This document shows positions 1 to 58,521 of a stretch of DNA of 58,521 nucleotides, piece by piece. How positions within the stretch are numbered: position 1 is the stretch's first letter; each line of letters opens with the position of its first letter. Made by a program: the position numbers and the translations under genes. This DNA is from Hyphomicrobiales bacterium (lineage in GTDB: Bacteria; Pseudomonadota; Alphaproteobacteria; Rhizobiales; WTKA01), in assembly GCA_011524605.1 (NCBI GenBank), contig WTKA01000037.1, forward strand, positions 1-58,521, read 5' to 3'. Below the pieces are notes generated by a model. That model worked only from the letters and a program-made list of their open reading frames with translations, was not told the origin of the DNA and searched no databases.

Positions 1-20
1 TTTTCTAACAAGAGCCCTTG

Positions 21-45
21 AAAAATTTCGAGTGGGGTAACTCGA
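21..45 (-). terminator. Putative intrinsic terminator downstream of tRNA-Gly
   Basis: 6-bp stem TCGAGT/ACTCGA (28-33 / 40-45) with a 6-nt loop. On the minus strand it is followed by AAATTTTT. It lies just 3' of the tRNA. Confidence 0.35.
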
Positions 46-51
46 TCATAT

Positions 52-126
52 TGGAGCGGGCGATGGGATTCGAACCCACGACCCTAACCTTGGCAAGGTT
101 ATGCTCTACCCCTGAGCTACACCCGC
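52..126 (-). tRNA. tRNA-Gly (anticodon GCC)
   Basis: The reverse complement folds as a full cloverleaf: GCGGGTG / GCTC-AGGGGTA-GAGC / TAACC-TTGCCAA-GGTTA / GTGGG-TTCGAAT-CCCAT / CGCCCGC-T-CCA. The anticodon loop carries GCC and CCA is encoded. Confidence 0.93.
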
Positions 127-275
127 ATCCGATATTGAGATGTCCTTATGCATCATGATGATTTGAAATGCAAGGCCTAATTTCACTTTTTTTCATTTTT
201 TTTATATTTATTTTTTTTATGAATATTCAGCCCTGCAATTAACTAAAAATAAATTTTAGAATCAATGATATAAAA

Positions 276-2084
276 TTAAAGAGCTGTTGTTTTCACAGCA
301 TCAATTAAGCTGAGTTGAGGCTTAATTTGCCCTTGCCAATAATTTGCTTTTATAGTGCCCACAAGATGAAATGGAGCTTGATTATGCTCCATAATCGCAG
401 CTCCTAATTCAGTGTCTTGCAGGCGAAATCCAATGGCGTCTAAATAAGCATTATTTTTCTTACCCGTCGGGGAACTGATAGAAAATTTCAAATGACCTTT
501 GCCCACCCATGAAGGACGATGGATATGATGAGAAGGAAAAGCAAAAATAGGGCTTGGATTGCCGTTGCCATAAGGGCCTGCTTTTTCTATTTCTTGCAAC
601 AAATCAATATTAGCAGCGGCAGATGAAAGGGCTGCATCAATTTTCAAAACTTCTTCGCTGCGCGCTTGATTGACTTGATTGCTTAACTGTTCAATCATGA
701 ATGCTCTAAATTGGCCAATATTATTAGAAGGGCAAGTTAAGCCAGCAGCCATTTTATGCCCTCCTCCCTTTACGAGTATATTTTGCGAAACAGCTTCTTT
801 AACCGCACTACCAATATCAACACCAGGAACAGAACGCCCAGAGCCAACCGATAGATCATTCTCAACGGCAAGGGCAAAAACAGGGCGTCGAAAACGCTCT
901 TTTAAGCGTGATGCAACAAGACCAACAACCCCTTGATGCCAGCCCTGCCCTGTTACGACTAAAACAGGCAGGTCTTGATTTTCACCAAGAAGATTCTCCG
1001 CTTGTATAACAGCATCTTGCACAATATCTGCTTCAATAGCTTGCCGCTGTTTATTTAAATCATCGAGGACTTGGGCAATTTCTTGGCATTTGAAATTATC
1101 TTTATTGGTCAGCAAGTCAGCACCAAGTTCTGCCTGCCCGATACGTCCTCCTGCATTAATCCTTGGTCCCAATAAAAATCCCAAATCATAGGCAGTAACA
1201 GGGCCATTAACACGAGAAATATCACAAAGAGCCGCTAACCCTTGATTCTGGCGTTGGCGCATTACTTCCAACCCCCGCAAAACAAAAGTACGATTAAGCC
1301 CTTGCAAACTAACAATATCTGCAACTGTACCCAAAGCGACAACATCTAAATAAGACATGAGATTTGGCTCAGTTTTAGCTTGAGAAAAATAGCCTTCTTT
1401 ACGTAGCTTTCTATTTAAAGCAACAATAACCATAAAAGCTAAACCAGCAGCGCATAGGTGATCTAAACCGCTGGTATCATCCATTCGATTTGGGTTTACA
1501 ATGGCTATCGCGGGGGGCAGTTCTAAAGCTGCCAAATGATGATCAATCACGAGTGCGTCTAAATTTATTGTTTTAGCATGGGATAAAGCATCAAAACTTG
1601 TGACACCGCAATCAATGGTGATGAGCAAATCTGCACCACTTTGCTTAATTGTTGTAATGGCTTCAATATTTGGCCCATAGCCTTCACGAAAGCGATCCGG
1701 AATATAAATAGAAGCATCAGAGCCAATCGCAAGCAAATAGTTTTTCAAACAAGCGCAAGAGGTTGCCCCATCAACATCATAGTCACCAAACAAGGTTATT
1801 GATTGATTTTTGATAATGGCATCATAAAGTCGATCTACTAATATCTCCATATCCAATAAACAGTTTGGATCTGGCATATCATGTCGTAGCTGAGGGTTTA
1901 AAAATCCCTCTACTTGATCTAACGCAATATCGCGACCTGCCAATATACGCGCTAATGCAAGAGAAATCCCATGGCGCTGTGCCATGGCATCTGAAATTCT
2001 CTCACTATTTTGAGAAAGGCGTGCAACCCATTTTCGCCCCGTTAAAGAGTTTTTAACATTGAGAAAAGGAGGTGCTGTAGACAA
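276..2084 (-). CDS. recJ: Single-stranded-DNA-specific exonuclease RecJ
   Basis: 602-aa ORF with DHH-family motifs (GDYDVDGATS, VIDHHL) and a DHHA1-type GGGH motif (GGGHKMAAG). Confidence 0.9.
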   Translation of the reverse strand: MSTAPPFLNVKNSLTGRKWVARLSQNSERISDAMAQRHGISLALARILAGRDIALDQVEGFLNPQLRHDMPDPNCLLDMEILVDRLYDAIIKNQSITLFGDYDVDGATSCACLKNYLLAIGSDASIYIPDRFREGYGPNIEAITTIKQSGADLLITIDCGVTSFDALSHAKTINLDALVIDHHLAALELPPAIAIVNPNRMDDTSGLDHLCAAGLAFMVIVALNRKLRKEGYFSQAKTEPNLMSYLDVVALGTVADIVSLQGLNRTFVLRGLEVMRQRQNQGLAALCDISRVNGPVTAYDLGFLLGPRINAGGRIGQAELGADLLTNKDNFKCQEIAQVLDDLNKQRQAIEADIVQDAVIQAENLLGENQDLPVLVVTGQGWHQGVVGLVASRLKERFRRPVFALAVENDLSVGSGRSVPGVDIGSAVKEAVSQNILVKGGGHKMAAGLTCPSNNIGQFRAFMIEQLSNQVNQARSEEVLKIDAALSSAAANIDLLQEIEKAGPYGNGNPSPIFAFPSHHIHRPSWVGKGHLKFSISSPTGKKNNAYLDAIGFRLQDTELGAAIMEHNQAPFHLVGTIKANYWQGQIKPQLSLIDAVKTTAL

Positions 2085-2088
2085 TAGA

Positions 2089-3099
2089 TTATCCTAATAT
2101 ATGAAATTTCGAACGATCACGATGCTCTGTATTGATACGGCGTACAGTACCTGTGCGAGAGCGCATAACAATAGTATCTGTCACTATTTTATTATTATAA
2201 AATTTAACGCCTTTGAGCATATTGCCATCAGTAACCCCTGAAGCAGCAAAAATCACAGAGCCACTTGCCATATCTTCAGCTGTATATATTTGATTTGTGG
2301 TTGATACTCCCATGCGCTCAGCACGTTCTTTCTTCTCATTTGTATCAAGAATCAAACGACCTAAAATTTGTCCACCCATACAACGCATAGCAGCAGCAGC
2401 CAAAACGCCTTCAGGCGCTCCGCCAATACCAACATAAAGATCAATGCCTGTTTCTTCTGTATCTGTTGTATGAATAACACCAGCGACATCACCATCACCG
2501 ATAAGACGGACAGCAACGCCAATTTCACGAAGAGAGGAGATCATTTTTGAATGGCGCGGGCGATCAAGAATGCAAGCCGTTAGTTCAGTAATGTTGCATC
2601 CTTTTTCTTTTGCCATTTTTTTCATTGTATCTTGAATAGGACGATCAAGATCAAGAAGATCAGCAGAATAACCTGGCCCTACAGCAATTTTTTCCATATA
2701 AACATCAGGGGCATTTAGCATAGCCCCATCTTGAGCCATGGCAATAACAGCAAGTGCATTGGGCATATCTTTAGCACAAATTGTTGTTCCTTCTAGAGGA
2801 TCAACGGCGATATCAATTTGAGGCCCCTTGCCTGAGCCAACCTCTTCACCAATAAACAGCATGGGCGCTTCATCACGCTCCCCTTCCCCGATGCGAATTG
2901 TGCCACGAATATCAATATTATCCATTTCCTTACGCATAGCGGTAACTGCGGCTTGATCTGCTTCTTTCTCACTGCCTTTGCCGCGTAAGGTTGCAGCAGC
3001 AACAGCAGCTTGCTCTGTAATGCGCGCAATTTCTATTGATAAAAGTCTATCAGTAGAACGAAGCTCTTTTTCCGACAAAGCACCCATAAATATCTCCAA
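2089..3099 (-). CDS. glpX: Class II fructose-1,6-bisphosphatase (GlpX type)
   Basis: 336-aa ORF with a GlpX-like N-terminus (LSIEIARITEQAAVAAA) and GIGGAPEGVLAAAA motif. Conserved position between recJ and hom. The start may be the internal MGAL. Confidence 0.88.
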   Translation of the reverse strand: MEIFMGALSEKELRSTDRLLSIEIARITEQAAVAAATLRGKGSEKEADQAAVTAMRKEMDNIDIRGTIRIGEGERDEAPMLFIGEEVGSGKGPQIDIAVDPLEGTTICAKDMPNALAVIAMAQDGAMLNAPDVYMEKIAVGPGYSADLLDLDRPIQDTMKKMAKEKGCNITELTACILDRPRHSKMISSLREIGVAVRLIGDGDVAGVIHTTDTEETGIDLYVGIGGAPEGVLAAAAMRCMGGQILGRLILDTNEKKERAERMGVSTTNQIYTAEDMASGSVIFAASGVTDGNMLKGVKFYNNKIVTDTIVMRSRTGTVRRINTEHRDRSKFHILG

Positions 3100-3110
3100 A
3101 TACCGCAGTT

Positions 3111-4412
3111 TTAGCTTAAATTTTCAATTCTAATAACTTGTGGGTTACCCACAATGAATGCATGTTTACTTAAGTTAGAAATTGCTTCAGTTAAAGTTGA
3201 TTCAATACAATTATGTGTAATTAACACAATTTTTTGCAATCCTGAATCATTATTCACTACAGTATTATCATTTTTATTCTGCATAATGCTTTTGAGCGAT
3301 ATATTTTTCTCGGCCATTTCTTGAGCAATTGCAGCAAAAACACCAGTTTCATCTTTTACCGATATGCTGATATAAAAGCCACCTTCATGACTTACTGCTT
3401 TTGCAGCTTCATAAGGGGTCATTTCCTGCTGTGCGAAACCATATACAGGGGTCTCATCCCCATATGTGATATCAAAAATATCGCCAACAACAGCGGAAGC
3501 CGTCGCATCACCGCCAGCACCAGGCCCCACAAGCATGACACTACCAACAGCATCACCTTCAACACCAACAGCATTTAACACGCCATCAACGCGCGCTATA
3601 GCAGAGTTTTCTGGGATAAGCGTTGGATGCACGCGTTGTTCAATGCCATTTTCTGTTTGCCTTGCAATGCCAAGAAGCTTGATTTTATAGCCTAAATTTT
3701 TCGCTGTTTTGATATCATCTGATGTAATTGCTTCAATACCCTCAACTAATACAGATTCAGCTGCTGTTTCATGTCCAAATGCGAGAGAAGAAAGCAAAGA
3801 TAATTTATGCGCTGTATCAAATCCGCCAATATCAAAGGTTGGATCTGCTTCAGCATAGCCTAAATCTTGCGCAATCTTTAAACATTCATCAAAGGCCATA
3901 CCTTCATCACCCATGCGCGTCAGCATATAATTGCATGTTCCGTTCAAAATACCGATAACACGTGTAATTGTATTGGCTTTTAATCCCTCTCTTAAGGCTT
4001 TTACAATTGGTATGCCACCAGCGATCGCTGCTTCAAAACGTAAGGCAACACCATTTTCTTCCGCTAGCTTTGCCAGCGCCATGCCGTGCTTTGCCAACAG
4101 TGCTTTATTGGCAGTGACAACATGTTTACCATTTGCAAGGGCTATTTTTACACTCTCAAGCGCGGGACCTTCATCGCCCCCAATCAGCTCAGCAAAAATG
4201 TCAATATCTGGATCTTTTGCTAGTTCAATAGGATCATCATACCAGACCAAACCCTCTTCACTGAAACCGCGGTCTTTCCCTTTAGTCCTAGCGCTTACAG
4301 CGGTTAATGTCGCATTTTGAGGCTTAGAAAGTAAAATACGAGCTGTAGAAGACCCTACTGTTCCTAATCCGGCAATCCCTATTTTTGCTGGTTTTCTATT
4401 TAGTCGTTTCAC
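3111..4412 (-). CDS. hom: Homoserine dehydrogenase
   Basis: 433-aa ORF with an N-terminal NAD(P) fold (IGIAGLGTVGS), a central catalytic domain and a C-terminal ACT-like region. Confidence 0.9.
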   Translation of the reverse strand: MKRLNRKPAKIGIAGLGTVGSSTARILLSKPQNATLTAVSARTKGKDRGFSEEGLVWYDDPIELAKDPDIDIFAELIGGDEGPALESVKIALANGKHVVTANKALLAKHGMALAKLAEENGVALRFEAAIAGGIPIVKALREGLKANTITRVIGILNGTCNYMLTRMGDEGMAFDECLKIAQDLGYAEADPTFDIGGFDTAHKLSLLSSLAFGHETAAESVLVEGIEAITSDDIKTAKNLGYKIKLLGIARQTENGIEQRVHPTLIPENSAIARVDGVLNAVGVEGDAVGSVMLVGPGAGGDATASAVVGDIFDITYGDETPVYGFAQQEMTPYEAAKAVSHEGGFYISISVKDETGVFAAIAQEMAEKNISLKSIMQNKNDNTVVNNDSGLQKIVLITHNCIESTLTEAISNLSKHAFIVGNPQVIRIENLS

Positions 4413-4440
4413 GCTTTATAATCCTTAATGTGATTTTATT

Positions 4441-5613
4441 CTAACGATTGAAGATCGGTTTTAAATTACGAGCTGCTTGGCGAATACGCTGCTCATTTTC
4501 AACAAGAGCAAGCCTTACATAACCTTCACCATGCTCTCCAAAGCCTAGACCTGGAGACACTGCAACAGAGGCTTCTTGAATGAGCATTTTACAAAAGTCA
4601 ACAGAACTTAAGTGAGAAAATTTCTCTGGGATAGGCGCCCAAGCGAACATAGTTGCTGGTGGCGGTGGAACATCCCAGCCCGCGCGAGCGAAGCTATCAA
4701 TCATGCAATCCCGCCTTGATTGGTAAATTTGACGTATTTCTTCTATTGAATTATTACCGCCATTTAAAGCGGCAGCGGCGGCAACTTGAATCGGCGTGAA
4801 AGCACCATAATCAAGATAGCTTTTTACACGCTTTAAGGCCGCTATTAGCGTTTCATTACCAACAGCAAAGCCCATACGCCAACCGGGCATTGAGAATGTT
4901 TTACTTAATGAAGTGAATTCAACCGTAATATCTTCTGCACCATCTATTTCTAAAACAGATGTCGGCGCTTGACCATCAAAATAAATTTCTGAGTAGGCTA
5001 AATCTGATAAAATAATTAAATCATGCTTTTTTGCAAATTTAACAACCTCTTTATAAAAGGCTGGCTCTGCAACATAGGCAGTCGGATTTGATGGAAAATT
5101 CAAAATCACCGCGATAGGCTTTGGAATCGAGTGTTTTACGGCTTTTTCCATCGATCTAATAAATTCTTCGCCAGGCTTTGCAGGCATAGAGCGTAATGTA
5201 CCGCCTGACATTAAAAAACCAAATGAATGAATAGGATAAGTTGGATCTGGAACAAGAACAACATCACCAGGCGCTGTAATTGCTTGCGCCATATTAGCAA
5301 ACCCCTCTTTAGATCCTAATGTAGCTACAACTTGCGTTTCAGGATTGAGTTTAACGCCAAATCGGCGTTCATAATAGTTTGCCTGCGCTTTTCGCAAGCC
5401 TGGTATACCCTTTGAAGCAGAATAGCGATGGGTTTTGGGGTCTTGAACGGTTTCCACAAGCTTATCAACGATAAATTGAGGGGTCGGCAAATCTGGATTA
5501 CCCATCCCTAAATCAATAATATCCTGACCAGCGGCTCGCGCTTCCGCCTTTAATCTATTGACTTCTTCAAATACATAGACGGGCAAACGCTTAATTTTGT
5601 GAAATTCAACCAT
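4441..5613 (-). CDS. Class I/II PLP-dependent aminotransferase
   Basis: 390-aa ORF with the PLP-lysine motif SLSKTFSMPGWRMGF and an N-terminal LGMGNPD motif. The exact substrate cannot be assigned from sequence. Confidence 0.8.
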   Translation of the reverse strand: MVEFHKIKRLPVYVFEEVNRLKAEARAAGQDIIDLGMGNPDLPTPQFIVDKLVETVQDPKTHRYSASKGIPGLRKAQANYYERRFGVKLNPETQVVATLGSKEGFANMAQAITAPGDVVLVPDPTYPIHSFGFLMSGGTLRSMPAKPGEEFIRSMEKAVKHSIPKPIAVILNFPSNPTAYVAEPAFYKEVVKFAKKHDLIILSDLAYSEIYFDGQAPTSVLEIDGAEDITVEFTSLSKTFSMPGWRMGFAVGNETLIAALKRVKSYLDYGAFTPIQVAAAAALNGGNNSIEEIRQIYQSRRDCMIDSFARAGWDVPPPPATMFAWAPIPEKFSHLSSVDFCKMLIQEASVAVSPGLGFGEHGEGYVRLALVENEQRIRQAARNLKPIFNR

Positions 5614-5720
5614 ATCACTTAACCTCTGGCAGTTTTATTTTTAAATATTGTTTCTTCATTTATTCTTCGGTGCAAAAAAAGGCAATAGTAAGATCATCTT
5701 TAACATATAAAAGCGATAAA

Positions 5721-6065
5721 TTATCTATTTGATAAAAGGGCTCTAATTTTTTCTGCATAAGCATCCAATTCTTCTACACTTGCGTCATCTGCTGGTGGGC
5801 TGGGCAGCTGTGTAGATTGCGCAGCATTTATTCGACCTTCATGATCTATTTTTCTTTGTGCAGCTAACATTGAACTATTTGCATGCTGTTTATTTAATGC
5901 TTCTGCCTGATTTAATTCTTCAGTTAGCATCTCTTTTTCGTTGCTAATCTCTAAAGATTTATATCGCCAAGCCTCATTGGCAAAGTCATTATCAAATTCT
6001 GACTTAGAAGAGCAAGAAGCGCATAATAAGAATAGAGCAAAAATTGATAAAATATGATAGAACAT
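5721..6065 (-). CDS. Small secreted/lipoprotein-like hypothetical protein
   Basis: 114-aa ORF with a hydrophobic N-terminus ending LLCASCSS (lipobox-like), followed by a charged helical region. No recognisable family. Confidence 0.5.
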   Translation of the reverse strand: MFYHILSIFALFLLCASCSSKSEFDNDFANEAWRYKSLEISNEKEMLTEELNQAEALNKQHANSSMLAAQRKIDHEGRINAAQSTQLPSPPADDASVEELDAYAEKIRALLSNR

Positions 6066-6323
6066 AGATAAAATGCTTTGATTGAGATTCTTTACAATAT
6101 ATGCAATATAGCAAAAATGAATGGTAATGAATATGAATTAATCAATTTATACATTGCGACTATATTTTAATTTTAAAAATCAATATTTTCTCACTTAAAG
6201 AAATTTAAAACTGTTTACGTTAAGCTATATATGTTTTAAAAGCATTTTAAATCTATGATATAAAATAATGAAAGTACAGCTTTTATATATCTTATGCTAT
6301 TTTACAAAATTTAGGAGCGTTTT

Positions 6324-8135
6324 ATGGTAGATGCGCCAAACAATGACAAAACTGATCTGCAAAAATCACAAAATTCAGGAGAAGAAGCTTCTGAACATTT
6401 TGCTCGCATTATAGAAAATGGTAGCAAAGCTTTATATTCATATCTAGAACCCTATCAAAATGCAGAGGCTGGTACACGGGTAGCAAAACGCTTTGATATG
6501 TTATCGTCAGTTTTTCAAAATATTGCCGAATCTTGGAAAGATAACCCGCAAGCTGCGACTCAATCGCAAACTGATTATTTAACACAATGTTTCACGCTTT
6601 GGGGTGACTTTATAAAACAAATAAATGGCGAAGAAATTACCAATAGCTCGAAAGCTGTAACGAAAGACAAGCGCTATGAAGATCCGATGTGGGATAATAT
6701 AGCTTGGTTTTCTTTCTTAAAGCAATTTCATCAAATTTCAGGAAATTGGATTGAACAATTAGTGAAAGACGCGCCTGATGTTGACCCTGAAATTCGCCAT
6801 AAAGCTTCTTTTTTCCTAACGCAGATTATTGAAGCAACCTCACCTGCAAATTTTGCTATGACCAACCCTGTTGTGATTAATGAAGCTATCAAAACAAATG
6901 GCAAGTCTCTAGCTGACGGACTTGAAAAATTAGCAGAAGACATTTCTCTTGGTGGAGGAGAACTAAAAATCAGGCAGACAGCGCCCGATATGTTTGAAGT
7001 TGGCAAAGACCTTGCTATCACTGAGGGAAGTGTTGTTTTTGAAAATGAGGTTATGCAGCTTATACAGTACAAGCCTACAACAGAAACTGTCTATGACATA
7101 CCTGTCGTCATCTCCCCTCCTTGGATAAATAAATATTATATTTTAGATTTAACGAAAGAAAAATCTTTTGTTCAGTGGATGGTTGATCAAGGTCATACAG
7201 TCTTTATGATTTCTTGGGTGAATGCCGATGAAACAACAAGGGATATTGGATTTGAAGATTATATGAGAAGCGGTATCGTGAAAGCCATTGATATTGCGAC
7301 AGAAATTTGCGGTACTGAAAAAGCCCACACAATGGGTTATTGTGTCGGTGGAACGATGCTCGCCTTTAGCGCTGCCTATATGGCTGCGACAGGCAATGAA
7401 AAAATTGCCTCTACAAGCTTTTTAACAACTCAAGTTGATTTCACCCATGCTGGTGACTTAAAAGCTTTTGTCGATGAAAGCCAAGTCTCAACGCTTGAAG
7501 AAGAAATGGAACAAGTTGGCTACCTAAGCTCTCATCAAATGTCTGGCGCATTTAATATGCTGCGCGCCCGTGATATGATTTGGCCATATTTCATTAATGC
7601 TTATCTTATCGGTAAAGATCCACGCCCCTTTGATTTACTTCATTGGAATTCAGATGCTACCTGCATTCCACATAAAAACCACTCTTACTATATTCGAAAT
7701 TTTTATCTAGAAAATAAGCTTGTAAATAAATTATTAGAAGTTGATGGCTTTACCTTAGATTTAGAGAAAGTAAAAACACCCGTTTATTCTTTAGCAACAA
7801 AAGAAGACCATATCGCCCCAGCAAAATCCGTTTTCTTAGGCACACAATTTTTTGGCGGCGATGTCACTTTTGTTCTCTCTGGCTCAGGCCATATTGCAGG
7901 TGTTGTTAATCCACCCCATAAAAATAAATACCAATATTGGACTGGCGGAAAACCAACAGGCTCTCTTGATGAGTGGGCTGCAAACACAAAAGAGCATCCT
8001 GGTAGCTGGTGGCATAATTGGCATGAATGGATATTAGCTGTTAATGATGATATGGTCTCACCGCGTGAAATTGGCTCAAAAACATATCCAGCTATAGAAA
8101 ATGCACCTGGAAGTTATGTTAAAAAGAAAAGCTAG
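6324..8135 (+). CDS. phaC: Class I poly(3-hydroxyalkanoate) synthase
   Basis: 603-aa ORF with the lipase-box-like G-x-C-x-G (GYCVGG) and class I PhaC length and architecture. Confidence 0.88.
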   Translation: MVDAPNNDKTDLQKSQNSGEEASEHFARIIENGSKALYSYLEPYQNAEAGTRVAKRFDMLSSVFQNIAESWKDNPQAATQSQTDYLTQCFTLWGDFIKQINGEEITNSSKAVTKDKRYEDPMWDNIAWFSFLKQFHQISGNWIEQLVKDAPDVDPEIRHKASFFLTQIIEATSPANFAMTNPVVINEAIKTNGKSLADGLEKLAEDISLGGGELKIRQTAPDMFEVGKDLAITEGSVVFENEVMQLIQYKPTTETVYDIPVVISPPWINKYYILDLTKEKSFVQWMVDQGHTVFMISWVNADETTRDIGFEDYMRSGIVKAIDIATEICGTEKAHTMGYCVGGTMLAFSAAYMAATGNEKIASTSFLTTQVDFTHAGDLKAFVDESQVSTLEEEMEQVGYLSSHQMSGAFNMLRARDMIWPYFINAYLIGKDPRPFDLLHWNSDATCIPHKNHSYYIRNFYLENKLVNKLLEVDGFTLDLEKVKTPVYSLATKEDHIAPAKSVFLGTQFFGGDVTFVLSGSGHIAGVVNPPHKNKYQYWTGGKPTGSLDEWAANTKEHPGSWWHNWHEWILAVNDDMVSPREIGSKTYPAIENAPGSYVKKKS

Positions 8136-8415
8136 GGTCAGGACCTATTAATTTTGTTCAATTCTGTTTGAGTTAAAACTACTAGGTGGATGAAAATAAA
8201 GTAAAATCATCGTTTTGCTATTGTTGAAACTTTATTTTTGACAAATGATGCTTTTAACTCAAACCCACTTTTAAATTTAATGGGCACCATATATTTACAC
8301 AATGAATGCGTCAAAAAAGCTTGAAATTACAAGTAGTTCCAGCGCTTTCTTTTCTGTTCATAGTGTAAATCTATCGGCGCAGAATGGACTAAATTAATAG
8401 ATCCTGAGCCTAGGG
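8132..8415. mobile_element. MITE-like non-autonomous element with ~22-bp terminal inverted repeats
   Basis: The left end is CTAGGGTCAGGACCTATTAATT (8132-8153). The right end, reverse-complemented, is CTAGGCTCAGGATCTATTAATT (8413-8392), a 20/22 match. There is a nested perfect 13-bp inverted repeat, GTTTGAGTTAAAA (8166-8178) / TTTTAACTCAAAC (8252-8264), and no ORF inside. Confidence 0.6.
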
Positions 8416-8737
8416 TGGCACCCAATCTAAAAACATAAATATGTGAGATGAGATAGGCTTAATCTAATAGGAATAGCAGATGATATTAAAAGTATTTATC
8501 TGCTTATTTGAAAGAAATATAAGTCATTCTCACTTATTTCTTAAAGCATGTGTCCAATTCCTATTTTGAGTACAAACTCTACTCACTAACAACATCCAAA
8601 GGTGGAAAATATATAAAAAGCTACAAAAATAGTAAATTATATTTTATAATAATATGTATGAGACCATAGACAAGTAATATCTTTTTAAGAAGATTCTAAT
8701 ATAATAATATTTACTTTATTAGAATCAGGGCAGATCA

Positions 8738-9376
8738 ATGGCAGCACCTCTTGAAAAACTAAATGATCAATCTTTGACAAATTTATCTTATAGAAATAAT
8801 CCTGCTATAAAAGAAATGCGCAAGCATCAGCGTGTACCGCTTTCTATCCCTGGACGCTTCATGCTTGAAGATAAAACGGAATATCCTTGCCAAGTTGTAA
8901 ACATGTCTCCAGGTGGCGTTGCAATTTTAGCCCCTAATTACGGACGCATTGGTGAGCGCATTGTCTGCTATTTAGAGACTTTAGGTCGTTTAGAAGGCTT
9001 CGTTGTTCGTCATTTTGGCAGTGGCTTTTCATTTACAATTAATGCCTCGCCTCGCAAAAGAGAGCGTTTGGCTGAGCAGCTTATGTGGCTGTCTAATAAA
9101 GATAATTTGGACTTGGACGATGAGCGTGATCATCAACGTGTTGTTCCTAAAAATTCCTATTCACAAATCGCTTTTTCTGATGGTCGCGTTTCAACATGCC
9201 GCATTATCAACGTTTCTATGAGCGGACTTGGTATTCAGGTCAATGAAAAACCTGCAATCGGTGAAAATGTTGTAATTGGTAAAACTGCATGCCGAATTGT
9301 TCGTCATTTTGAAAATGGTATTGGCGCAGAATTCTCAAGAGCACCAAGTGAACAAATTATGTCTGATTTTCTTTAG
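8738..9376 (+). CDS. Tandem PilZ-domain protein (putative c-di-GMP receptor)
   Basis: 212-aa ORF with two complete PilZ signatures: RKHQR...NMSPGG and RDHQR...NVSMSG (RxxxR plus [D/N]xSxxG). Confidence 0.8.
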   Translation: MAAPLEKLNDQSLTNLSYRNNPAIKEMRKHQRVPLSIPGRFMLEDKTEYPCQVVNMSPGGVAILAPNYGRIGERIVCYLETLGRLEGFVVRHFGSGFSFTINASPRKRERLAEQLMWLSNKDNLDLDDERDHQRVVPKNSYSQIAFSDGRVSTCRIINVSMSGLGIQVNEKPAIGENVVIGKTACRIVRHFENGIGAEFSRAPSEQIMSDFL

Positions 9377-9408
9377 ATAGTATAGGTCTATTCATATTAG
9401 CTTTAAGT

Positions 9409-9435
9409 GCCAGTTTAAGAACTGGCCTTTTTTTA
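9409..9435. terminator. Intrinsic terminator between convergent PilZ and aminotransferase genes
   Basis: 7-bp stem GCCAGTT/AACTGGC (9409-9415 / 9420-9426) with a 4-nt loop, followed by CTTTTTTTA. Confidence 0.6.
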
Positions 9436-9472
9436 TTTGTCTAATAGCTTTTAAATATTTTCTATAAGAGAT

Positions 9473-10630
9473 TTAAATATATTGTGAGAAAAACAAATCC
9501 ATTTTATCTCTAGCTGTAATGATGTCTGCCTCATCTCTCGCATAAGAGATACGAATATATTTATGCCCACCCTCTGGATCAAAGTCATTACCCGGCGTTA
9601 CAGCAATTTTATGATCATTTAGTAATTTTTCACAGAGTATAGTTGCAACCAAATTCGTAAACTCAATATCTAAATATATATAAAAAGCACCATCCGCAGG
9701 CAAATAATTCATTTTTTTAGCATCAAAAAAGCTCAAGAGAATGTCTCTATTTCCTTGGTATTTTTTCAAGCTATCTTTGAATAAATCTTGATTTTGCAAA
9801 CAAGATAGAGCCGCGTTTTGAGAAATTGTTGGTGCTGAAATATATAAAGATTGCGCTAGTTTTTCAATTGGTCGGACAAGCTCTTCAGCTACAATAAGCC
9901 AGCCTATTCTCCAGCCTGTTAAACCAAAAAATTTGGAAAAGCTATTAACAACAATAGCATCTTTTGAAAAAGCGGCAGCTGTAGCTTCTTCTTTTCCATA
10001 ACTTATTTGATGATAAATTTCATCTGAAAGAAAGCGGATACCATGATTAGAACAAAAATCGCATGTTAGCTTTAATTCGTCAGGGCTAAGCATTGAGCCT
10101 GTCGGATTATTCGGGCTAGCTAAAAGAATACCATTGAACTTAAACTTTGCATGCAAAGCTTTTACTCTTTCGATATCAAAGCGCCAATCATTCTCACTAG
10201 AGTAATGATATTCAATTATTTCAAGGCCAAGTGCTTTTAATATATTTCGATATGCTGGATATCCTGGCACAGGCATTAAAATTTTATCACCTGGCTCAAA
10301 GCATGCTAAGAAACTTAGATTAAAGCCAGCAGAAGACCCTGTAGTAATTATAAATCGTTCTGGATCAATCTCAACATTGTAATAGTCTTTGTAATAAAGG
10401 CTAAGCTGCTCTTTTAGCTGTTGCTGACCGTTTGCAGGTGTATATCCCAGATAATCTGTCTGAATAGTTTTAGCTATTTTTTCTTTTATCTGCTGAGGCA
10501 ACTTAAAACTTGGCTGCCCAACTTCCATATGAATGACTTTATGCCCTTCAGCCTCAAGCTGTTGCGCCTTACTTAAAACATCCATAGCAATAAAGGGGGA
10601 GACATTTGCTCTTTGTGAAAGTTTGAGCAT
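9473..10630 (-). CDS. Class I/II PLP-dependent aminotransferase
   Basis: 385-aa ORF with the PLP-lysine motif NSFSKFFGLTGWRIGW and SPNNPTG motif. Confidence 0.8.
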   Translation of the reverse strand: MLKLSQRANVSPFIAMDVLSKAQQLEAEGHKVIHMEVGQPSFKLPQQIKEKIAKTIQTDYLGYTPANGQQQLKEQLSLYYKDYYNVEIDPERFIITTGSSAGFNLSFLACFEPGDKILMPVPGYPAYRNILKALGLEIIEYHYSSENDWRFDIERVKALHAKFKFNGILLASPNNPTGSMLSPDELKLTCDFCSNHGIRFLSDEIYHQISYGKEEATAAAFSKDAIVVNSFSKFFGLTGWRIGWLIVAEELVRPIEKLAQSLYISAPTISQNAALSCLQNQDLFKDSLKKYQGNRDILLSFFDAKKMNYLPADGAFYIYLDIEFTNLVATILCEKLLNDHKIAVTPGNDFDPEGGHKYIRISYARDEADIITARDKMDLFFSQYI

Positions 10631-10664
10631 AGCTCCCCCTTTATTATATTCTATTTAATGAATA

Positions 10665-11345
10665 CTATTGCTGTTCTTGTTCTTTACGCAATTTTTCAAG
10701 ATGTTCTTTACGTTTCTTTTCGGCTATTTCAAGCATGCGCTCATCCAGTTGCTTTTGTTGAGCAACTTGATCCTCAGCATTAAAACCTTCCCCATCAAAA
10801 GCTGCTGTAAAGCCTTTTAGCGAAACTGTGTAGCTTAACTCAGACACTCTAGGCGGTGGTGTTTTGAAAAAGACGCGCAAATTATTGCCAGCTTTCATAC
10901 GGCCAACAAGATCATTTTTCATTTCCAATTCAGCAAAACAACCATTTAATGCACAAATAGTGATTTTTCCAATTTCCACTTCGCCATCATCAATGCGTAC
11001 GGCAATACCTGGGGAAATTAAAATTGGCACGGGCACAAGGATAGAAAGCTGCTTTGGCTCAGTATCTGCTGAGTGACCAAGAGCAATCTGCCCTACAAGT
11101 AAGCCTTGAGGATTTCTGACATCACGTGACACAATACAATGACGCTTTTCAGGCTCAGTCGGGTTAGCATTACAGACTTTAATCCATTCTGCAGGATCAA
11201 AGTTTTGCTGCTGCGCTTGAGCTGTATTTCCTAGAGCGATAAAAAATCCGATTGCCAAGAAAATTTTTGATAATATTTTAGAATTTGCACTCAATTTTTC
11301 ATCTCTTTCTAAATTAAAATAAATGATTAGCAAAGTTGTATTCAA
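10665..11345 (-). CDS. Invasion-associated locus B (IalB) family periplasmic protein
   Basis: 226-aa ORF with a signal peptide (IFLAIGFFIALGNTAQAQ). It shows the IalB-like pattern W-x-K-x-C, LSILVP, and a C-x3-GC core, plus a lysine/glutamate-rich tail. The true start is probably downstream of the first ATG. Confidence 0.6.
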   Translation of the reverse strand: MNTTLLIIYFNLERDEKLSANSKILSKIFLAIGFFIALGNTAQAQQQNFDPAEWIKVCNANPTEPEKRHCIVSRDVRNPQGLLVGQIALGHSADTEPKQLSILVPVPILISPGIAVRIDDGEVEIGKITICALNGCFAELEMKNDLVGRMKAGNNLRVFFKTPPPRVSELSYTVSLKGFTAAFDGEGFNAEDQVAQQKQLDERMLEIAEKKRKEHLEKLRKEQEQQ

Positions 11346-11510
11346 AACGATAGAATTGATCTTGCGTTTAAATGTGTCATAGATAAGACTATATCTGATT
11401 CCAATGTTTATTTTACATTATGCCTAGTGGACAAGTGACGTTTTTTCAATATCTGTGATCAAAAAACAAGTCATTTTTATTAAAATAATTCAAATGAATG
11501 GAGACTATCT

Positions 11511-13304
11511 ATGCAAAATTATAGAAAAAAGGCATTTTTTATAACTCTATTATTTAGTCTCAATTTTATCTTTATCAAGACAGCGCTATCTGATGTCACC
11601 CATGCAATTTCAATGCGGGGTGACCCCAAATATGCCGCGACTTATTCAAATTTTGATTATGTTAATCCAAATGCTCCCCAAGGCGGCGAGGCAAAATATG
11701 GGGCTTCTGGCTCTTTTGATAGTTTAAATCGCTTTTCGGTTAAAGGGCGCGTGCCCGGTTCATTAAAATGGACAAATTTCATTTTCGAACCGTTACTCGT
11801 TCGCAGCTATGACGAACCTTTTTCTTTATATGGCCACATAGCGCAAAAAATTGATATGGCGGCTGATAGAACATCCATTACCTTTTTCATCCATCCAAAA
11901 GCACGTTTTTCAGATGGCAAAGCTTTAACAGTTAATGATGTTGAATTTTCTTTCAATAAGTTAAAAGAGCAAGGATTACCAGGGCATCGAAAACATTATG
12001 CAACAGTTACGACTTACAATGTAGATCAAACACAAAATTCTATCACATTTAACTTTGAACCTGATGGCAATCCTGAAGCACCATTGTTAATGGGTAATTT
12101 ACCCATACTACCAAAGCATATTTATGAAGATAAAGATCTTAATGCCTCCAGCCTAGATATCCCAGTGGGAAGCGGCCCTTATGTCATTGATGAGATGACG
12201 CCAGGTGATTTTATTACATTTAAGAAAAACCCTGATTATTGGGCTCAAAACATGCCTTCAGTGCGCGGTTTTTATAATATTGGCACCATAAGATATGATT
12301 ATTACCGAGATGCAACCGCAGTCAGCGAAGCTTTTAGAGCTGGCAATATTGCATTTAGACGGGAATCTGATCCTGAAAAATGGAAAAATGCCCTTGATTT
12401 TCCCGGTGGTAAAAATAGGCTTGTAAAAAAATCTGAATTTGAAATGAAACTGCCAAAACCTTATAAAGCCATTGTTTTAAATACAAGAAAAGCGCCATTT
12501 GATAATCGCAATGTAAGAAAAGCTATGGCAATTCTTTTTGATTCAGAATCGATCAATGAATTATTTTATGCCTCTGAATTTAGCCGTACCGAAGCAATTT
12601 TTTATGGCTCTATTTTGTCTCCTATAGGCAAAAAAGCATCTGAAGCAGAAGAAAAGCTTTTGCTAAATCCGCTAGAAGATAAAATCATGGAAGGTGATTT
12701 TGCTTTATTTGACAAGAATATTAAATTTAGAACGCGTATTCGGGCAGCTTTAAAATTATTAAAAGAAGAAGGCTGGCAGGTTAAAGATGGCGCGCTGACG
12801 CATCAAAATAGCGGTCAACCTTTTGCGGTTGAATTTCTTGTTCGAAGCGCAGAAACAGAACGTATTGCCCTCGCTTATCAGTCCATGTTAAAACGCGCCG
12901 GTATTACTTTGAATATTACCCAATCAGATTCTGCTCAATATACGAAACGCAAGCAAAATTTTGATTATGACATCATTCTCAATACGTGGTATTTTTCTCT
13001 TTCTCCTGGTGCTGAACAAGGCCTATATTGGACAACAACCGCAGCTGATACACCCGGCACACGCAATTATATGGGACTCAAAGATCCACAAATTGATAAT
13101 ATCGTCAAATATATTGAAAATGCGGCCTCTTACGACGATCTAACAACAGGTGTACAAGCGCTTTCTAGAAGCATTGCCAACAGCTATGCAACAATCCCCC
13201 TCTTCCACGTTCCTAAACAATGGGTCGCACATTGGGACTATCTGCACATGCACCCTACCCCATCTTGGTATGGGTCTATTGCAGAAACTTGGTGGATCGA
13301 ATAA
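11511..13304 (+). CDS. ABC transporter substrate-binding protein, family 5 (YejA/oligopeptide-like)
   Basis: 597-aa ORF with a signal peptide and family-5 solute-binding-protein length and motifs (FSDGKALTVNDVEFS, NPDYW). No cognate permease or ATPase genes are adjacent. Confidence 0.75.
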   Translation: MQNYRKKAFFITLLFSLNFIFIKTALSDVTHAISMRGDPKYAATYSNFDYVNPNAPQGGEAKYGASGSFDSLNRFSVKGRVPGSLKWTNFIFEPLLVRSYDEPFSLYGHIAQKIDMAADRTSITFFIHPKARFSDGKALTVNDVEFSFNKLKEQGLPGHRKHYATVTTYNVDQTQNSITFNFEPDGNPEAPLLMGNLPILPKHIYEDKDLNASSLDIPVGSGPYVIDEMTPGDFITFKKNPDYWAQNMPSVRGFYNIGTIRYDYYRDATAVSEAFRAGNIAFRRESDPEKWKNALDFPGGKNRLVKKSEFEMKLPKPYKAIVLNTRKAPFDNRNVRKAMAILFDSESINELFYASEFSRTEAIFYGSILSPIGKKASEAEEKLLLNPLEDKIMEGDFALFDKNIKFRTRIRAALKLLKEEGWQVKDGALTHQNSGQPFAVEFLVRSAETERIALAYQSMLKRAGITLNITQSDSAQYTKRKQNFDYDIILNTWYFSLSPGAEQGLYWTTTAADTPGTRNYMGLKDPQIDNIVKYIENAASYDDLTTGVQALSRSIANSYATIPLFHVPKQWVAHWDYLHMHPTPSWYGSIAETWWIE

Positions 13305-13353
13305 TTATGCCTGTTTAAAATATTTTTTATTGGGTGACAGAAAGCAAAAAAAC

Positions 13354-14577
13354 TTATTTCACCTTCAATGCCAGAGAAAAGCTTTGTGTTTCATTTCCTT
13401 GATTAGGATATCGAGGGATAAGACAAGTTGCAAGAAAGCTAAGACAGGCAAGTCCTGCACCAAGATAAAACACAAGACTATGATCAAAAAGCCATACAGC
13501 CCCAAGCAAGGCAGGTAAAAAGACTGCTGCGATATGATTGATGGTAAATACCACCCCGGCCGATGCCGCTATCTCAGTTTTATCGGCAATGCGTTTGAAA
13601 TAGCTTTCAAGCGCAATAGCGAGGGAAAAGAAGATATTATCAATAATATATAACAATGCCGCCAGCCAACTTACATCTACAAAAGCATAAAGGGTGAATA
13701 CGATAATCAAGCCTAAATACTCAATTTGCAACACAAATCTCTCGCCAAACCCAAGAACAAAACGACCAATATAAGGGGCGGCAATTGTGGTAATAAGGTG
13801 ATTTGCAAAAAATAACCCTGCAATCTCTAACACGCTATAATCAAACTTTTCAACTAATAGCAATGCCGCAAAAACAACGAATATTTGCCGTCTTGCGCCT
13901 GACAAAAATTGCAATAGATAATAGAGACAATATCGTTTGCGCAGAATTATTTTCATTTGCTGCGCATGTTTCAGCTTAAACGGTTTATAGGCAAACAGAC
14001 AATAAAGACTAATAATGATAGCTGCTAAGCCAAATAATAAAAATAATATTTTAAAATTCACTTCTAACCAATAGACAAAAGCAAGAACCAGCAGAAAAGA
14101 AATGGCGGCAACCGCTGAATCAATACTTCTTAACTTTGAACGTATTATTGGATAATCATCAGCCTCAAACATCTGCATCGGCAAGGATAAAAATACTGTA
14201 TAATAATAATGAAAACCAACAGACATTACAAATGTTGTGATGAAAAAGCCTGACCCTGTCGGGAAATATCCTGTTAGAGCAATACCAACGCCTAATAGAA
14301 AAACGGAAAAAGCGGCAAGCCTTTGCTCAGAAAGAACTAACAGCAAATAAACTGTTGTAAATGCTAAAAACCCAGGTATTTCACGAATTGAATGCGCCCA
14401 CCCCCACTCTAAGCCATCCATTTTTGCAGCATTGATTGCAAAATTAGTTGAAAGAATTGTCCAGCCTGTAAAGCTAAAAGCAACAGCCATCATAGTTAGA
14501 GCTAGATAGCCAAAAGGCGTTTTTTCCTTTAGTGCTTTGACTGTTTCAAACAAAATCATATCAATCAACCTAATCAA
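13354..14577 (-). CDS. MFS-type transporter
   Basis: 407-aa ORF that is hydrophobic throughout, with about 12 predicted helices and a basic central loop. Confidence 0.6.
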   Translation of the reverse strand: MIRLIDMILFETVKALKEKTPFGYLALTMMAVAFSFTGWTILSTNFAINAAKMDGLEWGWAHSIREIPGFLAFTTVYLLLVLSEQRLAAFSVFLLGVGIALTGYFPTGSGFFITTFVMSVGFHYYYTVFLSLPMQMFEADDYPIIRSKLRSIDSAVAAISFLLVLAFVYWLEVNFKILFLLFGLAAIIISLYCLFAYKPFKLKHAQQMKIILRKRYCLYYLLQFLSGARRQIFVVFAALLLVEKFDYSVLEIAGLFFANHLITTIAAPYIGRFVLGFGERFVLQIEYLGLIIVFTLYAFVDVSWLAALLYIIDNIFFSLAIALESYFKRIADKTEIAASAGVVFTINHIAAVFLPALLGAVWLFDHSLVFYLGAGLACLSFLATCLIPRYPNQGNETQSFSLALKVK

Positions 14578-14641
14578 AATATTATGAGATATAGTTATGT
14601 AACCATATAAGAATATTTACACTTGGCAAACCGATAAGCAT

Positions 14642-16471
14642 CTATTCAAGTGCTATGAGATATTCTTCTTCTATTAGGGAAAGTTTTTCTAGGATTTTTT
14701 CATGTTTTGTTGAAAGCTTAGCCATTTTATCCATATCAGCCATTATTTCAGGTTCTAACATCTTAGCTTCTATTAGATCACGCTCCTTTGAGTATTTTTC
14801 CAAATCAGCTTCGATCTTTTTCATGTTTGGCTTTTTCTTTGGCTCTTCTATTTTTATGTTAGCTGTTTTTTCTGCTTGCTTTTTTGATTTTGACTTTCGA
14901 TTTTGCGCCCTTTTATCTTCTTTCACAAGAGCCCGATAGCCTTCTAAATCCTCAGAGAAAGGCTTAACTTGCCCTGCACGGATCAACCAAATTTGATCTG
15001 AAACAGCCTCGATTAAATAAGGATCGTGACTAACTAAAATCACAGTGCCTGTATAATTATTCAGCGCATTAGTTAAAGCAGCTCGCGATTCTATATCCAA
15101 ATGGTTTGTCGGCTCATCCAACAACATGATATGCGGAGCGTGAAAGCTCATAAGGCAGAATAAAAGTCTTGCCTTTTCACCCCCTGAAAGCTTGCCAATT
15201 TGCGTATCTGATTTTTCTTTATTAAACCCAAAACGCCCGAGCAATGCGCGACATTGCGCCTCTTTATCTGCTTTCATAACTGCCATTAGGGCTTCATAGG
15301 GTGTTTGTGTTATGTCTAATTCATCAGTTTGATGCTGAGCAAAATAGCCAATCCGCAATTTGCCATGTGTTTGTTTATCACCACCTAGCAATGCTAATTT
15401 ATCCGCAATAACTTTGATTAAAGTGGATTTACCATTACCATTTTCACCTAAAAGGGCAATTCTATCACCTGTGCCAATCGACACATCAACATTATTTAGA
15501 ATGACCTTATCACCATAGCCAATTTTCGCTTTTTCAAGCGTAAAGATCGGTGTTCCCAAATCATCTGGCTCAGGAAATTTAAAGCCTATGGCTCGCTCTG
15601 AAATAACAGCATCAACCATATCCATGCGTTCAATCGCCTTCAAACGGCTTTGCGCTTGCTTTGCTTTCGTTGCTTTTGCACCAAAACGCTTAACAAAATT
15701 CATCAGATGGTCTTTATGTGCCTGTTGCTTTTCAAATAAAGCTTGCTGGTTCATGCGCTGTTGTGCACGCAAGGTTTCAAAAGTGTCATAGCTTCCTTTA
15801 TAAAGGGTTAGCTCTTGATTTTCTAAATGCACAACATGATTGATCGTTTTATTCAAAAAATGCCGATCATGGGAGATAAGCAAAAATGTACCTTGATATT
15901 GGTTGAGAAAATTCTCGAGCCAAATAACTGTCTCAAAATCAAGGTGGTTGGTAGGCTCATCCAGCAATAAAATGTCTGGATTTTGAAAAAGCACTGCTGC
16001 CAACGCAACGCGCATGCGCCACCCGCCTGAATATTCAGAGATTTTTCTTTGTTGCGCTGCTTCATCAAAGCCTAACCCAGCTAAAATAACACTAGCCCTA
16101 GCCTCAGCTGCATATGCATCAATAGCTTCTAACCGGTCATATATATAAGCAATTTTATCTGGATCTGTTTCTGTTTCCGCCTGCTTGAATAAATCAAGGC
16201 GCTCCTCATCAGAATCAATAACACTTTGTATCAAGCTTTGCTCAATGTCAGGCATTTCTTGGCGTACAATACCAATGCGAGCGCCTTTAATTGTATCAAT
16301 AGAGCCGCTATCTGCCTCAATCTCTTGGGAAATAAGCTTGAACAAAGTTGTTTTACCCGCACCATTAGGCCCAACAAGCCCCACCTTATGCCCTTTTGGG
16401 ACACTAAGATCTGTATTCTCGAGCAAAGTTCGGCCTGCAATGCGGTAAGTTAAATTTTTAATTGTGAGCAT
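14642..16471 (-). CDS. ABC-F family ATPase (Uup/YheS-like)
   Basis: 609-aa soluble ORF with two NBDs (GPNGAGKTT / SGGWRMR and GENGNGKST / LSGGEKAR), no TM segments and a Lys/Glu-rich C-terminal coiled coil. Confidence 0.85.
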   Translation of the reverse strand: MLTIKNLTYRIAGRTLLENTDLSVPKGHKVGLVGPNGAGKTTLFKLISQEIEADSGSIDTIKGARIGIVRQEMPDIEQSLIQSVIDSDEERLDLFKQAETETDPDKIAYIYDRLEAIDAYAAEARASVILAGLGFDEAAQQRKISEYSGGWRMRVALAAVLFQNPDILLLDEPTNHLDFETVIWLENFLNQYQGTFLLISHDRHFLNKTINHVVHLENQELTLYKGSYDTFETLRAQQRMNQQALFEKQQAHKDHLMNFVKRFGAKATKAKQAQSRLKAIERMDMVDAVISERAIGFKFPEPDDLGTPIFTLEKAKIGYGDKVILNNVDVSIGTGDRIALLGENGNGKSTLIKVIADKLALLGGDKQTHGKLRIGYFAQHQTDELDITQTPYEALMAVMKADKEAQCRALLGRFGFNKEKSDTQIGKLSGGEKARLLFCLMSFHAPHIMLLDEPTNHLDIESRAALTNALNNYTGTVILVSHDPYLIEAVSDQIWLIRAGQVKPFSEDLEGYRALVKEDKRAQNRKSKSKKQAEKTANIKIEEPKKKPNMKKIEADLEKYSKERDLIEAKMLEPEIMADMDKMAKLSTKHEKILEKLSLIEEEYLIALE

Positions 16472-16561
16472 AATGATTTATTTTACTGTGAATGTCGGTT
16501 ATCCGATAGCATGAATGAAACGTATAAGCTATATAGATTAAAATTTTAAGCTGGTTTAAGA

Positions 16562-18580
16562 ATGAGTATATTATTAGGCATTGATACGGGCGGCACATTT
16601 ACAGATGCCGTTCTGTTTGATGATACAAAAGAAAACGACAATCGCATTATCGCAAAGTCAAAGGCCTTAACATCCCACGCGATGCTAAGCGAAGGCATTG
16701 GCAAAGCAATTGAAAATGTTTTAAATAATGCTCCCTCTTTCAAAGAAGAGGATATTTCTCTTGTGTCCATGTCTACGACTTTGGCTACAAATGCTCTTGT
16801 TGAAGGGCAAGGCGGTAAAGTTGCGCTTATTTTCATTGGATTTGATGATGTTGATTTAGAGCGTACCGGATTACAAGAGACTATCAAAGATCATGTAATC
16901 CTGTCTATCGTAGGGGGACATGACCCTTATGGCAATGAAAAAGCGCCATTAGACTATAAAGCCCTAGAGCGTGCTTGCCTTCTTGCTAAACTAGACAATA
17001 TAGAAGCCTTTGCAATTGTTAGTCAATTTGCAATCCGCAATCCAGATCATGAAATTAAGGCTTGTGAATTTCTATCTAAAAAAACAGGCCTGCCCATCAC
17101 TTGCGGCTATGAATTGTCATCGCAATTAAATGGGCCCAAACGTGCGGTCACCGCCGTTTATAATGCGCAGCTGCTTAATAAAATTACGCATCTAATCTCA
17201 GCAACTCATGAAATTTTGGAAAGATTAAAAATAAATGCTCCTTTAATGGTTGTAAGAGGAGATGGCACGTTGGTTAGCGCGGCATTTGCAAAGCAAAGGC
17301 CGATAGAGACAATTCTTTCAGGCCCTGCGGCCTCTGTCATTGGTGCTTTTGAACTCACTGGTGAGAAAAATGCTTTAATTTCAGATATTGGTGGGACTAC
17401 AACAGATATTGCTGTGATAGAAAATGGCGAGCCCAAAATCTCCCCAAATGGCGCAAGTGTGGGCGGCATTGAAACAATGGTTGAAGCTGTTGACATGTCA
17501 ACCTTTGGCATTGGCGGAGATAGCGAGGTTTCAATTGAGCTGAAAGGGTTATCAAGTCATGTTTCCCTAGGCCCTAAGCGCGCCATCCCCTTATGCCTAT
17601 TAGCCCATAACTATTATGATCTCGTGCATCACCACTTAGACAATCAATTAGCACAAGAAAACACTAAAGCCAGCGATGCTAGATTTATCATTCCCAATGG
17701 CAAGCTGTCTATAGGGTCTTTATCAAACAAAGAGCAGGCCTTAGTTGAAAAAATCGGCGAGAAACCAATCAGCTTTGCAGAAGTCATCACAAAAAAACGT
17801 GAAAATAGCACTCTTAATGGCCTCGTGCAAAAGGGTGTTATGTCCCTATCTTCTTTTACACCAACCGATGCTATGCACTGTTTAGGTGCATTGGAATTAT
17901 GGGATCAAGAAGCATCAGTTAAAGCAGCTGAAATATTATCTAGACGTAAAAATGGCCGAAAAAATTCTATTGCTGAAAATGGGACGCAATTTTCTAACCA
18001 TGTAATCAGCGCATTAACTAGAAATTCTTCAAAATATATTTTTTCTGTAAGCTTAAAGTCAGATAATTTAGCAGAGCATGAGATGGCAGCACAAAGCTTG
18101 ATTGATATAATGTTTGAGCCGAATATAGAGCGGCAGACTTCGTTTATCAGACTTGGGCTATCAAAACCTCTCATTGCTACAGGAGCATCAGCCCATCTTT
18201 ATTATCCTAATATTGCCAAAAACCTCGACACAACAGCAATCATTCCAACCCATGCGGATGTTGCAAATGCAATTGGCGCCGTTGCAGGAAAGGTAAAAAT
18301 TCGTACTGAATTTACATTAAGCCGCCCTAACGACGATGTTTATCGCTTGCATATGCATAAAGAAACAAAAGATTTTTCATGCCTAAATGAGGCAAAACAG
18401 CATGCAGAGCAAAGCTTATCGAAGCATTTAACACATATATCAAAACAAGCTGGCGCAAACCATGTTGATATATCATTTGAATGGCTGAATAATTGGGCGC
18501 GCATAGAAGGCCAAAAAACGCTTATATCTGCACAGCTAAAGGGTGCTGCACTTGGCAAACCCGCTATCAAAAAAGCATAG
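16562..18580 (+). CDS. Hydantoinase/oxoprolinase (HyuA-like, ASKHA-fold) family protein
   Basis: 672-aa ORF with the N-terminal GIDTGGTFTD phosphate-binding motif and a second ISDIGGTTTD motif typical of hydantoinase A. No HyuB partner is present. Confidence 0.75.
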   Translation: MSILLGIDTGGTFTDAVLFDDTKENDNRIIAKSKALTSHAMLSEGIGKAIENVLNNAPSFKEEDISLVSMSTTLATNALVEGQGGKVALIFIGFDDVDLERTGLQETIKDHVILSIVGGHDPYGNEKAPLDYKALERACLLAKLDNIEAFAIVSQFAIRNPDHEIKACEFLSKKTGLPITCGYELSSQLNGPKRAVTAVYNAQLLNKITHLISATHEILERLKINAPLMVVRGDGTLVSAAFAKQRPIETILSGPAASVIGAFELTGEKNALISDIGGTTTDIAVIENGEPKISPNGASVGGIETMVEAVDMSTFGIGGDSEVSIELKGLSSHVSLGPKRAIPLCLLAHNYYDLVHHHLDNQLAQENTKASDARFIIPNGKLSIGSLSNKEQALVEKIGEKPISFAEVITKKRENSTLNGLVQKGVMSLSSFTPTDAMHCLGALELWDQEASVKAAEILSRRKNGRKNSIAENGTQFSNHVISALTRNSSKYIFSVSLKSDNLAEHEMAAQSLIDIMFEPNIERQTSFIRLGLSKPLIATGASAHLYYPNIAKNLDTTAIIPTHADVANAIGAVAGKVKIRTEFTLSRPNDDVYRLHMHKETKDFSCLNEAKQHAEQSLSKHLTHISKQAGANHVDISFEWLNNWARIEGQKTLISAQLKGAALGKPAIKKA

Positions 18581-18589
18581 GACAACCAT

Positions 18590-20062
18590 ATGCATGACTT
18601 AAAAATAGAAAGTCCTTTTCTAAAATTAGGCAGCTCATTTTATACGAAATTACTGCCAGAATCTGTAACAAATAAGCCTGAATTATTGCATTATAACCAA
18701 CGTGTTGCAGATCAAATTGGCCTTAATATTCCTGAAAGTAAATTGCAACAAGCTGACATGCTAATGCAGCTTTGTGGTCAAAAAATTCAAGATGGCGTTG
18801 AGCCCTATGCCATGGTTTACTCAGGCCATCAATTTGGTCACTGGGCGGGACAGTTGGGCGACGGACGCGCTCTTATGCTTGGACAATGCCGCAGCAAAGA
18901 TGATGCACTTTGGGATATCCAGTTTAAAGGATCTGGACGCACGCCCTATTCCAGATTTGGTGATGGACGTGCGGTTATTCGCTCATCAATCAGGGAATAT
19001 CTTTGTTCAGAAGCCATGTACCAGCTTGGTATTCCAACAACACAAGCCCTATGCCTAATTGCTACACAAGAAGATGTTATAAGAGAACAAATTGAGCCTG
19101 GCGCTATTCTAACCCGTATTTCTAATTCGCATATCCGATTTGGGCATTTTGAACATTTTTATCATAATGACGACGAAGAAAATTTGAGAAAACTAGCTGA
19201 TTTTGTCATTGATCAACATTATCCTCATTTTAAAGATTGTGCATCAAAATATCTAGATTGGTTTAAAACATTATGCGATCAAACCGCTCAACTCATTGCG
19301 CAATGGCAATCTGTTGGTTTTTGCCATGGGGTAATGAATACGGATAATATGTCAGCAATTGGCTTAACAATTGATTATGGCCCTTTTGGCTTTTTGGAAG
19401 ATTATAACCCCAATCATATTTGCAATCAAACTGACCACAGTGGTCGCTATGCTTATGCCCAACAGCCCCATATTGGTATGTGGAATCTTTATGCATTAGC
19501 AAATTGCCTACGCCCAATGGTGCCTTGGAATGATTTAATAGCAGCAATTGAAAAAGACTATGCCGCCAAAATTTCTAACTATTTTGCTATTCTTATGCGT
19601 GGAAAAATCGGTTGTGAACGAGAGGATAGCAAAGCGGATAATCTCTGGCAGTCTCTATTGAAAATTGCATCGGCGAGCAAAATGGACTTTACGCTTATTT
19701 TCAGACTCTTATCGCCAGAAGTTGATTTGCTACATGAAGAGTATGATGGGATTATTTCAACTGAAAAGGCGAGAAACGCCTTGAAAGATTGGCAAAAAAA
19801 CTATCACACCCATATGCAATCAATCAATCGAGCGAATGCTGATGTAAAAATTGGCATGAATCAAGTTAATCCTAAATATATCCTTAGAAACTGGCTTGCG
19901 GAAAAGGCAATTCGTGCTGCCGAAGACTATAATGATTACAGTGTTTTAGAATCAGTATTTAAAGTGATCTCTAACCCTTTTGAAGAACATGAAATACACT
20001 CAGAATTATCTAATCCGGCGACAGAAGAGCAACGCGGCATTGCCCTTTCTTGCTCTTCCTAG
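18590..20062 (+). CDS. selO: Protein adenylyltransferase SelO (YdiU/UPF0061)
   Basis: 490-aa ORF with SelO hallmarks: GDGRA twice, HGVMNTDN and DYGPFGF. It starts 9 nt after the hydantoinase-like gene. Confidence 0.88.
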   Translation: MHDLKIESPFLKLGSSFYTKLLPESVTNKPELLHYNQRVADQIGLNIPESKLQQADMLMQLCGQKIQDGVEPYAMVYSGHQFGHWAGQLGDGRALMLGQCRSKDDALWDIQFKGSGRTPYSRFGDGRAVIRSSIREYLCSEAMYQLGIPTTQALCLIATQEDVIREQIEPGAILTRISNSHIRFGHFEHFYHNDDEENLRKLADFVIDQHYPHFKDCASKYLDWFKTLCDQTAQLIAQWQSVGFCHGVMNTDNMSAIGLTIDYGPFGFLEDYNPNHICNQTDHSGRYAYAQQPHIGMWNLYALANCLRPMVPWNDLIAAIEKDYAAKISNYFAILMRGKIGCEREDSKADNLWQSLLKIASASKMDFTLIFRLLSPEVDLLHEEYDGIISTEKARNALKDWQKNYHTHMQSINRANADVKIGMNQVNPKYILRNWLAEKAIRAAEDYNDYSVLESVFKVISNPFEEHEIHSELSNPATEEQRGIALSCSS

Positions 20063-20071
20063 GATCAGGAC
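20059..20071. repeat. Short copy of the CTAGGNTCAGGA motif
   Basis: CTAGGATCAGGAC overlaps the selO TAG stop (20060-20062). It sits in the 14-nt gap between convergent selO and the AEC transporter gene. Confidence 0.4.
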
Positions 20072-20076
20072 TCTGC

Positions 20077-21030
20077 CTAACCTAATGGAATAAGTGCTGA
20101 GGATATGAGATAAATTAAACCGCTTAATGTGAATATGCTCAACACGGTGCCAATTAATATAATTGAAAAAGCACGCTCTACATAAAGATTATATTGCTTT
20201 GCCAAAATAAATACATTCAACGCAGGTGGCAATGAAGCCATGATTAAAGCAGTATAAACCCAAACAGGTTCAAAAGGACCAAGCAACCTTAAACATATAT
20301 AAGTAAGAAGCGGATGCAAAATAAGCTTTATGAAAATTAAGACCGGTATATCAGCTGTCAATCTCTTCATGGGTCTGACTGCAATTGTAACCCCCATAAC
20401 AAAGAGCGCGGAAGGAGCGGCAGCATTTGATAAATAGCTAATCATCGTTTCTATCCATATCGGCATTTTCACTTCACTATAGGCGATTAGAACGCCTACG
20501 ATAGAGGCAATAATAAAAGGATGTGTCATTATATCTTTGATAGCCTTCAATGCTACTTTCAGATATTGCGTTGCTTTTCTCTTCGTTAATGCATGTGTGA
20601 ATGGCACCATTGTAAAATGGATAATATTATCAAAACAGAATATAAGAGCCGTTGGTATAGTTGCTTGCGGCCCCAATACGCTCAATGTTAGTGCAGGACC
20701 CATATAGCCAATATTAGAATAGGCACCCGCAATCCCCTGAATAGGCGCGACCTCTCTCTCTTTTCTATTCAATAGCATGCCTAAAAAATAAGAGAGTATA
20801 AAAGCTAAGACTGTTCCTAAGCTAGTTGCAAAGATAAAAGGCCAATTTGCCAACTGTTCAAAAGGGGTCTTTGCAATTATTTTTAATAATAAAGCAGGCA
20901 AAGCAACATAAACAACAAAAATATTCATCCATTGCAAGCCTTGCTCTGAATGACGCAATATTTTTCCTAATATGAAACCAACAAAAATAATGCTAAATAG
21001 GGGAAGAATAAGGGATATAATATAGATCAT
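20077..21030 (-). CDS. AEC (auxin efflux carrier) family transporter
   Basis: 317-aa polytopic membrane ORF of AEC-family size with a two-halves topology. Confidence 0.65.
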   Translation of the reverse strand: MIYIISLILPLFSIIFVGFILGKILRHSEQGLQWMNIFVVYVALPALLLKIIAKTPFEQLANWPFIFATSLGTVLAFILSYFLGMLLNRKEREVAPIQGIAGAYSNIGYMGPALTLSVLGPQATIPTALIFCFDNIIHFTMVPFTHALTKRKATQYLKVALKAIKDIMTHPFIIASIVGVLIAYSEVKMPIWIETMISYLSNAAAPSALFVMGVTIAVRPMKRLTADIPVLIFIKLILHPLLTYICLRLLGPFEPVWVYTALIMASLPPALNVFILAKQYNLYVERAFSIILIGTVLSIFTLSGLIYLISSALIPLG

Positions 21031-21175
21031 ACACTGTTATAGCCTGAAATTAATTTTTAAAACTATTTCAAAGAAATATATAAATGGCAAGGCGCAGCAC
21101 TGAAATTTTAGTGCTGTATTATAAAATATCAATTTATAACTTGTATATGAAAGAATATTTGAGTAATTGTGATTC

Positions 21176-21520
21176 ATGGATGTAGACAGCAAAAATATTA
21201 GAACAGCAAAATTTAGCATAGGTGCTATTGTTCGCCATAGAATCTACCCTTTTAGAGGTGTTATATTCGACGTTGATCCTCAATTTGACAATACAGAAGA
21301 ATGGTATGAAGCTATACCTGAGGAAATAAGACCGCATAAAGATCAGCCCTTTTATCATTTATTTGCAGAAAATGAAGAAGCTGAATATATCGCTTATGTT
21401 TCAGAGCAAAATCTATTACCAGACGAGAGCATTTGTCCAGTCAATCACACGCAAATCTCTGACTTTTTTTCTGGGTTTAAAGATGGTATCTACACGTTAA
21501 AAGAAGATATTTCCCATTAA
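21176..21520 (+). CDS. hspQ: Heat shock protein HspQ / hemimethylated-DNA-binding (YccV) family
   Basis: 114-aa ORF with the motif FSIGAIVRHRIYPFRGVIFDVDPQF characteristic of YccV/HspQ. Confidence 0.75.
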   Translation: MDVDSKNIRTAKFSIGAIVRHRIYPFRGVIFDVDPQFDNTEEWYEAIPEEIRPHKDQPFYHLFAENEEAEYIAYVSEQNLLPDESICPVNHTQISDFFSGFKDGIYTLKEDISH

Positions 21521-21568
21521 TTTTCAAACAAAATTTAATCGCCTCACAGCGAATATCAGGAGTTTATT

Positions 21569-22342
21569 ATGACATTTAATCCCCAAATTTTAGGTGATCA
21601 ATTTACTCAATCCATAATAGATTCCACCAGCTTAAGCGCGCTAGATGAAGAACAAAAACCAGCAAATTATGAACAAGCTTACGCGATACAAGACTATGTG
21701 TTTAATCAGCTGAATAGAAAATCTAGCGGTTGGAAAGTTGGATTAGGCAACAAGGCAGGTATGAATGCATTTAACCTTCCCTCGCCTGCGGCGGCTCGTA
21801 TGTATTCAGACAGCCTCTATGAAGTTGGCGAAACAATTGCTTTTGATCCCTTTTCAAAAATGGTGGTTGAGTTTGAAATAATATATAAAATTAAAAATAG
21901 AATTTCCCCAACAACAAAAATTGAAAATCCATTTGATTTTGTTGAATCCACTCATCTTGGCTTTGAACTTATACAGCCTCATATTAATGATTGGAAAACC
22001 CACGGCGCTTATCCTTTTGTTGCCGAAGGCATTGGTTTTTCAGCACTTGTTATTGACCCTGAACCCATGAAAATATCTCAGGCTGAACTATTAAACTCTA
22101 TCGAAATATATTGTGACAATGAAGTGCAGGCAAAAGCTGCAACGGGTGATAATGGTGTTGATCCTGAAGAAATGCTGCAATTTTTAATTTCACACTGCCA
22201 AGATAATGGTCACACCATACAAGCTGGTGATCTTATCTCTTCTGGCACCCAGACAGAGCAATTTGCAGTAACTATAGAAGATCATAAAATTGAAGCTAAA
22301 TGGAATGGCGGCGCAACGCATTTTACAATGACGGCGAAATGA
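21569..22342 (+). CDS. FAH-superfamily hydratase (2-keto-4-pentenoate hydratase-like)
   Basis: 257-aa ORF with AYAIQ, GWKVGLG and VEFEI motifs resembling the MhpD/HpcG hydratase family. The assignment is tentative. Confidence 0.5.
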   Translation: MTFNPQILGDQFTQSIIDSTSLSALDEEQKPANYEQAYAIQDYVFNQLNRKSSGWKVGLGNKAGMNAFNLPSPAAARMYSDSLYEVGETIAFDPFSKMVVEFEIIYKIKNRISPTTKIENPFDFVESTHLGFELIQPHINDWKTHGAYPFVAEGIGFSALVIDPEPMKISQAELLNSIEIYCDNEVQAKAATGDNGVDPEEMLQFLISHCQDNGHTIQAGDLISSGTQTEQFAVTIEDHKIEAKWNGGATHFTMTAK

Positions 22343-22349
22343 TCACCCT

Positions 22350-22811
22350 ATGCTCTCTTCAATAATCTATATCGATGCCGATGCCTGCCCCGTAAAAGAT
22401 GAGGCATTAAAAGTTGCCGCAAGACACGGGGTCAAAGTCGTGGTTGTTTCAAATGGAGGGCTTAGACCCAGTCGTAATCCACTTATAGAACATGTCATTG
22501 TCGCAAAGGACAGTGATGCAGCTGACGATTATATCGCTGAAAAAGCAGTAAAAAATGACATCATACTCACTGCTGATATTCCTTTAGCAGCTAGAGGCTT
22601 GGAAAAAGAGGCTCTCGTTCTTAATTTCAATGGGAAAACATTCACCCAAGCAGATATCGGTATGAAATTAGCTATGCGTGAACTTAACCAACATTTAAGA
22701 GATAGCGGAGCAATTAAAGGATATAATCGGCCTTTTAGCCCTAAAGATCGCTCAGAATTTCTACAAAAGCTTGAAAATACCATCCAGCAGCTAAAAAAGC
22801 AGAATATCTGA
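22350..22811 (+). CDS. YaiI/YqxD family protein (UPF0178)
   Basis: 153-aa ORF with the N-terminal IYIDADACPVK motif typical of UPF0178. Confidence 0.75.
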   Translation: MLSSIIYIDADACPVKDEALKVAARHGVKVVVVSNGGLRPSRNPLIEHVIVAKDSDAADDYIAEKAVKNDIILTADIPLAARGLEKEALVLNFNGKTFTQADIGMKLAMRELNQHLRDSGAIKGYNRPFSPKDRSEFLQKLENTIQQLKKQNI

Positions 22812-24167
22812 TTACTCACTCTTTCCCACGGTAATGATTGTTAATTTAGCATCATCAACAATGCGCTTAGCAGCCCTCTTTATATCCTCAATTGTTACTG
22901 CATCAATCAAAGCAGCGCGATCCGTTATATAATCTGTGCTAAGCCCCTGAGACTTTAACCCTGTAAGCTGGCCTGCAATTTTGCTAGATGTATCAAAACG
23001 CAAAGGGTAAGATCCTTTTAAATAGGTTTTAGCTTCATCTAATTCTGTTTGACTTGGTCCTTCTTCTGCCATCTTGTTAATTTGCTCTTGTATCACATCA
23101 ATGCTTGTTTGCGCTCTGGCTTGCTCTGTTGCGACACCGCCCATCAAGATACCACTATGATCTAGTGGGTATAAAAAGGAATAAACTGAATAAGCAAGCC
23201 CTCTATTTTCCCTCACCTCTTCATATAACCAAGATGTGAACGAACCGCCACCTAAAATGTGATTCATAATAAAAGCGGGAATGAAATCAGGGTCATCACG
23301 TAAAATTGCAGGGCGACCAAATCTAATGACAGTTTGTGGCACATCAAGCTCTACATGCACAGGCTCGCTAAGTACTTTTGGCTCAACCATAGGCACAGAA
23401 ACATAATCAGCTTCTTTTGGCAAAGAACCAAAAATAGCATCAACAAGCTCCCCTGCCCTTTCTTTAGAAATAGCACCCACAATAGATAGAGATAAGCCTT
23501 CTTGTCTAAAAACTGAGTTATGAATATCTTTTAAATCTTGCGATGTAATTGCTTCAACACTTTCAATAGAACCCTTTACTGGCCTTGCATAGACATGATC
23601 TTCGTAAGCGGAGCGAAACCATTCCTTGCCGGCGATCGTATTTGGATCAAATTGTGAAGAGCGAATAGAAGCTAAAATTTGTTGACGTACGCGCTCTACT
23701 GGCTCCTCATCAAATCTAGGCTTGTTTAAAGCAAGGCTAGCAAGATTTTCAGCATCTGTTAAATTGTCAGAAAGCGTTTTTATAGTCCCTGTAAATTGAT
23801 CTAGACCCGCATCAAAAGACATTTTTACCTGCGTTTCTTCTAACGCTTGTTGAAATGCCTCAGAAGTCATATCTCCCGCTCCTTCATCTAGCAAACCAGA
23901 GAGCAAATAGGCTGTTCCCTCTTTGCCAGCTGCATCGCGCACACTGCCTTGCTTAAAACTAAATTTTACAGTTACAAGAGGAAGGGTATGACTTTCGACA
24001 AGCCAATATTCTATCCCTTTAGCTGATTCTAAAGTTTGAACTTCAAAGGCTTTTGATGATTGAGACATAAATAATTGCCCTAACATAATGAAAGAAATTA
24101 AGAATAATTTATGCAAAATTTTGCATAAAAATGTTGGTTCAAATTTATTTGAGTTGGCTACTAACAT
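22812..24167 (-). CDS. M16 (pitrilysin) family peptidase, non-catalytic-type subunit
   Basis: 451-aa ORF with a signal peptide and the M16 fold pattern. The HxxEH position reads AYLLSGLLDEG, so the zinc motif is absent. Confidence 0.75.
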   Translation of the reverse strand: MLVANSNKFEPTFLCKILHKLFLISFIMLGQLFMSQSSKAFEVQTLESAKGIEYWLVESHTLPLVTVKFSFKQGSVRDAAGKEGTAYLLSGLLDEGAGDMTSEAFQQALEETQVKMSFDAGLDQFTGTIKTLSDNLTDAENLASLALNKPRFDEEPVERVRQQILASIRSSQFDPNTIAGKEWFRSAYEDHVYARPVKGSIESVEAITSQDLKDIHNSVFRQEGLSLSIVGAISKERAGELVDAIFGSLPKEADYVSVPMVEPKVLSEPVHVELDVPQTVIRFGRPAILRDDPDFIPAFIMNHILGGGSFTSWLYEEVRENRGLAYSVYSFLYPLDHSGILMGGVATEQARAQTSIDVIQEQINKMAEEGPSQTELDEAKTYLKGSYPLRFDTSSKIAGQLTGLKSQGLSTDYITDRAALIDAVTIEDIKRAAKRIVDDAKLTIITVGKSE

Positions 24168-24172
24168 TGTTG

Positions 24173-25555
24173 TTAATCTGCCTTATTTTGCTTTAAATTT
24201 GCGACAAGATAGCTATGCAATGGTATGAGGCTTTGCGCCGCTTCTTTCACATCTTCTGTCGTCACTTTTTTAATAATTGACAGGCTTTTTTGAATATCAT
24301 CAATATCACGCCCCGTCGTTAAAGCAACGCCAACCATGCGCGCAAGGCGGGATTGGTCATCTTGAGCATAAATTTCACCGGCTATGAAGCGATTTTTAAT
24401 TTTTTCAAGCTCTTCGTCGGTAACACCATTTTCAATAATAGCTGAAAGTTGCTCAAGCAGAATATTTTTCATCTCTTCAAGGCTAATGTCTTTTGGGACA
24501 CCATAAAGGCCAAAACGAGAATAATCATAGCTGCTATCATAAAAATAAGCGCCAGCAGATGTCGCTACAGCTTCTTCAACAACAAGATTTTTGTAAAGAT
24601 GGCTGGTTGTACCACTCCCTAAAATTTGAGCAAATAATTTTAATGACGCGCTTTGAATATCGCTTAATTGCTTATGACCTGGCAATAAAAACATGATCTG
24701 AGTATAAGGTTCACCGGCTTTTTCATCAATAACTTCAACCGTTTTTATGCCAAATACAGGTGGTTCTTGCGGCCTTTCTCTCACAGCTTCAATAGTAGAA
24801 GAGCTTGGAATGACTGCATAAGTATCTTCAGCTAATGCAGAAACTTCTTCCAAGTCTACATCCCCTGCAACAATTAAAATTGCATTTTTAGGATCATAAT
24901 ATTGCTTATAAAAATTAAGAGCATCTTCTCTATTGAGCTGTTCAATTTCATGTTCCCAGCCAATGATCGGGATTCCATAAGGATGAGCCATGAATAAAGC
25001 TGCATCTGTTAGCTCCCCTAATTGAGCAGCTGGCGAGTTATCAACACGGCTTTTTCTCTCTTCTAATACAACATCGCGTTCTGTTGTAACCGCATCATCA
25101 GATAAAATCAGATTTGTCATTCTATCTGCTTCCATTCTCATTAATAATGGAAGATGTTCTTTCGATACACGCTGATAATAGGCTGTGTAATCTTGACTTG
25201 TGAAGGCGTTTTCCTGCCCACCTAAGGAGGCAACAATTTTTGAAAATTCACCATCAGGATAGTTGGTTGTGCCTTTAAACATTAAATGTTCTAAAAAATG
25301 CGCTATACCTGATTTTTTTACAGGCTCATCAGCACCACCTACTTTGTACCATACCATATGGGTTACAACGGGAGCTCTTCTATCTTCGACAACGACAATT
25401 TGCATGCCATTATCGAGCATTTTTGTAGAGATTGGATATGGCGCATTATTTGAATTATCCATATTACGCTCAACTTTACCAGCGTTGGCGGGGATATGAG
25501 AAGGTAAATTCAATAATACAGCCATTAAAATCATCCATTTCATATAGGGTTTCAT
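24173..25555 (-). CDS. M16 family zinc metallopeptidase (catalytic-type subunit)
   Basis: 460-aa ORF with a signal peptide and an intact inverted zinc motif HFLEHLMFKG. It lies 5 nt upstream of its partner M16 gene. Confidence 0.82.
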   Translation of the reverse strand: MKPYMKWMILMAVLLNLPSHIPANAGKVERNMDNSNNAPYPISTKMLDNGMQIVVVEDRRAPVVTHMVWYKVGGADEPVKKSGIAHFLEHLMFKGTTNYPDGEFSKIVASLGGQENAFTSQDYTAYYQRVSKEHLPLLMRMEADRMTNLILSDDAVTTERDVVLEERKSRVDNSPAAQLGELTDAALFMAHPYGIPIIGWEHEIEQLNREDALNFYKQYYDPKNAILIVAGDVDLEEVSALAEDTYAVIPSSSTIEAVRERPQEPPVFGIKTVEVIDEKAGEPYTQIMFLLPGHKQLSDIQSASLKLFAQILGSGTTSHLYKNLVVEEAVATSAGAYFYDSSYDYSRFGLYGVPKDISLEEMKNILLEQLSAIIENGVTDEELEKIKNRFIAGEIYAQDDQSRLARMVGVALTTGRDIDDIQKSLSIIKKVTTEDVKEAAQSLIPLHSYLVANLKQNKAD

Positions 25556-25712
25556 TAGGCTACACCCTTGCTTATGTTGTATTTGTTATAATTCTTATCT
25601 TAAGTAATCCTTGCAACTCATTTTACAAGACTCATATGATCTATAAGTAATAAGTTTCACTTTAATTTTTCGTGATACTTCGTGATTAAAAAACCGTTAT
25701 TCCTTTATATTG

Positions 25713-26258
25713 CTAGAAAGGAAACAATTTTTTCTTTTTAACTACCGCATTAGCAGCAAGATCATCTGCATTTTCTGCTGTTAAATCAGGTTCTAATAGT
25801 TTACTGGAAGGCAAATCAGAAGAAGAAGCAATTGGGTTGGCTAAATCTAGCCTCTTTAACTGCTGGTCTACTTCAATAAAACGTGAATATACTTCTCTTT
25901 GAGATGGGGAATAAATGCCAGTATTTTGATATTTACTAGTGCTTTTAATTTCCTCTAACTCTTTTTCCAAAGCTTTGAATTCAGCACGCAATTTATCTCT
26001 TTCAGAAGCCCATTGCTTATCTGCATTACTGATTGAGACAGGCGTAGGCAAATCATCCGTTGCTGGCATAACTAAAGGCGCGCGTCTTTTATATTCAATA
26101 TCTTCTTGATCAGGCTTTATGCCAACAATCCCTAACACAAGAGAACTTGCTGGGTTTTGATCTCCAGTTATTAGTTCTTGTGAAACCCCTTTTCCAGACG
26201 AACAACCGGCAACAAAGATAGCCAGTAAAAATAATGAAAACACATGTTTAAATGACAT
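25713..26258 (-). CDS. Lipoprotein of unknown function
   Basis: 181-aa ORF with a canonical lipobox (LLAIFVAGCSS). It occupies a conserved position between lspA and the M16 peptidase pair. Confidence 0.6.
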   Translation of the reverse strand: MSFKHVFSLFLLAIFVAGCSSGKGVSQELITGDQNPASSLVLGIVGIKPDQEDIEYKRRAPLVMPATDDLPTPVSISNADKQWASERDKLRAEFKALEKELEEIKSTSKYQNTGIYSPSQREVYSRFIEVDQQLKRLDLANPIASSSDLPSSKLLEPDLTAENADDLAANAVVKKKKLFPF

Positions 26259-26390
26259 AATGATTTTCCAAAACCTTAATATTTCACTTCGCTGAAACTT
26301 AACAGAATTAACAGCAGAATGAAATTCTTTATATTATAATAGTTAATTCCATTAATCTCTTATTTTTTAATGGCAAGACTAAGGCGAAAA

Positions 26391-26876
26391 CTATTGCCTT
26401 TTTTGCAAGAAAAACATGAAATATGCTAAAATGCAAGCACCCATAACGATGTAAACATCCGCAAGATTAAAGATATACCAATGAAAAGTATTGTAGTGAA
26501 GAGCGACAAAATCAACAACAGCGCCGTGATATATACGATCAAAGCTATTGCCTAAAGCCCCGCCTAATATCAACGTAAGCCCCCATTTCTCAATAGAATT
26601 TTGTGTTGATAACAGCCATCGCGATAGAAATACACATAGGCCAAGCATCAGTGCAACCAACGCCCAACGTGCCAACTGTGAATCACTTGTAAATAAAGAA
26701 TAGCTTACCCCCTTATTCCACACGAGAATAAAATCCATGAAAGGCAGGATAGTAACGCGCCCTTTCGCACCTAAATCATAGCCTAGTAACAGCCAAAATT
26801 TAGAGATAATATCACTCAAGGCTAACACAATAACAGGCCAGCATAAGGCGAAATAGCGCATATTATTTCTCACCAT
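26391..26876 (-). CDS. lspA: Lipoprotein signal peptidase (signal peptidase II)
   Basis: 161-aa four-helix membrane ORF with NKG/NxxDR motifs (WNKGVSYS, GNSFDRIYHG, FNLADV). It sits immediately downstream of ileS. Confidence 0.88.
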   Translation of the reverse strand: MVRNNMRYFALCWPVIVLALSDIISKFWLLLGYDLGAKGRVTILPFMDFILVWNKGVSYSLFTSDSQLARWALVALMLGLCVFLSRWLLSTQNSIEKWGLTLILGGALGNSFDRIYHGAVVDFVALHYNTFHWYIFNLADVYIVMGACILAYFMFFLQKRQ

Positions 26877-26881
26877 CTTTA

Positions 26882-29842
26882 TTAAAGTCGACCTAAAGAG
26901 GCAAGCTCTCTTAATGCATCAGCATCACGAAGTGATACATCTTTATATTCTTTGTCTGTACCAACTTCAGGCAGAACTTTCCATGACCGCGCACATTTCT
27001 GCCCTTCAGCTAAGCCTGTTACCACACCAACGCCGGAGACGTCATCTAACTTAAAGCTATTTGCGGGCGCAGCTGTTTCATGAACGTTTAAAGCACTAAC
27101 AATACAAATATCATCCATATCTTGCTCAGATATCGCCTTAAGCAAGTCTTGATCTGTTATATAAAGATCAATTTTCGCCTCTAATGATGATCCTATTGCC
27201 TTTTCTCTACGATCAATTTCAAGTGCACCGGTAACAACTTTGCGTACTGTTTTAATCTTAAGCCATTTTTGCTGCAGCGCTTCATCTAACCAATGCTCGT
27301 GGCAATCAGGGAATTGCTGTAAATGAATAGAACTAGCTTCTTCGCCATAACGTGACATCCAGCACTCCTCAGCTGTAAAGCAAAGTATAGGAGACATCCA
27401 TATGACTAAACGATCAAATATTTTATCTAAAACATTTAAACAAGCACGACGGCGCAATGATGAAGGTGAATCACAATAAAGAGCATCTTTTCGAATATCA
27501 AAGTAAAAAGCGGATAAATCCAACGTCATGAAATTAAATAATGTTGAGAAGACACGTTTAAAATCAAATTTTTCATAGCCAGACTTTACAATAGATTCTA
27601 GCTCAACAAGCCTATGCAACATCACCTTTTCAAGTTCTGGCATGTCTTCATAGGCAATATCATCATTTTTTGCATCATAATGATGTAAAGAACCAAGCAT
27701 CCAACGCAATGTATTTCGTAATTTTCTATAGGCATCTACATTTGTTTTGATAATTTCATCGCCAATACGCTGATCTTCTGCATAATCAATTGAAGCGACC
27801 CAAAGACGTAAAATATCCGCTCCATATTGCTTAATAACTTCTTGTGGTTGAATCACATTCTTCAGTGATTTTGACATTTTCCGCCCATCAGCTGCCATGG
27901 TAAAGCCGTGGGTTACTACTGTATCATAAGGCGCGATACCTCTTGTTCCGCAGCTTTCTAATAAGGATGAATGGAACCAACCGCGATGCTGGTCTGTACC
28001 TTCGAGATAGATGACATGGTCTTCACCACCATTCACTTTACGATTTGGTTTAAGGTCGTCACGCTGTTCAAGGCAAAATGCATGGGTTGACCCTGAATCA
28101 AACCATACATCTAAGATATCATCGACTTTTTCCCAATCATCTATATTATCAACAAAGCCTTCTAAGAACCTACTTTTGGCATCGTCAGCAAACCAAGCAT
28201 CAGCTCCTTCTTGAGCAAAAATATCAAATATGCGTTGTGTTAAAGCGTCATTCTCAGCGAAATCAACACCAGGGATAATTTGCCCTGTATCTTTGTTCAA
28301 AAAGACAGCGATAGGCACGCCCCAAGCACGCTGGCGTGAAATAACCCAATCAGGCCTAGTTTCAATCATAGCGCGCAAACGATTTTGACCCGTTTTAGGA
28401 ACGAAATTTGTTTCATCAATCGCTTTCAATGCTTTAGCACGCAGGCCTTCAGCATCTTTTTCATCTTCCATAGAAATGAACCATTGTGGTGTATTTCTAA
28501 AAATGATAGGTTTTTTAGAACGCCAAGAATGCGGATAGCTATGCTTTAATCTTCCACGAGCAAATAGGCAGTTAGTAGCGATCAATTCTGCAATTACAGA
28601 TTTGTTGGCATCGCCCTTCTTACCCTTATCATCAATAACACGCGCTGCACCGCCATCACGGTCTGGACCAAATCCTGGTGCATCTTTTGTGTAAAAGCCA
28701 GCATCGTCCACAGTGAAAGGAATACTTGTATCAATATCCGCTTTTTTCAAATTACCAGTATTGGACATCCAAATCTCAAAGTCATCACGACCATGACTTG
28801 GCGCTGTATGAACAAAACCAGTACCAGCCTCATCCGTAACATGGTCTCCATCTAAGAGAGGAACAACAAATTCATACCCACCAGCAAAGCCCTTTAAGGG
28901 ATGCGCACAGTCAAATTTAGCAAATTGCTCAGCGCTCACATCGGCAACTTTTTTTGCTTCTAATTTGGCTTTCTCAAAGCAAGATTGCGCTAAATTATCA
29001 GCGATAATAAATTTGTCCCCGCTTTGAGGGCCAAAATCATTTTCAACGCCCGTAATTTCATAAAGCCCATAGGCAATTTTAGAGGAATAACAAATGGCTC
29101 TGTTACAAGGAATCGTCCAAGGGGTTGTTGTCCAGATGACAATCTTTGCGTCTTTAAAGCTATCATCATTTGTAACTACTGGAAATGATACCCATACAGC
29201 ATCTGATTCATAGTCTTCATATTCAATTTCAGCTTCCGCAAGGGCTGTTCGCTCAACAACAGACCACATCACAGGTTTAGAGCCGCGGTAGAGCTGGCCT
29301 GTTTGGGCAAACTTCAATAATTCATTAGCTATATGAGCTTCAGCTTTATAATTCATCGTGAGATAGGGATCATCCCAATCTCCGATCACACCAAGGCGTT
29401 TGAATTCTTCTTTTTGAATACCAACCCAATGACTTGCAAAGTCACGACATTCATTACGAAACTCATTAATAGGAACTTCGTCTTTGTTTCGCCCTTTAGC
29501 GCGATATTTTTCTTCAATTTTCCACTCAATCGGCAATCCATGGCAATCCCAACCAGGGACATAATTGCTATCATAACCCATCATTTGCATAGATTTTGTT
29601 ATAATATCTTTCAAAGTCTTATTCAAAGCATGACCAATATGCAAATGACCATTAGCATAAGGAGGGCCGTCATGAAGCAGCATTTTCGCGCGACCTTTGG
29701 CCTGCTCACGTAGCTTTTCATAAAGCTTTCCATCTTCCCATTTTTTCACAAAATCAGGCTCACGCTTTGGCAACCCTGCCCGCATTGGGAATTCTGTTTG
29801 GGGAAGATTTAAAGTCTTTGAATAATCGAGTTCACTCATCAT
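26882..29842 (-). CDS. ileS: Isoleucine--tRNA ligase
   Basis: HIGH (GHLHIGHAL) and KMSKS (RKMSKSL) motifs. The ORF is open to 29914, but the conserved N-terminus starts at [22 protein letters not shown], so the start is placed at 29842 (or 29839). Confidence 0.92.
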
Positions 29843-29956
29843 TTTTTTCCATTCATGCCATGCATAAATATTTTTAGTTATTATTTTCAATAATCGCTTT
29901 TGATATAAGATCAAATTTTCATGTACATAATTTAGATAAATTAGAACATGTCCTGA

Positions 29957-30910
29957 TCAAATATTTAAAGCAAGTGTTTTTCTTGCTTGATCGCTATCAC
30001 GATCCATCTGTGTAATCAAGGATTCGACACTATCAAAGTCCAATTCAGGTCTTTGCCAATCAATAAGCTCAATCTTTAAGGTCTTGCCATATATTTCGCT
30101 CTTAAAATCAAAAATATGCACTTCAAACAAAGGCTCACCATTATCAAATACCGGACGGCGACCATAGCTTGCGACGCCACCATAGATATTGCCATCATAT
30201 TGAATGCGAACTGCATAGATGCCAAATGCTAAATTCATATCTTTGCGCAAATGCAAGTTAGCCGTGGGATAGCCTAGGTCACGCCCCCGCTTGTCTCCAT
30301 GATAAACTTGCGAAGTGAAAGACCAAAAGCGTCCTAGTAATGCATTTGCTTCTTTTACGCACCCTGTTGACAGCAAATTTCTTATATAAGAAGAGGAAAT
30401 ATCAATTGACTGATCATTTGATAATTTATCTATCGCATTGATTATCACATTATGGGGCTTAGCTAGTCTTTGTAATAAGCTTACATCGCCTTTTCGGCCT
30501 TTTCCAAAATGGAAATCAGTGCCAACAAAAATCTCTCTTGCATTTAATTTTTCAAATAAAACATCTAACACAAAATTTTCAGCCTCTAATTGGCTTAAAG
30601 CAGCATCAAAATCCAATATAATGACTTCATCGATAGCTTGATCTATTAACAGCTGTTTTTTTTCATGAGCAAGTGTTAGTCTTTGCATCGGTGTAGAGGG
30701 GTTGAAAAAAGCCCGGGGATGCGGTTCAAATGTTAATATAGTTGATTTAAGCTCTTTTTGTTTTGATATTTCAACGCATTTTTCCAAAACAGCTTGATGG
30801 CCAAGATGCACGCCATCAAAATTGCCAATCGCAATACATCTGTGTTGTTTTGCATCAACACGATTAGATAAATCATTATATGAATATATATCAAACATAG
30901 CCATCTCCAA
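29957..30910 (-). CDS. ribF: Bifunctional riboflavin kinase / FAD synthetase
   Basis: 317-aa ORF with the FAD-synthetase motif IGNFDGVHLGHQ and a C-terminal riboflavin kinase domain (GYPTANL). It is upstream of ileS as in many bacteria. Confidence 0.9.
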   Translation of the reverse strand: MEMAMFDIYSYNDLSNRVDAKQHRCIAIGNFDGVHLGHQAVLEKCVEISKQKELKSTILTFEPHPRAFFNPSTPMQRLTLAHEKKQLLIDQAIDEVIILDFDAALSQLEAENFVLDVLFEKLNAREIFVGTDFHFGKGRKGDVSLLQRLAKPHNVIINAIDKLSNDQSIDISSSYIRNLLSTGCVKEANALLGRFWSFTSQVYHGDKRGRDLGYPTANLHLRKDMNLAFGIYAVRIQYDGNIYGGVASYGRRPVFDNGEPLFEVHIFDFKSEIYGKTLKIELIDWQRPELDFDSVESLITQMDRDSDQARKTLALNI

Positions 30911-30995
30911 GCTTATCCTTTAAGCAAGCCAAACCAGATATGCAAGTCTATTTAAACAAAGATGCGCTGCGTTATAATCAAGTCAACTATATATG

Positions 30996-31063
30996 CCATG
31001 CATTTTACGCAACGCTGCGCTGCAATAGTAGCACTTAACACAAGCACTAAAAAAGAGTACCCG
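30996..31063 (+). promoter_or_regulatory. Conserved 45-bp upstream box + promoter-like element, copy 1 (degenerate -10)
   Basis: CCATGCATTTTACGCAACGCTGCGCTGCAATAGTAGCACTTAACA ends in a TTAACA -35-like hexamer (31035-31040). Seventeen nt downstream reads TACCCG, a poor -10. Confidence 0.4.
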
Positions 31064-31126
31064 TTCAAGCAAGAAATAACAAATATTATACACATAATGA
31101 TATTATAAAATATCGGAGATATGCAA

Positions 31127-31273
31127 ATGAAAAACTCTTTATTACAATATAAAAAATGGCGTGCTTACAGAAAAAATGTAAATGAACTTTCTGCACTTTC
31201 AAATAAAGATTTACACGATTTAGGCATTAATCGCTATGATATTAAACGAGTTTGTAAACAGTCTGCGTTATAA
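31127..31273 (+). CDS. DUF1127 small protein, copy 1 (48 aa)
   Basis: Hand translation gives MKNSLLQYKKWRAYRKNVNELSALSNKDLHDLGINRYDIKRVCKQSAL. GGAG lies 8 nt upstream of the ATG. It matches the DUF1127 pattern (basic W-R-x-Y-R, L-S-x-L-x-D-L-G-I-x-R-x-D-I) and falls below the ORF-track size cutoff. Confidence 0.8.
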   Translation: MKNSLLQYKKWRAYRKNVNELSALSNKDLHDLGINRYDIKRVCKQSAL

Positions 31274-31297
31274 TTAAAGATTGTTTAGAAGATAGAT

Positions 31298-31373
31298 ATA
31301 TTTGGCTATTATCTCTCCAACCTGTCAAATATTTTTATAAAGACCCTTAGTTTCGGCTGAGGGTTTTTCTTTT
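31298..31373 (+). ncRNA. 3'-UTR two-hairpin module, copy 1 (CcsR/cuckoo-like, loop motifs degenerate) including terminator
   Basis: Hairpin 1 has stem 31298-31306 / 31324-31332 and loop TATTATCTCTCCAACCT. The terminator is CCCTTAG-TTTCGG-CTGAGGG followed by TTTTTCTTTT. The CCUCCUCC motif is eroded to CUCUCC or lost. Confidence 0.5.
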
Positions 31374-31500
31374 ATTGCAAAGTCTATTCAATTGACTATG
31401 CAGCAGCATATTTTTTATTCATAAATAATCATGGTTAAAAGCAGCTATAAAGGTTTGTTAAAAGACTAGAGAAATGCGTTTAGATCAGAAATATTCTAAT

Positions 31501-31568
31501 CCATGCACTTTATGCAATGCTGTGCTGCAATAGTATCACTTAACATATCCATGAAATAAGTTTATAAA
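31501..31568 (+). promoter_or_regulatory. Conserved 45-bp upstream box + sigma70-like promoter, copy 2
   Basis: The box is CCATGCACTTTATGCAATGCTGTGCTGCAATAGTATCACTTAACA. Promoter elements are -35 TTAACA (31540-31545), a 17-nt spacer and -10 TATAAA (31563-31568). Confidence 0.6.
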
Positions 31569-31606
31569 TATAGGCAAGAAACGAAACACGTATCGGAGAT
31601 ATGAAA

Positions 31607-31753
31607 ATGAAAAGCTCATATGGACAATTTAAAAAGTGGCGCACTTATAGAAAGACTGTCAATGAACTTTCAGCGCTTTCAAATAGAGATTTAAACGATT
31701 TAGGCATTCATCGTTGTGATATTAGACGCGTTTGTAAACAGTCAGTGTCATAA
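31607..31753 (+). CDS. DUF1127 small protein, copy 2 (48 aa)
   Basis: Hand translation gives MKSSYGQFKKWRTYRKTVNELSALSNRDLNDLGIHRCDIRRVCKQSVS, with the TATCGGAGAT RBS block upstream. Confidence 0.85.
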   Translation: MKSSYGQFKKWRTYRKTVNELSALSNRDLNDLGIHRCDIRRVCKQSVS

Positions 31754-31777
31754 TATAGTATAATTGTACTAACTTTT

Positions 31778-31858
31778 AGATATTTGACTATTTCCTCCTC
31801 CACTGTCAAATATCTTGATAAGAACCCTTAGCTCCTCCCGCTAAGGGTTTTTCTTTTT
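31778..31858 (+). ncRNA. 3'-UTR two-hairpin module, copy 2 (CcsR/cuckoo-like anti-SD sRNA candidate) including terminator
   Basis: Hairpin 1 has an 11-bp stem AGATATTTGAC / GTCAAATATCT (31778-31788 / 31805-31815) with loop TATTTCCTCCTCCACT. Hairpin 2 is ACCCTTAGC-TCCTCCC-GCTAAGGGT (31824-31848) followed by TTTTCTTTTT. Confidence 0.65.
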
Positions 31859-31950
31859 GTATAGAAGCAATTTAATTATAAAATCACAAAGCCTAAGCAT
31901 GTAAATTCCGACAAACATTAATAATGCGTTAAAAGCATGGAAAATATAAC

Positions 31951-32018
31951 CCATGCATTATTAACAATGCTGCGCTGCAATACCAGCATTTAACATAGGC
32001 GAAAATAGGGTGTATAAG
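31951..32018 (+). promoter_or_regulatory. Conserved 45-bp upstream box + sigma70-like promoter, copy 3
   Basis: The box is CCATGCATTATTAACAATGCTGCGCTGCAATACCAGCATTTAACA. Promoter elements are -35 TTAACA (31990-31995), a 17-nt spacer and -10 TATAAG (32013-32018). Confidence 0.55.
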
Positions 32019-32056
32019 TAAGAACAAGAAATAACAAACATATCGGAGATATGAAA

Positions 32057-32203
32057 ATGAAAAGCCCTTTAGTAAAGTTAAAAAAATGGAAAAATTACAG
32101 AAAGTCTGTAAATGAGCTTTCAGCGCTTTCAAATAAAGATTTAAACGATTTAGGTATTCATCGTTGCGATATTAAACGAGTTTGTAAACAATCAGTCTTA
32201 TAA
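32057..32203 (+). CDS. DUF1127 small protein, copy 3 (48 aa)
   Basis: Hand translation gives MKSPLVKLKKWKNYRKSVNELSALSNKDLNDLGIHRCDIKRVCKQSVL, with the TATCGGAGAT RBS block upstream. Confidence 0.85.
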   Translation: MKSPLVKLKKWKNYRKSVNELSALSNKDLNDLGIHRCDIKRVCKQSVL

Positions 32204-32230
32204 TAGAGATTGTTTAATCAATGACAAAAT

Positions 32231-32306
32231 ATTTGACTACGACCTCCTCCTAACAGTCAAATCTTGATAAGAACCCTCAGGCCCTCCCTTGAGGGTTTTT
32301 CTTTTT
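32231..32306 (+). ncRNA. 3'-UTR two-hairpin module, copy 3 (CcsR/cuckoo-like) including terminator
   Basis: Hairpin 1 has stem ATTTGACT / AGTCAAAT (32231-32238 / 32255-32262) with loop ACGACCTCCTCCTAAC. Hairpin 2 is ACCCTCAGG-CCCTCC-CTTGAGGGT followed by TTTTCTTTTT. Confidence 0.62.
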
Positions 32307-32416
32307 GTATAGAAGCAATTTAATTCATAAACTATAATTATAGCATCAGATAAGCGAAGCTATTATGCAACTTTAAATAACTTTATGAATTGCATTCAAT
32401 TCATCAGATTTATATT

Positions 32417-32484
32417 CCATGCATTTTATGCAATGCTGCACTGCGATAGTATCACTTAACATACACATAGAAAAAGATTATAAA
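32417..32484 (+). promoter_or_regulatory. Conserved 45-bp upstream box + sigma70-like promoter, copy 4
   Basis: The box is CCATGCATTTTATGCAATGCTGCACTGCGATAGTATCACTTAACA. Promoter elements are -35 TTAACA (32456-32461), a 17-nt spacer and -10 TATAAA (32479-32484). Confidence 0.6.
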
Positions 32485-32522
32485 TATAAGTATAGAATGA
32501 AACACATATCGGAGATGTGAAA

Positions 32523-32669
32523 ATGAAAAGCTCTTATGGACAGTTTAAAAAATGGCGCGCTTACAGAAAGACCGTAAATGAACTTTCAGCGCTTTCAAAC
32601 AACAAATTAAACGATTTAGGTATCGATCGTTCTGATATTAAAAGAATTTCAAAACAATCTATTATATAA
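32523..32669 (+). CDS. DUF1127 small protein, copy 4 (48 aa)
   Basis: Hand translation gives MKSSYGQFKKWRAYRKTVNELSALSNNKLNDLGIDRSDIKRISKQSII. The upstream in-frame ATG seen in copies 1-3 is GTG here, which supports the second ATG as the common start. Confidence 0.82.
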   Translation: MKSSYGQFKKWRAYRKTVNELSALSNNKLNDLGIDRSDIKRISKQSII

Positions 32670-32692
32670 TAGATTATTGTTTTACTAGATAT

Positions 32693-32773
32693 AAAATATT
32701 TGGCTATTTCCTCCTCCAACTGTCAAATATTTTAATAAGAACCCTCAGGTCCTCCCCCTGAGGGTTTTCTTTT
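32693..32773 (+). ncRNA. 3'-UTR two-hairpin module, copy 4 (CcsR/cuckoo-like) including terminator
   Basis: Hairpin 1 has a 12-bp stem (32693-32704 / 32722-32733, one G-U) with loop TATTTCCTCCTCCAACT. Hairpin 2 is ACCCTCAGG-TCCTCCC-CCTGAGGGT (32741-32765) followed by TTTCTTTT. Confidence 0.65.
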
Positions 32774-32835
32774 ATTGCAAGCCTGTTCAATTTATGAAAT
32801 ATGGTAACAATATTTTACAAAAGGCGCATATAATC

Positions 32836-34227
32836 ATGACAGGGCAGAAAAAAATCACAATCGTTGGCGCAGGACTTGCCGGTTCAGAAGCAGCATGGCA
32901 AGCAGCAAATCAAGGATGTCATGTTGATTTATATGAAATGCGACCGGTACAAAAAACAGATGTGCATCATACAGACCATTGCGCAGAGCTTGTTTGCTCC
33001 AATTCATTTCGCTCAGATGATGCTCTTAATAATGCCGTAGGTCTTTTGCATGCAGAAATGCGCACATTAGATTCTCTTATCATGCAATGTGCTGATGAGC
33101 ATCAAGTACCAGCAGGCGGCGCTTTGGCGGTTGATCGTGATAATTTCTCAAAAATGGTCACAGAAAAACTAGAATCTCATGAGAATATTCATTTGCATCG
33201 TGAAGAAATCACCGCAATTCCAGACCAAAATAATGGACCTGTCATCCTAGCAACAGGCCCCTTAACTTCAAAAAATCTTACAGCAGAAATTTTACAATTA
33301 ACGGGGCAAGATAGCCTTGCTTTTTTTGATGCAATAGCACCAATTGTTTATTTTGATAGCATTGATATGGATATATGCTGGTTTCAATCACGCTATGACA
33401 AGCCAGGGCCTGGTGGCACAGGGGCTGATTATATCAACTGCCCATTAAATAAAGAGCAATATGAATCGTTGATTGATGCACTCATTGATGGGGAAAAGAC
33501 TGATTTTAAAGAATTTGAAAAAAACACCCCCTATTTTGATGCCTGCTTACCTATTGAGGTCATGGCTGATCGCGGGAGAGAAACCCTTCGCTTTGGCCCT
33601 ATGAAACCAGTAGGTTTAACCAACCCTAATGATCCCGACGGTGATCTCTATGCTGTCGTGCAGCTTCGTCAAGATAATGCGCTCGGCACACTTTATAATA
33701 TGGTTGGTTTTCAAACTAAATTAAAATATGGTGCTCAAAAAGAAGTATTTAAAACAATACCGGGTCTTCAAGAGGCTGAATTTGCGCGTCTTGGCGGCAT
33801 GCATCGAAATACATATATCAATTCACCTGAACTCTTAGATAGCTATCTGAGAGTTAAATCAGCGCCACATATTCGATTTGCAGGGCAAATCACAGGGGTG
33901 GAAGGCTATGTAGAAAGTGCTGCATTAGGTCTTGTTTGTGGACGATTGGCAGCTGACGAAGTTTTAGAACGTGATCTTAAATTGCCTTGTAAAACAACGG
34001 CTCATGGCTCTCTTGTTAATCATATTACTGGTGGGCATTTGTCTGATCCAACAAATGGCATCAAAACTTTCCAGCCGATGAATATCAATTTTGGCCTTAT
34101 GCCTTCTATTGATGTCCCAAGGGAAATAGATGGCAAACGCTTACGAGGCAAAGAAAAAAGCCGCGCTAAAAAGACTTTACAAGCAAAACGTGCTTTAGAA
34201 AATATTATTGCATTTAAAGAAGTCTGA
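32836..34227 (+). CDS. trmFO: Methylenetetrahydrofolate--tRNA-(uracil54-C5)-methyltransferase TrmFO (Gid)
   Basis: FAD fold [16 protein letters not shown] and TrmFO length. The ORF is open from 32794, but that ATG abuts the upstream terminator and the conserved N-terminus begins at MTGQKK (32836). Confidence 0.88.
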
Positions 34228-34252
34228 TTTGCTAAAAAATTTAAAATAAGAA

Positions 34253-34304
34253 CTAGGCTCAGGACCTATTAATCATCTAATAAGTTATATTTTCTGAGCA
34301 GTAG
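34253..34304. repeat. Short copy of the MITE terminal repeat (possibly an internally deleted element)
   Basis: CTAGGCTCAGGACCTATTAAT (34253-34273) matches the 8132 and 8413 ends. A degenerate inverted partner, TCTGAGCAGTAG, ends at 34304, and GCTCAG/CTGAGC can pair. Confidence 0.45.
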
Positions 34305-34337
34305 CAAGTAATAAGCCTTTATAAGATAGCAAAAAAA

Positions 34338-35105
34338 CTATGCCTTCGTTGTTTTACCTACGAGTTTGAAATAGAGGCTATAGGGCAGCATATTCAGAAA
34401 TTTAAGTATTAGGCTAAATCTTGTAGGGAAAGAAATTTCAAATTTATTGCTATTCAGCCCTTTTTGAATACGCTCGGACGCTTTTTCAATAGGAACTAAG
34501 AAAGGCATTGGGAAGTCATTTTTATCAGTTGCTGGTGTTTTCACAAATCCGGGGCAAATGACTTGTAATTTCATGCCATTACGCTGTGCGTCAAAGCGCA
34601 AAGATTCTGCAAAATTAATAAGCCCTGCTTTTGATGCGCCATAAGCACTAGAGGATGGCAATCCGCCATAGCCAGCGACGGAAGAAACAATAGCAATATG
34701 GCCTGCTTGCCGCTTAATCATATCGCCAGATATTGCTTCGACACAATTTGCAATACCTAAGACGTTCACATCTAATGTTTTTTTGACGATGCTCGCTTGG
34801 AAATTTTCTAAATCCATTGGCAGATAAATGCCCGCATTTAAAATAGCACAATCAATATGCTCATATTTATCAATTATAGCTTTATAGACTATAAGTGTTT
34901 GCTCATAAGAAGAAACATCAAGCGGAAAAATATCAATATTATCTTGGTGGCTACCTGCTAGGGCTTTTGTTTTGTCTAATCCCTCTTCAGAGCGCGCACT
35001 TGCAAAAACCTTGTGTCCTTGCTTAGCTAGATCAATACTGAGCTGAGCACCAATGCCAGAACTTGCGCCTGTAATCCAATAATGCATAAAAAACCCGTTC
35101 TTCAT
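34338..35105 (-). CDS. Short-chain dehydrogenase/reductase (SDR)
   Basis: TGASSGIGAQL cofactor motif and YGASK catalytic Y-x3-K. The start may be the internal MHYWITG (35087). Confidence 0.85.
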   Translation of the reverse strand: MKNGFFMHYWITGASSGIGAQLSIDLAKQGHKVFASARSEEGLDKTKALAGSHQDNIDIFPLDVSSYEQTLIVYKAIIDKYEHIDCAILNAGIYLPMDLENFQASIVKKTLDVNVLGIANCVEAISGDMIKRQAGHIAIVSSVAGYGGLPSSSAYGASKAGLINFAESLRFDAQRNGMKLQVICPGFVKTPATDKNDFPMPFLVPIEKASERIQKGLNSNKFEISFPTRFSLILKFLNMLPYSLYFKLVGKTTKA

Positions 35106-35144
35106 TCATAAGATCTAGCAAGAAAAAAGACGAAGATTAAAAAA

Positions 35145-35843
35145 CTAATATTTTACCACCGGAGATAAGATCTTGCCTAATAATCCGGGCAAACGAACCA
35201 AGCCTTCACTGACAGCAAAACAAATACATTCTTCTTCAACTCCAGCAACAGGCTTATGGTCTAATCCTTCATAAGCAATACAAATATCACCTTTTTGATA
35301 ATGACCAATCCCATCATGAAAGCTTCCCTTTAAAATTAAAGTCAGCTCAACACCCCCTTCATGGGTGTGATGGGGCATAGCTTTGCCGGGTGAAATGCGT
35401 AGTAAACGCGCATCCCCTAAATCTTTATGCGCTCGAATTTCACTAAACCCAGCCATTCTTTTCTTCCAATCAGCTTTTTCAAGATCTGACTCAAAGAACG
35501 AGCGAATAGCATCGGGGTAAATATTTGCTATCGGTGTGATAGGTTGAAACAAGCTTTGCGCTGGATTGTCTTCTAATACAGGCTTTTCCATTTTGGATGA
35601 AAAAATAGCCTCAAGCCCTTTATCCATCCAGCATATATCATCTGATATAATTTCTTCTTCTGATATCGTTTCAATACCATCACAAATAGCCGTTTCACAC
35701 AATGCAAGAAGATCGTGATTTGCGTCTGTCATCTGCAAATGAGACTGAACAAGCGCTTGTGACGCATAACTAAGCCCGCCCGCTGCATAGGACTGCAACA
35801 GCCAAGAAATATCATTATCGTTGTGCATCTCAATATCTTGCAT
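35145..35843 (-). CDS. ChrR-like anti-sigma-factor/cupin domain protein (orphan, no adjacent sigma gene)
   Basis: 232-aa ORF. The N-terminus (WLLQSYAAGGLSYASQALVQSHL) resembles the ChrR anti-sigma domain. The C-terminal cupin carries HHTHEGGVE ... GLDHKP metal-ligand-like residues. Confidence 0.65.
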   Translation of the reverse strand: MQDIEMHNDNDISWLLQSYAAGGLSYASQALVQSHLQMTDANHDLLALCETAICDGIETISEEEIISDDICWMDKGLEAIFSSKMEKPVLEDNPAQSLFQPITPIANIYPDAIRSFFESDLEKADWKKRMAGFSEIRAHKDLGDARLLRISPGKAMPHHTHEGGVELTLILKGSFHDGIGHYQKGDICIAYEGLDHKPVAGVEEECICFAVSEGLVRLPGLLGKILSPVVKY

Positions 35844-35871
35844 TTTCTCTCAACTCACTAGATAATCACTA

Positions 35872-35897
35872 TACGATTTAAAAATCAAAGCGGATCA
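35872..35897 (-). promoter_or_regulatory. ECF (RpoE/ChrR-group)-like promoter candidate upstream of the chrR-like gene
   Basis: The minus strand reads TGATCC (35897-35892), a 16-nt spacer, then CGTA (35875-35872), about 30 nt upstream of the ATG. This resembles my recollection of the RpoE(ChrR) consensus TGATC-N16-17-CGTA. Confidence 0.35.
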
Positions 35898-36012
35898 ATT
35901 TTATATGATTTATTACTTCACAAAAATATAAAGCCAAACCATATAAAAATATAGCATTTTTTGCTAGATAAAGATAACAATTAATCGTTAATCCAAGATT
36001 GAAAGCGCTAGG

Positions 36013-37062
36013 ATGGTATTGATGAGTGAAATTAAAAATGGCTTACTTGAGTCTGTAGGCAACACACCACTGATTAAACTGAAAAAAGTTTCAGAACAAA
36101 CAGGCTGTACTATTCTAGGAAAAGCTGAATTTTTAAATCCTGGCCAATCAATAAAAGATCGAGCAGCGCTTTACATCTTACAACAGGCCATGAAATCTGG
36201 TGCACTAAAAACTGGCGGTACCGTTGTGGAAGGCACCGCAGGCAATACTGGCATTGGCCTGAGCCTTATTGGTAATGCTTTAGGCTTGAATACTGTTATT
36301 GTGATCCCTGAGACACAATCTCAAGAGAAGAAAGACATGATCCGTCTTGCCGGTGCAAAGCTTATTGAAGTCCCTGCAGCACCTTATAAAAATCCAAATA
36401 ATTATGTTAAATTTTCAGGCAGACTGGCAGAACAGCTTAACGAGCAACTGCCTAATGGTGCCATTTGGGCCAATCAATTTGATAACACGGCTAATAGATT
36501 AGCGCATATTGAAACGACAGGCCCTGAAATTTGGCGACAAACAAATGGCAAAATTGATGGCTTTATCTGCGCGGTAGGATCAGGAGGCACCCTTGCTGGC
36601 GTTGGCATGTCCTTAAAAGAAAAGAATAAAGACATTACAATTGGATTGGCAGACCCTGAAGGGGCAGCACTTTATCACTATTATACAAATGGAGCGCTTA
36701 AATCAGAAGGCTCTTCTATCACTGAAGGCATTGGTCAAGGGCGCATTACGGCAAATTTAGAAAATGCACCAATTGATATCGCCTATCAAATTTCTGACAA
36801 AGAAGCTCTGCCTTATGTCTTTGACCTTGTAACAGAAGAAGGGCTTGTCTTAGGCGGTTCAAGCGCTATTAATATTGCTGGTGCTGTTAAACTTGCTGAA
36901 AAGCTTGGGCCTGGCCATACAATTGTTACGATTTTATGCGACTATGGAAACCGTTATCAATCAAAATTATTTAATCTTGATTTTTTAAAGTCAAAAGACC
37001 TACCTATTCCAAGCTGGTTAGAAGACAGTCCAGTTGATTTTGAATTACCATTTATTGAATAG
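36013..37062 (+). CDS. cysK: Cysteine synthase (O-acetylserine sulfhydrylase) family PLP enzyme
   Basis: 349-aa ORF with the PLP-lysine motif NPGQSIKDRAA, plus GTAGNTGIGL and GSGGTLAG loops. Confidence 0.8.
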   Translation: MVLMSEIKNGLLESVGNTPLIKLKKVSEQTGCTILGKAEFLNPGQSIKDRAALYILQQAMKSGALKTGGTVVEGTAGNTGIGLSLIGNALGLNTVIVIPETQSQEKKDMIRLAGAKLIEVPAAPYKNPNNYVKFSGRLAEQLNEQLPNGAIWANQFDNTANRLAHIETTGPEIWRQTNGKIDGFICAVGSGGTLAGVGMSLKEKNKDITIGLADPEGAALYHYYTNGALKSEGSSITEGIGQGRITANLENAPIDIAYQISDKEALPYVFDLVTEEGLVLGGSSAINIAGAVKLAEKLGPGHTIVTILCDYGNRYQSKLFNLDFLKSKDLPIPSWLEDSPVDFELPFIE

Positions 37063-37076
37063 AGCTAAGGCTAATT

Positions 37077-37922
37077 ATGCGTAATGATATTTTAATTGAT
37101 GCAGTATCAGTAAAAAACAAGATCGATACAGAAAATGTTATCCTCCTTGATACGAGTTGGCATTTACCAACATCAGATCGCAATGCAAAAATAGATTATG
37201 AAAATGGGCATATTGAAAATGCTTATTTCTTTGATATTGATGCTATGAGCCAACCTGATGCCCCCTTCCCTCACACAATGCCAAGCCATGACTGGTTTGC
37301 AGAAAAAATGGGATCGCTCGGCTTTAGTGATCAAGATCATTATATTTTATATGATCAAAGCCCCCTTTTTTCTTCAGCCCGTGTATGGTGGATGTTAAAG
37401 AATTTTGGCGCCAATAATGTAAAAATTTTAAATGGCGGTTTAAAAGCATGGACTGATGCAGGGTTTTATCTCACCGACCAAGCACCTGCATCACGCAATA
37501 AAGTAGAATTTTCACTGAAAAATAAAGAATATAGCTGTATCTATTATCAGGATGTTCATAAAGCGCTTGATCAAGAAAATATTCAAATTTTAGATGCCCG
37601 TTCTTCTGGTCGTTTTTCAGGCAGTGCAGATGAACCAAGACCGGGGCTTTCTTCAGGCCATATGCCAGGGGCATTAAATTTGCCTTTTAACGTCTTACTT
37701 GATGATAATGGATATATGAAGCCAGCCTCAGAACTGGAAGCTATCATCGCCGATCTTGGTATTTTAAAAACAAATCAAATTATTACGACATGTGGCTCAG
37801 GCGTAACAGCAGCTGTTATTTTCCTTGCTTTAACATGCTTAGGCTATAATGATATCAACTTATATGACGGTTCTTGGACAGAATGGGCTAGCACAGAAAA
37901 AGCGCCTATTATCAAAGGTTAA
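37077..37922 (+). CDS. sseA: 3-mercaptopyruvate sulfurtransferase (tandem rhodanese)
   Basis: 281-aa ORF with two rhodanese domains and the active-site loop CGSGVTA. Also has the GHIENA and GHMPGALNLPF motifs. Confidence 0.85.
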   Translation: MRNDILIDAVSVKNKIDTENVILLDTSWHLPTSDRNAKIDYENGHIENAYFFDIDAMSQPDAPFPHTMPSHDWFAEKMGSLGFSDQDHYILYDQSPLFSSARVWWMLKNFGANNVKILNGGLKAWTDAGFYLTDQAPASRNKVEFSLKNKEYSCIYYQDVHKALDQENIQILDARSSGRFSGSADEPRPGLSSGHMPGALNLPFNVLLDDNGYMKPASELEAIIADLGILKTNQIITTCGSGVTAAVIFLALTCLGYNDINLYDGSWTEWASTEKAPIIKG

Positions 37923-37933
37923 GGCCTGTTAAT

Positions 37934-38356
37934 ATGGTTTATGATAGACAAGACCATATCGATCATCTTTATGAAACTCACAGCCTCAATAAACAGATTG
38001 AAGGTAATGACTGGGCCATATTTATTTTGAATGAGGCTAGCCAATCTTTTATCCATCAGGCAGACCTTCCTACTCTTTTAACAGCTGTCACAGCCATTGA
38101 AGCAACATTGCGAAAAAGTCTCAATAAAACAGACTTAGCAACTTTGAAGACAATGATAGATGAATCAAGCCTAAACTTTGAGCTTAAAGATCGTCTTCAT
38201 ATGTTACGCAAATATCGTAATCAATGGGTACATCAAAAACAATTAGCTGAAAAGGCAGATATCACAACAGATATATATCAAATTGAGGTTGAACTGGAAG
38301 ATATGGCCTATTTTGCCTTAAAATGCGGCTATGAATGCGTTTATTGGCAAGAATAA
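37934..38356 (+). CDS. Hypothetical all-helical protein with HEPN-like R-N-x3-H motif
   Basis: 140-aa ORF in which LHMLRKYRNQWVH fits the HEPN R-[NHQD]-x3-H catalytic signature, preceded by an AIEATLRK helix. No recognisable partner gene. Confidence 0.45.
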   Translation: MVYDRQDHIDHLYETHSLNKQIEGNDWAIFILNEASQSFIHQADLPTLLTAVTAIEATLRKSLNKTDLATLKTMIDESSLNFELKDRLHMLRKYRNQWVHQKQLAEKADITTDIYQIEVELEDMAYFALKCGYECVYWQE

Positions 38357-39823
38357 TCACTTTGCCTGCCGTCTTGCTCTTACAATTAATATGACAATAG
38401 AAAAAACAAACACATATTCCAAACGAGCGACAATCATTAAGATTGCAGATAATAATATTGTAAATTCTGAATAAACAAGAAAAGGCTCAATATCACTTGA
38501 TTGTCCGCGCAACAAACCTGCATAGTCTAAGACGCCACCAGAATTTGACACAATTGCCGTTGCATTTAATAGGGCATATTCAAAATTTGCCCCCTCTAAT
38601 CCATAAATACAAATAAGTAGGATTAGTAAAATAATAAGACTTGTTACAATCATCCAAATACGGCGCATTCTTTGAAGCTCATACCCTTCTTGTGATTGTT
38701 TTTTAAGCGCCAAATTGGGGTAGATCATGGATAGCAAATCATTCAAAATTTGTTTTTTTAAAAATAATAATCGCGATAATTTAATCCCGCCTGAAGTAGA
38801 TATACTAATCCCCCCAATTAAGGAGAGCATGATAACGAGCGGAATAGAAATAAGATGATCTTTATCACCAAAAGAGACATAACCTGTTGAAATAGCTAAA
38901 AATATATCACTTATCATTTTTAAAAAATAATTCAGAAAAGAAATCTCATTATCTACTTTAAAGAATGACATAAAAAAGACGATAACAAAGATTGAGATAA
39001 TGATAGAGCCTATCAACTTTTGTTCTTCTCTAATATTATCTTTACGGTTAGAAGAAAGTGTTATGACCATAATCCATAACATGCCACTGATCGATATTAA
39101 CATCACTAAGCTACTAAAAAACTGAAAAGCATATTTTGAAATATTAAAATCTGGCGTATAATGCAAAAATAAAGAGCCCGTAGCAGGCAGAACAAAAGCA
39201 CTTCTAATACCAATAATGAAGTCAGTTGAAATGGTTGAAAAAATAAGAGCGACAGTAAGACTAAAAGCAAAATAAATAACAGCAAGGCGCATAGGAATTA
39301 CACTTGTTTCAATTCCTTCGCGGGGACGGCTATCTAAACGGCGGTTCAACCTTTTTTCAACAGACCGGTAACGGCGTGAATAGGACAAAACCCAGAAACT
39401 TATCAAGGTGAGATAGCCCCCAATCCATTGGCAATAATCATACCAAATTAAAAAACCCTCAGCATTAAACCGCCATGTAGTAGAAAGAGGAATACCAGTT
39501 GTTGTTAATGCATTAGTCGAAATAAAAAAGCTTCTGATACCGCTTTCATCTAACATGAAAAAGATGGGAATTGCCATGGTCACGCAAAGCATGAGCCAAA
39601 CTGAAACAATGAATAAAACGGGGCTTACGCGCAAGATGCGTATAAGGAAATCAGAGAAGGCAAAATAATAAAAGAGGCTAAGTGCGACTAATAAAATTGA
39701 ACAAAAAAATAAAACAGGAACTTGCCCCGCTGTGTTACTCGCATACATAACAATTGCAATAATACATAAAGCAGCGGCTGAAAGGTTGATTAAAAAAAAG
39801 GGGAGCTTTCTTAGTGTAACCAC
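38357..39823 (-). CDS. trkH: TrkH-family potassium uptake membrane protein (divergent)
   Basis: 488-aa polytopic ORF with pore-loop-like motifs (NALTTTG, SISTSGGIK, VSNSGG). It sits directly downstream of trkA. Confidence 0.6.
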   Translation of the reverse strand: MVTLRKLPFFLINLSAAALCIIAIVMYASNTAGQVPVLFFCSILLVALSLFYYFAFSDFLIRILRVSPVLFIVSVWLMLCVTMAIPIFFMLDESGIRSFFISTNALTTTGIPLSTTWRFNAEGFLIWYDYCQWIGGYLTLISFWVLSYSRRYRSVEKRLNRRLDSRPREGIETSVIPMRLAVIYFAFSLTVALIFSTISTDFIIGIRSAFVLPATGSLFLHYTPDFNISKYAFQFFSSLVMLISISGMLWIMVITLSSNRKDNIREEQKLIGSIIISIFVIVFFMSFFKVDNEISFLNYFLKMISDIFLAISTGYVSFGDKDHLISIPLVIMLSLIGGISISTSGGIKLSRLLFLKKQILNDLLSMIYPNLALKKQSQEGYELQRMRRIWMIVTSLIILLILLICIYGLEGANFEYALLNATAIVSNSGGVLDYAGLLRGQSSDIEPFLVYSEFTILLSAILMIVARLEYVFVFSIVILIVRARRQAK

Positions 39824-39886
39824 AGTCTTTTCCCTGAGAATGATAGGTCTTTGTTATCAGAAAAATCCATCAAAAATTGCCTAAGC

Positions 39887-41263
39887 CTAAAAATAATCAA
39901 TGCCCACTCTAAACATTTTTTCAGCAGCTTCCAACTTTTCAATTTCATAGAACATGATCACTCTGTCCCCCGCTTTAATAATAAAATCTCCTGTTGGTTT
40001 GATTATACTACTATCACGAATAATTGCGCCAATTCTTATGCCTTCCATATCCTGAAGCGCCCTTAGCTTTTTGCCAATCATCGGTGTGGTAGGCAAAACC
40101 TCAGCTTCTATAATTTCTCCCAAACCATTTTGGAAACTATGGACAGATCGAATACGGCCACGTCTGACATGCTTTAAAACACGGGAAACAGTAACACTTC
40201 TAGGATTAACGAATGTATCAATTTTCAACTCATCCACAAGATCATGATAGCCAGGGTTATTCACTAAGCACATAGTGCGCGTGGCGCCGCTTTTTTTTGC
40301 TAAAACTGCTGATAAGAGATTAGTCTGATCATCATTTGTCAAAGAAATAAATACATCTACGGCTTTAATATTCGCTTCTTGCAAGATTTCTGGCGAACGA
40401 GAATCGCCTTCTATGACAACACTTCGTTGCAATTCACTCGCTGCTTTTAGGGCAATATTGCGATCGCGCTCAAGTATTTTAATTTTAGCGCTTGGACGTC
40501 TTATTTCCAATTCAGAAGCAAGATAACGACCGATATTGCCGCCGCCTGCAATGACAATACGAGACCCCTCTTCTTCATCATGCCCAAAAATACTAAGCGT
40601 ACGTGTCACATGTTCATTATTACACACAACATAGGCAATATCGCCTTCTAGTAACGAATCTGTACTATGGGGAATGAAAAGATGATCCCCTCGGTTAATC
40701 CCCACGACAATGGCAGTTAGGTCAGGAAATAGAGTATCTAACTGCCTCAAAGGCGTGTCAATAACTGGGCATTCTTCATCGCAAATAATGGCCATAGCAG
40801 CAATTTTTTCATCTGCAAATAACGCAAATTCATTCGCTCCAGGCAACATAAGACGGCGCATAATTTCCTCACCAACTTCAAGCTCAGGTGAGATAATTAC
40901 GTCAATTGGCAAATTATCTCTCGAGAAAAGCTGTTGCCATTGTTGATCAAGGTAAGATCTAGCGCGAATGCGCGCTAAGCGCGTTGGAATCTCAAATAAA
41001 GAATGGCCAATTTGACAAGCCATCATATTTACTTCATCAGATAGGGTAACTGCAATTAATAAATCTGCATTTTCGGCTCCTGCTCGTTCCAAAATATCTG
41101 GGTGGGAGCCAAAGCCGACAATACCATTAACATCATATAGCTCTGAAATTGCTTCTACTAGAGCGGGTTGGGTATCAATAACAGTGATATTATGCCCTTC
41201 AAGAGCCAATTTTTCAGTAATGCCAAGCCCAACTTGCCCAGCACCACAAATGATAATATCCAT
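39887..41263 (-). CDS. trkA: Trk system potassium uptake protein TrkA
   Basis: 458-aa ORF with two NAD-binding RCK-N domains (IICGAGQVG, IAGGGNIG), each followed by an RCK-C domain. Confidence 0.9.
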   Translation of the reverse strand: MDIIICGAGQVGLGITEKLALEGHNITVIDTQPALVEAISELYDVNGIVGFGSHPDILERAGAENADLLIAVTLSDEVNMMACQIGHSLFEIPTRLARIRARSYLDQQWQQLFSRDNLPIDVIISPELEVGEEIMRRLMLPGANEFALFADEKIAAMAIICDEECPVIDTPLRQLDTLFPDLTAIVVGINRGDHLFIPHSTDSLLEGDIAYVVCNNEHVTRTLSIFGHDEEEGSRIVIAGGGNIGRYLASELEIRRPSAKIKILERDRNIALKAASELQRSVVIEGDSRSPEILQEANIKAVDVFISLTNDDQTNLLSAVLAKKSGATRTMCLVNNPGYHDLVDELKIDTFVNPRSVTVSRVLKHVRRGRIRSVHSFQNGLGEIIEAEVLPTTPMIGKKLRALQDMEGIRIGAIIRDSSIIKPTGDFIIKAGDRVIMFYEIEKLEAAEKMFRVGIDYF

Positions 41264-41353
41264 ATGATGATATACCTATTTAATTCTTTCATAAACATGT
41301 AGCAGTTGTTGCGCTAACTTTCAACATAATGCGCATTATAGTATAGAGCAATA

Positions 41354-42718
41354 TTAATTGCTAATACCAAGGCTTTTCAACTTTCTATGCAAGGCGGAGC
41401 GTTCCATACCAACAAATTCAGCCGTTTTAGATATATTACCACTAAATCGAGAGATTTGTGCTTTGAGATAATCGCGTTCAAAAGATTCACGCGCCTCACG
41501 TAAAGGCAAGGACAAGATTAAAGAAGCACTACCCCCCGATGCTGAGATTTGAGAACTGCCAGCTGTTTCTTGTTTAAGCATATCAAGGGTTATTTCGCTG
41601 CTATCACTTGCTAGGATTAAAAGTCGCTCAATCGTATTTCTTAATTGCCTCACATTGCCAGGCCATTGCTCTGCTTGCAGGGCTAAAACAAGCTCATTGC
41701 TTAGCGCTTTGGGTGCCATACCTGTTGCTTGTGAAATTTGATAAATGAAATGCTCTGCTAAAATTGGCAAATCATCCATACGGTTGATAAGGCTTGGCAC
41801 TTGCACAGGCACTACGCTAATTCGATGATAAAGATCGCTTCTAAATGAACCGTCTTTGATCATATTCTCTAAATTTCTACTTGAAGAGGATATAATTCTA
41901 ACGTCAACCTCTACAGCTGAAGTCCCTCCAACTCGTGTAAAACGCTGTTCGGTTAATACACGCAATATTTTTGATTGCGTTCCAAGGGGCATATCTGAAA
42001 TTTCATCAAGATATAATGTACCCCCATGGGCAGCTTCTAATGTACCTGTAACCTGCTGATGCGTAATGTCTTTTTCCCGCCCAAATAAAGCTAATTCCAT
42101 TTTATCAGGTGTAATTGCGGAGGCATTTATTGTTACAAAGGGGGCTTTTGCACGCGTTGAATTTTTATGAACCCAACGGGCAGCGAGCTCTTTGCCAGTA
42201 CCCGCGGCTCCTGAAATAAGAATCCGCGCATTTGTAGGGGCTATTTTCTGCAATTGCTGCTTAAAAAGAGTGAAGGAATTAGAAATGCCAAGCATTTCAT
42301 GGGCTTGGTCATCTCGCTTTTTGAGATCAGAAACTTCTCTTTTTAAAGAATTATTTTCTAATGCACGTTCTGCAACCAATAATAAACGGTCAATTTTAAA
42401 CGGCTTTTCAATATAATCATAGGCGCCATTTTTTACAGCCGTAACCGCTGTTTCAATATTACCATGCCCTGAAATCATCACAACAGGCAAGCTACTATGG
42501 ATTTGAGTGATTTCTTTGAGAAGTTCAAGACCGTCAAGTCGGCTGCCTTGCATCCAAATATCTAGAAAAATCATTGAGGGTAGTCTTTTTGATATTTGCT
42601 CTAAAGCACTATCAGCATCATGAGCTAGACGCGTACTATATCCCTCGTCACTCAATAAGCCTGAAATTAGCTCTCGAATATCTTCTTCATCATCAATAAT
42701 TAATATATCTGCAGACAT
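41354..42718 (-). CDS. ntrX: Response regulator NtrX (receiver + AAA+ + HTH, no GAFTGA)
   Basis: 454-aa ORF with a receiver domain (ILIIDDEEDIR...FLDIWM), Walker A GAAGTGKE and a C-terminal HTH. The GAFTGA loop is absent, as in NtrX. It is downstream of ntrY. Confidence 0.85.
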   Translation of the reverse strand: MSADILIIDDEEDIRELISGLLSDEGYSTRLAHDADSALEQISKRLPSMIFLDIWMQGSRLDGLELLKEITQIHSSLPVVMISGHGNIETAVTAVKNGAYDYIEKPFKIDRLLLVAERALENNSLKREVSDLKKRDDQAHEMLGISNSFTLFKQQLQKIAPTNARILISGAAGTGKELAARWVHKNSTRAKAPFVTINASAITPDKMELALFGREKDITHQQVTGTLEAAHGGTLYLDEISDMPLGTQSKILRVLTEQRFTRVGGTSAVEVDVRIISSSSRNLENMIKDGSFRSDLYHRISVVPVQVPSLINRMDDLPILAEHFIYQISQATGMAPKALSNELVLALQAEQWPGNVRQLRNTIERLLILASDSSEITLDMLKQETAGSSQISASGGSASLILSLPLREARESFERDYLKAQISRFSGNISKTAEFVGMERSALHRKLKSLGISN

Positions 42719-42776
42719 GTGCTCTTTCGTTTTTTACCTTGCCTCTTAAGAGGTCTTAAAATATTTAAAATAATAT

Positions 42777-45011
42777 TTACATCTCAACACTAACGCTACT
42801 AATTTCTGGGAATAGCAGTTTTACGCAAGCACCATTTGGCTTTGACCCTATAGCAGCATCTAACAATTCAATACTACCCTCATGGTCTTCCATTATTCTA
42901 GATACAATTGCAAGTCCTAATCCAGATCCCTTATCACGTGTTGTTACGTAAGGTTCTAATAGTTGATTGCGGTTTTCTGCAGGCCAACCAATGCCAGAGT
43001 CTATAATCTCTATTGCACGTCGACCGTCAGCTTGTTCTTGTAATCGCACCAAAAGCTGTGCCTCTTCGGTGCCTAATTCCTTATTGCGCTCAATTGCTTC
43101 AAAACCATTTTTCACCAAATTAATAATCATTTGAGAAAAGAGCTGTTCATCAAGCCTTGCATTGAGCACTATATCTGGAATTTCTATATCAAACTTAATG
43201 TGTTCAGGCTTTCCAAGCTCTTGCAAGTCTAAAACCTCTCTTAAAACAACAGATATATCCCTAACTTCAAGCTGTGCTTTTGGCATACGAGCAAATGAAG
43301 AAAACTCATCAACCATTTGCTGTAAATCACCGACTTGGCGAATAATTGTTTTTGTACATTGGTCAAATACAGTATCATCTTCTGGTACAAGCTTTCTGTA
43401 GCGGCGAGATAATCTTTCAGTGGCCAATTGTATCGGTGTGAGGGGGTTTTTAATTTCATGCGCTATTCTTCTTGCCACATCTCCCCATGCGGAACGTTTT
43501 TGTGCTTGCATCAAATCAGTTATATCATCAAAAGTGACGATATATTCTCCAGAGCGGCTGCCTCTTGCCCCCAAAATTTGAAATCTAATTCTAAAATGCC
43601 GGTCTTCACCTTTCACAAGCACAGGAATACTCAATGTTTGCTGTCTTGTATGCCCCTTTTTAGGTAAGCTCTCTTCAATTTCAGGTATAATATCACTAAC
43701 GCTCATGCCAATAAGTGTTTTTTTTGCTGAAATTCTTAAGTTTTTATGAGCCATTTCATTAGCTAGGATAATTTTACCATGACTATTACAGCCTAAAACG
43801 CCTGAACTTACCCCAGATAGGACGGCTTCTGTAAATTGTCTTCTCTTATTTAACAGAACTGTATTTTGTAAGAGCTGATTTTGCTGATCTCGTATTTCTA
43901 AACTCATCGTATTAAATGTATCTGCTAAAAGCGACATATCATCTTCATGGGCATCAACCTCTACCTGTGCACCAAGCTCTCCATCTTTAATGCGAGAAGC
44001 TGCCCTGATAAGCTTATGGATTGGAAATACGATGCGCCCTGTTAAGGATAGCCCCAGCCAAACAGCTGAGAAAAGAACCATAAGTACAAGAAGAGAATAC
44101 ATTAAAAAAAATGCAAATTGCTGGAAACGAGAATCCTGCTTAATATTTTTAAATGCATTCAAATCACCATCGACCTGATTAAATAAAGCGCGCGCTTTTG
44201 GATTGAGCCTCCTAGTAATCAAAACAACACGATTTTGATTCAAAGATAAAGGTATCAAGGCGCCATATTGACCTTGCGCATCAGCGGTTAGAATAACGAC
44301 TTGATTATTTTCCAAGGCTTGATTAAGCGCAACAACAGGGGGAGGTCTAAATAAACTGCTATTGTCTGTAGAGGATAAATATAGCGCATTTCCATCATTA
44401 TCAGTGATGGCAACTGAAGAAAGTGCTCTAATATTAGCTTGTTCGCTTATAAATTGATTGATTTGAGTGTCATTTCGTTCTTCACGATTTAAAAAAAATC
44501 TAAGTGATGCCGTTAATCCCACAAGTTCTGCTCTTAAGGCAGAATTTTGTGTAGAAATATATTCTATAGCAATGCTCTCAATAGAGGCAGACAAGCGATC
44601 TGCACGCGCACTATAAATTTGACGCGGCCCTTCATTCAATACAATCAACGAGAAGGCAGAAACAATGATTACAGGCACAACAGAAACAAGTGTAAAAAGA
44701 CTGATGATACGCAAATAAAGATTAGTGGCAGCTTGACGCTCTCGCCTTGCTTTTACTAATCGAAAAATTTGCAGACTAATCAGAAGGCCTAAGACAAAAA
44801 TAGCAACTAAATTCGCATAGATCGAATATTGTAAGATGATCGTATTATTGCTAAATCGAGACCCCAGTAAAAAGACAAATAAAAATGACGATACCCCAAT
44901 AAATAGAGAGATCATAAATATGACAGATGAAAATCTTGAAGGCCTGATTTGTCGATCAGCCTTTTCAATTTTCTCGCTTAAAGCAGCCTGTTTTTTAGGA
45001 CTCAGGGACAA
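42777..45011 (-). CDS. ntrY: Sensor histidine kinase NtrY
   Basis: 744-aa ORF with N-terminal TM segments, HAMP and PAS regions, the H-box RRIAHEIKNPLTPIQL and ATPase G-boxes (DSGIGW, GSGLGLAIV). Confidence 0.88.
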   Translation of the reverse strand: MSLSPKKQAALSEKIEKADRQIRPSRFSSVIFMISLFIGVSSFLFVFLLGSRFSNNTIILQYSIYANLVAIFVLGLLISLQIFRLVKARRERQAATNLYLRIISLFTLVSVVPVIIVSAFSLIVLNEGPRQIYSARADRLSASIESIAIEYISTQNSALRAELVGLTASLRFFLNREERNDTQINQFISEQANIRALSSVAITDNDGNALYLSSTDNSSLFRPPPVVALNQALENNQVVILTADAQGQYGALIPLSLNQNRVVLITRRLNPKARALFNQVDGDLNAFKNIKQDSRFQQFAFFLMYSLLVLMVLFSAVWLGLSLTGRIVFPIHKLIRAASRIKDGELGAQVEVDAHEDDMSLLADTFNTMSLEIRDQQNQLLQNTVLLNKRRQFTEAVLSGVSSGVLGCNSHGKIILANEMAHKNLRISAKKTLIGMSVSDIIPEIEESLPKKGHTRQQTLSIPVLVKGEDRHFRIRFQILGARGSRSGEYIVTFDDITDLMQAQKRSAWGDVARRIAHEIKNPLTPIQLATERLSRRYRKLVPEDDTVFDQCTKTIIRQVGDLQQMVDEFSSFARMPKAQLEVRDISVVLREVLDLQELGKPEHIKFDIEIPDIVLNARLDEQLFSQMIINLVKNGFEAIERNKELGTEEAQLLVRLQEQADGRRAIEIIDSGIGWPAENRNQLLEPYVTTRDKGSGLGLAIVSRIMEDHEGSIELLDAAIGSKPNGACVKLLFPEISSVSVEM

Positions 45012-45079
45012 AATAAATCCTCAATTAAAATAATTTCATTTTACAAAATTATGAAGCGCTTATCACAATGCGCTATCCA

Positions 45080-46528
45080 TTATATTTTTGTTGCTTTCAT
45101 CTCTATATCATGTTCACGAATTTTTTTTCGTAAAGTATTCCTATTAATACCTAAAAGAGAGGATGCTTTAATTTGGTTGCCTTTTGTTGCGGATAGAGCC
45201 GCGCTAATTAAAGGCCCTTCTACATCAAAAATAATCTTGTCATATAAACCATCAGGGGGTAATTCTCCCTCATATTGACCAAAATACCAAGCGAGATAAT
45301 TTTCTGCAGCACTTCTTAAATCAGAAACCTGATTACTCTGCAAAGAAATTTCGGTTTCGATATTCTCTTTTTTTATCTCTTGCAAAATCGTAAGACCAGA
45401 AATCTCTTCTTCTGAATGCAACGCAGCCATGCGACGTACTGTATTTTCTAATTCTCTAATATTGCCTGGCCATTCATAGCTTTGCATCTGCTCTATTGCT
45501 TCTTTAGAAAATTTCTTGATAGGCAGCCCTTCTTTATAGCATTGAGACAAAAAATGATCCACAAGGTCTGGAATATCTTCAAGGCGTGTTCTAAGCGGTG
45601 GGAGGTTGATAGGCACAACATTTAATCTGTAGAATAAATCTTCTCTAAACTGCCCCTTATCAATTCTCTTTTTCAAATCTTGGTGTGTCGCAGCAATAAT
45701 CCGTACATTTGCTTTAATAGGTGAACGACCACCAACGGTCGTATACTCTCCCTCTTGCAAAACACGTAATAATCTTGTTTGCGCATCAATTGGCATATCG
45801 CCAATTTCATCTAAAAAGAGCGTTCCCCCTTCGGCCTGTTCAAAGCGCCCTGCTGATCTTGCTTGAGCGCCAGTGAAAGCTCCTTTTTCATGGCCAAATA
45901 ATTCTGACTCAATGAGATCTTTTGGAATAGCTGCCATATTTAAAGCAACAAAAGGCCCGTTTTTCCTTTTGCCAAAATCATGAAGCGCTTTAGCAACAAG
46001 TTCTTTACCCGTACCACTCTCGCCGTAAATAATAACGGTCAACTCTGTATGCATCAGCTTTGCTAAAGTTCTATAGACATTCTGCATTGCCATAGACCGC
46101 CCAACGATAGGCAGCTGATCCTCTTCATCATTTTCGAGTTTTTTCTTTTCCTGCTTTTTCTTGCGCTCTAAAATAGCATTGCCGATAACAGATGTAAGTT
46201 CATTTATATCAAACGGCTTTGGTAAATATTCAAAGGCGCCAGCCTCAGAAGCGCGAATAGCAGTCATAACCGTATTTTCCGCACTCATCACAATGAAAGG
46301 TAGATTTGGCCGTGCTTCTCGAATTTTTGGTAATACGTTGAATATATTTTCATCAGGCAATACAACATCAGTCAGCAAGACATCACCTATGCCTTGCCCA
46401 ATCCAGTTCCACAAAGTAGCTATATGGCTTGTTGCTCTTACCGTATAGCCTGCTCTGGTTAGAGACTGATTTAAAACTGTGCGGATTGTTGTGTCATCTT
46501 CAACAATTAATACTACCGGTTCACTCAT
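45080..46528 (-). CDS. ntrC: Nitrogen regulation protein NtrC (sigma54-dependent response regulator)
   Basis: 482-aa ORF with a receiver domain, Walker A GESGTGKE, an intact GAFTGA loop and a C-terminal Fis-type HTH. Confidence 0.9.
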
Positions 46529-46572
46529 ATATCTATCTCATCTTAAAATAATTTTTCTAGGCCTCAGCAATA

Positions 46573-47670
46573 TTATTTATTCTTATACATTGGCATTAAA
46601 ACAGAAAATTTCGTATAGTTATCATCTCTTTGGCACTCAATAATGCCACCATGATCATCAATAATTTTAGCTACAAGAGCCAGTCCAAGCCCTGTTCCAT
46701 TTTGTTTAGTTGTCATGAAAGGATCAAATAAAGTTTCTTTAATGGCTTCTGAAAACCCTGAACCATTATCCTTTATTGTTATTTCTAAAGGCAAAGAAAC
46801 ACGCTCATTACTAGCAGGCATTAGAAATTTTATCCCTGGCCTAAAAGCAGTAATGACCTCTATTTGCCCATCCTCACGATTATCATCAATGGCTTCTGAT
46901 GCGTTTTTTATCAAATTCATAAAAACTTGTATAAGTTGATCCATATCCCCAACCATGTCAGGTAGCGAGGGGTCATAGATTTCTTTAAACGTAACATGAG
47001 CGCCAAAGCCAAGCTTTGCGCTATTCACAACACGGTTTAGCACTGCATATATATTAACTGCATCTTGCTTGAGTGGCTTTTGATCATTAAAAACCTGCAT
47101 TCGATCAACAAGTCCAACAATGCGATCTGCTTCATCTTTAATCATATAGGTGAGTGCTTTATCCTCTGAAGATACAGAATCTTCTAAGAGTTGCGCAGCG
47201 CCCCTTATACCAAAAAGAGGGTTTTTTATTTCATGGGCTAATATGCTCGCCATACTCATGACAGAGCGTGCGGCTCCCCTATGATGAAAATGACGGTCAA
47301 TTTTGTCTGCAATTGTTCTTGGTTGAAGCATCATAACAATATCAGCTCCATGATCATCAATCACATCAACAAATATATCTGTTGCTACGGATGTATTTAG
47401 CCGAGGCGAGCGTATCTCAACCTGATGTTCATATATGGGAGAAGATGTCTTACGAACAAGGGAGATTAGATCCATTATAGGACTATCAAAATCAACCAGA
47501 TCGCTTAATGCATGCTTTATTATTAAGGCGCGACCAATTTCAAAAAAAGTTTCAGCAGCCGTGTTTAAATATACAAGCTTGTTATCGCTATCCAAACAAA
47601 CGACAGGACGTGGCAAAATATCTAAAATAGAATTTGATAAGCTTTTATCCGTTATTTCTAAAGTACCCAT
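46573..47670 (-). CDS. ntrB: Nitrogen regulation sensor kinase NtrB
   Basis: 365-aa cytoplasmic PAS + HisKA (LAHEIKNPL) + HATPase (DNGSGF, GTGLGLALV) protein, immediately upstream of ntrC. Confidence 0.88.
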   Translation of the reverse strand: MGTLEITDKSLSNSILDILPRPVVCLDSDNKLVYLNTAAETFFEIGRALIIKHALSDLVDFDSPIMDLISLVRKTSSPIYEHQVEIRSPRLNTSVATDIFVDVIDDHGADIVMMLQPRTIADKIDRHFHHRGAARSVMSMASILAHEIKNPLFGIRGAAQLLEDSVSSEDKALTYMIKDEADRIVGLVDRMQVFNDQKPLKQDAVNIYAVLNRVVNSAKLGFGAHVTFKEIYDPSLPDMVGDMDQLIQVFMNLIKNASEAIDDNREDGQIEVITAFRPGIKFLMPASNERVSLPLEITIKDNGSGFSEAIKETLFDPFMTTKQNGTGLGLALVAKIIDDHGGIIECQRDDNYTKFSVLMPMYKNK

Positions 47671-47686
47671 GATATTTCTTCTTACT

Positions 47687-48691
47687 TTATGCGGCTAATT
47701 TTAAATTTTCTAAAGAGAAAATCTCTGAGATATAGAGCCTCACTTTTTGAGGATCATTCTCGCTAAGCAATTTCTTTCGATAGATTGTAAGAGCATTTTC
47801 ATTTTTCATATAATATGTTTCTAAAAACCAGCCTAAATGCTTTCGCGCATTTCTCACCCCTAGATTAACCCCATAAAATTCCAGCATATCTTCATAATGA
47901 CAAAGTATAAATTCTGCTGGCTCATATTGTTGATAATCATTTGATATATCGTTAAGATCGTTTTGTATTTGCTTGACAATCCAAGGCTTACCGCAAGCGC
48001 CGCGACCAATCATAACACCATCGGCACCTGATTGCTTTAAAGCTGCCTTTGCATCTTCAAGAGATAATATATCTCCGTTAACAAGGGCAGGTAATGGAGT
48101 TGATTTTGTCACCTTTTTGACCTTTTCCCAATCTGCCTGCCCTTTGTAAAATTGGCATCGTGTACGACCATGAATAGTGAGCCATGCAATGCCTTCATTA
48201 TAAGCAATTTTTGCTAATTCATCAGCGTTTAAAGAGTTATCATCCCAGCCAAGTCTCATTTTCAAAGATACAGGCTTATCAGCGCCTTTAACAATGGCTT
48301 TGATAATCTCTTGAGCGAGTGGCAAATCACGCATTAAAGCGGAACCAGAAGCCCCTGCTGTTACTTGTTTTGCAGGGCAACCCATATTAATATCAATAAC
48401 ATCTGCTCCATTTGCACAAGCTAGCCGTGCGCCCTCTCCCATCCAGTAAGGCTCCCGTCCCGCCAGCTGAACGATATGCGGTGTGATGCCTGCTGATAAA
48501 GCGCGCTGAACACAATCCTTCCGTTCTTTGAGATATTCCGAGCTTGCAACCATTTCTGAAACAACATAATCGACACCAAAATATGCAGCGAGCTTTCTAA
48601 ATGGCACGTCAGTAATGCCCGATAAAGGCGCCAAAAAGACGGGTGTTGAAACTGAGATTGGAAATGGAAATTTTGCCATATTTTTGAACAA
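47687..48691 (-). CDS. dusB: tRNA-dihydrouridine synthase B (NifR3 family)
   Basis: 334-aa ORF with the DINMGCPAKQV FMN/catalytic-Cys motif. It holds the conserved position as first gene of the dusB-ntrBC operon. Confidence 0.9.
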   Translation of the reverse strand: MFKNMAKFPFPISVSTPVFLAPLSGITDVPFRKLAAYFGVDYVVSEMVASSEYLKERKDCVQRALSAGITPHIVQLAGREPYWMGEGARLACANGADVIDINMGCPAKQVTAGASGSALMRDLPLAQEIIKAIVKGADKPVSLKMRLGWDDNSLNADELAKIAYNEGIAWLTIHGRTRCQFYKGQADWEKVKKVTKSTPLPALVNGDILSLEDAKAALKQSGADGVMIGRGACGKPWIVKQIQNDLNDISNDYQQYEPAEFILCHYEDMLEFYGVNLGVRNARKHLGWFLETYYMKNENALTIYRKKLLSENDPQKVRLYISEIFSLENLKLAA

Positions 48692-48852
48692 TATGTCCTA
48701 ATTACATACAAGTTGCATAAAAAACTTATCACACAATAGTAGTGCACAAAAAAAAGTCAATTCATTTGACCGCAAAATCATCTTTCCTTGAATTTAATTT
48801 AAAAAACTATTTTTTTAAAGATAAATATATGTATATAAAATTAGGGTATAGT

Positions 48853-48866
48853 CTAGGCTCAGGATC
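48853..48866. repeat. Short copy of the CTAGGNTCAGGA motif
   Basis: CTAGGCTCAGGATC lies 8 nt upstream of the ispD ATG. It shares the same 12-14-nt core as the MITE ends. Confidence 0.4.
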
Positions 48867-48874
48867 AAATATAG

Positions 48875-49624
48875 ATGGAAAATACGATTGCAATTCTCTT
48901 AGCAGCTGGATCTGGCGCTAGATTACCTTTAGAAAAAAATGAAAAAAAGCAATTTCATACTCTAAACAAGCACCCACTTTATCAATGGTCTTTATGCGCT
49001 TTTTTAAAAAACCCTAATATTTCACGCGTTATTCTTGTTTGCCCTAAAGCAGACATCAATGCAATACGAGATCAAATTACTCAATCTGAGCTGCCAATAC
49101 AAGTTCAAAAAGATAAGGTGATCGATATTATATCTGGAGGAGAAACCAGAGCCCATTCAGCTTTCTTAGCGCTGAAGCATATTAAAACATTAAGAGATAG
49201 CTTCCTTACAAACACAAAATATATTGCCATTCATGATGCTGCACGGGCTTATCTTACGCAAAAGCTGCTATCTCACTTATTTGAGAATATAGAAGATAAT
49301 GAATGCGTTATCCCTTCACTGCCCTTAACTGATACCGTAAAACGGATAAATAATGACAATCTTGTATTAGAAACGCCCCCAAGGCAAGAATTAGTCAATG
49401 TCCAAACCCCGCAGCTATGCCATTTAAACCCTGCAATAGAAGCCTTTGAAAAAATAGATCTCTTAGACCCAACTCTAACAGATGATGCTTCTATTTTAGA
49501 AAAAGCAGGCTATAAGGTGAAATGTATATTAGGTGATAAGAAGTTAATGAAGATAACCTATCCAGGTGATTTTGAGAGAATGGAAGTCATTATGTCTGAC
49601 TATCCGCTCTTTGAGGATGAATAA
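48875..49624 (+). CDS. ispD: 2-C-methyl-D-erythritol 4-phosphate cytidylyltransferase (stand-alone IspD)
   Basis: 249-aa ORF with an N-terminal [12 protein letters not shown] nucleotide-binding loop, plus IHDAARA and VQTPQ motifs. Confidence 0.85.
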
Positions 49625-49625
49625 A

Positions 49626-50123
49626 ATGAATGCTATGCAATATGAATTTAGAACAGGCAATGGTTATGATGTGCATGCTTTTGAGGAAGGCGCTGCTGTT
49701 ATATTATGCGGCATCTCAATACCGCATAAATATAAATTAAAAGGCCATTCAGATGCTGATGTTGCGATGCATGCTCTAACCGATGCAATATATGGGGCAT
49801 TAGCAGATGGGGATATAGGCACCCATTTCCCCCCTTCAGACCCCCAGTGGAAAGGTGCGCCTTCTGATATTTTTTTAAGCCATGCCAATAAGCTAATCAT
49901 TGAGAGAGAAGGCAAACTTATTCATGCTGATATTACCATCATCTGTGAATATCCAAAAATCTCGCCCCACTGCCTAGCCATGAAAAAACAGTTAAGCGAT
50001 ATATTAAGCTTAGATATGGATCGCATCTCTGTGAAGGCAACAACATCTGAGAAATTAGGCTTTACAGGGAGAGAGGAAGGTATTGCCTCTATTGCAACAG
50101 CCACTATTGCCCTTCCCTTTTAA
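49626..50123 (+). CDS. ispF: 2-C-methyl-D-erythritol 2,4-cyclodiphosphate synthase (stand-alone IspF)
   Basis: GNGYDVHAF and [12 protein letters not shown] zinc-ligand motifs. GAGGA lies 8 nt upstream of the ATG at 49626, and the ispD stop is at 49622-49624. The frame is open back to 49566, and an alternative ATG at 49617 overlaps ispD. Confidence 0.85.
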
Positions 50124-50175
50124 AGTTATATATTAGGGCATCAACCATCTTAAAATTGTTATAAGATAGCTTTAC

Positions 50176-50694
50176 ATGTTTTCACAAACCTCCCTTACCC
50201 TTGCGCACAATGTCATTACACTGGCTAATCAACATAATATTAAGATCATAACAGCTGAATCATGTACTTCTGGGCTCGTTGCAGCAACATTAACAGCAAT
50301 CCCTGGGGCGTCAACATGCGTCGAAGGGGGGGTGATCACTTATTCAAATCAACTAAAACAAGATTATCTAGGTGTATTAGAAAATAGCATTATTCAATAT
50401 GGCGCAGTGAGTGAGCAAGTCGCGCAAGAGATGGCCTTAGGCGCTTTAGCAAACAAGACAAGTAAATATTTATCTATCTCTGTAACAGGCATTGCTGGAC
50501 CTGGAGGCGGCACAAAAAACAAACCTGTAGGTACAGTCTGCTTTGCAATCGGACATCAAAATAATATAATTATCTCAAAACGCCAATGTTTTAACACAGT
50601 TTTTCAGAAAGATGGTCGTGAAGGCGTTAGATCAGAATCAGTAAAATATTGCTTACAAGAGATAATATCTTATTTAAAGTCGCTCTCATTATAA
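50176..50694 (+). CDS. CinA-family protein (PncC-type nicotinamide-nucleotide amidohydrolase domain)
   Basis: 172-aa ORF with AESCTSGLVAA and GIAGPGGG motifs typical of the CinA C-terminal domain. Confidence 0.8.
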   Translation: MFSQTSLTLAHNVITLANQHNIKIITAESCTSGLVAATLTAIPGASTCVEGGVITYSNQLKQDYLGVLENSIIQYGAVSEQVAQEMALGALANKTSKYLSISVTGIAGPGGGTKNKPVGTVCFAIGHQNNIIISKRQCFNTVFQKDGREGVRSESVKYCLQEIISYLKSLSL

Positions 50695-50948
50695 ATAATT
50701 TGTAAGATTCTTTTATTAAAACCATTAATAGGCACAATTATTTATATATATATACGAATATCTACATCTTAAAAAATATAATATATATTAAATTTCACTA
50801 TAAATGTTGAGAAATTGACACAATATTTAATAAATTATGACTATGTATCAGAAAAAAGTGAAGTTTAACTTGAAAATATAATAAAACGGCTGCAATGTCG
50901 CGCTTAGCAAATAAAAATTAACTATAATAAAGACCCAAGGCTTATCTT

Positions 50949-51209
50949 ATGGCATCGGAAAAATCTCACAATCTGCAAGACACTTTTTTAAATGGTGTTA
51001 GAAAAGCAAAAATATCGGTTACAATTTTCTTAGTAAATGGCGTAAAATTACAGGGTATAGTCACTTGGTTTGATAACTTTTGCGTTCTACTTAGACGCGA
51101 CGGCCACTCTCAACTTGTTTATAAGCATGCAATATCAACAATTATGCCTGCCTCACCTATCCCAACCTTTGAAAATCATGGTGATGAAGAAGAAACTTCT
51201 GAATCATGA
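50949..51209 (+). CDS. hfq: RNA chaperone Hfq
   Basis: 86-aa ORF with Sm1/Sm2 motifs: [10 protein letters not shown]...[13 protein letters not shown]...FDNFCVLL...[13 protein letters not shown]. Confidence 0.95.
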
Positions 51210-51291
51210 TTTTTACTATCATTGATTTACCTTAACTATATGACAGCTAATACCATAATTATAATTTGCGTAAAAATAAGGAATTATTTTT

Positions 51292-52656
51292 ATGGAGAAT
51301 GATAAAAGCAATGAAATTAGTCTTGCCTATGGCAAGAAAGAAATTTCGCTTGATGCTGCTCATTTTATCCTCATATGTCCTGAGATATATGAGAGAAATA
51401 GCCAAGAAGCTATTTTGCGTACAGCAGAAGAAAAGAAGGAAGAGGCGAGCAGGCTTGTTAATGCTCTAGGTGTTAGTTTGAAATATATATATCAAGCTAA
51501 CATCAGAAAAGTTAATCCTAAAACTTTTCTTACTGAAGGCCATATAGATAATCTTGCTGAAATTATAGCAGAACATGATGCGCAAGTTGCCGTAGTAGAC
51601 ACAACGATAACACCTGTACAACAACGCAATCTAGAAAAAATACTGAAAATCAAAGTATTGGATCGCACAGGCCTAATTTTGGAAATTTTTGGAGATCGCG
51701 CCCTTACCAAAGAAGGGCGTCTACAAGTAGAATTAGCACATTTAATTTATCAAAAAAGTCGTTTAGTTCGCACCTGGACGCATCTTGAAAGGCAAAGGGG
51801 TGGTTTAAGCTTCGTTGGTGGCCCCGGTGAAAGCCAGCTAGAATCTGACAGACGACAAATTCAAACAAGAATCTTACAGCTTACTCAACATCTTGAAAAA
51901 GTTAGAAAAACACGAGCCTTACATAGAAAAGGACGTGATGCCGTCCCCTTCCCCGTTGTTGCTCTCGTTGGCTATACAAATGCAGGGAAATCTACTTTAT
52001 TCAATAAACTCTCTGACTCGAGCGTTCTAGCAAAAGACATGCTCTTTGCAACGCTAGATCCAACAGCACGCAAAGTCTGCCTACCTTCAGGTCAAGAAAT
52101 CATTATGACCGATACAGTAGGCTTTATTTCTAATCTTCCCACACAACTAGTTGAAGCATTCAAAGCGACACTGGAAGAAGTAGAAACTGCAGATATCATC
52201 TTGCATGTTAGAGATATGAGCTCATCTGCAAAAGAAGCTGAAAATCAAGATGTCATTTCTATATTAGCTCAATTAGGGATTGATGTGAACGAAGATCATC
52301 GTGTCATTGAAGTTTGGAATAAATCAGACGTCTTGTCAGAAGACGAAAGGCAAGCTTTAACAGAACGAATTTCAAAATTAATGAGCACGCGTACGGATTT
52401 AATTGCTTCTCCAGCGCCTGTACTTATTTCATCCTTTTTGGGGGATGGATTTGACGTCTTAGAAGACAGGATAGATCAAATTATAGGTCGTGATGACATT
52501 CAGATGACAATTACTTTAGCCCCTTCAGAAGGAAAAAAATACGCTTGGCTATGCGAAAGAGCAAACATCATATCAGAAACATTTGATGAAAATTATAATC
52601 GTATACTAAACTTGAAGGTGAATAAGAAATTCATAAAACCTTTAGAAGACATTTAA
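51292..52656 (+). CDS. hflX: GTPase HflX
   Basis: 454-aa ORF with the HflX N-domain, G1 GYTNAGKST, G3 DTVGF and G4 NKSD. It is immediately downstream of hfq. Confidence 0.9.
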   Translation: MENDKSNEISLAYGKKEISLDAAHFILICPEIYERNSQEAILRTAEEKKEEASRLVNALGVSLKYIYQANIRKVNPKTFLTEGHIDNLAEIIAEHDAQVAVVDTTITPVQQRNLEKILKIKVLDRTGLILEIFGDRALTKEGRLQVELAHLIYQKSRLVRTWTHLERQRGGLSFVGGPGESQLESDRRQIQTRILQLTQHLEKVRKTRALHRKGRDAVPFPVVALVGYTNAGKSTLFNKLSDSSVLAKDMLFATLDPTARKVCLPSGQEIIMTDTVGFISNLPTQLVEAFKATLEEVETADIILHVRDMSSSAKEAENQDVISILAQLGIDVNEDHRVIEVWNKSDVLSEDERQALTERISKLMSTRTDLIASPAPVLISSFLGDGFDVLEDRIDQIIGRDDIQMTITLAPSEGKKYAWLCERANIISETFDENYNRILNLKVNKKFIKPLEDI

Positions 52657-52894
52657 ACAATATTTTTGTGTCATAATTTAAATTTTCCAGCCCATTCATA
52701 CTTTAGAATCATGAGTATTTTATATGCACATATCTACTGCATCTAAAATACGCACGAAACTAGTGCGCCTATTTTATAGGCAACAAATCTAAAATGAAGG
52801 CAAAAAAACTTTGCAATAGGAAAATTTAGATTTTTTCTAATAAAAAAGTATAATAAAAACTCAAAAACAGTCTATATTTCGCAAATAAATTACC

Positions 52895-52922
52895 AAAACT
52901 TGCTTGACGCGAGTTTTTTTTT
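52895..52922 (+). terminator. Intrinsic terminator about 240 nt downstream of hflX
   Basis: Stem CTTGC/GCGAG (52899-52903 / 52909-52913, one G-U pair) extended by A/T pairs, with a 5-nt loop followed by nine T residues. Confidence 0.5.
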
Positions 52923-52938
52923 ATTCTTGAATGTATGT

Positions 52939-52958
52939 ATTGCATATCAATATGCAAT
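52939..52958. promoter_or_regulatory. Perfect palindrome ATTGCATAT-CA-ATATGCAAT upstream of aapJ (operator candidate)
   Basis: Two 9-bp perfect inverted arms with a 2-nt spacer. The element ends 37 nt upstream of the aapJ ATG, within the expected promoter region. Confidence 0.35.
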
Positions 52959-52995
52959 TATATGAAAATTATTCAATTATGTTAAAGGGAAGCAA

Positions 52996-54012
52996 ATGAA
53001 TAAGTTGATGACAACTGCCATCGCAGGCGTAGCGTTTGGTTTAACAGCTTTTACAGCTAATGCAGCAACATTAGATGATGTTAAAGCTAAAGGTTTTGTA
53101 CAATGCGGTATCAGCCAAGGTCTACCTGGATTTTCTAATCCTGATTCTGACGGAAACTGGGTTGGTCTAGATGTTGACGTTTGTCGTGCAGTTGCTGCGG
53201 CGATCTTCGGTGATTCTGAAGCAGTAAAATATACGCCACTTTCTTCTAAAGAGCGTTTCACTGCACTTCAGTCTGGTGAAGTAGACGTGCTTTCACGTAA
53301 CACTACTTGGACTATGACGCGTGATGCTAACCTAGGTCTAAACTTTGCTGGCGTTAACTATTATGACGGTCAAGGTTTCATGGTTCGTAAGTCTCTAGGT
53401 GTTGCTTCAACACTAGAACTTTCTGGCGCTGCTGTATGTACACAAACAGGTACAACTACAGAACTAAACATCGCTGACTATTTCTTAGAAAATGGCATGG
53501 AATATGAAGTTGTAGCGTTTGAAAAAGCTGCAGAAGTTGTTGCTGCATACGATGCTGGTCGTTGTGATGTATACTCAACAGACGCTTCTGGCCTTTATGC
53601 TAACCGTCTTCGTTTAACAAACCCAGATGAGCACATGGTTCTACCAGAAATCATTTCTAAAGAGCCTCTTGGACCAGTTGTTCGCCAAGGTGATGACCAG
53701 TGGTTCAACATTGTTCGTTGGTCTTTAAACGCAATGATCAATGCTGAAGAAATGGGCATTACATCTGCAAATATCGACAGCAAAATGGGCGGTAAAAACC
53801 CTGGTGTTCAGCGTTTCCTAGGCGAAACAGGCACTTTCGGTGAAATGATTGGTGTACCAAGCGATTGGGCTGTAAACATCGTCAAGCAAGTTGGTAACTA
53901 CGGCGAATCTTTCGACAAGCATGTAGGTCCAGACACACCTCTAGCAATTGCACGTGGTGTAAACGCTCTTTGGTCTAAAGGCGGCATCTTATACGCTGCT
54001 CCAATTCGCTAA
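52996..54012 (+). CDS. aapJ: General L-amino acid ABC transporter substrate-binding protein
   Basis: 338-aa ORF with a signal peptide (AFGLTAFTANAA). AapJ/BztA-like size and sequence, and first gene of a J-Q-M-P cluster. Confidence 0.82.
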   Translation: MNKLMTTAIAGVAFGLTAFTANAATLDDVKAKGFVQCGISQGLPGFSNPDSDGNWVGLDVDVCRAVAAAIFGDSEAVKYTPLSSKERFTALQSGEVDVLSRNTTWTMTRDANLGLNFAGVNYYDGQGFMVRKSLGVASTLELSGAAVCTQTGTTTELNIADYFLENGMEYEVVAFEKAAEVVAAYDAGRCDVYSTDASGLYANRLRLTNPDEHMVLPEIISKEPLGPVVRQGDDQWFNIVRWSLNAMINAEEMGITSANIDSKMGGKNPGVQRFLGETGTFGEMIGVPSDWAVNIVKQVGNYGESFDKHVGPDTPLAIARGVNALWSKGGILYAAPIR

Positions 54013-54024
54013 TATATCTTTATA

Positions 54025-54059
54025 CTTGGGCGTGCCATTAGTGCGCCCAAGTTTTTTTA
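54025..54059 (+). terminator. Intrinsic terminator/attenuator between aapJ and aapQ
   Basis: 8-bp GC-rich stem CTTGGGCG / CGCCCAAG (54025-54032 / 54044-54051) followed by TTTTTTT. This placement is typical when the binding-protein gene is expressed in excess of the permease genes. Confidence 0.7.
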
Positions 54060-54122
54060 TATGTAAGCTTCAATGCCTATATCTAAAGCTTTCTAAATCA
54101 GTTTAGTCAATGGTGTGCAGTT

Positions 54123-55301
54123 ATGTCGTCTCCTCAAAACTCCTTCTCATTGCGAAAAATTGTTTATGACCCCAAAATACGAGGTCTATTTTTTCAAACA
54201 ATATTATTCGCTCTCCTCCTCTATTTTTTCTACTCAATCATCACAAATACGGTTGAAAATCTCCAATCTCGCGGCATCCCAATTGGTTTTGGCTTTCTAG
54301 ATAATGCTTCAGGGTTTCCAGTTTCATTTAAGCTAATTAGCTATATTACTAGTGATAGCAATGCAAAACTCATTCTTGTTGGTTTATTAAATACTCTTTT
54401 TGTCGCTGTTTTAGGCATTATCACAGCAACTATTTTAGGTTTAATTTTTGGCGTTATGCGCCTTTCAAAAAATTCAATAATTTCAGCCATTGCAACAGTC
54501 TACATAGAAGTTTTAAGAAATATCCCGTTATTAGTACAAATTCTCTTATTATACTATGGTGTACTCAAGACCTTACCTCTTGCCAAAGATAGCTTATCTT
54601 TTTTAGGTATTTTCTTTGCAAACATTAAGGGTATATCAGTTCCAACAATTAGTTTTGGCTCAGCAGAAACACCCTTTATTATTTCTATTATAGTCGCTTT
54701 AATAATTATGGTGGCTTTACGATTATGGTCAAGAAAAAGACAAGAAAAGACAGGGCAACAGTTCCCAGCAACTAAAATTGGTTTTGCAATTCTAATAGGG
54801 TTGCCTTTGCTGATACTTATAGCTTCTGGTTGGCCTGTAGAAGTTAGCATTCCGGAATTAGGGCGATTTTCTCTCAAAGGCGGCATGACTATCTCCCCTG
54901 AGTTTATTGCACTCTATTTAGCGCTCTCTATTTATACATCAGCTTTCATTGCTGAGACTGTTAGAGCGGGAATTATGTCAGTATCTCATGGACAAACTGA
55001 AGCATCAGATTCTTTAGGATTACCAAGAAATAAAACGCTAAACTTGATTATCATTCCTCAAGCACTACGCGTCATCATCCCGCCTCTCACAAGTCAATAT
55101 CTTAACTTAACAAAGAACTCATCATTAGCAGTTGCCATTGGATATACAGATTTATTCGCAAGCGCTGGCGGTGTGTTAAATATTACAGGTCAAGCGCTTG
55201 AGCTTATTGCGATAACAATGACATTCTATCTATTATTCAGCTTATTAACTTCTATGTTTATGAACTGGTATAATAGCCGAATTAAATTAGTTGAGCGCTA
55301 G
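54123..55301 (+). CDS. aapQ: General L-amino acid ABC transporter permease AapQ
   Basis: 392-aa polytopic ORF with the EAA-loop-like region AETVRAGIMSVSHGQTEASDSLGL. Confidence 0.8.
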   Translation: MSSPQNSFSLRKIVYDPKIRGLFFQTILFALLLYFFYSIITNTVENLQSRGIPIGFGFLDNASGFPVSFKLISYITSDSNAKLILVGLLNTLFVAVLGIITATILGLIFGVMRLSKNSIISAIATVYIEVLRNIPLLVQILLLYYGVLKTLPLAKDSLSFLGIFFANIKGISVPTISFGSAETPFIISIIVALIIMVALRLWSRKRQEKTGQQFPATKIGFAILIGLPLLILIASGWPVEVSIPELGRFSLKGGMTISPEFIALYLALSIYTSAFIAETVRAGIMSVSHGQTEASDSLGLPRNKTLNLIIIPQALRVIIPPLTSQYLNLTKNSSLAVAIGYTDLFASAGGVLNITGQALELIAITMTFYLLFSLLTSMFMNWYNSRIKLVER

Positions 55302-55310
55302 GAGTAAATA

Positions 55311-56657
55311 ATGTCAGAATATTTTATTAGAAGCACTATGCTTGACGCTAAACAAGCACCCAAATCTAACGTAGGCATTGTTGGTTGGTTACAAAAAAAT
55401 GTTTTTTCTTCTCCGCTAAATATAATTCTTACTGTCGTGGGATTATTTGTAAGCTACATGACCATAAAAGCCTTAGCAGACTTTGTATTTTTTAATGCGG
55501 TCTTCGATGCTACAAATGGTCAAGAATGTCGCCCCGCAGATGGAGAGCCAGGTGGCGCTTGTTGGTCTTTCATACAAGTGTTTTTCAAACAATATGTTTA
55601 TGGAAGATATCCAACAGAAGAGCTATGGCGACCTGATATTGTCTTTATATTAGGGGCTGCTTTGTTAATACCTTTACTAATACCTAAGGCACCATTTAAA
55701 GCAGTAAATTCCTTCTTATTTTTCGTAATCTACCCATTTTTAACGCTGATACTTTTAAGTGGTGGTGATTTTGTAATAACAGGTTTTTTCATCCCTTTCA
55801 TTGATCTATTTGGAAAGACACAAGGTAATTTCATATTTGAACTGTCTATAGTAACCGCCCTCATTTGCGCTGCTATTTACTTTTTCGGTAAAAGTGTTGG
55901 CGAAGATATGAAGTCAACTATGTTAAGTATCGTAGTAGTTGCCGTAATCATCGCAGTTATTGGTTTGATGCTTTCTTCTAACTTTGGTTTAGAAGTCATT
56001 GAGACTGATATATGGGGTGGCTTCTTAGTGACTTTGGTTGTAGCCATTACAGGGATCGTTTTATCTTTACCAATAGGCATTATATTAGCGCTTGGTAGAC
56101 AGTCTAAACTCCCTGTAATCAAATTTCTTTGTGTTGTTTTCATTGAATTTTGGCGTGGTGTTCCACTAATCACTATTCTGTTTATGGCGCAAAATATGAT
56201 CCCGCTATTCTTACCTGAAGGTGGCGAAGCAGTTGACAATCTATTAAGAGCCTTAATTGGTGTAACTTTGTTTGCCTCAGCTTACATGGCGGAAGTCGTA
56301 CGTGGTGGCCTGCAAGCCTTGCCTAAAGGCCAATATGAAGGTGCACAGTCGCTTGGTCTAACCTACTGGCAAATGATGGTGAAAATTATTCTACCACAAG
56401 CCCTAAAGCATGTGATCCCAGGCATTGTGAATACATTCATTGGTCTATTTAAGGATACAACACTTGTTTATATTGTCGGTATTTTTGATCTACTAGGAAC
56501 AGTTAAAGCAACAATTGAAAATCCTGAATGGATCTTCCCATTACAAGCTATGACAGGCTATGTTTTTGTTGCCTTTGTATTCTTTATCTTCTGTTTTGGA
56601 ATGTCTCGCTATTCAATCTTTATGGAAAGACATTTGCATACAGGCCATAGTCGATAA
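55311..56657 (+). CDS. aapM: General L-amino acid ABC transporter permease AapM
   Basis: 448-aa polytopic ORF with an N-terminal Cys pair (CRPADGEPGGACW) and EAA loop AEVVRGGLQALPKGQYEGAQSLGL. Confidence 0.8.
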   Translation: MSEYFIRSTMLDAKQAPKSNVGIVGWLQKNVFSSPLNIILTVVGLFVSYMTIKALADFVFFNAVFDATNGQECRPADGEPGGACWSFIQVFFKQYVYGRYPTEELWRPDIVFILGAALLIPLLIPKAPFKAVNSFLFFVIYPFLTLILLSGGDFVITGFFIPFIDLFGKTQGNFIFELSIVTALICAAIYFFGKSVGEDMKSTMLSIVVVAVIIAVIGLMLSSNFGLEVIETDIWGGFLVTLVVAITGIVLSLPIGIILALGRQSKLPVIKFLCVVFIEFWRGVPLITILFMAQNMIPLFLPEGGEAVDNLLRALIGVTLFASAYMAEVVRGGLQALPKGQYEGAQSLGLTYWQMMVKIILPQALKHVIPGIVNTFIGLFKDTTLVYIVGIFDLLGTVKATIENPEWIFPLQAMTGYVFVAFVFFIFCFGMSRYSIFMERHLHTGHSR

Positions 56658-56712
56658 AATAGCCCGTGAAAAAATGAACATAATTTTAAATTTAGTAAAT
56701 TAGGTGAATAAA

Positions 56713-57447
56713 ATGACTGATTTAGCAGTTAAAATGAAAAATGTGAATAAATGGTACGGCCAATTTCATGTTTTACGCGATGTAAACCTAGATGTAAAAA
56801 AGCAAGAAAAAATCGTAATCTGCGGCCCTTCTGGTTCAGGTAAATCTACTTTAATCCGTTGTATTAATCGTTTAGAAGAGCATCAGGAAGGCGATATCAT
56901 CGTCAACGGTACTGAGCTTACAAATGATTTGAAAAAGATTGATGAGATCCGCAAGGACGTAGGTATGGTGTTCCAACACTTTAATCTATTTCCACATCTG
57001 ACAATTTTGGAAAATTGTACGCTAGCGCCAATTTGGGTAAAGAAAATGCCTAAAGCGGAAGCCGAAGCAATTGCTATGAAATATCTTGAGCGAGTTCGTA
57101 TTCCAGAACAAGCAAATAAATTCCCTGGTCAGCTTTCAGGTGGTCAACAGCAACGCGTGGCTATTGCTCGTTCTTTATGTATGAACCCTGAAACTATGCT
57201 CTTTGATGAGCCTACATCAGCGCTTGATCCTGAGATGATTAAAGAAGTGCTTGAAGTTATGGTTGATCTTGCTAACGAAGGCATGACAATGCTTTGCGTA
57301 ACCCATGAGATGAATTTTGCACGTCAAGTTGCGGACCGTGTAATTTTCATGGATCAGGGTCAAATTATTGAAGAGAATGAGCCAGAAGCATTCTTCAGCA
57401 ACCCTCAGCATGAGCGTACAAAACTCTTCTTAAGCCAAATTTTATAA
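56713..57447 (+). CDS. aapP: General L-amino acid ABC transporter ATP-binding protein AapP
   Basis: Walker [10 protein letters not shown], signature [13 protein letters not shown] and Walker [18 protein letters not shown] lies 5 nt upstream of the ATG at 56713. The track ORF begins at a GTG at 56704. Confidence 0.88.
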
Positions 57448-57472
57448 TATTAGGCTTTAAACTAGAATAAAG

Positions 57473-57499
57473 GGCTGGTGTTATTCACCGGCCTTTTTT
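57473..57499 (+). terminator. Intrinsic terminator of the aap operon
   Basis: 8-bp stem GGCTGGTG / CACCGGCC (one G-U) with a 5-nt loop, followed by TTTTTT. Confidence 0.75.
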
Positions 57500-57555
57500 A
57501 CTAGTAAAAATCATCTATTCCAATTTTATATTTCATGATATAGAATCTACAAAAG

Positions 57556-57632
<77 letters not shown>

Positions 57633-57682
57633 ATATTTTTGCATTTAGAATTATTTGGTACTTATACATTTTATAGCAAAAA

Positions 57683-58330
57683 TCAAATTTTCAACAAATT
57701 AGTAATATTTGGATATTCCGGTGAATGATCGCCTTCATGGTTACTCATTCCCGCTTTAGTCAGCGTTCCTCTAGGCGCTACGTAACTATCTATTCTGCGC
57801 TCAGGGTTTTCACGCCAAGTGATGTTAAATGCAGCATTTATTGGAAAGAAAAACATAGAATGATATGGCAAATTATCATGAATCCACCAAGCTAGTTCTG
57901 TCCAACAAGCAATACCACCGTTATTATTGTATATATCAGCGAACTTAGGCACGACAATAGAGACTGTAGCGCCTAAATTACCTTGGTTATCACGAATATC
58001 CCATATATGCCCTGCATAATTACTTTCATTAGAAGCACAGCTGTAGCCTTTTTTATTTTCACGCTGCATTTCATTACAAAATCCATTAACTTCCTTAGAT
58101 CGATATGCTGATCGAATAGCTATACGGCCAAAGCTATCCTGAAGAGGCTCTAATAAATTTTCGCAAAGTTGCTGCCCAGCTTCGATCAATAAATCTGGAT
58201 TTTCTGGTATATTTGGAATTCCATGAAAATTACCAACTTCACTGTAAAGAAATTCGCGCATGTAAAAGGACTTGGAAAGTCTAACACGACCTAAATCTTC
58301 TAAAGTAGTTATTGATTTAATTGGTCTCAT
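57683..58330 (-). CDS. Hypothetical protein with peptidase M15A-like (zinc D-Ala-D-Ala carboxypeptidase fold) N-terminal pattern
   Basis: 215-aa [17 protein letters not shown]...GIPNIPE...[24 protein letters not shown] follows the Peptidase_M15_3 pattern, but the downstream H/D metal motif is not clearly canonical. Confidence 0.4.
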
Positions 58331-58410
58331 ATATCAATTCCTAAAGAGCTTTGAATATTGATAATATATCTATAAAAATCAAAAATTCTATCTTAGTTCT
58401 ATTACTCAAT

Positions 58411-58440
58411 AAAAAAGGGCTACATAAATAAGCAGCCCTT
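58411..58440 (-). terminator. Candidate minus-strand intrinsic terminator for a gene beyond the right edge
   Basis: GGGCT/AGCCC stem (58417-58421 / 58434-58438) preceded on the plus strand by AAAAAA, which is a T-run on the minus strand. The 12-nt loop is rather large. Confidence 0.35.
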
Positions 58441-58521
58441 TCTCGTTATACTATTCAGTGTAGCTTATCAATCTTTTGATTGATTAAAATATTTGAAAAA
58501 CTCGCTATTCGGTGACAGTAC

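Follow-up and report, generated by a model that had tools for sequence, protein, structure and literature searches.

About 1.9 kb separate ribF from trmFO in the 58,521-nt stretch of DNA that was analysed (hereafter the window), and this spacer carries four small genes of 48 codons each, all on the forward strand. They had been described as four same-strand paralogues in a first-pass annotation, with which our coordinates, strand and translations agree letter for letter. Agreement extends to the TATCGGAGAT-N6-ATG arrangement that precedes all four copies, to the length of the spacer, and to the presence in it of a 67-aa antisense ORF, the longest other one (31929-32132). The same annotation regarded the genes as hidden. 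This holds for its ORF track only, as standard calling on public contigs finds all four and tags them as PF06568. Length-filtered ORF tracks miss regulator families of 40-50 aa and the small RNAs attached to them.

Each ORF is embedded in a module of ~360 bp, and the four copies are 71-83% identical. Features of the locus are listed below.

29957..30910, minus strand: ribF, divergent upstream neighbour (PF06574 FAD_syn, PF01687 Flavokinase)
30996..31375, plus strand: module 1 (repeat comparison, Pfam, RNA folding)
31009-31028, plus strand: module 1 box core, GCAACGCTGCGCTGCAATAG
31034-31039 and 31058-31063, plus strand: module 1 predicted promoter, -35-like CTTAAC and degenerate -10 TACCCG
31115-31118, plus strand: module 1 SD, GGAG
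31127-31273, plus strand: DUF1127 ORF copy 1, 48 codons
31298-31332, plus strand: module 1 hairpin 1, loop AUUAUCUCUCCAACC, motif lost
31339-31368, plus strand: module 1 terminator hairpin, loop UUUCGG, motif lost
31501..31858, plus strand: module 2 (repeat comparison, Pfam, RNA folding, Rfam)
31514-31533, plus strand: module 2 box core
31539-31544 and 31563-31568, plus strand: module 2 predicted promoter, CTTAAC, 18-nt spacer, -10 TATAAA; inferred TSS ~31575
31595-31598, plus strand: module 2 SD
31607-31753, plus strand: DUF1127 ORF copy 2, 48 codons
31778-31815, plus strand: module 2 hairpin 1, loop UUUCCUCCUCCA
31820-31852, plus strand: module 2 terminator hairpin, loop CUCCUCCC
31951..32306, plus strand: module 3 (repeat comparison, Pfam, RNA folding, Rfam)
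31964-31983, plus strand: module 3 box core, ACAATGCTGCGCTGCAATAC
31989-31994 and 32013-32018, plus strand: module 3 predicted promoter, TTTAAC, 18-nt spacer, TATAAG
32045-32048, plus strand: module 3 SD
32057-32203, plus strand: DUF1127 ORF copy 3, 48 codons
32231-32262, plus strand: module 3 hairpin 1, loop with CCUCCUCC
32269-32300, plus strand: module 3 terminator hairpin, loop CCCUCCC
32417..32776, plus strand: module 4 (repeat comparison, Pfam, RNA folding, Rfam)
32430-32449, plus strand: module 4 box core
32455-32460 and 32479-32484, plus strand: module 4 predicted promoter, CTTAAC, 18-nt spacer, TATAAA
32511-32514, plus strand: module 4 SD
32523-32669, plus strand: DUF1127 ORF copy 4, 48 codons
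32692-32734, plus strand: module 4 hairpin 1, loop UUUCCUCCUCCAA
32738-32768, plus strand: module 4 terminator hairpin, loop UCCUCCCC
32794..34227, plus strand: trmFO, downstream anchor (PF01134 GIDA), 18-60 nt past module 4

The leader of module 1 additionally holds an insertion of ~25 nt. The public call of ribF is 313 aa long and starts at the ATG at 30898, and in trmFO the alignment of homologues begins with the ATG at 32836. One sister sequence excepted, no protein-database entry exceeds 69% identity to TrmFO.

Four genuine DUF1127 genes

Assignment of the four products to DUF1127, proposed in the first-pass annotation from a sequence signature, was borne out by a Pfam profile search, in which copies 1-4 scored 44.6, 53.1, 41.9 and 46.2 bits against PF06568 (cutoff 23.3 bits; E-values 8e-11 to 2.6e-14). 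PF06568 also appears in the public precomputed annotation of these proteins. They are strongly basic, with 11 K/R vs 4 D/E in copy 2, and a sequence search of the PDB gave no DUF1127 entry. An in-frame ATG/GTG two codons upstream in every copy would allow an alternative 50-aa version. The 48-aa form is favoured because GGAG sits 8 nt ahead of the second ATG in each copy, and this start is also used in public gene calls of independent same-species assemblies.

All copies are of equal length without a single indel, as had been claimed, which is also true for a set of six sequences comprising the four window copies and two copies of a sister species. The hand count of codon differences between copies 2 and 4 (12 synonymous, 10 replacement) proved exact. 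The suggested constraint on the peptide is evident in dN/dS values (Nei-Gojobori) of 0.19-0.46 among the window copies and, in the proposed comparison with relatives, of 0.06-0.40 between these and the two sister-species copies. In addition, variable sites in the six sequences of two species are distributed over codon positions 1, 2 and 3 as 17, 15 and 32 (p = 0.017), third positions thus varying about twice as much as each of the others. Frame-disrupting indels, which were to be looked for in relatives, are absent from the sister species, where intact 48-codon orthologues are found. The four ORFs are confirmed as genuine DUF1127 genes, and the DUF1127 peptide is under purifying selection.

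The same data bear on the idea that the spacer is a small-RNA cluster in which the ORFs represent decaying remnants or chance frames. Cuckoo clusters with up to 9 copies and no intervening ORFs are described in Rhodobacteraceae (PMC4615179), but all four ORFs in the window are intact, equally long and preceded by GGAG at proper spacing, and their orthologues in the sister species are intact as well. This idea appears highly improbable, and is effectively refuted by the Pfam scores (42-53 bits), the dN/dS values (0.06-0.46) and the codon-position variation.

Composition of the repeated unit

The repeat extends module-wide over 450-505 bp, with conservation of a 5' box, the ORF and the 3' hairpins; between some module pairs, the ORF is the best-conserved segment. 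The first reading, which took four paralogues as the repeat, therefore recognised real genes but saw only a part of a larger module. Judged from its sequence, the repeated unit is a composite module of putative regulator box, predicted promoter, gene, predicted anti-SD-type RNA and terminator, and not the gene alone. The claim that every copy has its own expression signals is upheld, as upstream signals (predicted) and an own intrinsic terminator were found at each.

In sequence and position, the conserved 5' box matches the LsrB/VtlR-box region upstream of trmFO-adjacent DUF1127 genes in many Hyphomicrobiales. Within the window, it was found at these four sites only. Units 1, 2 and 4 read GCAA/C...TG...T and differ from the published VtlR consensus by one mismatch (GCAA for GCAT), and unit 3 by two. 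The strict VtlR box GCAT-N3-TG-N3-T is located at -150 to -85 of the DUF1127 gene in 28 of 65 loci, vs 0.94% of control windows. Box-anchored alignment shows homology of the window block to the box region, for example between GCATTGCTGCCATGCAGCCATAGCGCTTTTAA in Mesorhizobium and GCAATGCTGCGCTGCAATAGTAGCACTTAA in the window. The Brucella VtlR 15-mer with up to three mismatches was not enriched in the window (6 vs 3.8 expected), and no LysR-type gene was detected among the 10 mid-sized window ORFs scanned. A generic sigma-70 consensus scan performed no better than on shuffled sequence (10 sites vs 11.3 expected), so the promoter proposal is built on homology with other genomes. The TGCA...TGCA box was also inspected as a sigma-54 promoter and rejected, as the spacing of its elements does not fit GG-N10-GC.

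From this homology, we infer that an LsrB/VtlR-type activator controls the modules. A stress sigma factor of the RpoHI/RpoHII type could drive them instead, which would concern the regulatory step only and which we consider rather unlikely. CTTAAC is a poor sigma-70 hexamer and resembles a CTTG-type -35, but conservation continues upstream of the -35 for ~45 nt, and the block is alignable with the region of the LsrB/VtlR box in other Hyphomicrobiales. CcsR/CIN1 loci of Rhodobacter and Sinorhizobium are heat- or stress-induced, with RpoH dependence reported or proposed (PMC8034643), while binding and activation have been shown experimentally for LsrB at NfeR1 (ar14), where it occupies positions -72 to -57 (PMC10746234), and for VtlR, which in Brucella and Agrobacterium directly activates DUF1127 genes of the trmFO type (PMC7486931, PMC12595884). 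Both control modes can coexist, and LsrB/VtlR-type activation is preferred here.

In modules 2-4, an ar14-like two-hairpin RNA begins at the stop codon. Rfam ar14 (RF02344) was the top match for these modules in a covariance-model search (module 2, 31746-31855, 45.6 bits, E 1.2e-6; module 3, 32205-32303, 31.7 bits, E 0.0014; module 4, 32657-32772, 45.1 bits, E 1.5e-6), with all scores under the Rfam gathering threshold of 58.8 bits. Rfam searches gave no match to ar14 in module 1 and none to CcsR1 in the window. The 3' two-hairpin folds of the four modules have z-scores of -2.8 to -8.7, and compensatory changes were observed at three base pairs across six copies from two species. There are two hairpins per RNA, vs three typical in Rhizobiales. 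In all four modules the second hairpin is a Rho-independent terminator, its 12-13-pair stem preceding a U-run. Strong intrinsic terminators number four, vs 1.0 expected by chance, and terminator-like sites six in all, vs the same expectation of 1.0. The hairpins might be merely terminators accompanied by a stabilising stem.

Loops of hairpin 1 in modules 2-4 carry CCUCCUCC, sharing 8 of 9 bases with the canonical CCUCCUCCC motif, and those of hairpin 2 in modules 2, 3 and 4 are CUCCUCCC, CCCUCCC and UCCUCCCC, respectively. In module 1 the loops read AUCUCUCC and UUUCGG, and the anti-SD motif is gone. The sequence CCTCCTCC occurs four times in the window vs 0.43 expected (~9-fold), and modules 2-4 have three of these sites in their hairpin-1 loops. 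Folds of predicted transcripts place the SD in a small local palindromic hairpin. Pairing of the 3' anti-SD loops in cis with their own SD was rejected, being absent from both MFE and centroid folds of full predicted transcripts.

These features argue against a simpler reading, in which the spacer would contain four independently expressed DUF1127 paralogues with 3' hairpins acting only as terminators or stabilisers and C/U-rich loops without a role in trans. Hairpin 1 is dispensable for termination but has been retained in all six copies from two species with compensatory changes, and its loop UUUCCUCCUCC is almost invariant. Furthermore, the terminator loops in modules 2-4 repeat a CCUCC-type motif, CCTCCTCC is enriched in the window with three of its four sites in such loops, and RNAs at orthologous positions in relatives are bona fide ar14. 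The simpler reading would agree with ar14 scores under gathering in the window, with the ORF as the best-conserved segment in some module pairs, and with constraint on the module 1 ORF after motif loss, by which the protein can stand alone. On balance, we find it improbable and favour modules that combine a gene with an anti-SD-type RNA.

Related loci in other genomes

The host lineage is deep-branching, low-GC and so far uncultured within Hyphomicrobiales. For comparison, 80 Hyphomicrobiales trmFO loci among the matches listed in a genome contig search were used (TrmFO 62-67% identical). Among the matches listed, this search yielded no closely orthologous array. In 65 of these 80 listed loci, one or two DUF1127 ORFs of 46-50 aa reside at the same site and strand beside trmFO, and their products are ~50-60% identical to the window copies. 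More than two DUF1127 genes at this site were found in none of the compared loci listed. At the homologous position, ar14 scores above gathering in Mesorhizobium (95 and 90 bits) and in locus L086 (63.3 bits). In Roseibium aggregatum (L052) the first copy passes with 63.4 bits and the second has 58.6 vs the required 58.8. Positional homologues passing gathering are those of L021, L052 (first copy) and L086.

Two-module loci were found in Roseibium aggregatum, in Roseibium sp. (L031) and in the sister species (L084), the latter reached through two (P0003 and P0006) of 10 proteins obtained in a protein search with the four copies. All seven loci that a metagenome contig search with the DUF1127 alignment gave were distant and had one or two copies. 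Two more independent metagenome assemblies (L081 and L082) contain the four-module array of the window as well, with 98.6-99.7% identity.

Because tandem repeats commonly misassemble in metagenomes, we also considered that assembly had created the array, or that one module had been amplified very recently; both can be regarded as next to impossible. The modules differ by 17-29%, and their layout is identical in three independent assemblies. Modules have diverged from one another as much as species have: of the window copies, module 4 most resembles the sister species' second module (83% identity), and modules 2 and 4 are 82% identical. The array did not arise by misassembly, since its copies are 71-83% identical and it recurs in both additional assemblies.

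The first-pass annotation had called the four-fold array unusual. This stands for the copy number, but Roseibium and the sister species already have two alternating gene and RNA modules each, and the unusual feature is the number four, not the arrangement. DUF1127 gene(s) and cuckoo RNA(s) that immediately precede trmFO constitute a CIN1 locus (PMC4615179, PMC8034643), of which CcaF1 is the signature ORF (Gruetzner 2021). By definition (Reinkensmeier & Giegerich 2015), a cuckoo-type RNA adjoins a DUF1127 (OG1) ORF, and in Rhizobiales families a tRNA methyltransferase gene (OG7) flanks the locus (PMC4615179); OG7 in that work presumably is trmFO. Modules 2-4 have such an RNA next to the ORF, module 1 has hairpins without motifs, and trmFO follows right after module 4. 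On these sequence grounds, the locus is of the known, published CIN1 ccaF1-CcsR/NfeR1 type. Its novelty is confined to the four-fold copy number, because a gene with a cuckoo RNA upstream of trmFO is known in related bacteria. The CIN1 locus can grow by duplication of the whole promoter-gene-RNA unit, not of the RNA alone, and the number of modules shifts between sister species, from two to four or vice versa.

Proposed working of the array and known systems

We consider it likely that in the ribF-trmFO spacer a complete expression module of the ccaF1/CcsR type (CIN1) is present in four tandem copies that have diverged, with functions as predicted. Each module would possess its own activator-dependent promoter, with the LsrB/VtlR-type box ~50-75 nt ahead of the inferred start, and would be driven by a -10 TATAAA spaced 18 nt from a weak -35 CTTAAC. 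The predicted transcript of ~285 nt would encode the 48-aa basic DUF1127 protein, followed by a ~100-nt two-hairpin 3' RNA. Both loops of this RNA would expose CCUCCUCC-type anti-SD motifs, the second hairpin doubling as the intrinsic terminator. Expression and RNA processing are likewise predicted.

By analogy with characterised homologues, the 3' RNA, either processed or within the mRNA, may pair with target ribosome-binding sites and silence them. NfeR1 silences its targets by redundant anti-SD loops (PMC10746234). The protein may be a CcaF1-like RNA-binding factor or a partner of a PhoR-type sensor kinase, modulating RNAs or signalling. In known systems, the RNA-binding CcaF1 affects maturation of CcsR from its own 3' UTR (PMC8034643), and PhoR is bound by small DUF1127 proteins (PMC12501420). 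The Brt/Trp RNA-protein family was dropped as an analogue, as the peptides are DUF1127. Four modules would multiply the dose and permit divergence; the array may have expanded from a two-module state, or the sister species may have shrunk to two modules.

The ORF of module 1 is strongly constrained (dN/dS 0.064 vs the sister orthologue), and the module has lost its -10 and anti-SD motifs. A constrained protein despite lost anti-SD motifs argues that the DUF1127 protein has a role for which its own 3' RNA is not required, and module 1 may have turned protein-only. This bears on the question whether DUF1127 proteins target RNA, like CcaF1, or other proteins, PhoR for instance. A further, speculative extension, to which we assign a low probability, is that a single CIN1 module expanded to four autonomously regulated and sub-functionalised protein and RNA modules. 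Module 1 would then be protein-only and modules 2-4 dual-function, with diverged peptides (71-83% identical) and seed contexts, possibly offsetting the loss of dispersed DUF1127/cuckoo paralogues of larger genomes. If true, the array would offer a natural dissection of the protein and RNA roles in the ccaF1/CcsR system. The current picture of the CIN1 system is unchanged; we infer all functional statements made here.

Among known systems, ccaF1-ccsR1-4 of Rhodobacter (Cereibacter) sphaeroides (RSP_6037 and four CcsR RNAs; PMC8034643) likewise has a DUF1127 gene followed by two-hairpin RNAs on the same transcript, as predicted here. The CcsR RNAs resemble the predicted RNAs of the window in their CCUCCUCCC-type anti-SD loops, in the last hairpin serving as terminator, and in the number of four RNA copies. 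However, the four RNAs of R. sphaeroides share a single gene and promoter, whereas in the window the whole unit is present four times, which results in four genes and four predicted transcription units. With 71 aa, CcaF1 of strain 2.4.1 is longer than the window proteins (48 aa), and the ccaF1-ccsR promoter is RpoHI/HII-dependent, unlike the putative LsrB/VtlR-type box proposed here.

The Sinorhizobium meliloti locus with NfeR1/alpha-r14 (RF02344) and SMc02051/SMc02052 belongs to the same CIN1 neighbourhood with trmFO-type flanks (PMC10746234, PMC8034643), and combines DUF1127 genes (47 aa there) with anti-SD loop RNAs, as predicted for the window. Its LsrB box lies upstream of a weak sigma-70-type promoter, CTTAGAC-N17-CTATAT, comparable to the predicted CTTAAC-N18-TATAAA in the window. 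The S. meliloti RNAs differ in having three hairpins, their own promoter and a position upstream of the DUF1127 genes, while window RNAs are 3' of the genes. There are two DUF1127 genes vs four in the window, whose RNAs reach only 32-46 bits with the ar14 model.

Brucella BAB1_0914, BAB2_0512 and BAB2_0574 and Agrobacterium Atu1667/SDPs are basic proteins of 46-48 aa, ~50-60% identical to the window copies (PMC12595884, PMC7486931, PMC12501420). The window proteins, known from sequence alone, fit the Agrobacterium SDPs (47-48 aa, basic) in size (48 aa) and basic character, and are ~55-60% identical to trmFO-adjacent Agrobacterium proteins over ~38 aligned residues. The Brucella and Agrobacterium genes have a GCAT-N3-TG-N3-T-type box at a similar distance, with GCAA in the window box. 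Their DUF1127 paralogues are dispersed or at most paired, in contrast to the four-fold tandem of the window. The same order of gene, ar14-type RNA, gene and ar14-type RNA upstream of trmFO is shared by both Roseibium loci and the sister species, with two modules vs four; the first RNA of Roseibium has three motif-bearing hairpins.

DUF1127 genes in the ribF-trmFO spacer

The spacer between ribF and trmFO contains the following features:

End at 30898/30910, - strand: ribF, the upstream neighbour of the array, bounding the spacer
31127-31273, + strand: DUF1127 ORF copy 1, 48 codons, Pfam match
31607-31753, + strand: DUF1127 ORF copy 2, 48 codons, Pfam match
32057-32203, + strand: DUF1127 ORF copy 3, 48 codons, Pfam match
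32523-32669, + strand: DUF1127 ORF copy 4, 48 codons, Pfam match
Start at 32794/32836, ORF to 34227, + strand: trmFO, the downstream neighbour of the array, bounding the spacer

The four translations of the first-pass annotation match these ORFs exactly at all positions, and their suspected DUF1127 identity was confirmed by profile search (PF06568, 42-53 bits in all four copies, cutoff 23.3). The motif TATCGGAGAT-N6-ATG, with GGAG 8 nt 5' of the start, precedes every ORF. The genes had also been described as hidden; since public calls on other assemblies list all four as 48-aa PF06568 proteins, this holds only for the length-filtered ORF track, which missed them. No copy contains an indel, as had been stated, and the earlier manual count is exact for copies 2 and 4 (12 synonymous and 10 replacement codons). 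Constraint on the peptide, proposed on those grounds, is evident in Nei-Gojobori dN/dS values of 0.19-0.46 among the four window copies and 0.06-0.40 against the two sister-species copies, and variable sites are distributed 17/15/32 over the three codon positions (p=0.017).

The copies share only 71-83% identity with one another, and two further independent assemblies of the species (L081 and L082) carry the same array of four. An assembly artefact is therefore ruled out. Weak sub-threshold matches to SAM_TNK, a SAM domain-like Pfam family, were observed in peptides 1-3 of the four (E ~0.05, residues 17-44), while a sequence search of the PDB returned no DUF1127 structure.

Organization of the repeated module

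When the four ~450-505-bp periods are aligned, conservation is seen to reach well past the ORFs and to delimit a module of ~360 bp, composed of five parts. The first is a conserved block, CCATGCAttttatGCAATGCTGCGCTGCAATAGTAGCACTTAACA, located ~90-118 nt 5' of the ATG, whose 20-nt core occurs at only four sites in the 58.5-kb window, all of them in modules. It is followed by a promoter-like pair (CTTAAC, an 18-nt spacer and TATAAA/TATAAG), the position of which implies a leader of ~32 nt, and by the Shine-Dalgarno sequence and ORF. The surroundings of the former form a conserved palindrome, AUAUC-GGA-GAUAU (31589-31603, 32039-32053, 32505-32519, and also 31109-31123). In folds of the predicted transcripts, GGAG falls in the loop and on the 3' side of a short hairpin of 5-6 bp, kept through wobble or shifted pairs in unit 4 (GAUGUG) and in the second unit of the sister species (CUUAUC..GAAGUG). 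The hairpin may be a translational control element.

The last two parts are hairpin 1, directly 3' of the stop codon (stem 9-13 bp, loop UUUCCUCCUCC(A)), and an intrinsic terminator, comprised of a GC-cored hairpin of 12-13 pairs with loop CUCCUCCC, CCCUCCC or UCCUCCCC and a U-run. A terminator scan detected 6 sites against 1.0 expected. The 3' regions adopt two-hairpin folds with z-scores of -2.8 to -8.7, and across six copies from two species compensatory changes occur at three base pairs while the loops are almost invariant. Modules 2, 4 and 3 have their top Rfam match in ar14 (RF02344), with 45.6, 45.1 and 31.7 bits (E-values 1.2e-6, 1.5e-6 and 1.4e-3), which is significant yet below the gathering score of 58.8 bits. 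The window contains 4 sites of the motif CCTCCTCC where 0.43 would be expected; hairpin-1 loops account for three. In the strain variant L081, a 24-nt tandem duplication, ACAGTCAGTGTCATAATATAGTAT, spans the copy-2 stop codon (~6131-6155; window 31737). As the first repeat retains the stop, the peptide is unaltered, the sole effect being a longer 3' leader of the small RNA.

Regarding the upstream block, the published VtlR/LsrB box is GCAT-N3-TG-N3-T (PMC7486931) and the Brucella VtlR motif is CAATGCAGCCATGCA (PMC12595884). Of 65 listed loci, 28 carry the strict box between -150 and -85 relative to the first DUF1127 gene next to trmFO, compared to 0.94% of control windows. Box-anchored alignment reveals homology of the entire window block to the regulatory region of these loci (e.g. 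Mesorhizobium GCATTGCTGCCATGCAGCCATAGCGCTTTTAA and window GCAATGCTGCGCTGCAATAGTAGCACTTAA), and relatives carry CTATCT/ATATAT-type -10 sequences at the same distance as the window TATAAA. Window boxes differ from the consensus at one position, or two in unit 3, and the Brucella 15-mer by itself is not statistically enriched in the window, so the putative LsrB/VtlR-type assignment rests on positional homology and not on a motif match. The best window match to the 15-mer (CAACGCAGCCATGCG, 2 mismatches, 45419-45433, + strand) falls within a 482-aa minus-strand ORF (45080-46528) and is probably due to chance. In S. meliloti, LsrB bound at -72 to -57 activates the ar14 RNA NfeR1 (PMC10746234), and small DUF1127 genes of Brucella and Agrobacterium are directly activated by VtlR (PMC12595884, PMC7486931); the window block lies at ~-74 to -49 relative to the inferred start near 31575. 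No LysR-type gene is present among the 10 window ORFs scanned. By analogy with Rhodobacter, an RpoH-type promoter could be envisaged instead, a rival that concerns the regulatory step only.

Array history and distribution among genomes

The comparison panel consisted of 80 listed Hyphomicrobiales/alphaproteobacterial trmFO loci, all species representatives. Among these matches, 65 of 80 have one or two DUF1127 ORFs directly upstream of trmFO on the same strand, and none of the 80 has more than two. The encoded proteins, of 46-50 aa, share ~50-60% identity with those of the window. In Mesorhizobium, Phyllobacterium and Brucella the gene is succeeded by clusters of CCTCCTCC, which in Rhizobium and Sinorhizobium come before it; these clusters are genuine ar14 (95 and 90 bits in Mesorhizobium). 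In L086, a more distant relative, there is a single 46-aa gene, and the ar14 RNA behind it has three hairpins and scores above gathering.

The sister species is the sole close relative found (TrmFO 95% identical). No frame disruption was detected there: in its ribF-trmFO spacer lie two modules, whose 48-codon ORFs, boxes and CCUCCUCC loops are all intact. Window module 4 is closest to module 2 of that species (83%); window module 2 belongs to this type as well (82% to module 4), and module 3 is the most diverged. Module 1 has the most constrained ORF (dN/dS 0.064 against the sister orthologue), while the motif is gone from its hairpin loops, its -10 is degenerate and its leader bears a 25-nt insertion; it thus looks protein-only. 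The first module of the sister species retains the features lost here.

Copy 2 (31607-31753) appears mosaic, sharing the N-terminus MKSSYGQFKKW with copy 4 and the second sister copy, and the C-terminus RVCKQSV with copies 1 and 3 and the first sister copy. In addition, dS between positional orthologues (window copy 1 and the first sister copy, 1.44) exceeds that of within-window paralogues (0.44-0.76), on only ~29 synonymous sites. Together, these features suggest that recombination or gene conversion has taken place in the array. Downstream of module 1, the spacer (TTATTGCAAAGTCTATTCAATTGAC, 31369-31400) is similar to the trmFO leader that follows module 4 (TTATTGCAAGCCTGTTCAATTTATG, 32769-32800), and the spacers after modules 2 and 3 (31853-31880, 32301-32330) share another sequence, GTATAGAAGCAATTTAATT. 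Such likenesses hint at the order and boundaries of duplications. Assembly L082 (2558-3658, window 32745 onward) leaves the window sequence inside the module-4 terminator hairpin; beyond this point a KilA-N domain gene (81 bits) takes the place of trmFO. Either a mobile element has inserted at the terminator or the contig is chimeric.

Apart from one 95% sister sequence, none of 5.8 billion proteins is more than 69% identical to the window TrmFO. With ~38% GC, and known only from metagenome/host-associated assemblies, the organism appears to belong to a deep-branching, low-GC part of Hyphomicrobiales that is poorly sampled.

Proposed function and relation to the CIN1 neighbourhood

Beyond the observed anatomy, homologies and coding constraint of the modules, we propose that each acts as an independent activator-dependent transcription unit. 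Its RNA of ~285 nt would encode the basic 48-aa DUF1127 protein and at the same time carry, or be the precursor of, an anti-Shine-Dalgarno small RNA with two hairpins. On the model of CcsR1-4 and NfeR1 (PMC8034643, PMC10746234), loop motifs would base-pair with the ribosome-binding sites of target mRNAs and block their translation. The protein may, like CcaF1, bind RNA and adjust how such RNAs mature and how stable they are (PMC8034643), or else, like Agrobacterium proteins, it might bind the sensor kinase PhoR (PMC12501420).

In the published CIN1 neighbourhood, DUF1127 ORF(s) lie beside cuckoo RNAs, and a tRNA methyltransferase gene is often found at the flank (PMC4615179); the DUF1127 ORF is named CcaF1 and the RNAs CcsR, with Rhizobiales members under Rfam ar14 (PMC8034643). 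We infer that OG7, the tRNA methyltransferase group of PMC4615179, is trmFO. Roseibium aggregatum resembles the window in alternating gene, ar14 (63.4 bits), gene, ar14 (58.6 bits) and trmFO, but has two modules, not four. Judged on 80 species-representative loci, 7 metagenome loci and one sister species, four modules exceed the number in any of the 80+ listed loci compared. The array is a higher-copy instance of the known CIN1 arrangement, differing from it in that the whole module, and not the RNA alone, is duplicated and present four times, in that its RNAs are AT-rich two-hairpin variants below the ar14 threshold, and in its host, a poorly sampled low-GC lineage.

Follow-up and report, generated by a model that had tools for sequence, protein, structure and literature searches.

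The DNA analyzed here, a 58,521-nt stretch of the genome of a low-GC alphaproteobacterium (hereafter the window), contained four tandem copies of a DUF1127 gene, all on the plus strand, between ribF and trmFO. The array is flanked on the left by the gene encoding FAD synthetase/riboflavin kinase (ribF, Pfam; 29957–30910, minus strand) and on the right by the gene of tRNA U54 methyltransferase (trmFO, Pfam GIDA; 32833–34227, plus strand), which defines the CIN1 neighborhood described below; a congener has ribF at this flank as well. All four open reading frames were assigned to DUF1127 (Pfam PF06568) with scores of 41.8–52.9 bits, exceeding the gathering threshold of 23.3 bits, and E-values from 9e-11 to 2.9e-14. 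The genes are located at 31127–31273 (unit 1, E 1.3e-11), 31607–31753 (unit 2, E 2.9e-14), 32057–32203 (unit 3, E 9e-11), and 32523–32669 (unit 4, E 4.2e-12; its ortholog in the congener is P0005). The gene of unit 1 has 48 codons counted from the second ATG, with a Shine–Dalgarno (SD) sequence GGAG 8 nt upstream. The entries of the protein database were 48-aa forms, including the product of unit 1; no exact match was found there for the 50-aa form of the unit 2 product.

The whole unit, consisting of a promoter region, the gene, an sRNA-like module, and a terminator, was present four times. The quadruplication of entire gene-plus-sRNA units, proposed in the initial annotation, is thus upheld by promoter, terminator, and segment comparisons. 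The terminators of all four units were recovered by the terminator scan (six sites versus 1.3 expected, two of the six being alternatives nested within units 3 and 4). Among the matches listed, no more than two DUF1127 genes per locus were present in 80 other trmFO loci. The gene hfq, to which the initial annotation drew attention, is indeed encoded in the window (50949–51209), but its position carries no information on the array because hfq is 18 kb distant and belongs to an hfq-hflX pair unrelated to it.

Each of the four units has a conserved box, TGCA-N6-(G/A)CAA-N3-TG-N3-T, about 71 nt ahead of the transcription start predicted for it. In unit 1, the predicted box (30996–31027, plus strand; CCATGCATTTTACGCAACGCTGCGCTGCAATA), of LsrB/VtlR type with TGCA-N6-GCAA-N3-TG-N3-T, precedes a predicted core promoter region (31035–31063, plus strand) with a −35-like TTAACA and TACCCG at the −10 position. 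The promoters predicted for the other units, also on the plus strand, are located at 31501–31568 in unit 2 (box 31501–31532, −35 TTAACA 31540–31545, 17-nt spacer, −10 TATAAA 31563–31568), 31951–32018 in unit 3 (box with ACAA for GCAA, −35 TTAACA 31990–31995, −10 TATAAG 32013–32018), and 32417–32484 in unit 4 (box 32417–32448, −35 TTAACA 32456–32461, −10 TATAAA 32479–32484). The box pattern occurred in the window four times versus 0.45 expected, on the plus strand and at the array only, and was found again at the equivalent locus in 16 other genomes, including those of Mesorhizobium, Sinorhizobium, and Rhizobium.

The general form of the box, TGCA-N6-(G/A)CAW-N3-TG-N3-T, combines the binding motifs published for LsrB and VtlR. 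The LsrB site (TGCA-N6-GCAT) occupies positions −72 to −57 of PnfeR1 (PMC10746234), which is matched by the spacing at locus L078, where the box lies 71 nt ahead of the ar14 start. VtlR, with the box GCAT-N3-TG-N3-T, directly activates DUF1127 small-protein genes (PMC7486931). The boxes of the window have A as the fourth half-site base where the LsrB/VtlR motifs have T. The window ORFs that were scanned included no LysR-type regulator gene. Since all four promoters share one box at equal distance, the units look co-regulated, with dosage rather than separate control as the probable outcome; this contradicts the earlier suggestion that they are independently tunable.

In units 2–4, an A/U-rich hairpin starts 24–28 nt past the stop codon and bears a 16–17-nt loop containing CCUCCUCC; it is followed by a GC-rich terminator hairpin with the loop UCCUCCC or CCCUCC and by a T-run. 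All these modules are encoded on the plus strand. The module of unit 2 (31778–31852, fold z −7.0) comprises hairpin 1 (31778–31815, 11 bp, loop UAUUUCCUCCUCCACU by folding) and the terminator hairpin (31820–31852, loop UCCUCCC). In unit 3 (32231–32299, fold z −2.9), hairpin 1 is shorter (32231–32262, 8 bp, loop ACGACCUCCUCCUAAC by folding) and the terminator hairpin (32270–32299) has the loop CCCUCC, while unit 4 (32692–32768, fold z −4.7) has a 13-bp hairpin 1 (32692–32734, loop UAUUUCCUCCUCCAACU by folding) and a terminator hairpin at 32738–32768 with the loop UCCUCCC. In minimum-energy folds of the full-length transcripts, both hairpins stayed separate modules with free loops.

Folding and the terminator scan therefore confirmed two hairpins with anti-SD loops after the stop codons of units 2–4, but not in each DUF1127 3′UTR, as had been stated: the loops of unit 1 are without the CCUCC seed. 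The full 9-mer CCUCCUCCC, which the initial annotation placed in the loops, was found in none of them; the hairpin-1 loops of units 2–4 hold CCUCCUCC, i.e., eight of the nine positions. CCTCCTCC occurred four times on the plus strand of the window, three of these in the hairpin loops of the units, and was absent from the minus strand; TCCTCCTCC occurred twice versus 0.11 expected. The 7-mer YCCTCCC by itself was not above chance (4 found versus 3.75 expected) and is informative through its terminator-loop position only.

Unit 1 appears to be a decayed copy. Its 3′UTR (31298–31368, plus strand, fold z −3.8) still forms hairpin 1 (31298–31332) and the terminator hairpin (31339–31368); their loops read UAUUAUCUCUCCAACCU, with UCUCUCC, and UUCG, respectively, so that the seed is gone from both. 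Its ortholog, the first unit in the congener, retains UUUCCUCCUCCUAAA and CUCCUCCCG. The −10 position of unit 1 is diverged, and its 5′UTR carries a 25-nt insertion. Having lost both seeds and with a diverged −10, unit 1 is now at most a protein gene with a terminator.

The pattern of conservation follows this anatomy, as can be read directly from the aligned sequences. Among six units, identity was 82% in the box, 81% in the −35 element, 92.5% in the SD region, 79% in the coding sequence, and 77–84% in the hairpin arms; spacers were 40–54% identical, with 45% for the stretch between the stop codon and hairpin 1, and the upstream DNA flanking the box was 40% identical. The alignment row "rel_last", taken from Logan contig L082, apparently a collapsed array in which the promoter of unit 2 is fused to the last unit, entered these segment identities only. 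Close-range conservation of the hairpins was analyzed in seven units from the source genome and one congener: CCUCCUCC was invariant in six of seven hairpin-1 loops in the two species, while the remaining loop positions varied freely. The two compensatory pair changes noticed earlier in the terminator stem are real (ACCCTTAGC/GCTAAGGGT in copy 2 versus ACCCTCAGG/CCTGAGGGT in copy 4; pairs 79/93 and 82/90), and changes of this kind were present at 4 of 24 pairs among the seven close units. In a model-fitted alignment of 30 sequences, 96.8% of cells paired, versus 72.6% in shuffled and 34–49% in slid controls; changes on both sides were counted at 23 of its 24 pairs.

The search with Rfam models, as advised in the initial annotation, matched ar14 (RF02344) to units 2, 4, and 3 with 45.6 bits (E 1.1e-6), 45.1 bits (E 1.5e-6), and 31.7 bits (E 0.0014), respectively, all below the gathering score of 58.8, and gave no ar14 match for unit 1; at the gathering threshold, two tRNAs were the sole matches in the window. 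The register of the ar14 matches is correct: the model's loops 2 and 3 fall on the two loops of the window. Of the three consecutive hairpins that define ar14, each with a CCUCCUCCC loop, only the second and third were matched in units 2–4; the first fell on the non-conserved spacer, where its stems were mismatched or trivial. The model R1, built from the units of the window and the congener, matched in the window the four unit sites only (114 bits for unit 2). It also gave weak matches of 24–38 bits, on the same strand and at the same locus, in Pararhizobium, Sinorhizobium, Mesorhizobium, Chelativorans, and others, and the RNAs at those loci score 64–120 bits as ar14 in Rfam.

The neighborhood points in the same direction. 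CIN1 is a cuckoo RNA with DUF1127 (OG1), often with a tRNA methyltransferase (OG7) on the other side (PMC4615179); the DUF1127–cuckoo RNA association has also been described in PMC8034643. In the array, DUF1127 genes identified by Pfam are likewise followed immediately by trmFO. In the majority of 80 Hyphomicrobiales loci (among the matches listed), trmFO is directly preceded by a DUF1127 gene, and CCTCCTCC clusters at DUF1127–trmFO loci in Rhizobiaceae and Phyllobacteriaceae. The link to DUF1127, given earlier as a resemblance, is the already published defining context of CIN1, and the novelty is smaller than the initial annotation implied.

Loci for this synteny panel came from a TrmFO scan of genome contigs (best identity 62–67% among the matches listed). 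The contigs of the next-best TrmFO proteins (69%) had no DUF1127 gene upstream and were set aside. Four metagenome matches to the hairpin-1 pattern were discarded as unrelated or due to chance; neither a second hairpin nor a DUF1127 gene accompanied any of them. Two of these four were on contigs with 20% GC.

Cuckoo RNAs are delimited as two to four adjacent hairpins of 24–50 nt with at least 6 bp each and linkers of at most 10 nt (PMC4615179). The modules of the array lie within these limits: hairpin 1 has 32–43 nt and 8–13 bp, hairpin 2 has 30–33 nt and 12–13 bp, and the linkers are 3–7 nt long. By the loop rule, as worded in the accessible part of the source, every loop has 9–27 nt and contains CCUCCUCCC or a listed variant (Reinkensmeier and Giegerich 2015, PMC4615179); measured against this wording, the terminator loops are too short (6–7 nt) and the loops of unit 1 have no motif. 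Sub-threshold ar14 matches with E-values of 1e-6 to 1e-3, reciprocal R1 matches, and CIN1 synteny together support the placement of the modules as putative diverged positional homologues of the cuckoo/ar14/NfeR1/CcsR sRNAs. The cuckoo/ar14-type assignment made earlier stands to this extent, with every score below the Rfam threshold. The array is thus a diverged, amplified version of the known "cuckoo" (ar14/NfeR1/CcsR) sRNA locus and does not represent a novel type of element. Its novelty is modest and lies in the four-fold amplification of the complete promoter–gene–sRNA–terminator unit, the two-hairpin form with the second seed inside the terminator loop, and the occurrence in an isolated lineage that belongs to none of the families given for cuckoo RNAs in 2015.

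With ar14/NfeR1 (Smr14C of S. meliloti), the array shares adjacent hairpins with CCUCCUCC-type anti-SD loops, the last hairpin being the terminator, the DUF1127–trmFO neighborhood (CIN1), reciprocal covariance-model similarity, and an LsrB-type box about 71 nt ahead of the transcription start, which is predicted in the array. Its modules have two hairpins, whereas ar14 has three, a non-conserved spacer replacing the first; its stems are A/U-rich, and the second seed is cut to 6–7 nt and occupies the entire terminator loop. The box precedes the DUF1127 ORF in the array and the sRNA itself in ar14/NfeR1, and the array consists of four complete gene-plus-sRNA units scoring under the Rfam gathering threshold. 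The ccaF1-CcsR1-4 locus of Rhodobacter sphaeroides, a dual protein/sRNA locus on one transcript to which we liken the array by sequence, also has a DUF1127 gene followed by two-hairpin sRNAs with anti-SD loops (PMC8034643). Rhodobacter has a single ORF ahead of four sRNA repeats, with an RpoHI/HII promoter and one terminator, whereas in the array every sRNA comes with an ORF, a promoter, and a terminator of its own, and an LsrB/VtlR-type box is part of the promoter. Similar genes of about 48 aa behind a GCAT-N3-TG-N3-T-type box are bab1_0914/bab2_0512 of B. abortus and atu1667 of A. tumefaciens, activated by VtlR/LsrB. Two trmFO-linked loci, L069 of Agrobacterium, which probably contains atu1667 itself, and L075, have a DUF1127 3′UTR hairpin and a terminator with partial CUCCUCCC/CCUCC loops; such loci have one or two units and weaker loop motifs, unlike the array with four units, three of them with clean CCUCCUCC seeds.

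We consider it likely that the array represents four self-contained units which arose by tandem duplication of an ancestral DUF1127–cuckoo–trmFO (CIN1) locus and act as dual-function RNAs. In order, each unit has an LsrB/VtlR-type activator box, placed about 71 nt ahead of its predicted start, a sigma-70-like promoter (TTAACA-17-TATAAA), a short leader with the GGAG SD, the 48-codon DUF1127 (CcaF1/SDP-type) gene, and a 100-nt 3′UTR with (U)CCUCCUCC in the large loop of the A/U-rich hairpin and (U/C)CCUCC(C) displayed by the intrinsic terminator. The resulting transcript of about 280 nt may be a dual-function RNA, whose 3′ module would act either inside the full-length mRNA or, possibly with the use of Hfq, once an endonucleolytic cut in the non-conserved A/U-rich spacer has released it, by analogy with RNase E cutting of Rhodobacter CcsR. 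The C/U-rich loops would pair with GGAGG-type ribosome-binding sites (RBSs) of target mRNAs and block the initiation of translation, as in the precedent of NfeR1, where the CCUCCUCC-type motif is functional (PMC10746234). The small protein may modulate the maturation or stability of its own sRNA in the manner of CcaF1. Because the box is common to all units, amplification would raise the dose under one regulator rather than provide separate control.

Target prediction with the loops as seeds, as proposed in the initial annotation, did not rise above background inside the window: duplex energies between loops and initiation regions were no better than those of random windows, with one exception, an aminotransferase with the SD AAGGGGGAGCU. 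The initiation region of ntrB, a known NfeR1 target, paired poorly (−5 kcal/mol). More tentatively, the array may be a four-copy battery whose ~280-nt dual-function transcripts are all controlled by a single LysR regulator responsive to redox state or nutrients, and in which a CcaF1-like RNA-binding peptide controls the release or stability of its own 3′UTR anti-SD sRNA; this fuller scheme is possible but doubtful.

The 3′UTR hairpins could also be a mere bipartite 3′ end, i.e., an mRNA-stabilizing stem and a terminator, with the C/U-rich loops left as cuckoo relics without a trans-acting role. All four units have a textbook terminator as hairpin 2, unit 1 keeps both stems despite the loss of both seeds, compensatory changes would be expected in any terminator stem, and the scan of the window yielded no targets. 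However, stabilization needs no open loop of 16–17 nt, and the invariance of CCUCCUCC in six of seven loops, while other loop positions and the spacer (45%) vary, as well as the function of the same motif in NfeR1 (PMC10746234), make this explanation unlikely. A role of the anti-SD loops in cis, pairing with the GGAG RBS of the mRNA that carries them, or with that of the next unit, and thereby tuning DUF1127 translation, seems very unlikely: the own SD is just GGAG(A), a poor partner for CCUCCUCC, duplexes with the four DUF1127 initiation regions were ordinary (−6.4 to −9.7 versus a background mean of −6.2 kcal/mol), the loops were free in minimum-energy folds, and strong terminators separate the units. 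Such a role would nevertheless agree with the joint presence of the strongly conserved SD region (ATCGGAGAT, 92.5% identity) and anti-SD loops in each transcript, and has a parallel in the RBS/C-rich pairing in the leader of another S. meliloti DUF1127 gene (PMC12218461).

It is also quite improbable that the modules are independent sRNA genes with their own promoters at the ORF ends, and not derived from the 3′UTR. No conserved promoter was found between the stop codon and hairpin 1 by segment identities among the six units, that stretch being unconserved (45%). TATAAT or CATAAT does overlap the stop codon in units 1–4 and in two units of the congener, but a conserved −35 partner is absent; two promoter-like sites were predicted in unit 2 by the consensus scan (31732–31764), yet this AT-rich region has no excess of such sites (10 found versus 11.3 expected). 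Although NfeR1 of S. meliloti has its own promoter (PMC10746234), the sole conserved regulatory box of the array lies upstream of the ORF, and in the GC-rich homologues L012 and L043 the sRNA begins immediately behind the stop codon, leaving no room for a promoter.

With the array read as an amplified cuckoo-type locus, no new mechanism is revealed. The cuckoo/ar14/CcsR family and its links to small DUF1127 proteins and to LsrB/VtlR are extended to a deep-branching AT-rich lineage, which is present in the samples JGI 3300033127, SRR10694899, and ERZ27234785, and current models (the Rfam threshold and the rules of the cuckoo thermodynamic matcher) would miss such modules. The composite box presents the published LsrB and VtlR motifs as two halves of one conserved site, common to DUF1127 and cuckoo promoters across families. 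With three intact-seed units and one decayed unit behind the same box, the array is a natural series separating the contributions of the sRNA half and the protein half. If the four-copy battery set out above is real, it would be a self-contained, dosage-amplified protein–sRNA feedback module with one copy caught losing its sRNA half.

Four repeats in the same orientation, each some 450 bp long and with a mean column identity of 78% in the repeat alignment, were found at 30.9–32.8 kb, flanked by ribF (29957–30910, minus strand) on the left and trmFO (32833–34227, plus strand) on the right. A DUF1127 protein (Pfam PF06568) of 48 codons was encoded by every repeat (4/4 units; Pfam E values from 1e-11 to 3e-14). 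Its start is the second ATG, 8 nt past GGAG, and 48-aa forms are on record in the protein database. The segment with the highest identity in each unit (92.5%) was (A)TATCGGAGAT(A/G)T, in which a small inverted repeat, ATATC-GGA-GATAT, lay at the Shine–Dalgarno (SD) sequence (31110–31122, 31590–31602, 32040–32052, and 32506–32518 in units 1–4, respectively). The mini-hairpin predicted from this repeat would put the SD GGAG in or beside its loop, and the repeat might serve in translational control or bind a protein. The unit 4 terminator and the start codon of trmFO were only about 64 nt apart (32769–32835), and a TATAAT hexamer, kept in a metagenomic congener, was located 3 nt upstream of the trmFO ATG. 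The promoter/leader arrangement of trmFO is therefore ambiguous; its mRNA may be leaderless.

Folding revealed two independent hairpins in the 3′UTR of all four units (z = −3.8, −7.0, −2.9, and −4.7 for units 1–4, respectively). In units 2–4, hairpin 1 consisted of 8–13 A/U-rich pairs and a 16–17-nt loop with CCUCCUCC, and hairpin 2, identified by folding and a terminator scan, was a GC-rich terminator of 12–13 bp; its loop read UCCUCCC or CCCUCC, and a T-run came after it. The initial annotation had ascribed anti-SD loops to both hairpins of each unit; this was accurate for units 2–4, whose loop and stem sequences agreed with that description, but not for unit 1, which kept both stems and had UAUUAUCUCUCCAACCU and UUCG as loops instead. 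The motif CCTCCTCC was absent from the minus strand of the window and occurred four times on its plus strand, with three occurrences inside the loops of units 2–4. TCCTCCTCC was seen twice versus 0.11 expected; the window count of YCCTCCC by itself was no higher than chance. A hairpin nearly identical to hairpin 1, CAUUUGAUUAUUUCCUCCUCCAAUAUCAAAUAA, was present on two metagenomic contigs with a GC content near 20% (L085, 5646–5675; L086, 2736–2765), with neither a DUF1127 gene nor a second hairpin beside it; it may be a chance occurrence or an unrelated anti-SD hairpin.

Among seven closely related units, compensatory changes were found in 4 of the 24 predicted pairs, and the pair table contained the two compensatory changes by which the terminator stems of copies 2 and 4 had been said to differ. 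In a 30-sequence alignment of close units and distant homologues, which was model-fitted and hence biased towards structure, both-side changes occurred in 23/24 pairs, and pairing cells reached 96.8% versus 72.6% when shuffled and 34–49% with partners slid. In predicted folds of the full-length transcript, both hairpins stayed separate modules with free loops.

Segment-wise comparison of six units gave identities of 40% far upstream, 82% in a 33-bp upstream box, 81% in the −35 region, 54% in the promoter spacer, 43% in the 5′UTR, 92.5% in the SD region, 79% in the CDS, 45% from the stop codon to hairpin 1, and 77–84% in the hairpin arms—a profile that shows constrained blocks alternating with free spacers. 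No conserved promoter was found between the stop codon and hairpin 1 in these six units, so the two-hairpin module is most simply regarded as part of a DUF1127 transcript of about 280 nt.

The upstream box, TGCA-N6-(G/A)CAW-N3-TG-N3-T, occurred four times in the window versus 0.45 expected, on the plus strand and in the array only. Judged by its motif, it combines the site bound by LsrB in the NfeR1 promoter (TGCA-N6-GCAT at −72 to −57; PMC10746234) with the VtlR box (GCAT-N3-TG-N3-T), which in Brucella and Agrobacterium drives AbcR sRNAs as well as genes of small DUF1127-type proteins (PMC7486931). Sixteen other genomes had the composite box at their DUF1127/cuckoo locus, in the same strand orientation; a single opposite-strand match, inside the same neighbourhood, was found across all fetched loci. 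It lay 71 nt ahead of an ar14 start in Sinorhizobium (L078) and about 71 nt ahead of the predicted start in the window units. Downstream of it in the window came TTAACA and, after a spacer of 17 nt, TATAAA in units 2 and 4 and TATAAG in unit 3; in unit 1, the −10 hexamer read TACCCG and the leader had an insertion of 25 nt. With this box in common, all four units appear to answer to a single regulator, which favours co-regulated dosage and argues against the earlier proposal of independently tunable units.

At Rfam gathering thresholds, only two tRNAs and no ar14 were detected in the whole window. At permissive thresholds, ar14 (RF02344) was the only consistent family: the family check suggested by the initial annotation matched units 2, 4, and 3 (45.6, 45.1, and 31.7 bits, respectively; E values from 1e-6 to 1e-3), but all remained under the gathering score of 58.8. 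The unit loops aligned with CCUCCUCCC loops 2 and 3 of the ar14 model, and the first model hairpin landed on a poorly structured spacer. A covariance model (R1), for which the four window units were combined with three congener units, matched only the four units in the window. In Pararhizobium, Sinorhizobium, Mesorhizobium, Chelativorans, and other genomes it matched, at 24–38 bits, same-strand RNAs beside trmFO, where Rfam calls genuine ar14 (64–120 bits). The units fell short of RF02344 membership, being below threshold and lacking the three-hairpin architecture, and deviated from the cuckoo matcher rule (every loop of at least 9 nt with the motif), but agreed with the cuckoo rules on hairpin size, helix, and linker and with the published DUF1127 neighbourhood, CIN1. 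They are therefore best classed as diverged homologues, most likely functioning like cuckoo RNAs, rather than as formal members under current models.

In CIN1, cuckoo RNAs neighbour OG1, a gene without known function, and their other side is often occupied by a tRNA methyltransferase gene (PMC4615179); OG1 was later recognised as DUF1127. A CIN1-type locus also holds Rhodobacter CcsR1–4 with CcaF1, and S. meliloti NfeR (PMC8034643). Judging from the ar14 and R1 matches and this synteny, the window modules are diverged positional homologues of the cuckoo/ar14/NfeR1/CcsR RNAs. In most of the 80 Hyphomicrobiales loci listed (L001–L080), a DUF1127 gene was directly upstream of trmFO; CCTCCTCC clusters at trmFO-linked DUF1127 were present in Rhizobiaceae and Phyllobacteriaceae and absent from Bradyrhizobium and Afipia. 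Bradyrhizobium, Afipia, Xanthobacteraceae, and Bosea also had DUF1127 directly upstream of trmFO, with no CCUCCUCC clusters in these loci and the composite box mostly absent; the linkage of the protein to trmFO is therefore wider than the sRNA. At most two DUF1127 genes lay beside trmFO in the 80 loci. Pararhizobium (L074) had the order ar14, DUF1127, ar14, DUF1127, and the Agrobacterium locus L069, as well as locus L075, had single box–DUF1127–hairpin–terminator units with partial CUCCUCCC/CCUCC loops. Thus, the four-unit array is the extreme of a known theme.

TrmFO was 95% identical to that of the congener and at most 69% to anything else, and the window DUF1127 proteins had only two close relatives among 5.8 billion clusters. 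The source organism represents an isolated low-GC lineage (about 38% GC); its Hfq ends in an unusual, acidic C-terminal tail, and two ORFs (38357–39823, minus strand, 488 aa; 21569–22342, plus strand, 257 aa) had no Pfam family at E ≤ 1e-5/1e-6. On the congener contigs (L081–L084), too, a DUF1127 array lay between ribF and trmFO, and no fewer than three different units could be told apart in it. The first units, as well as the last, were orthologous between the two organisms; the array is therefore older than their split. The congener first unit still had intact UCCUCCUCC and CUCCUCCCG loops; by this comparison, unit 1 of the window lost its seeds recently and only in its own lineage. In the Logan assembly L082, unlike the other three contigs, the unit 2 promoter was fused to the coding sequence of the last unit. 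The array seems to have collapsed there, making copy number at this locus unreliable in short-read assemblies.

The anatomy, constraint pattern, covariation, synteny, and regulatory box are shown by the sequence. By analogy with NfeR1 (PMC10746234), the C/U-rich loops would repress translation by pairing with GGAGG-type ribosome-binding sites. As in the CcsR/CcaF1 system (PMC8034643), RNase E may release the module from the mRNA and the DUF1127 protein may influence it; by a further analogy, this protein may also act on PhoR (PMC12501420). A scan for duplexes between the loops and initiation regions of genes in the window gave nothing better than background and did not single out ntrB. In S. 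meliloti, ntrBC is a repression target of the homologous sRNA NfeR1; in the window, the loops were predicted to pair only weakly with the initiation region of ntrB (−5 kcal/mol). The window also contained the dusB-ntrB-ntrC-ntrY-ntrX-trkA cluster (39887–48691, minus strand) and hfq-hflX (50949–52656, plus strand). The hfq gene (50949–51209, plus strand), whose presence in the window the initial annotation had mentioned, is uninformative by position. The best predicted partner of the loops in the window was a class I/II aminotransferase gene (9473–10630, minus strand; −12.8 to −16.2 kcal/mol), adjoined by an IalB-family gene (10665–11345). Its start region (10631–10650) has an unusually G-rich ribosome-binding site, AAGGGGGAGCUAUG, and the pairing was not clearly above background.

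The initial annotation's finding of CcsR/cuckoo-type modules is real and its interpretation largely correct, as borne out by the ar14 matches, R1 reciprocity, and CIN1, yet it concerns a known family in a known genomic context. What is new is modest: the complete unit is amplified four-fold, it has a two-hairpin form with the second seed inside the terminator loop, one copy in the array is decayed, and a new, isolated lineage is added to the cuckoo-type RNAs.
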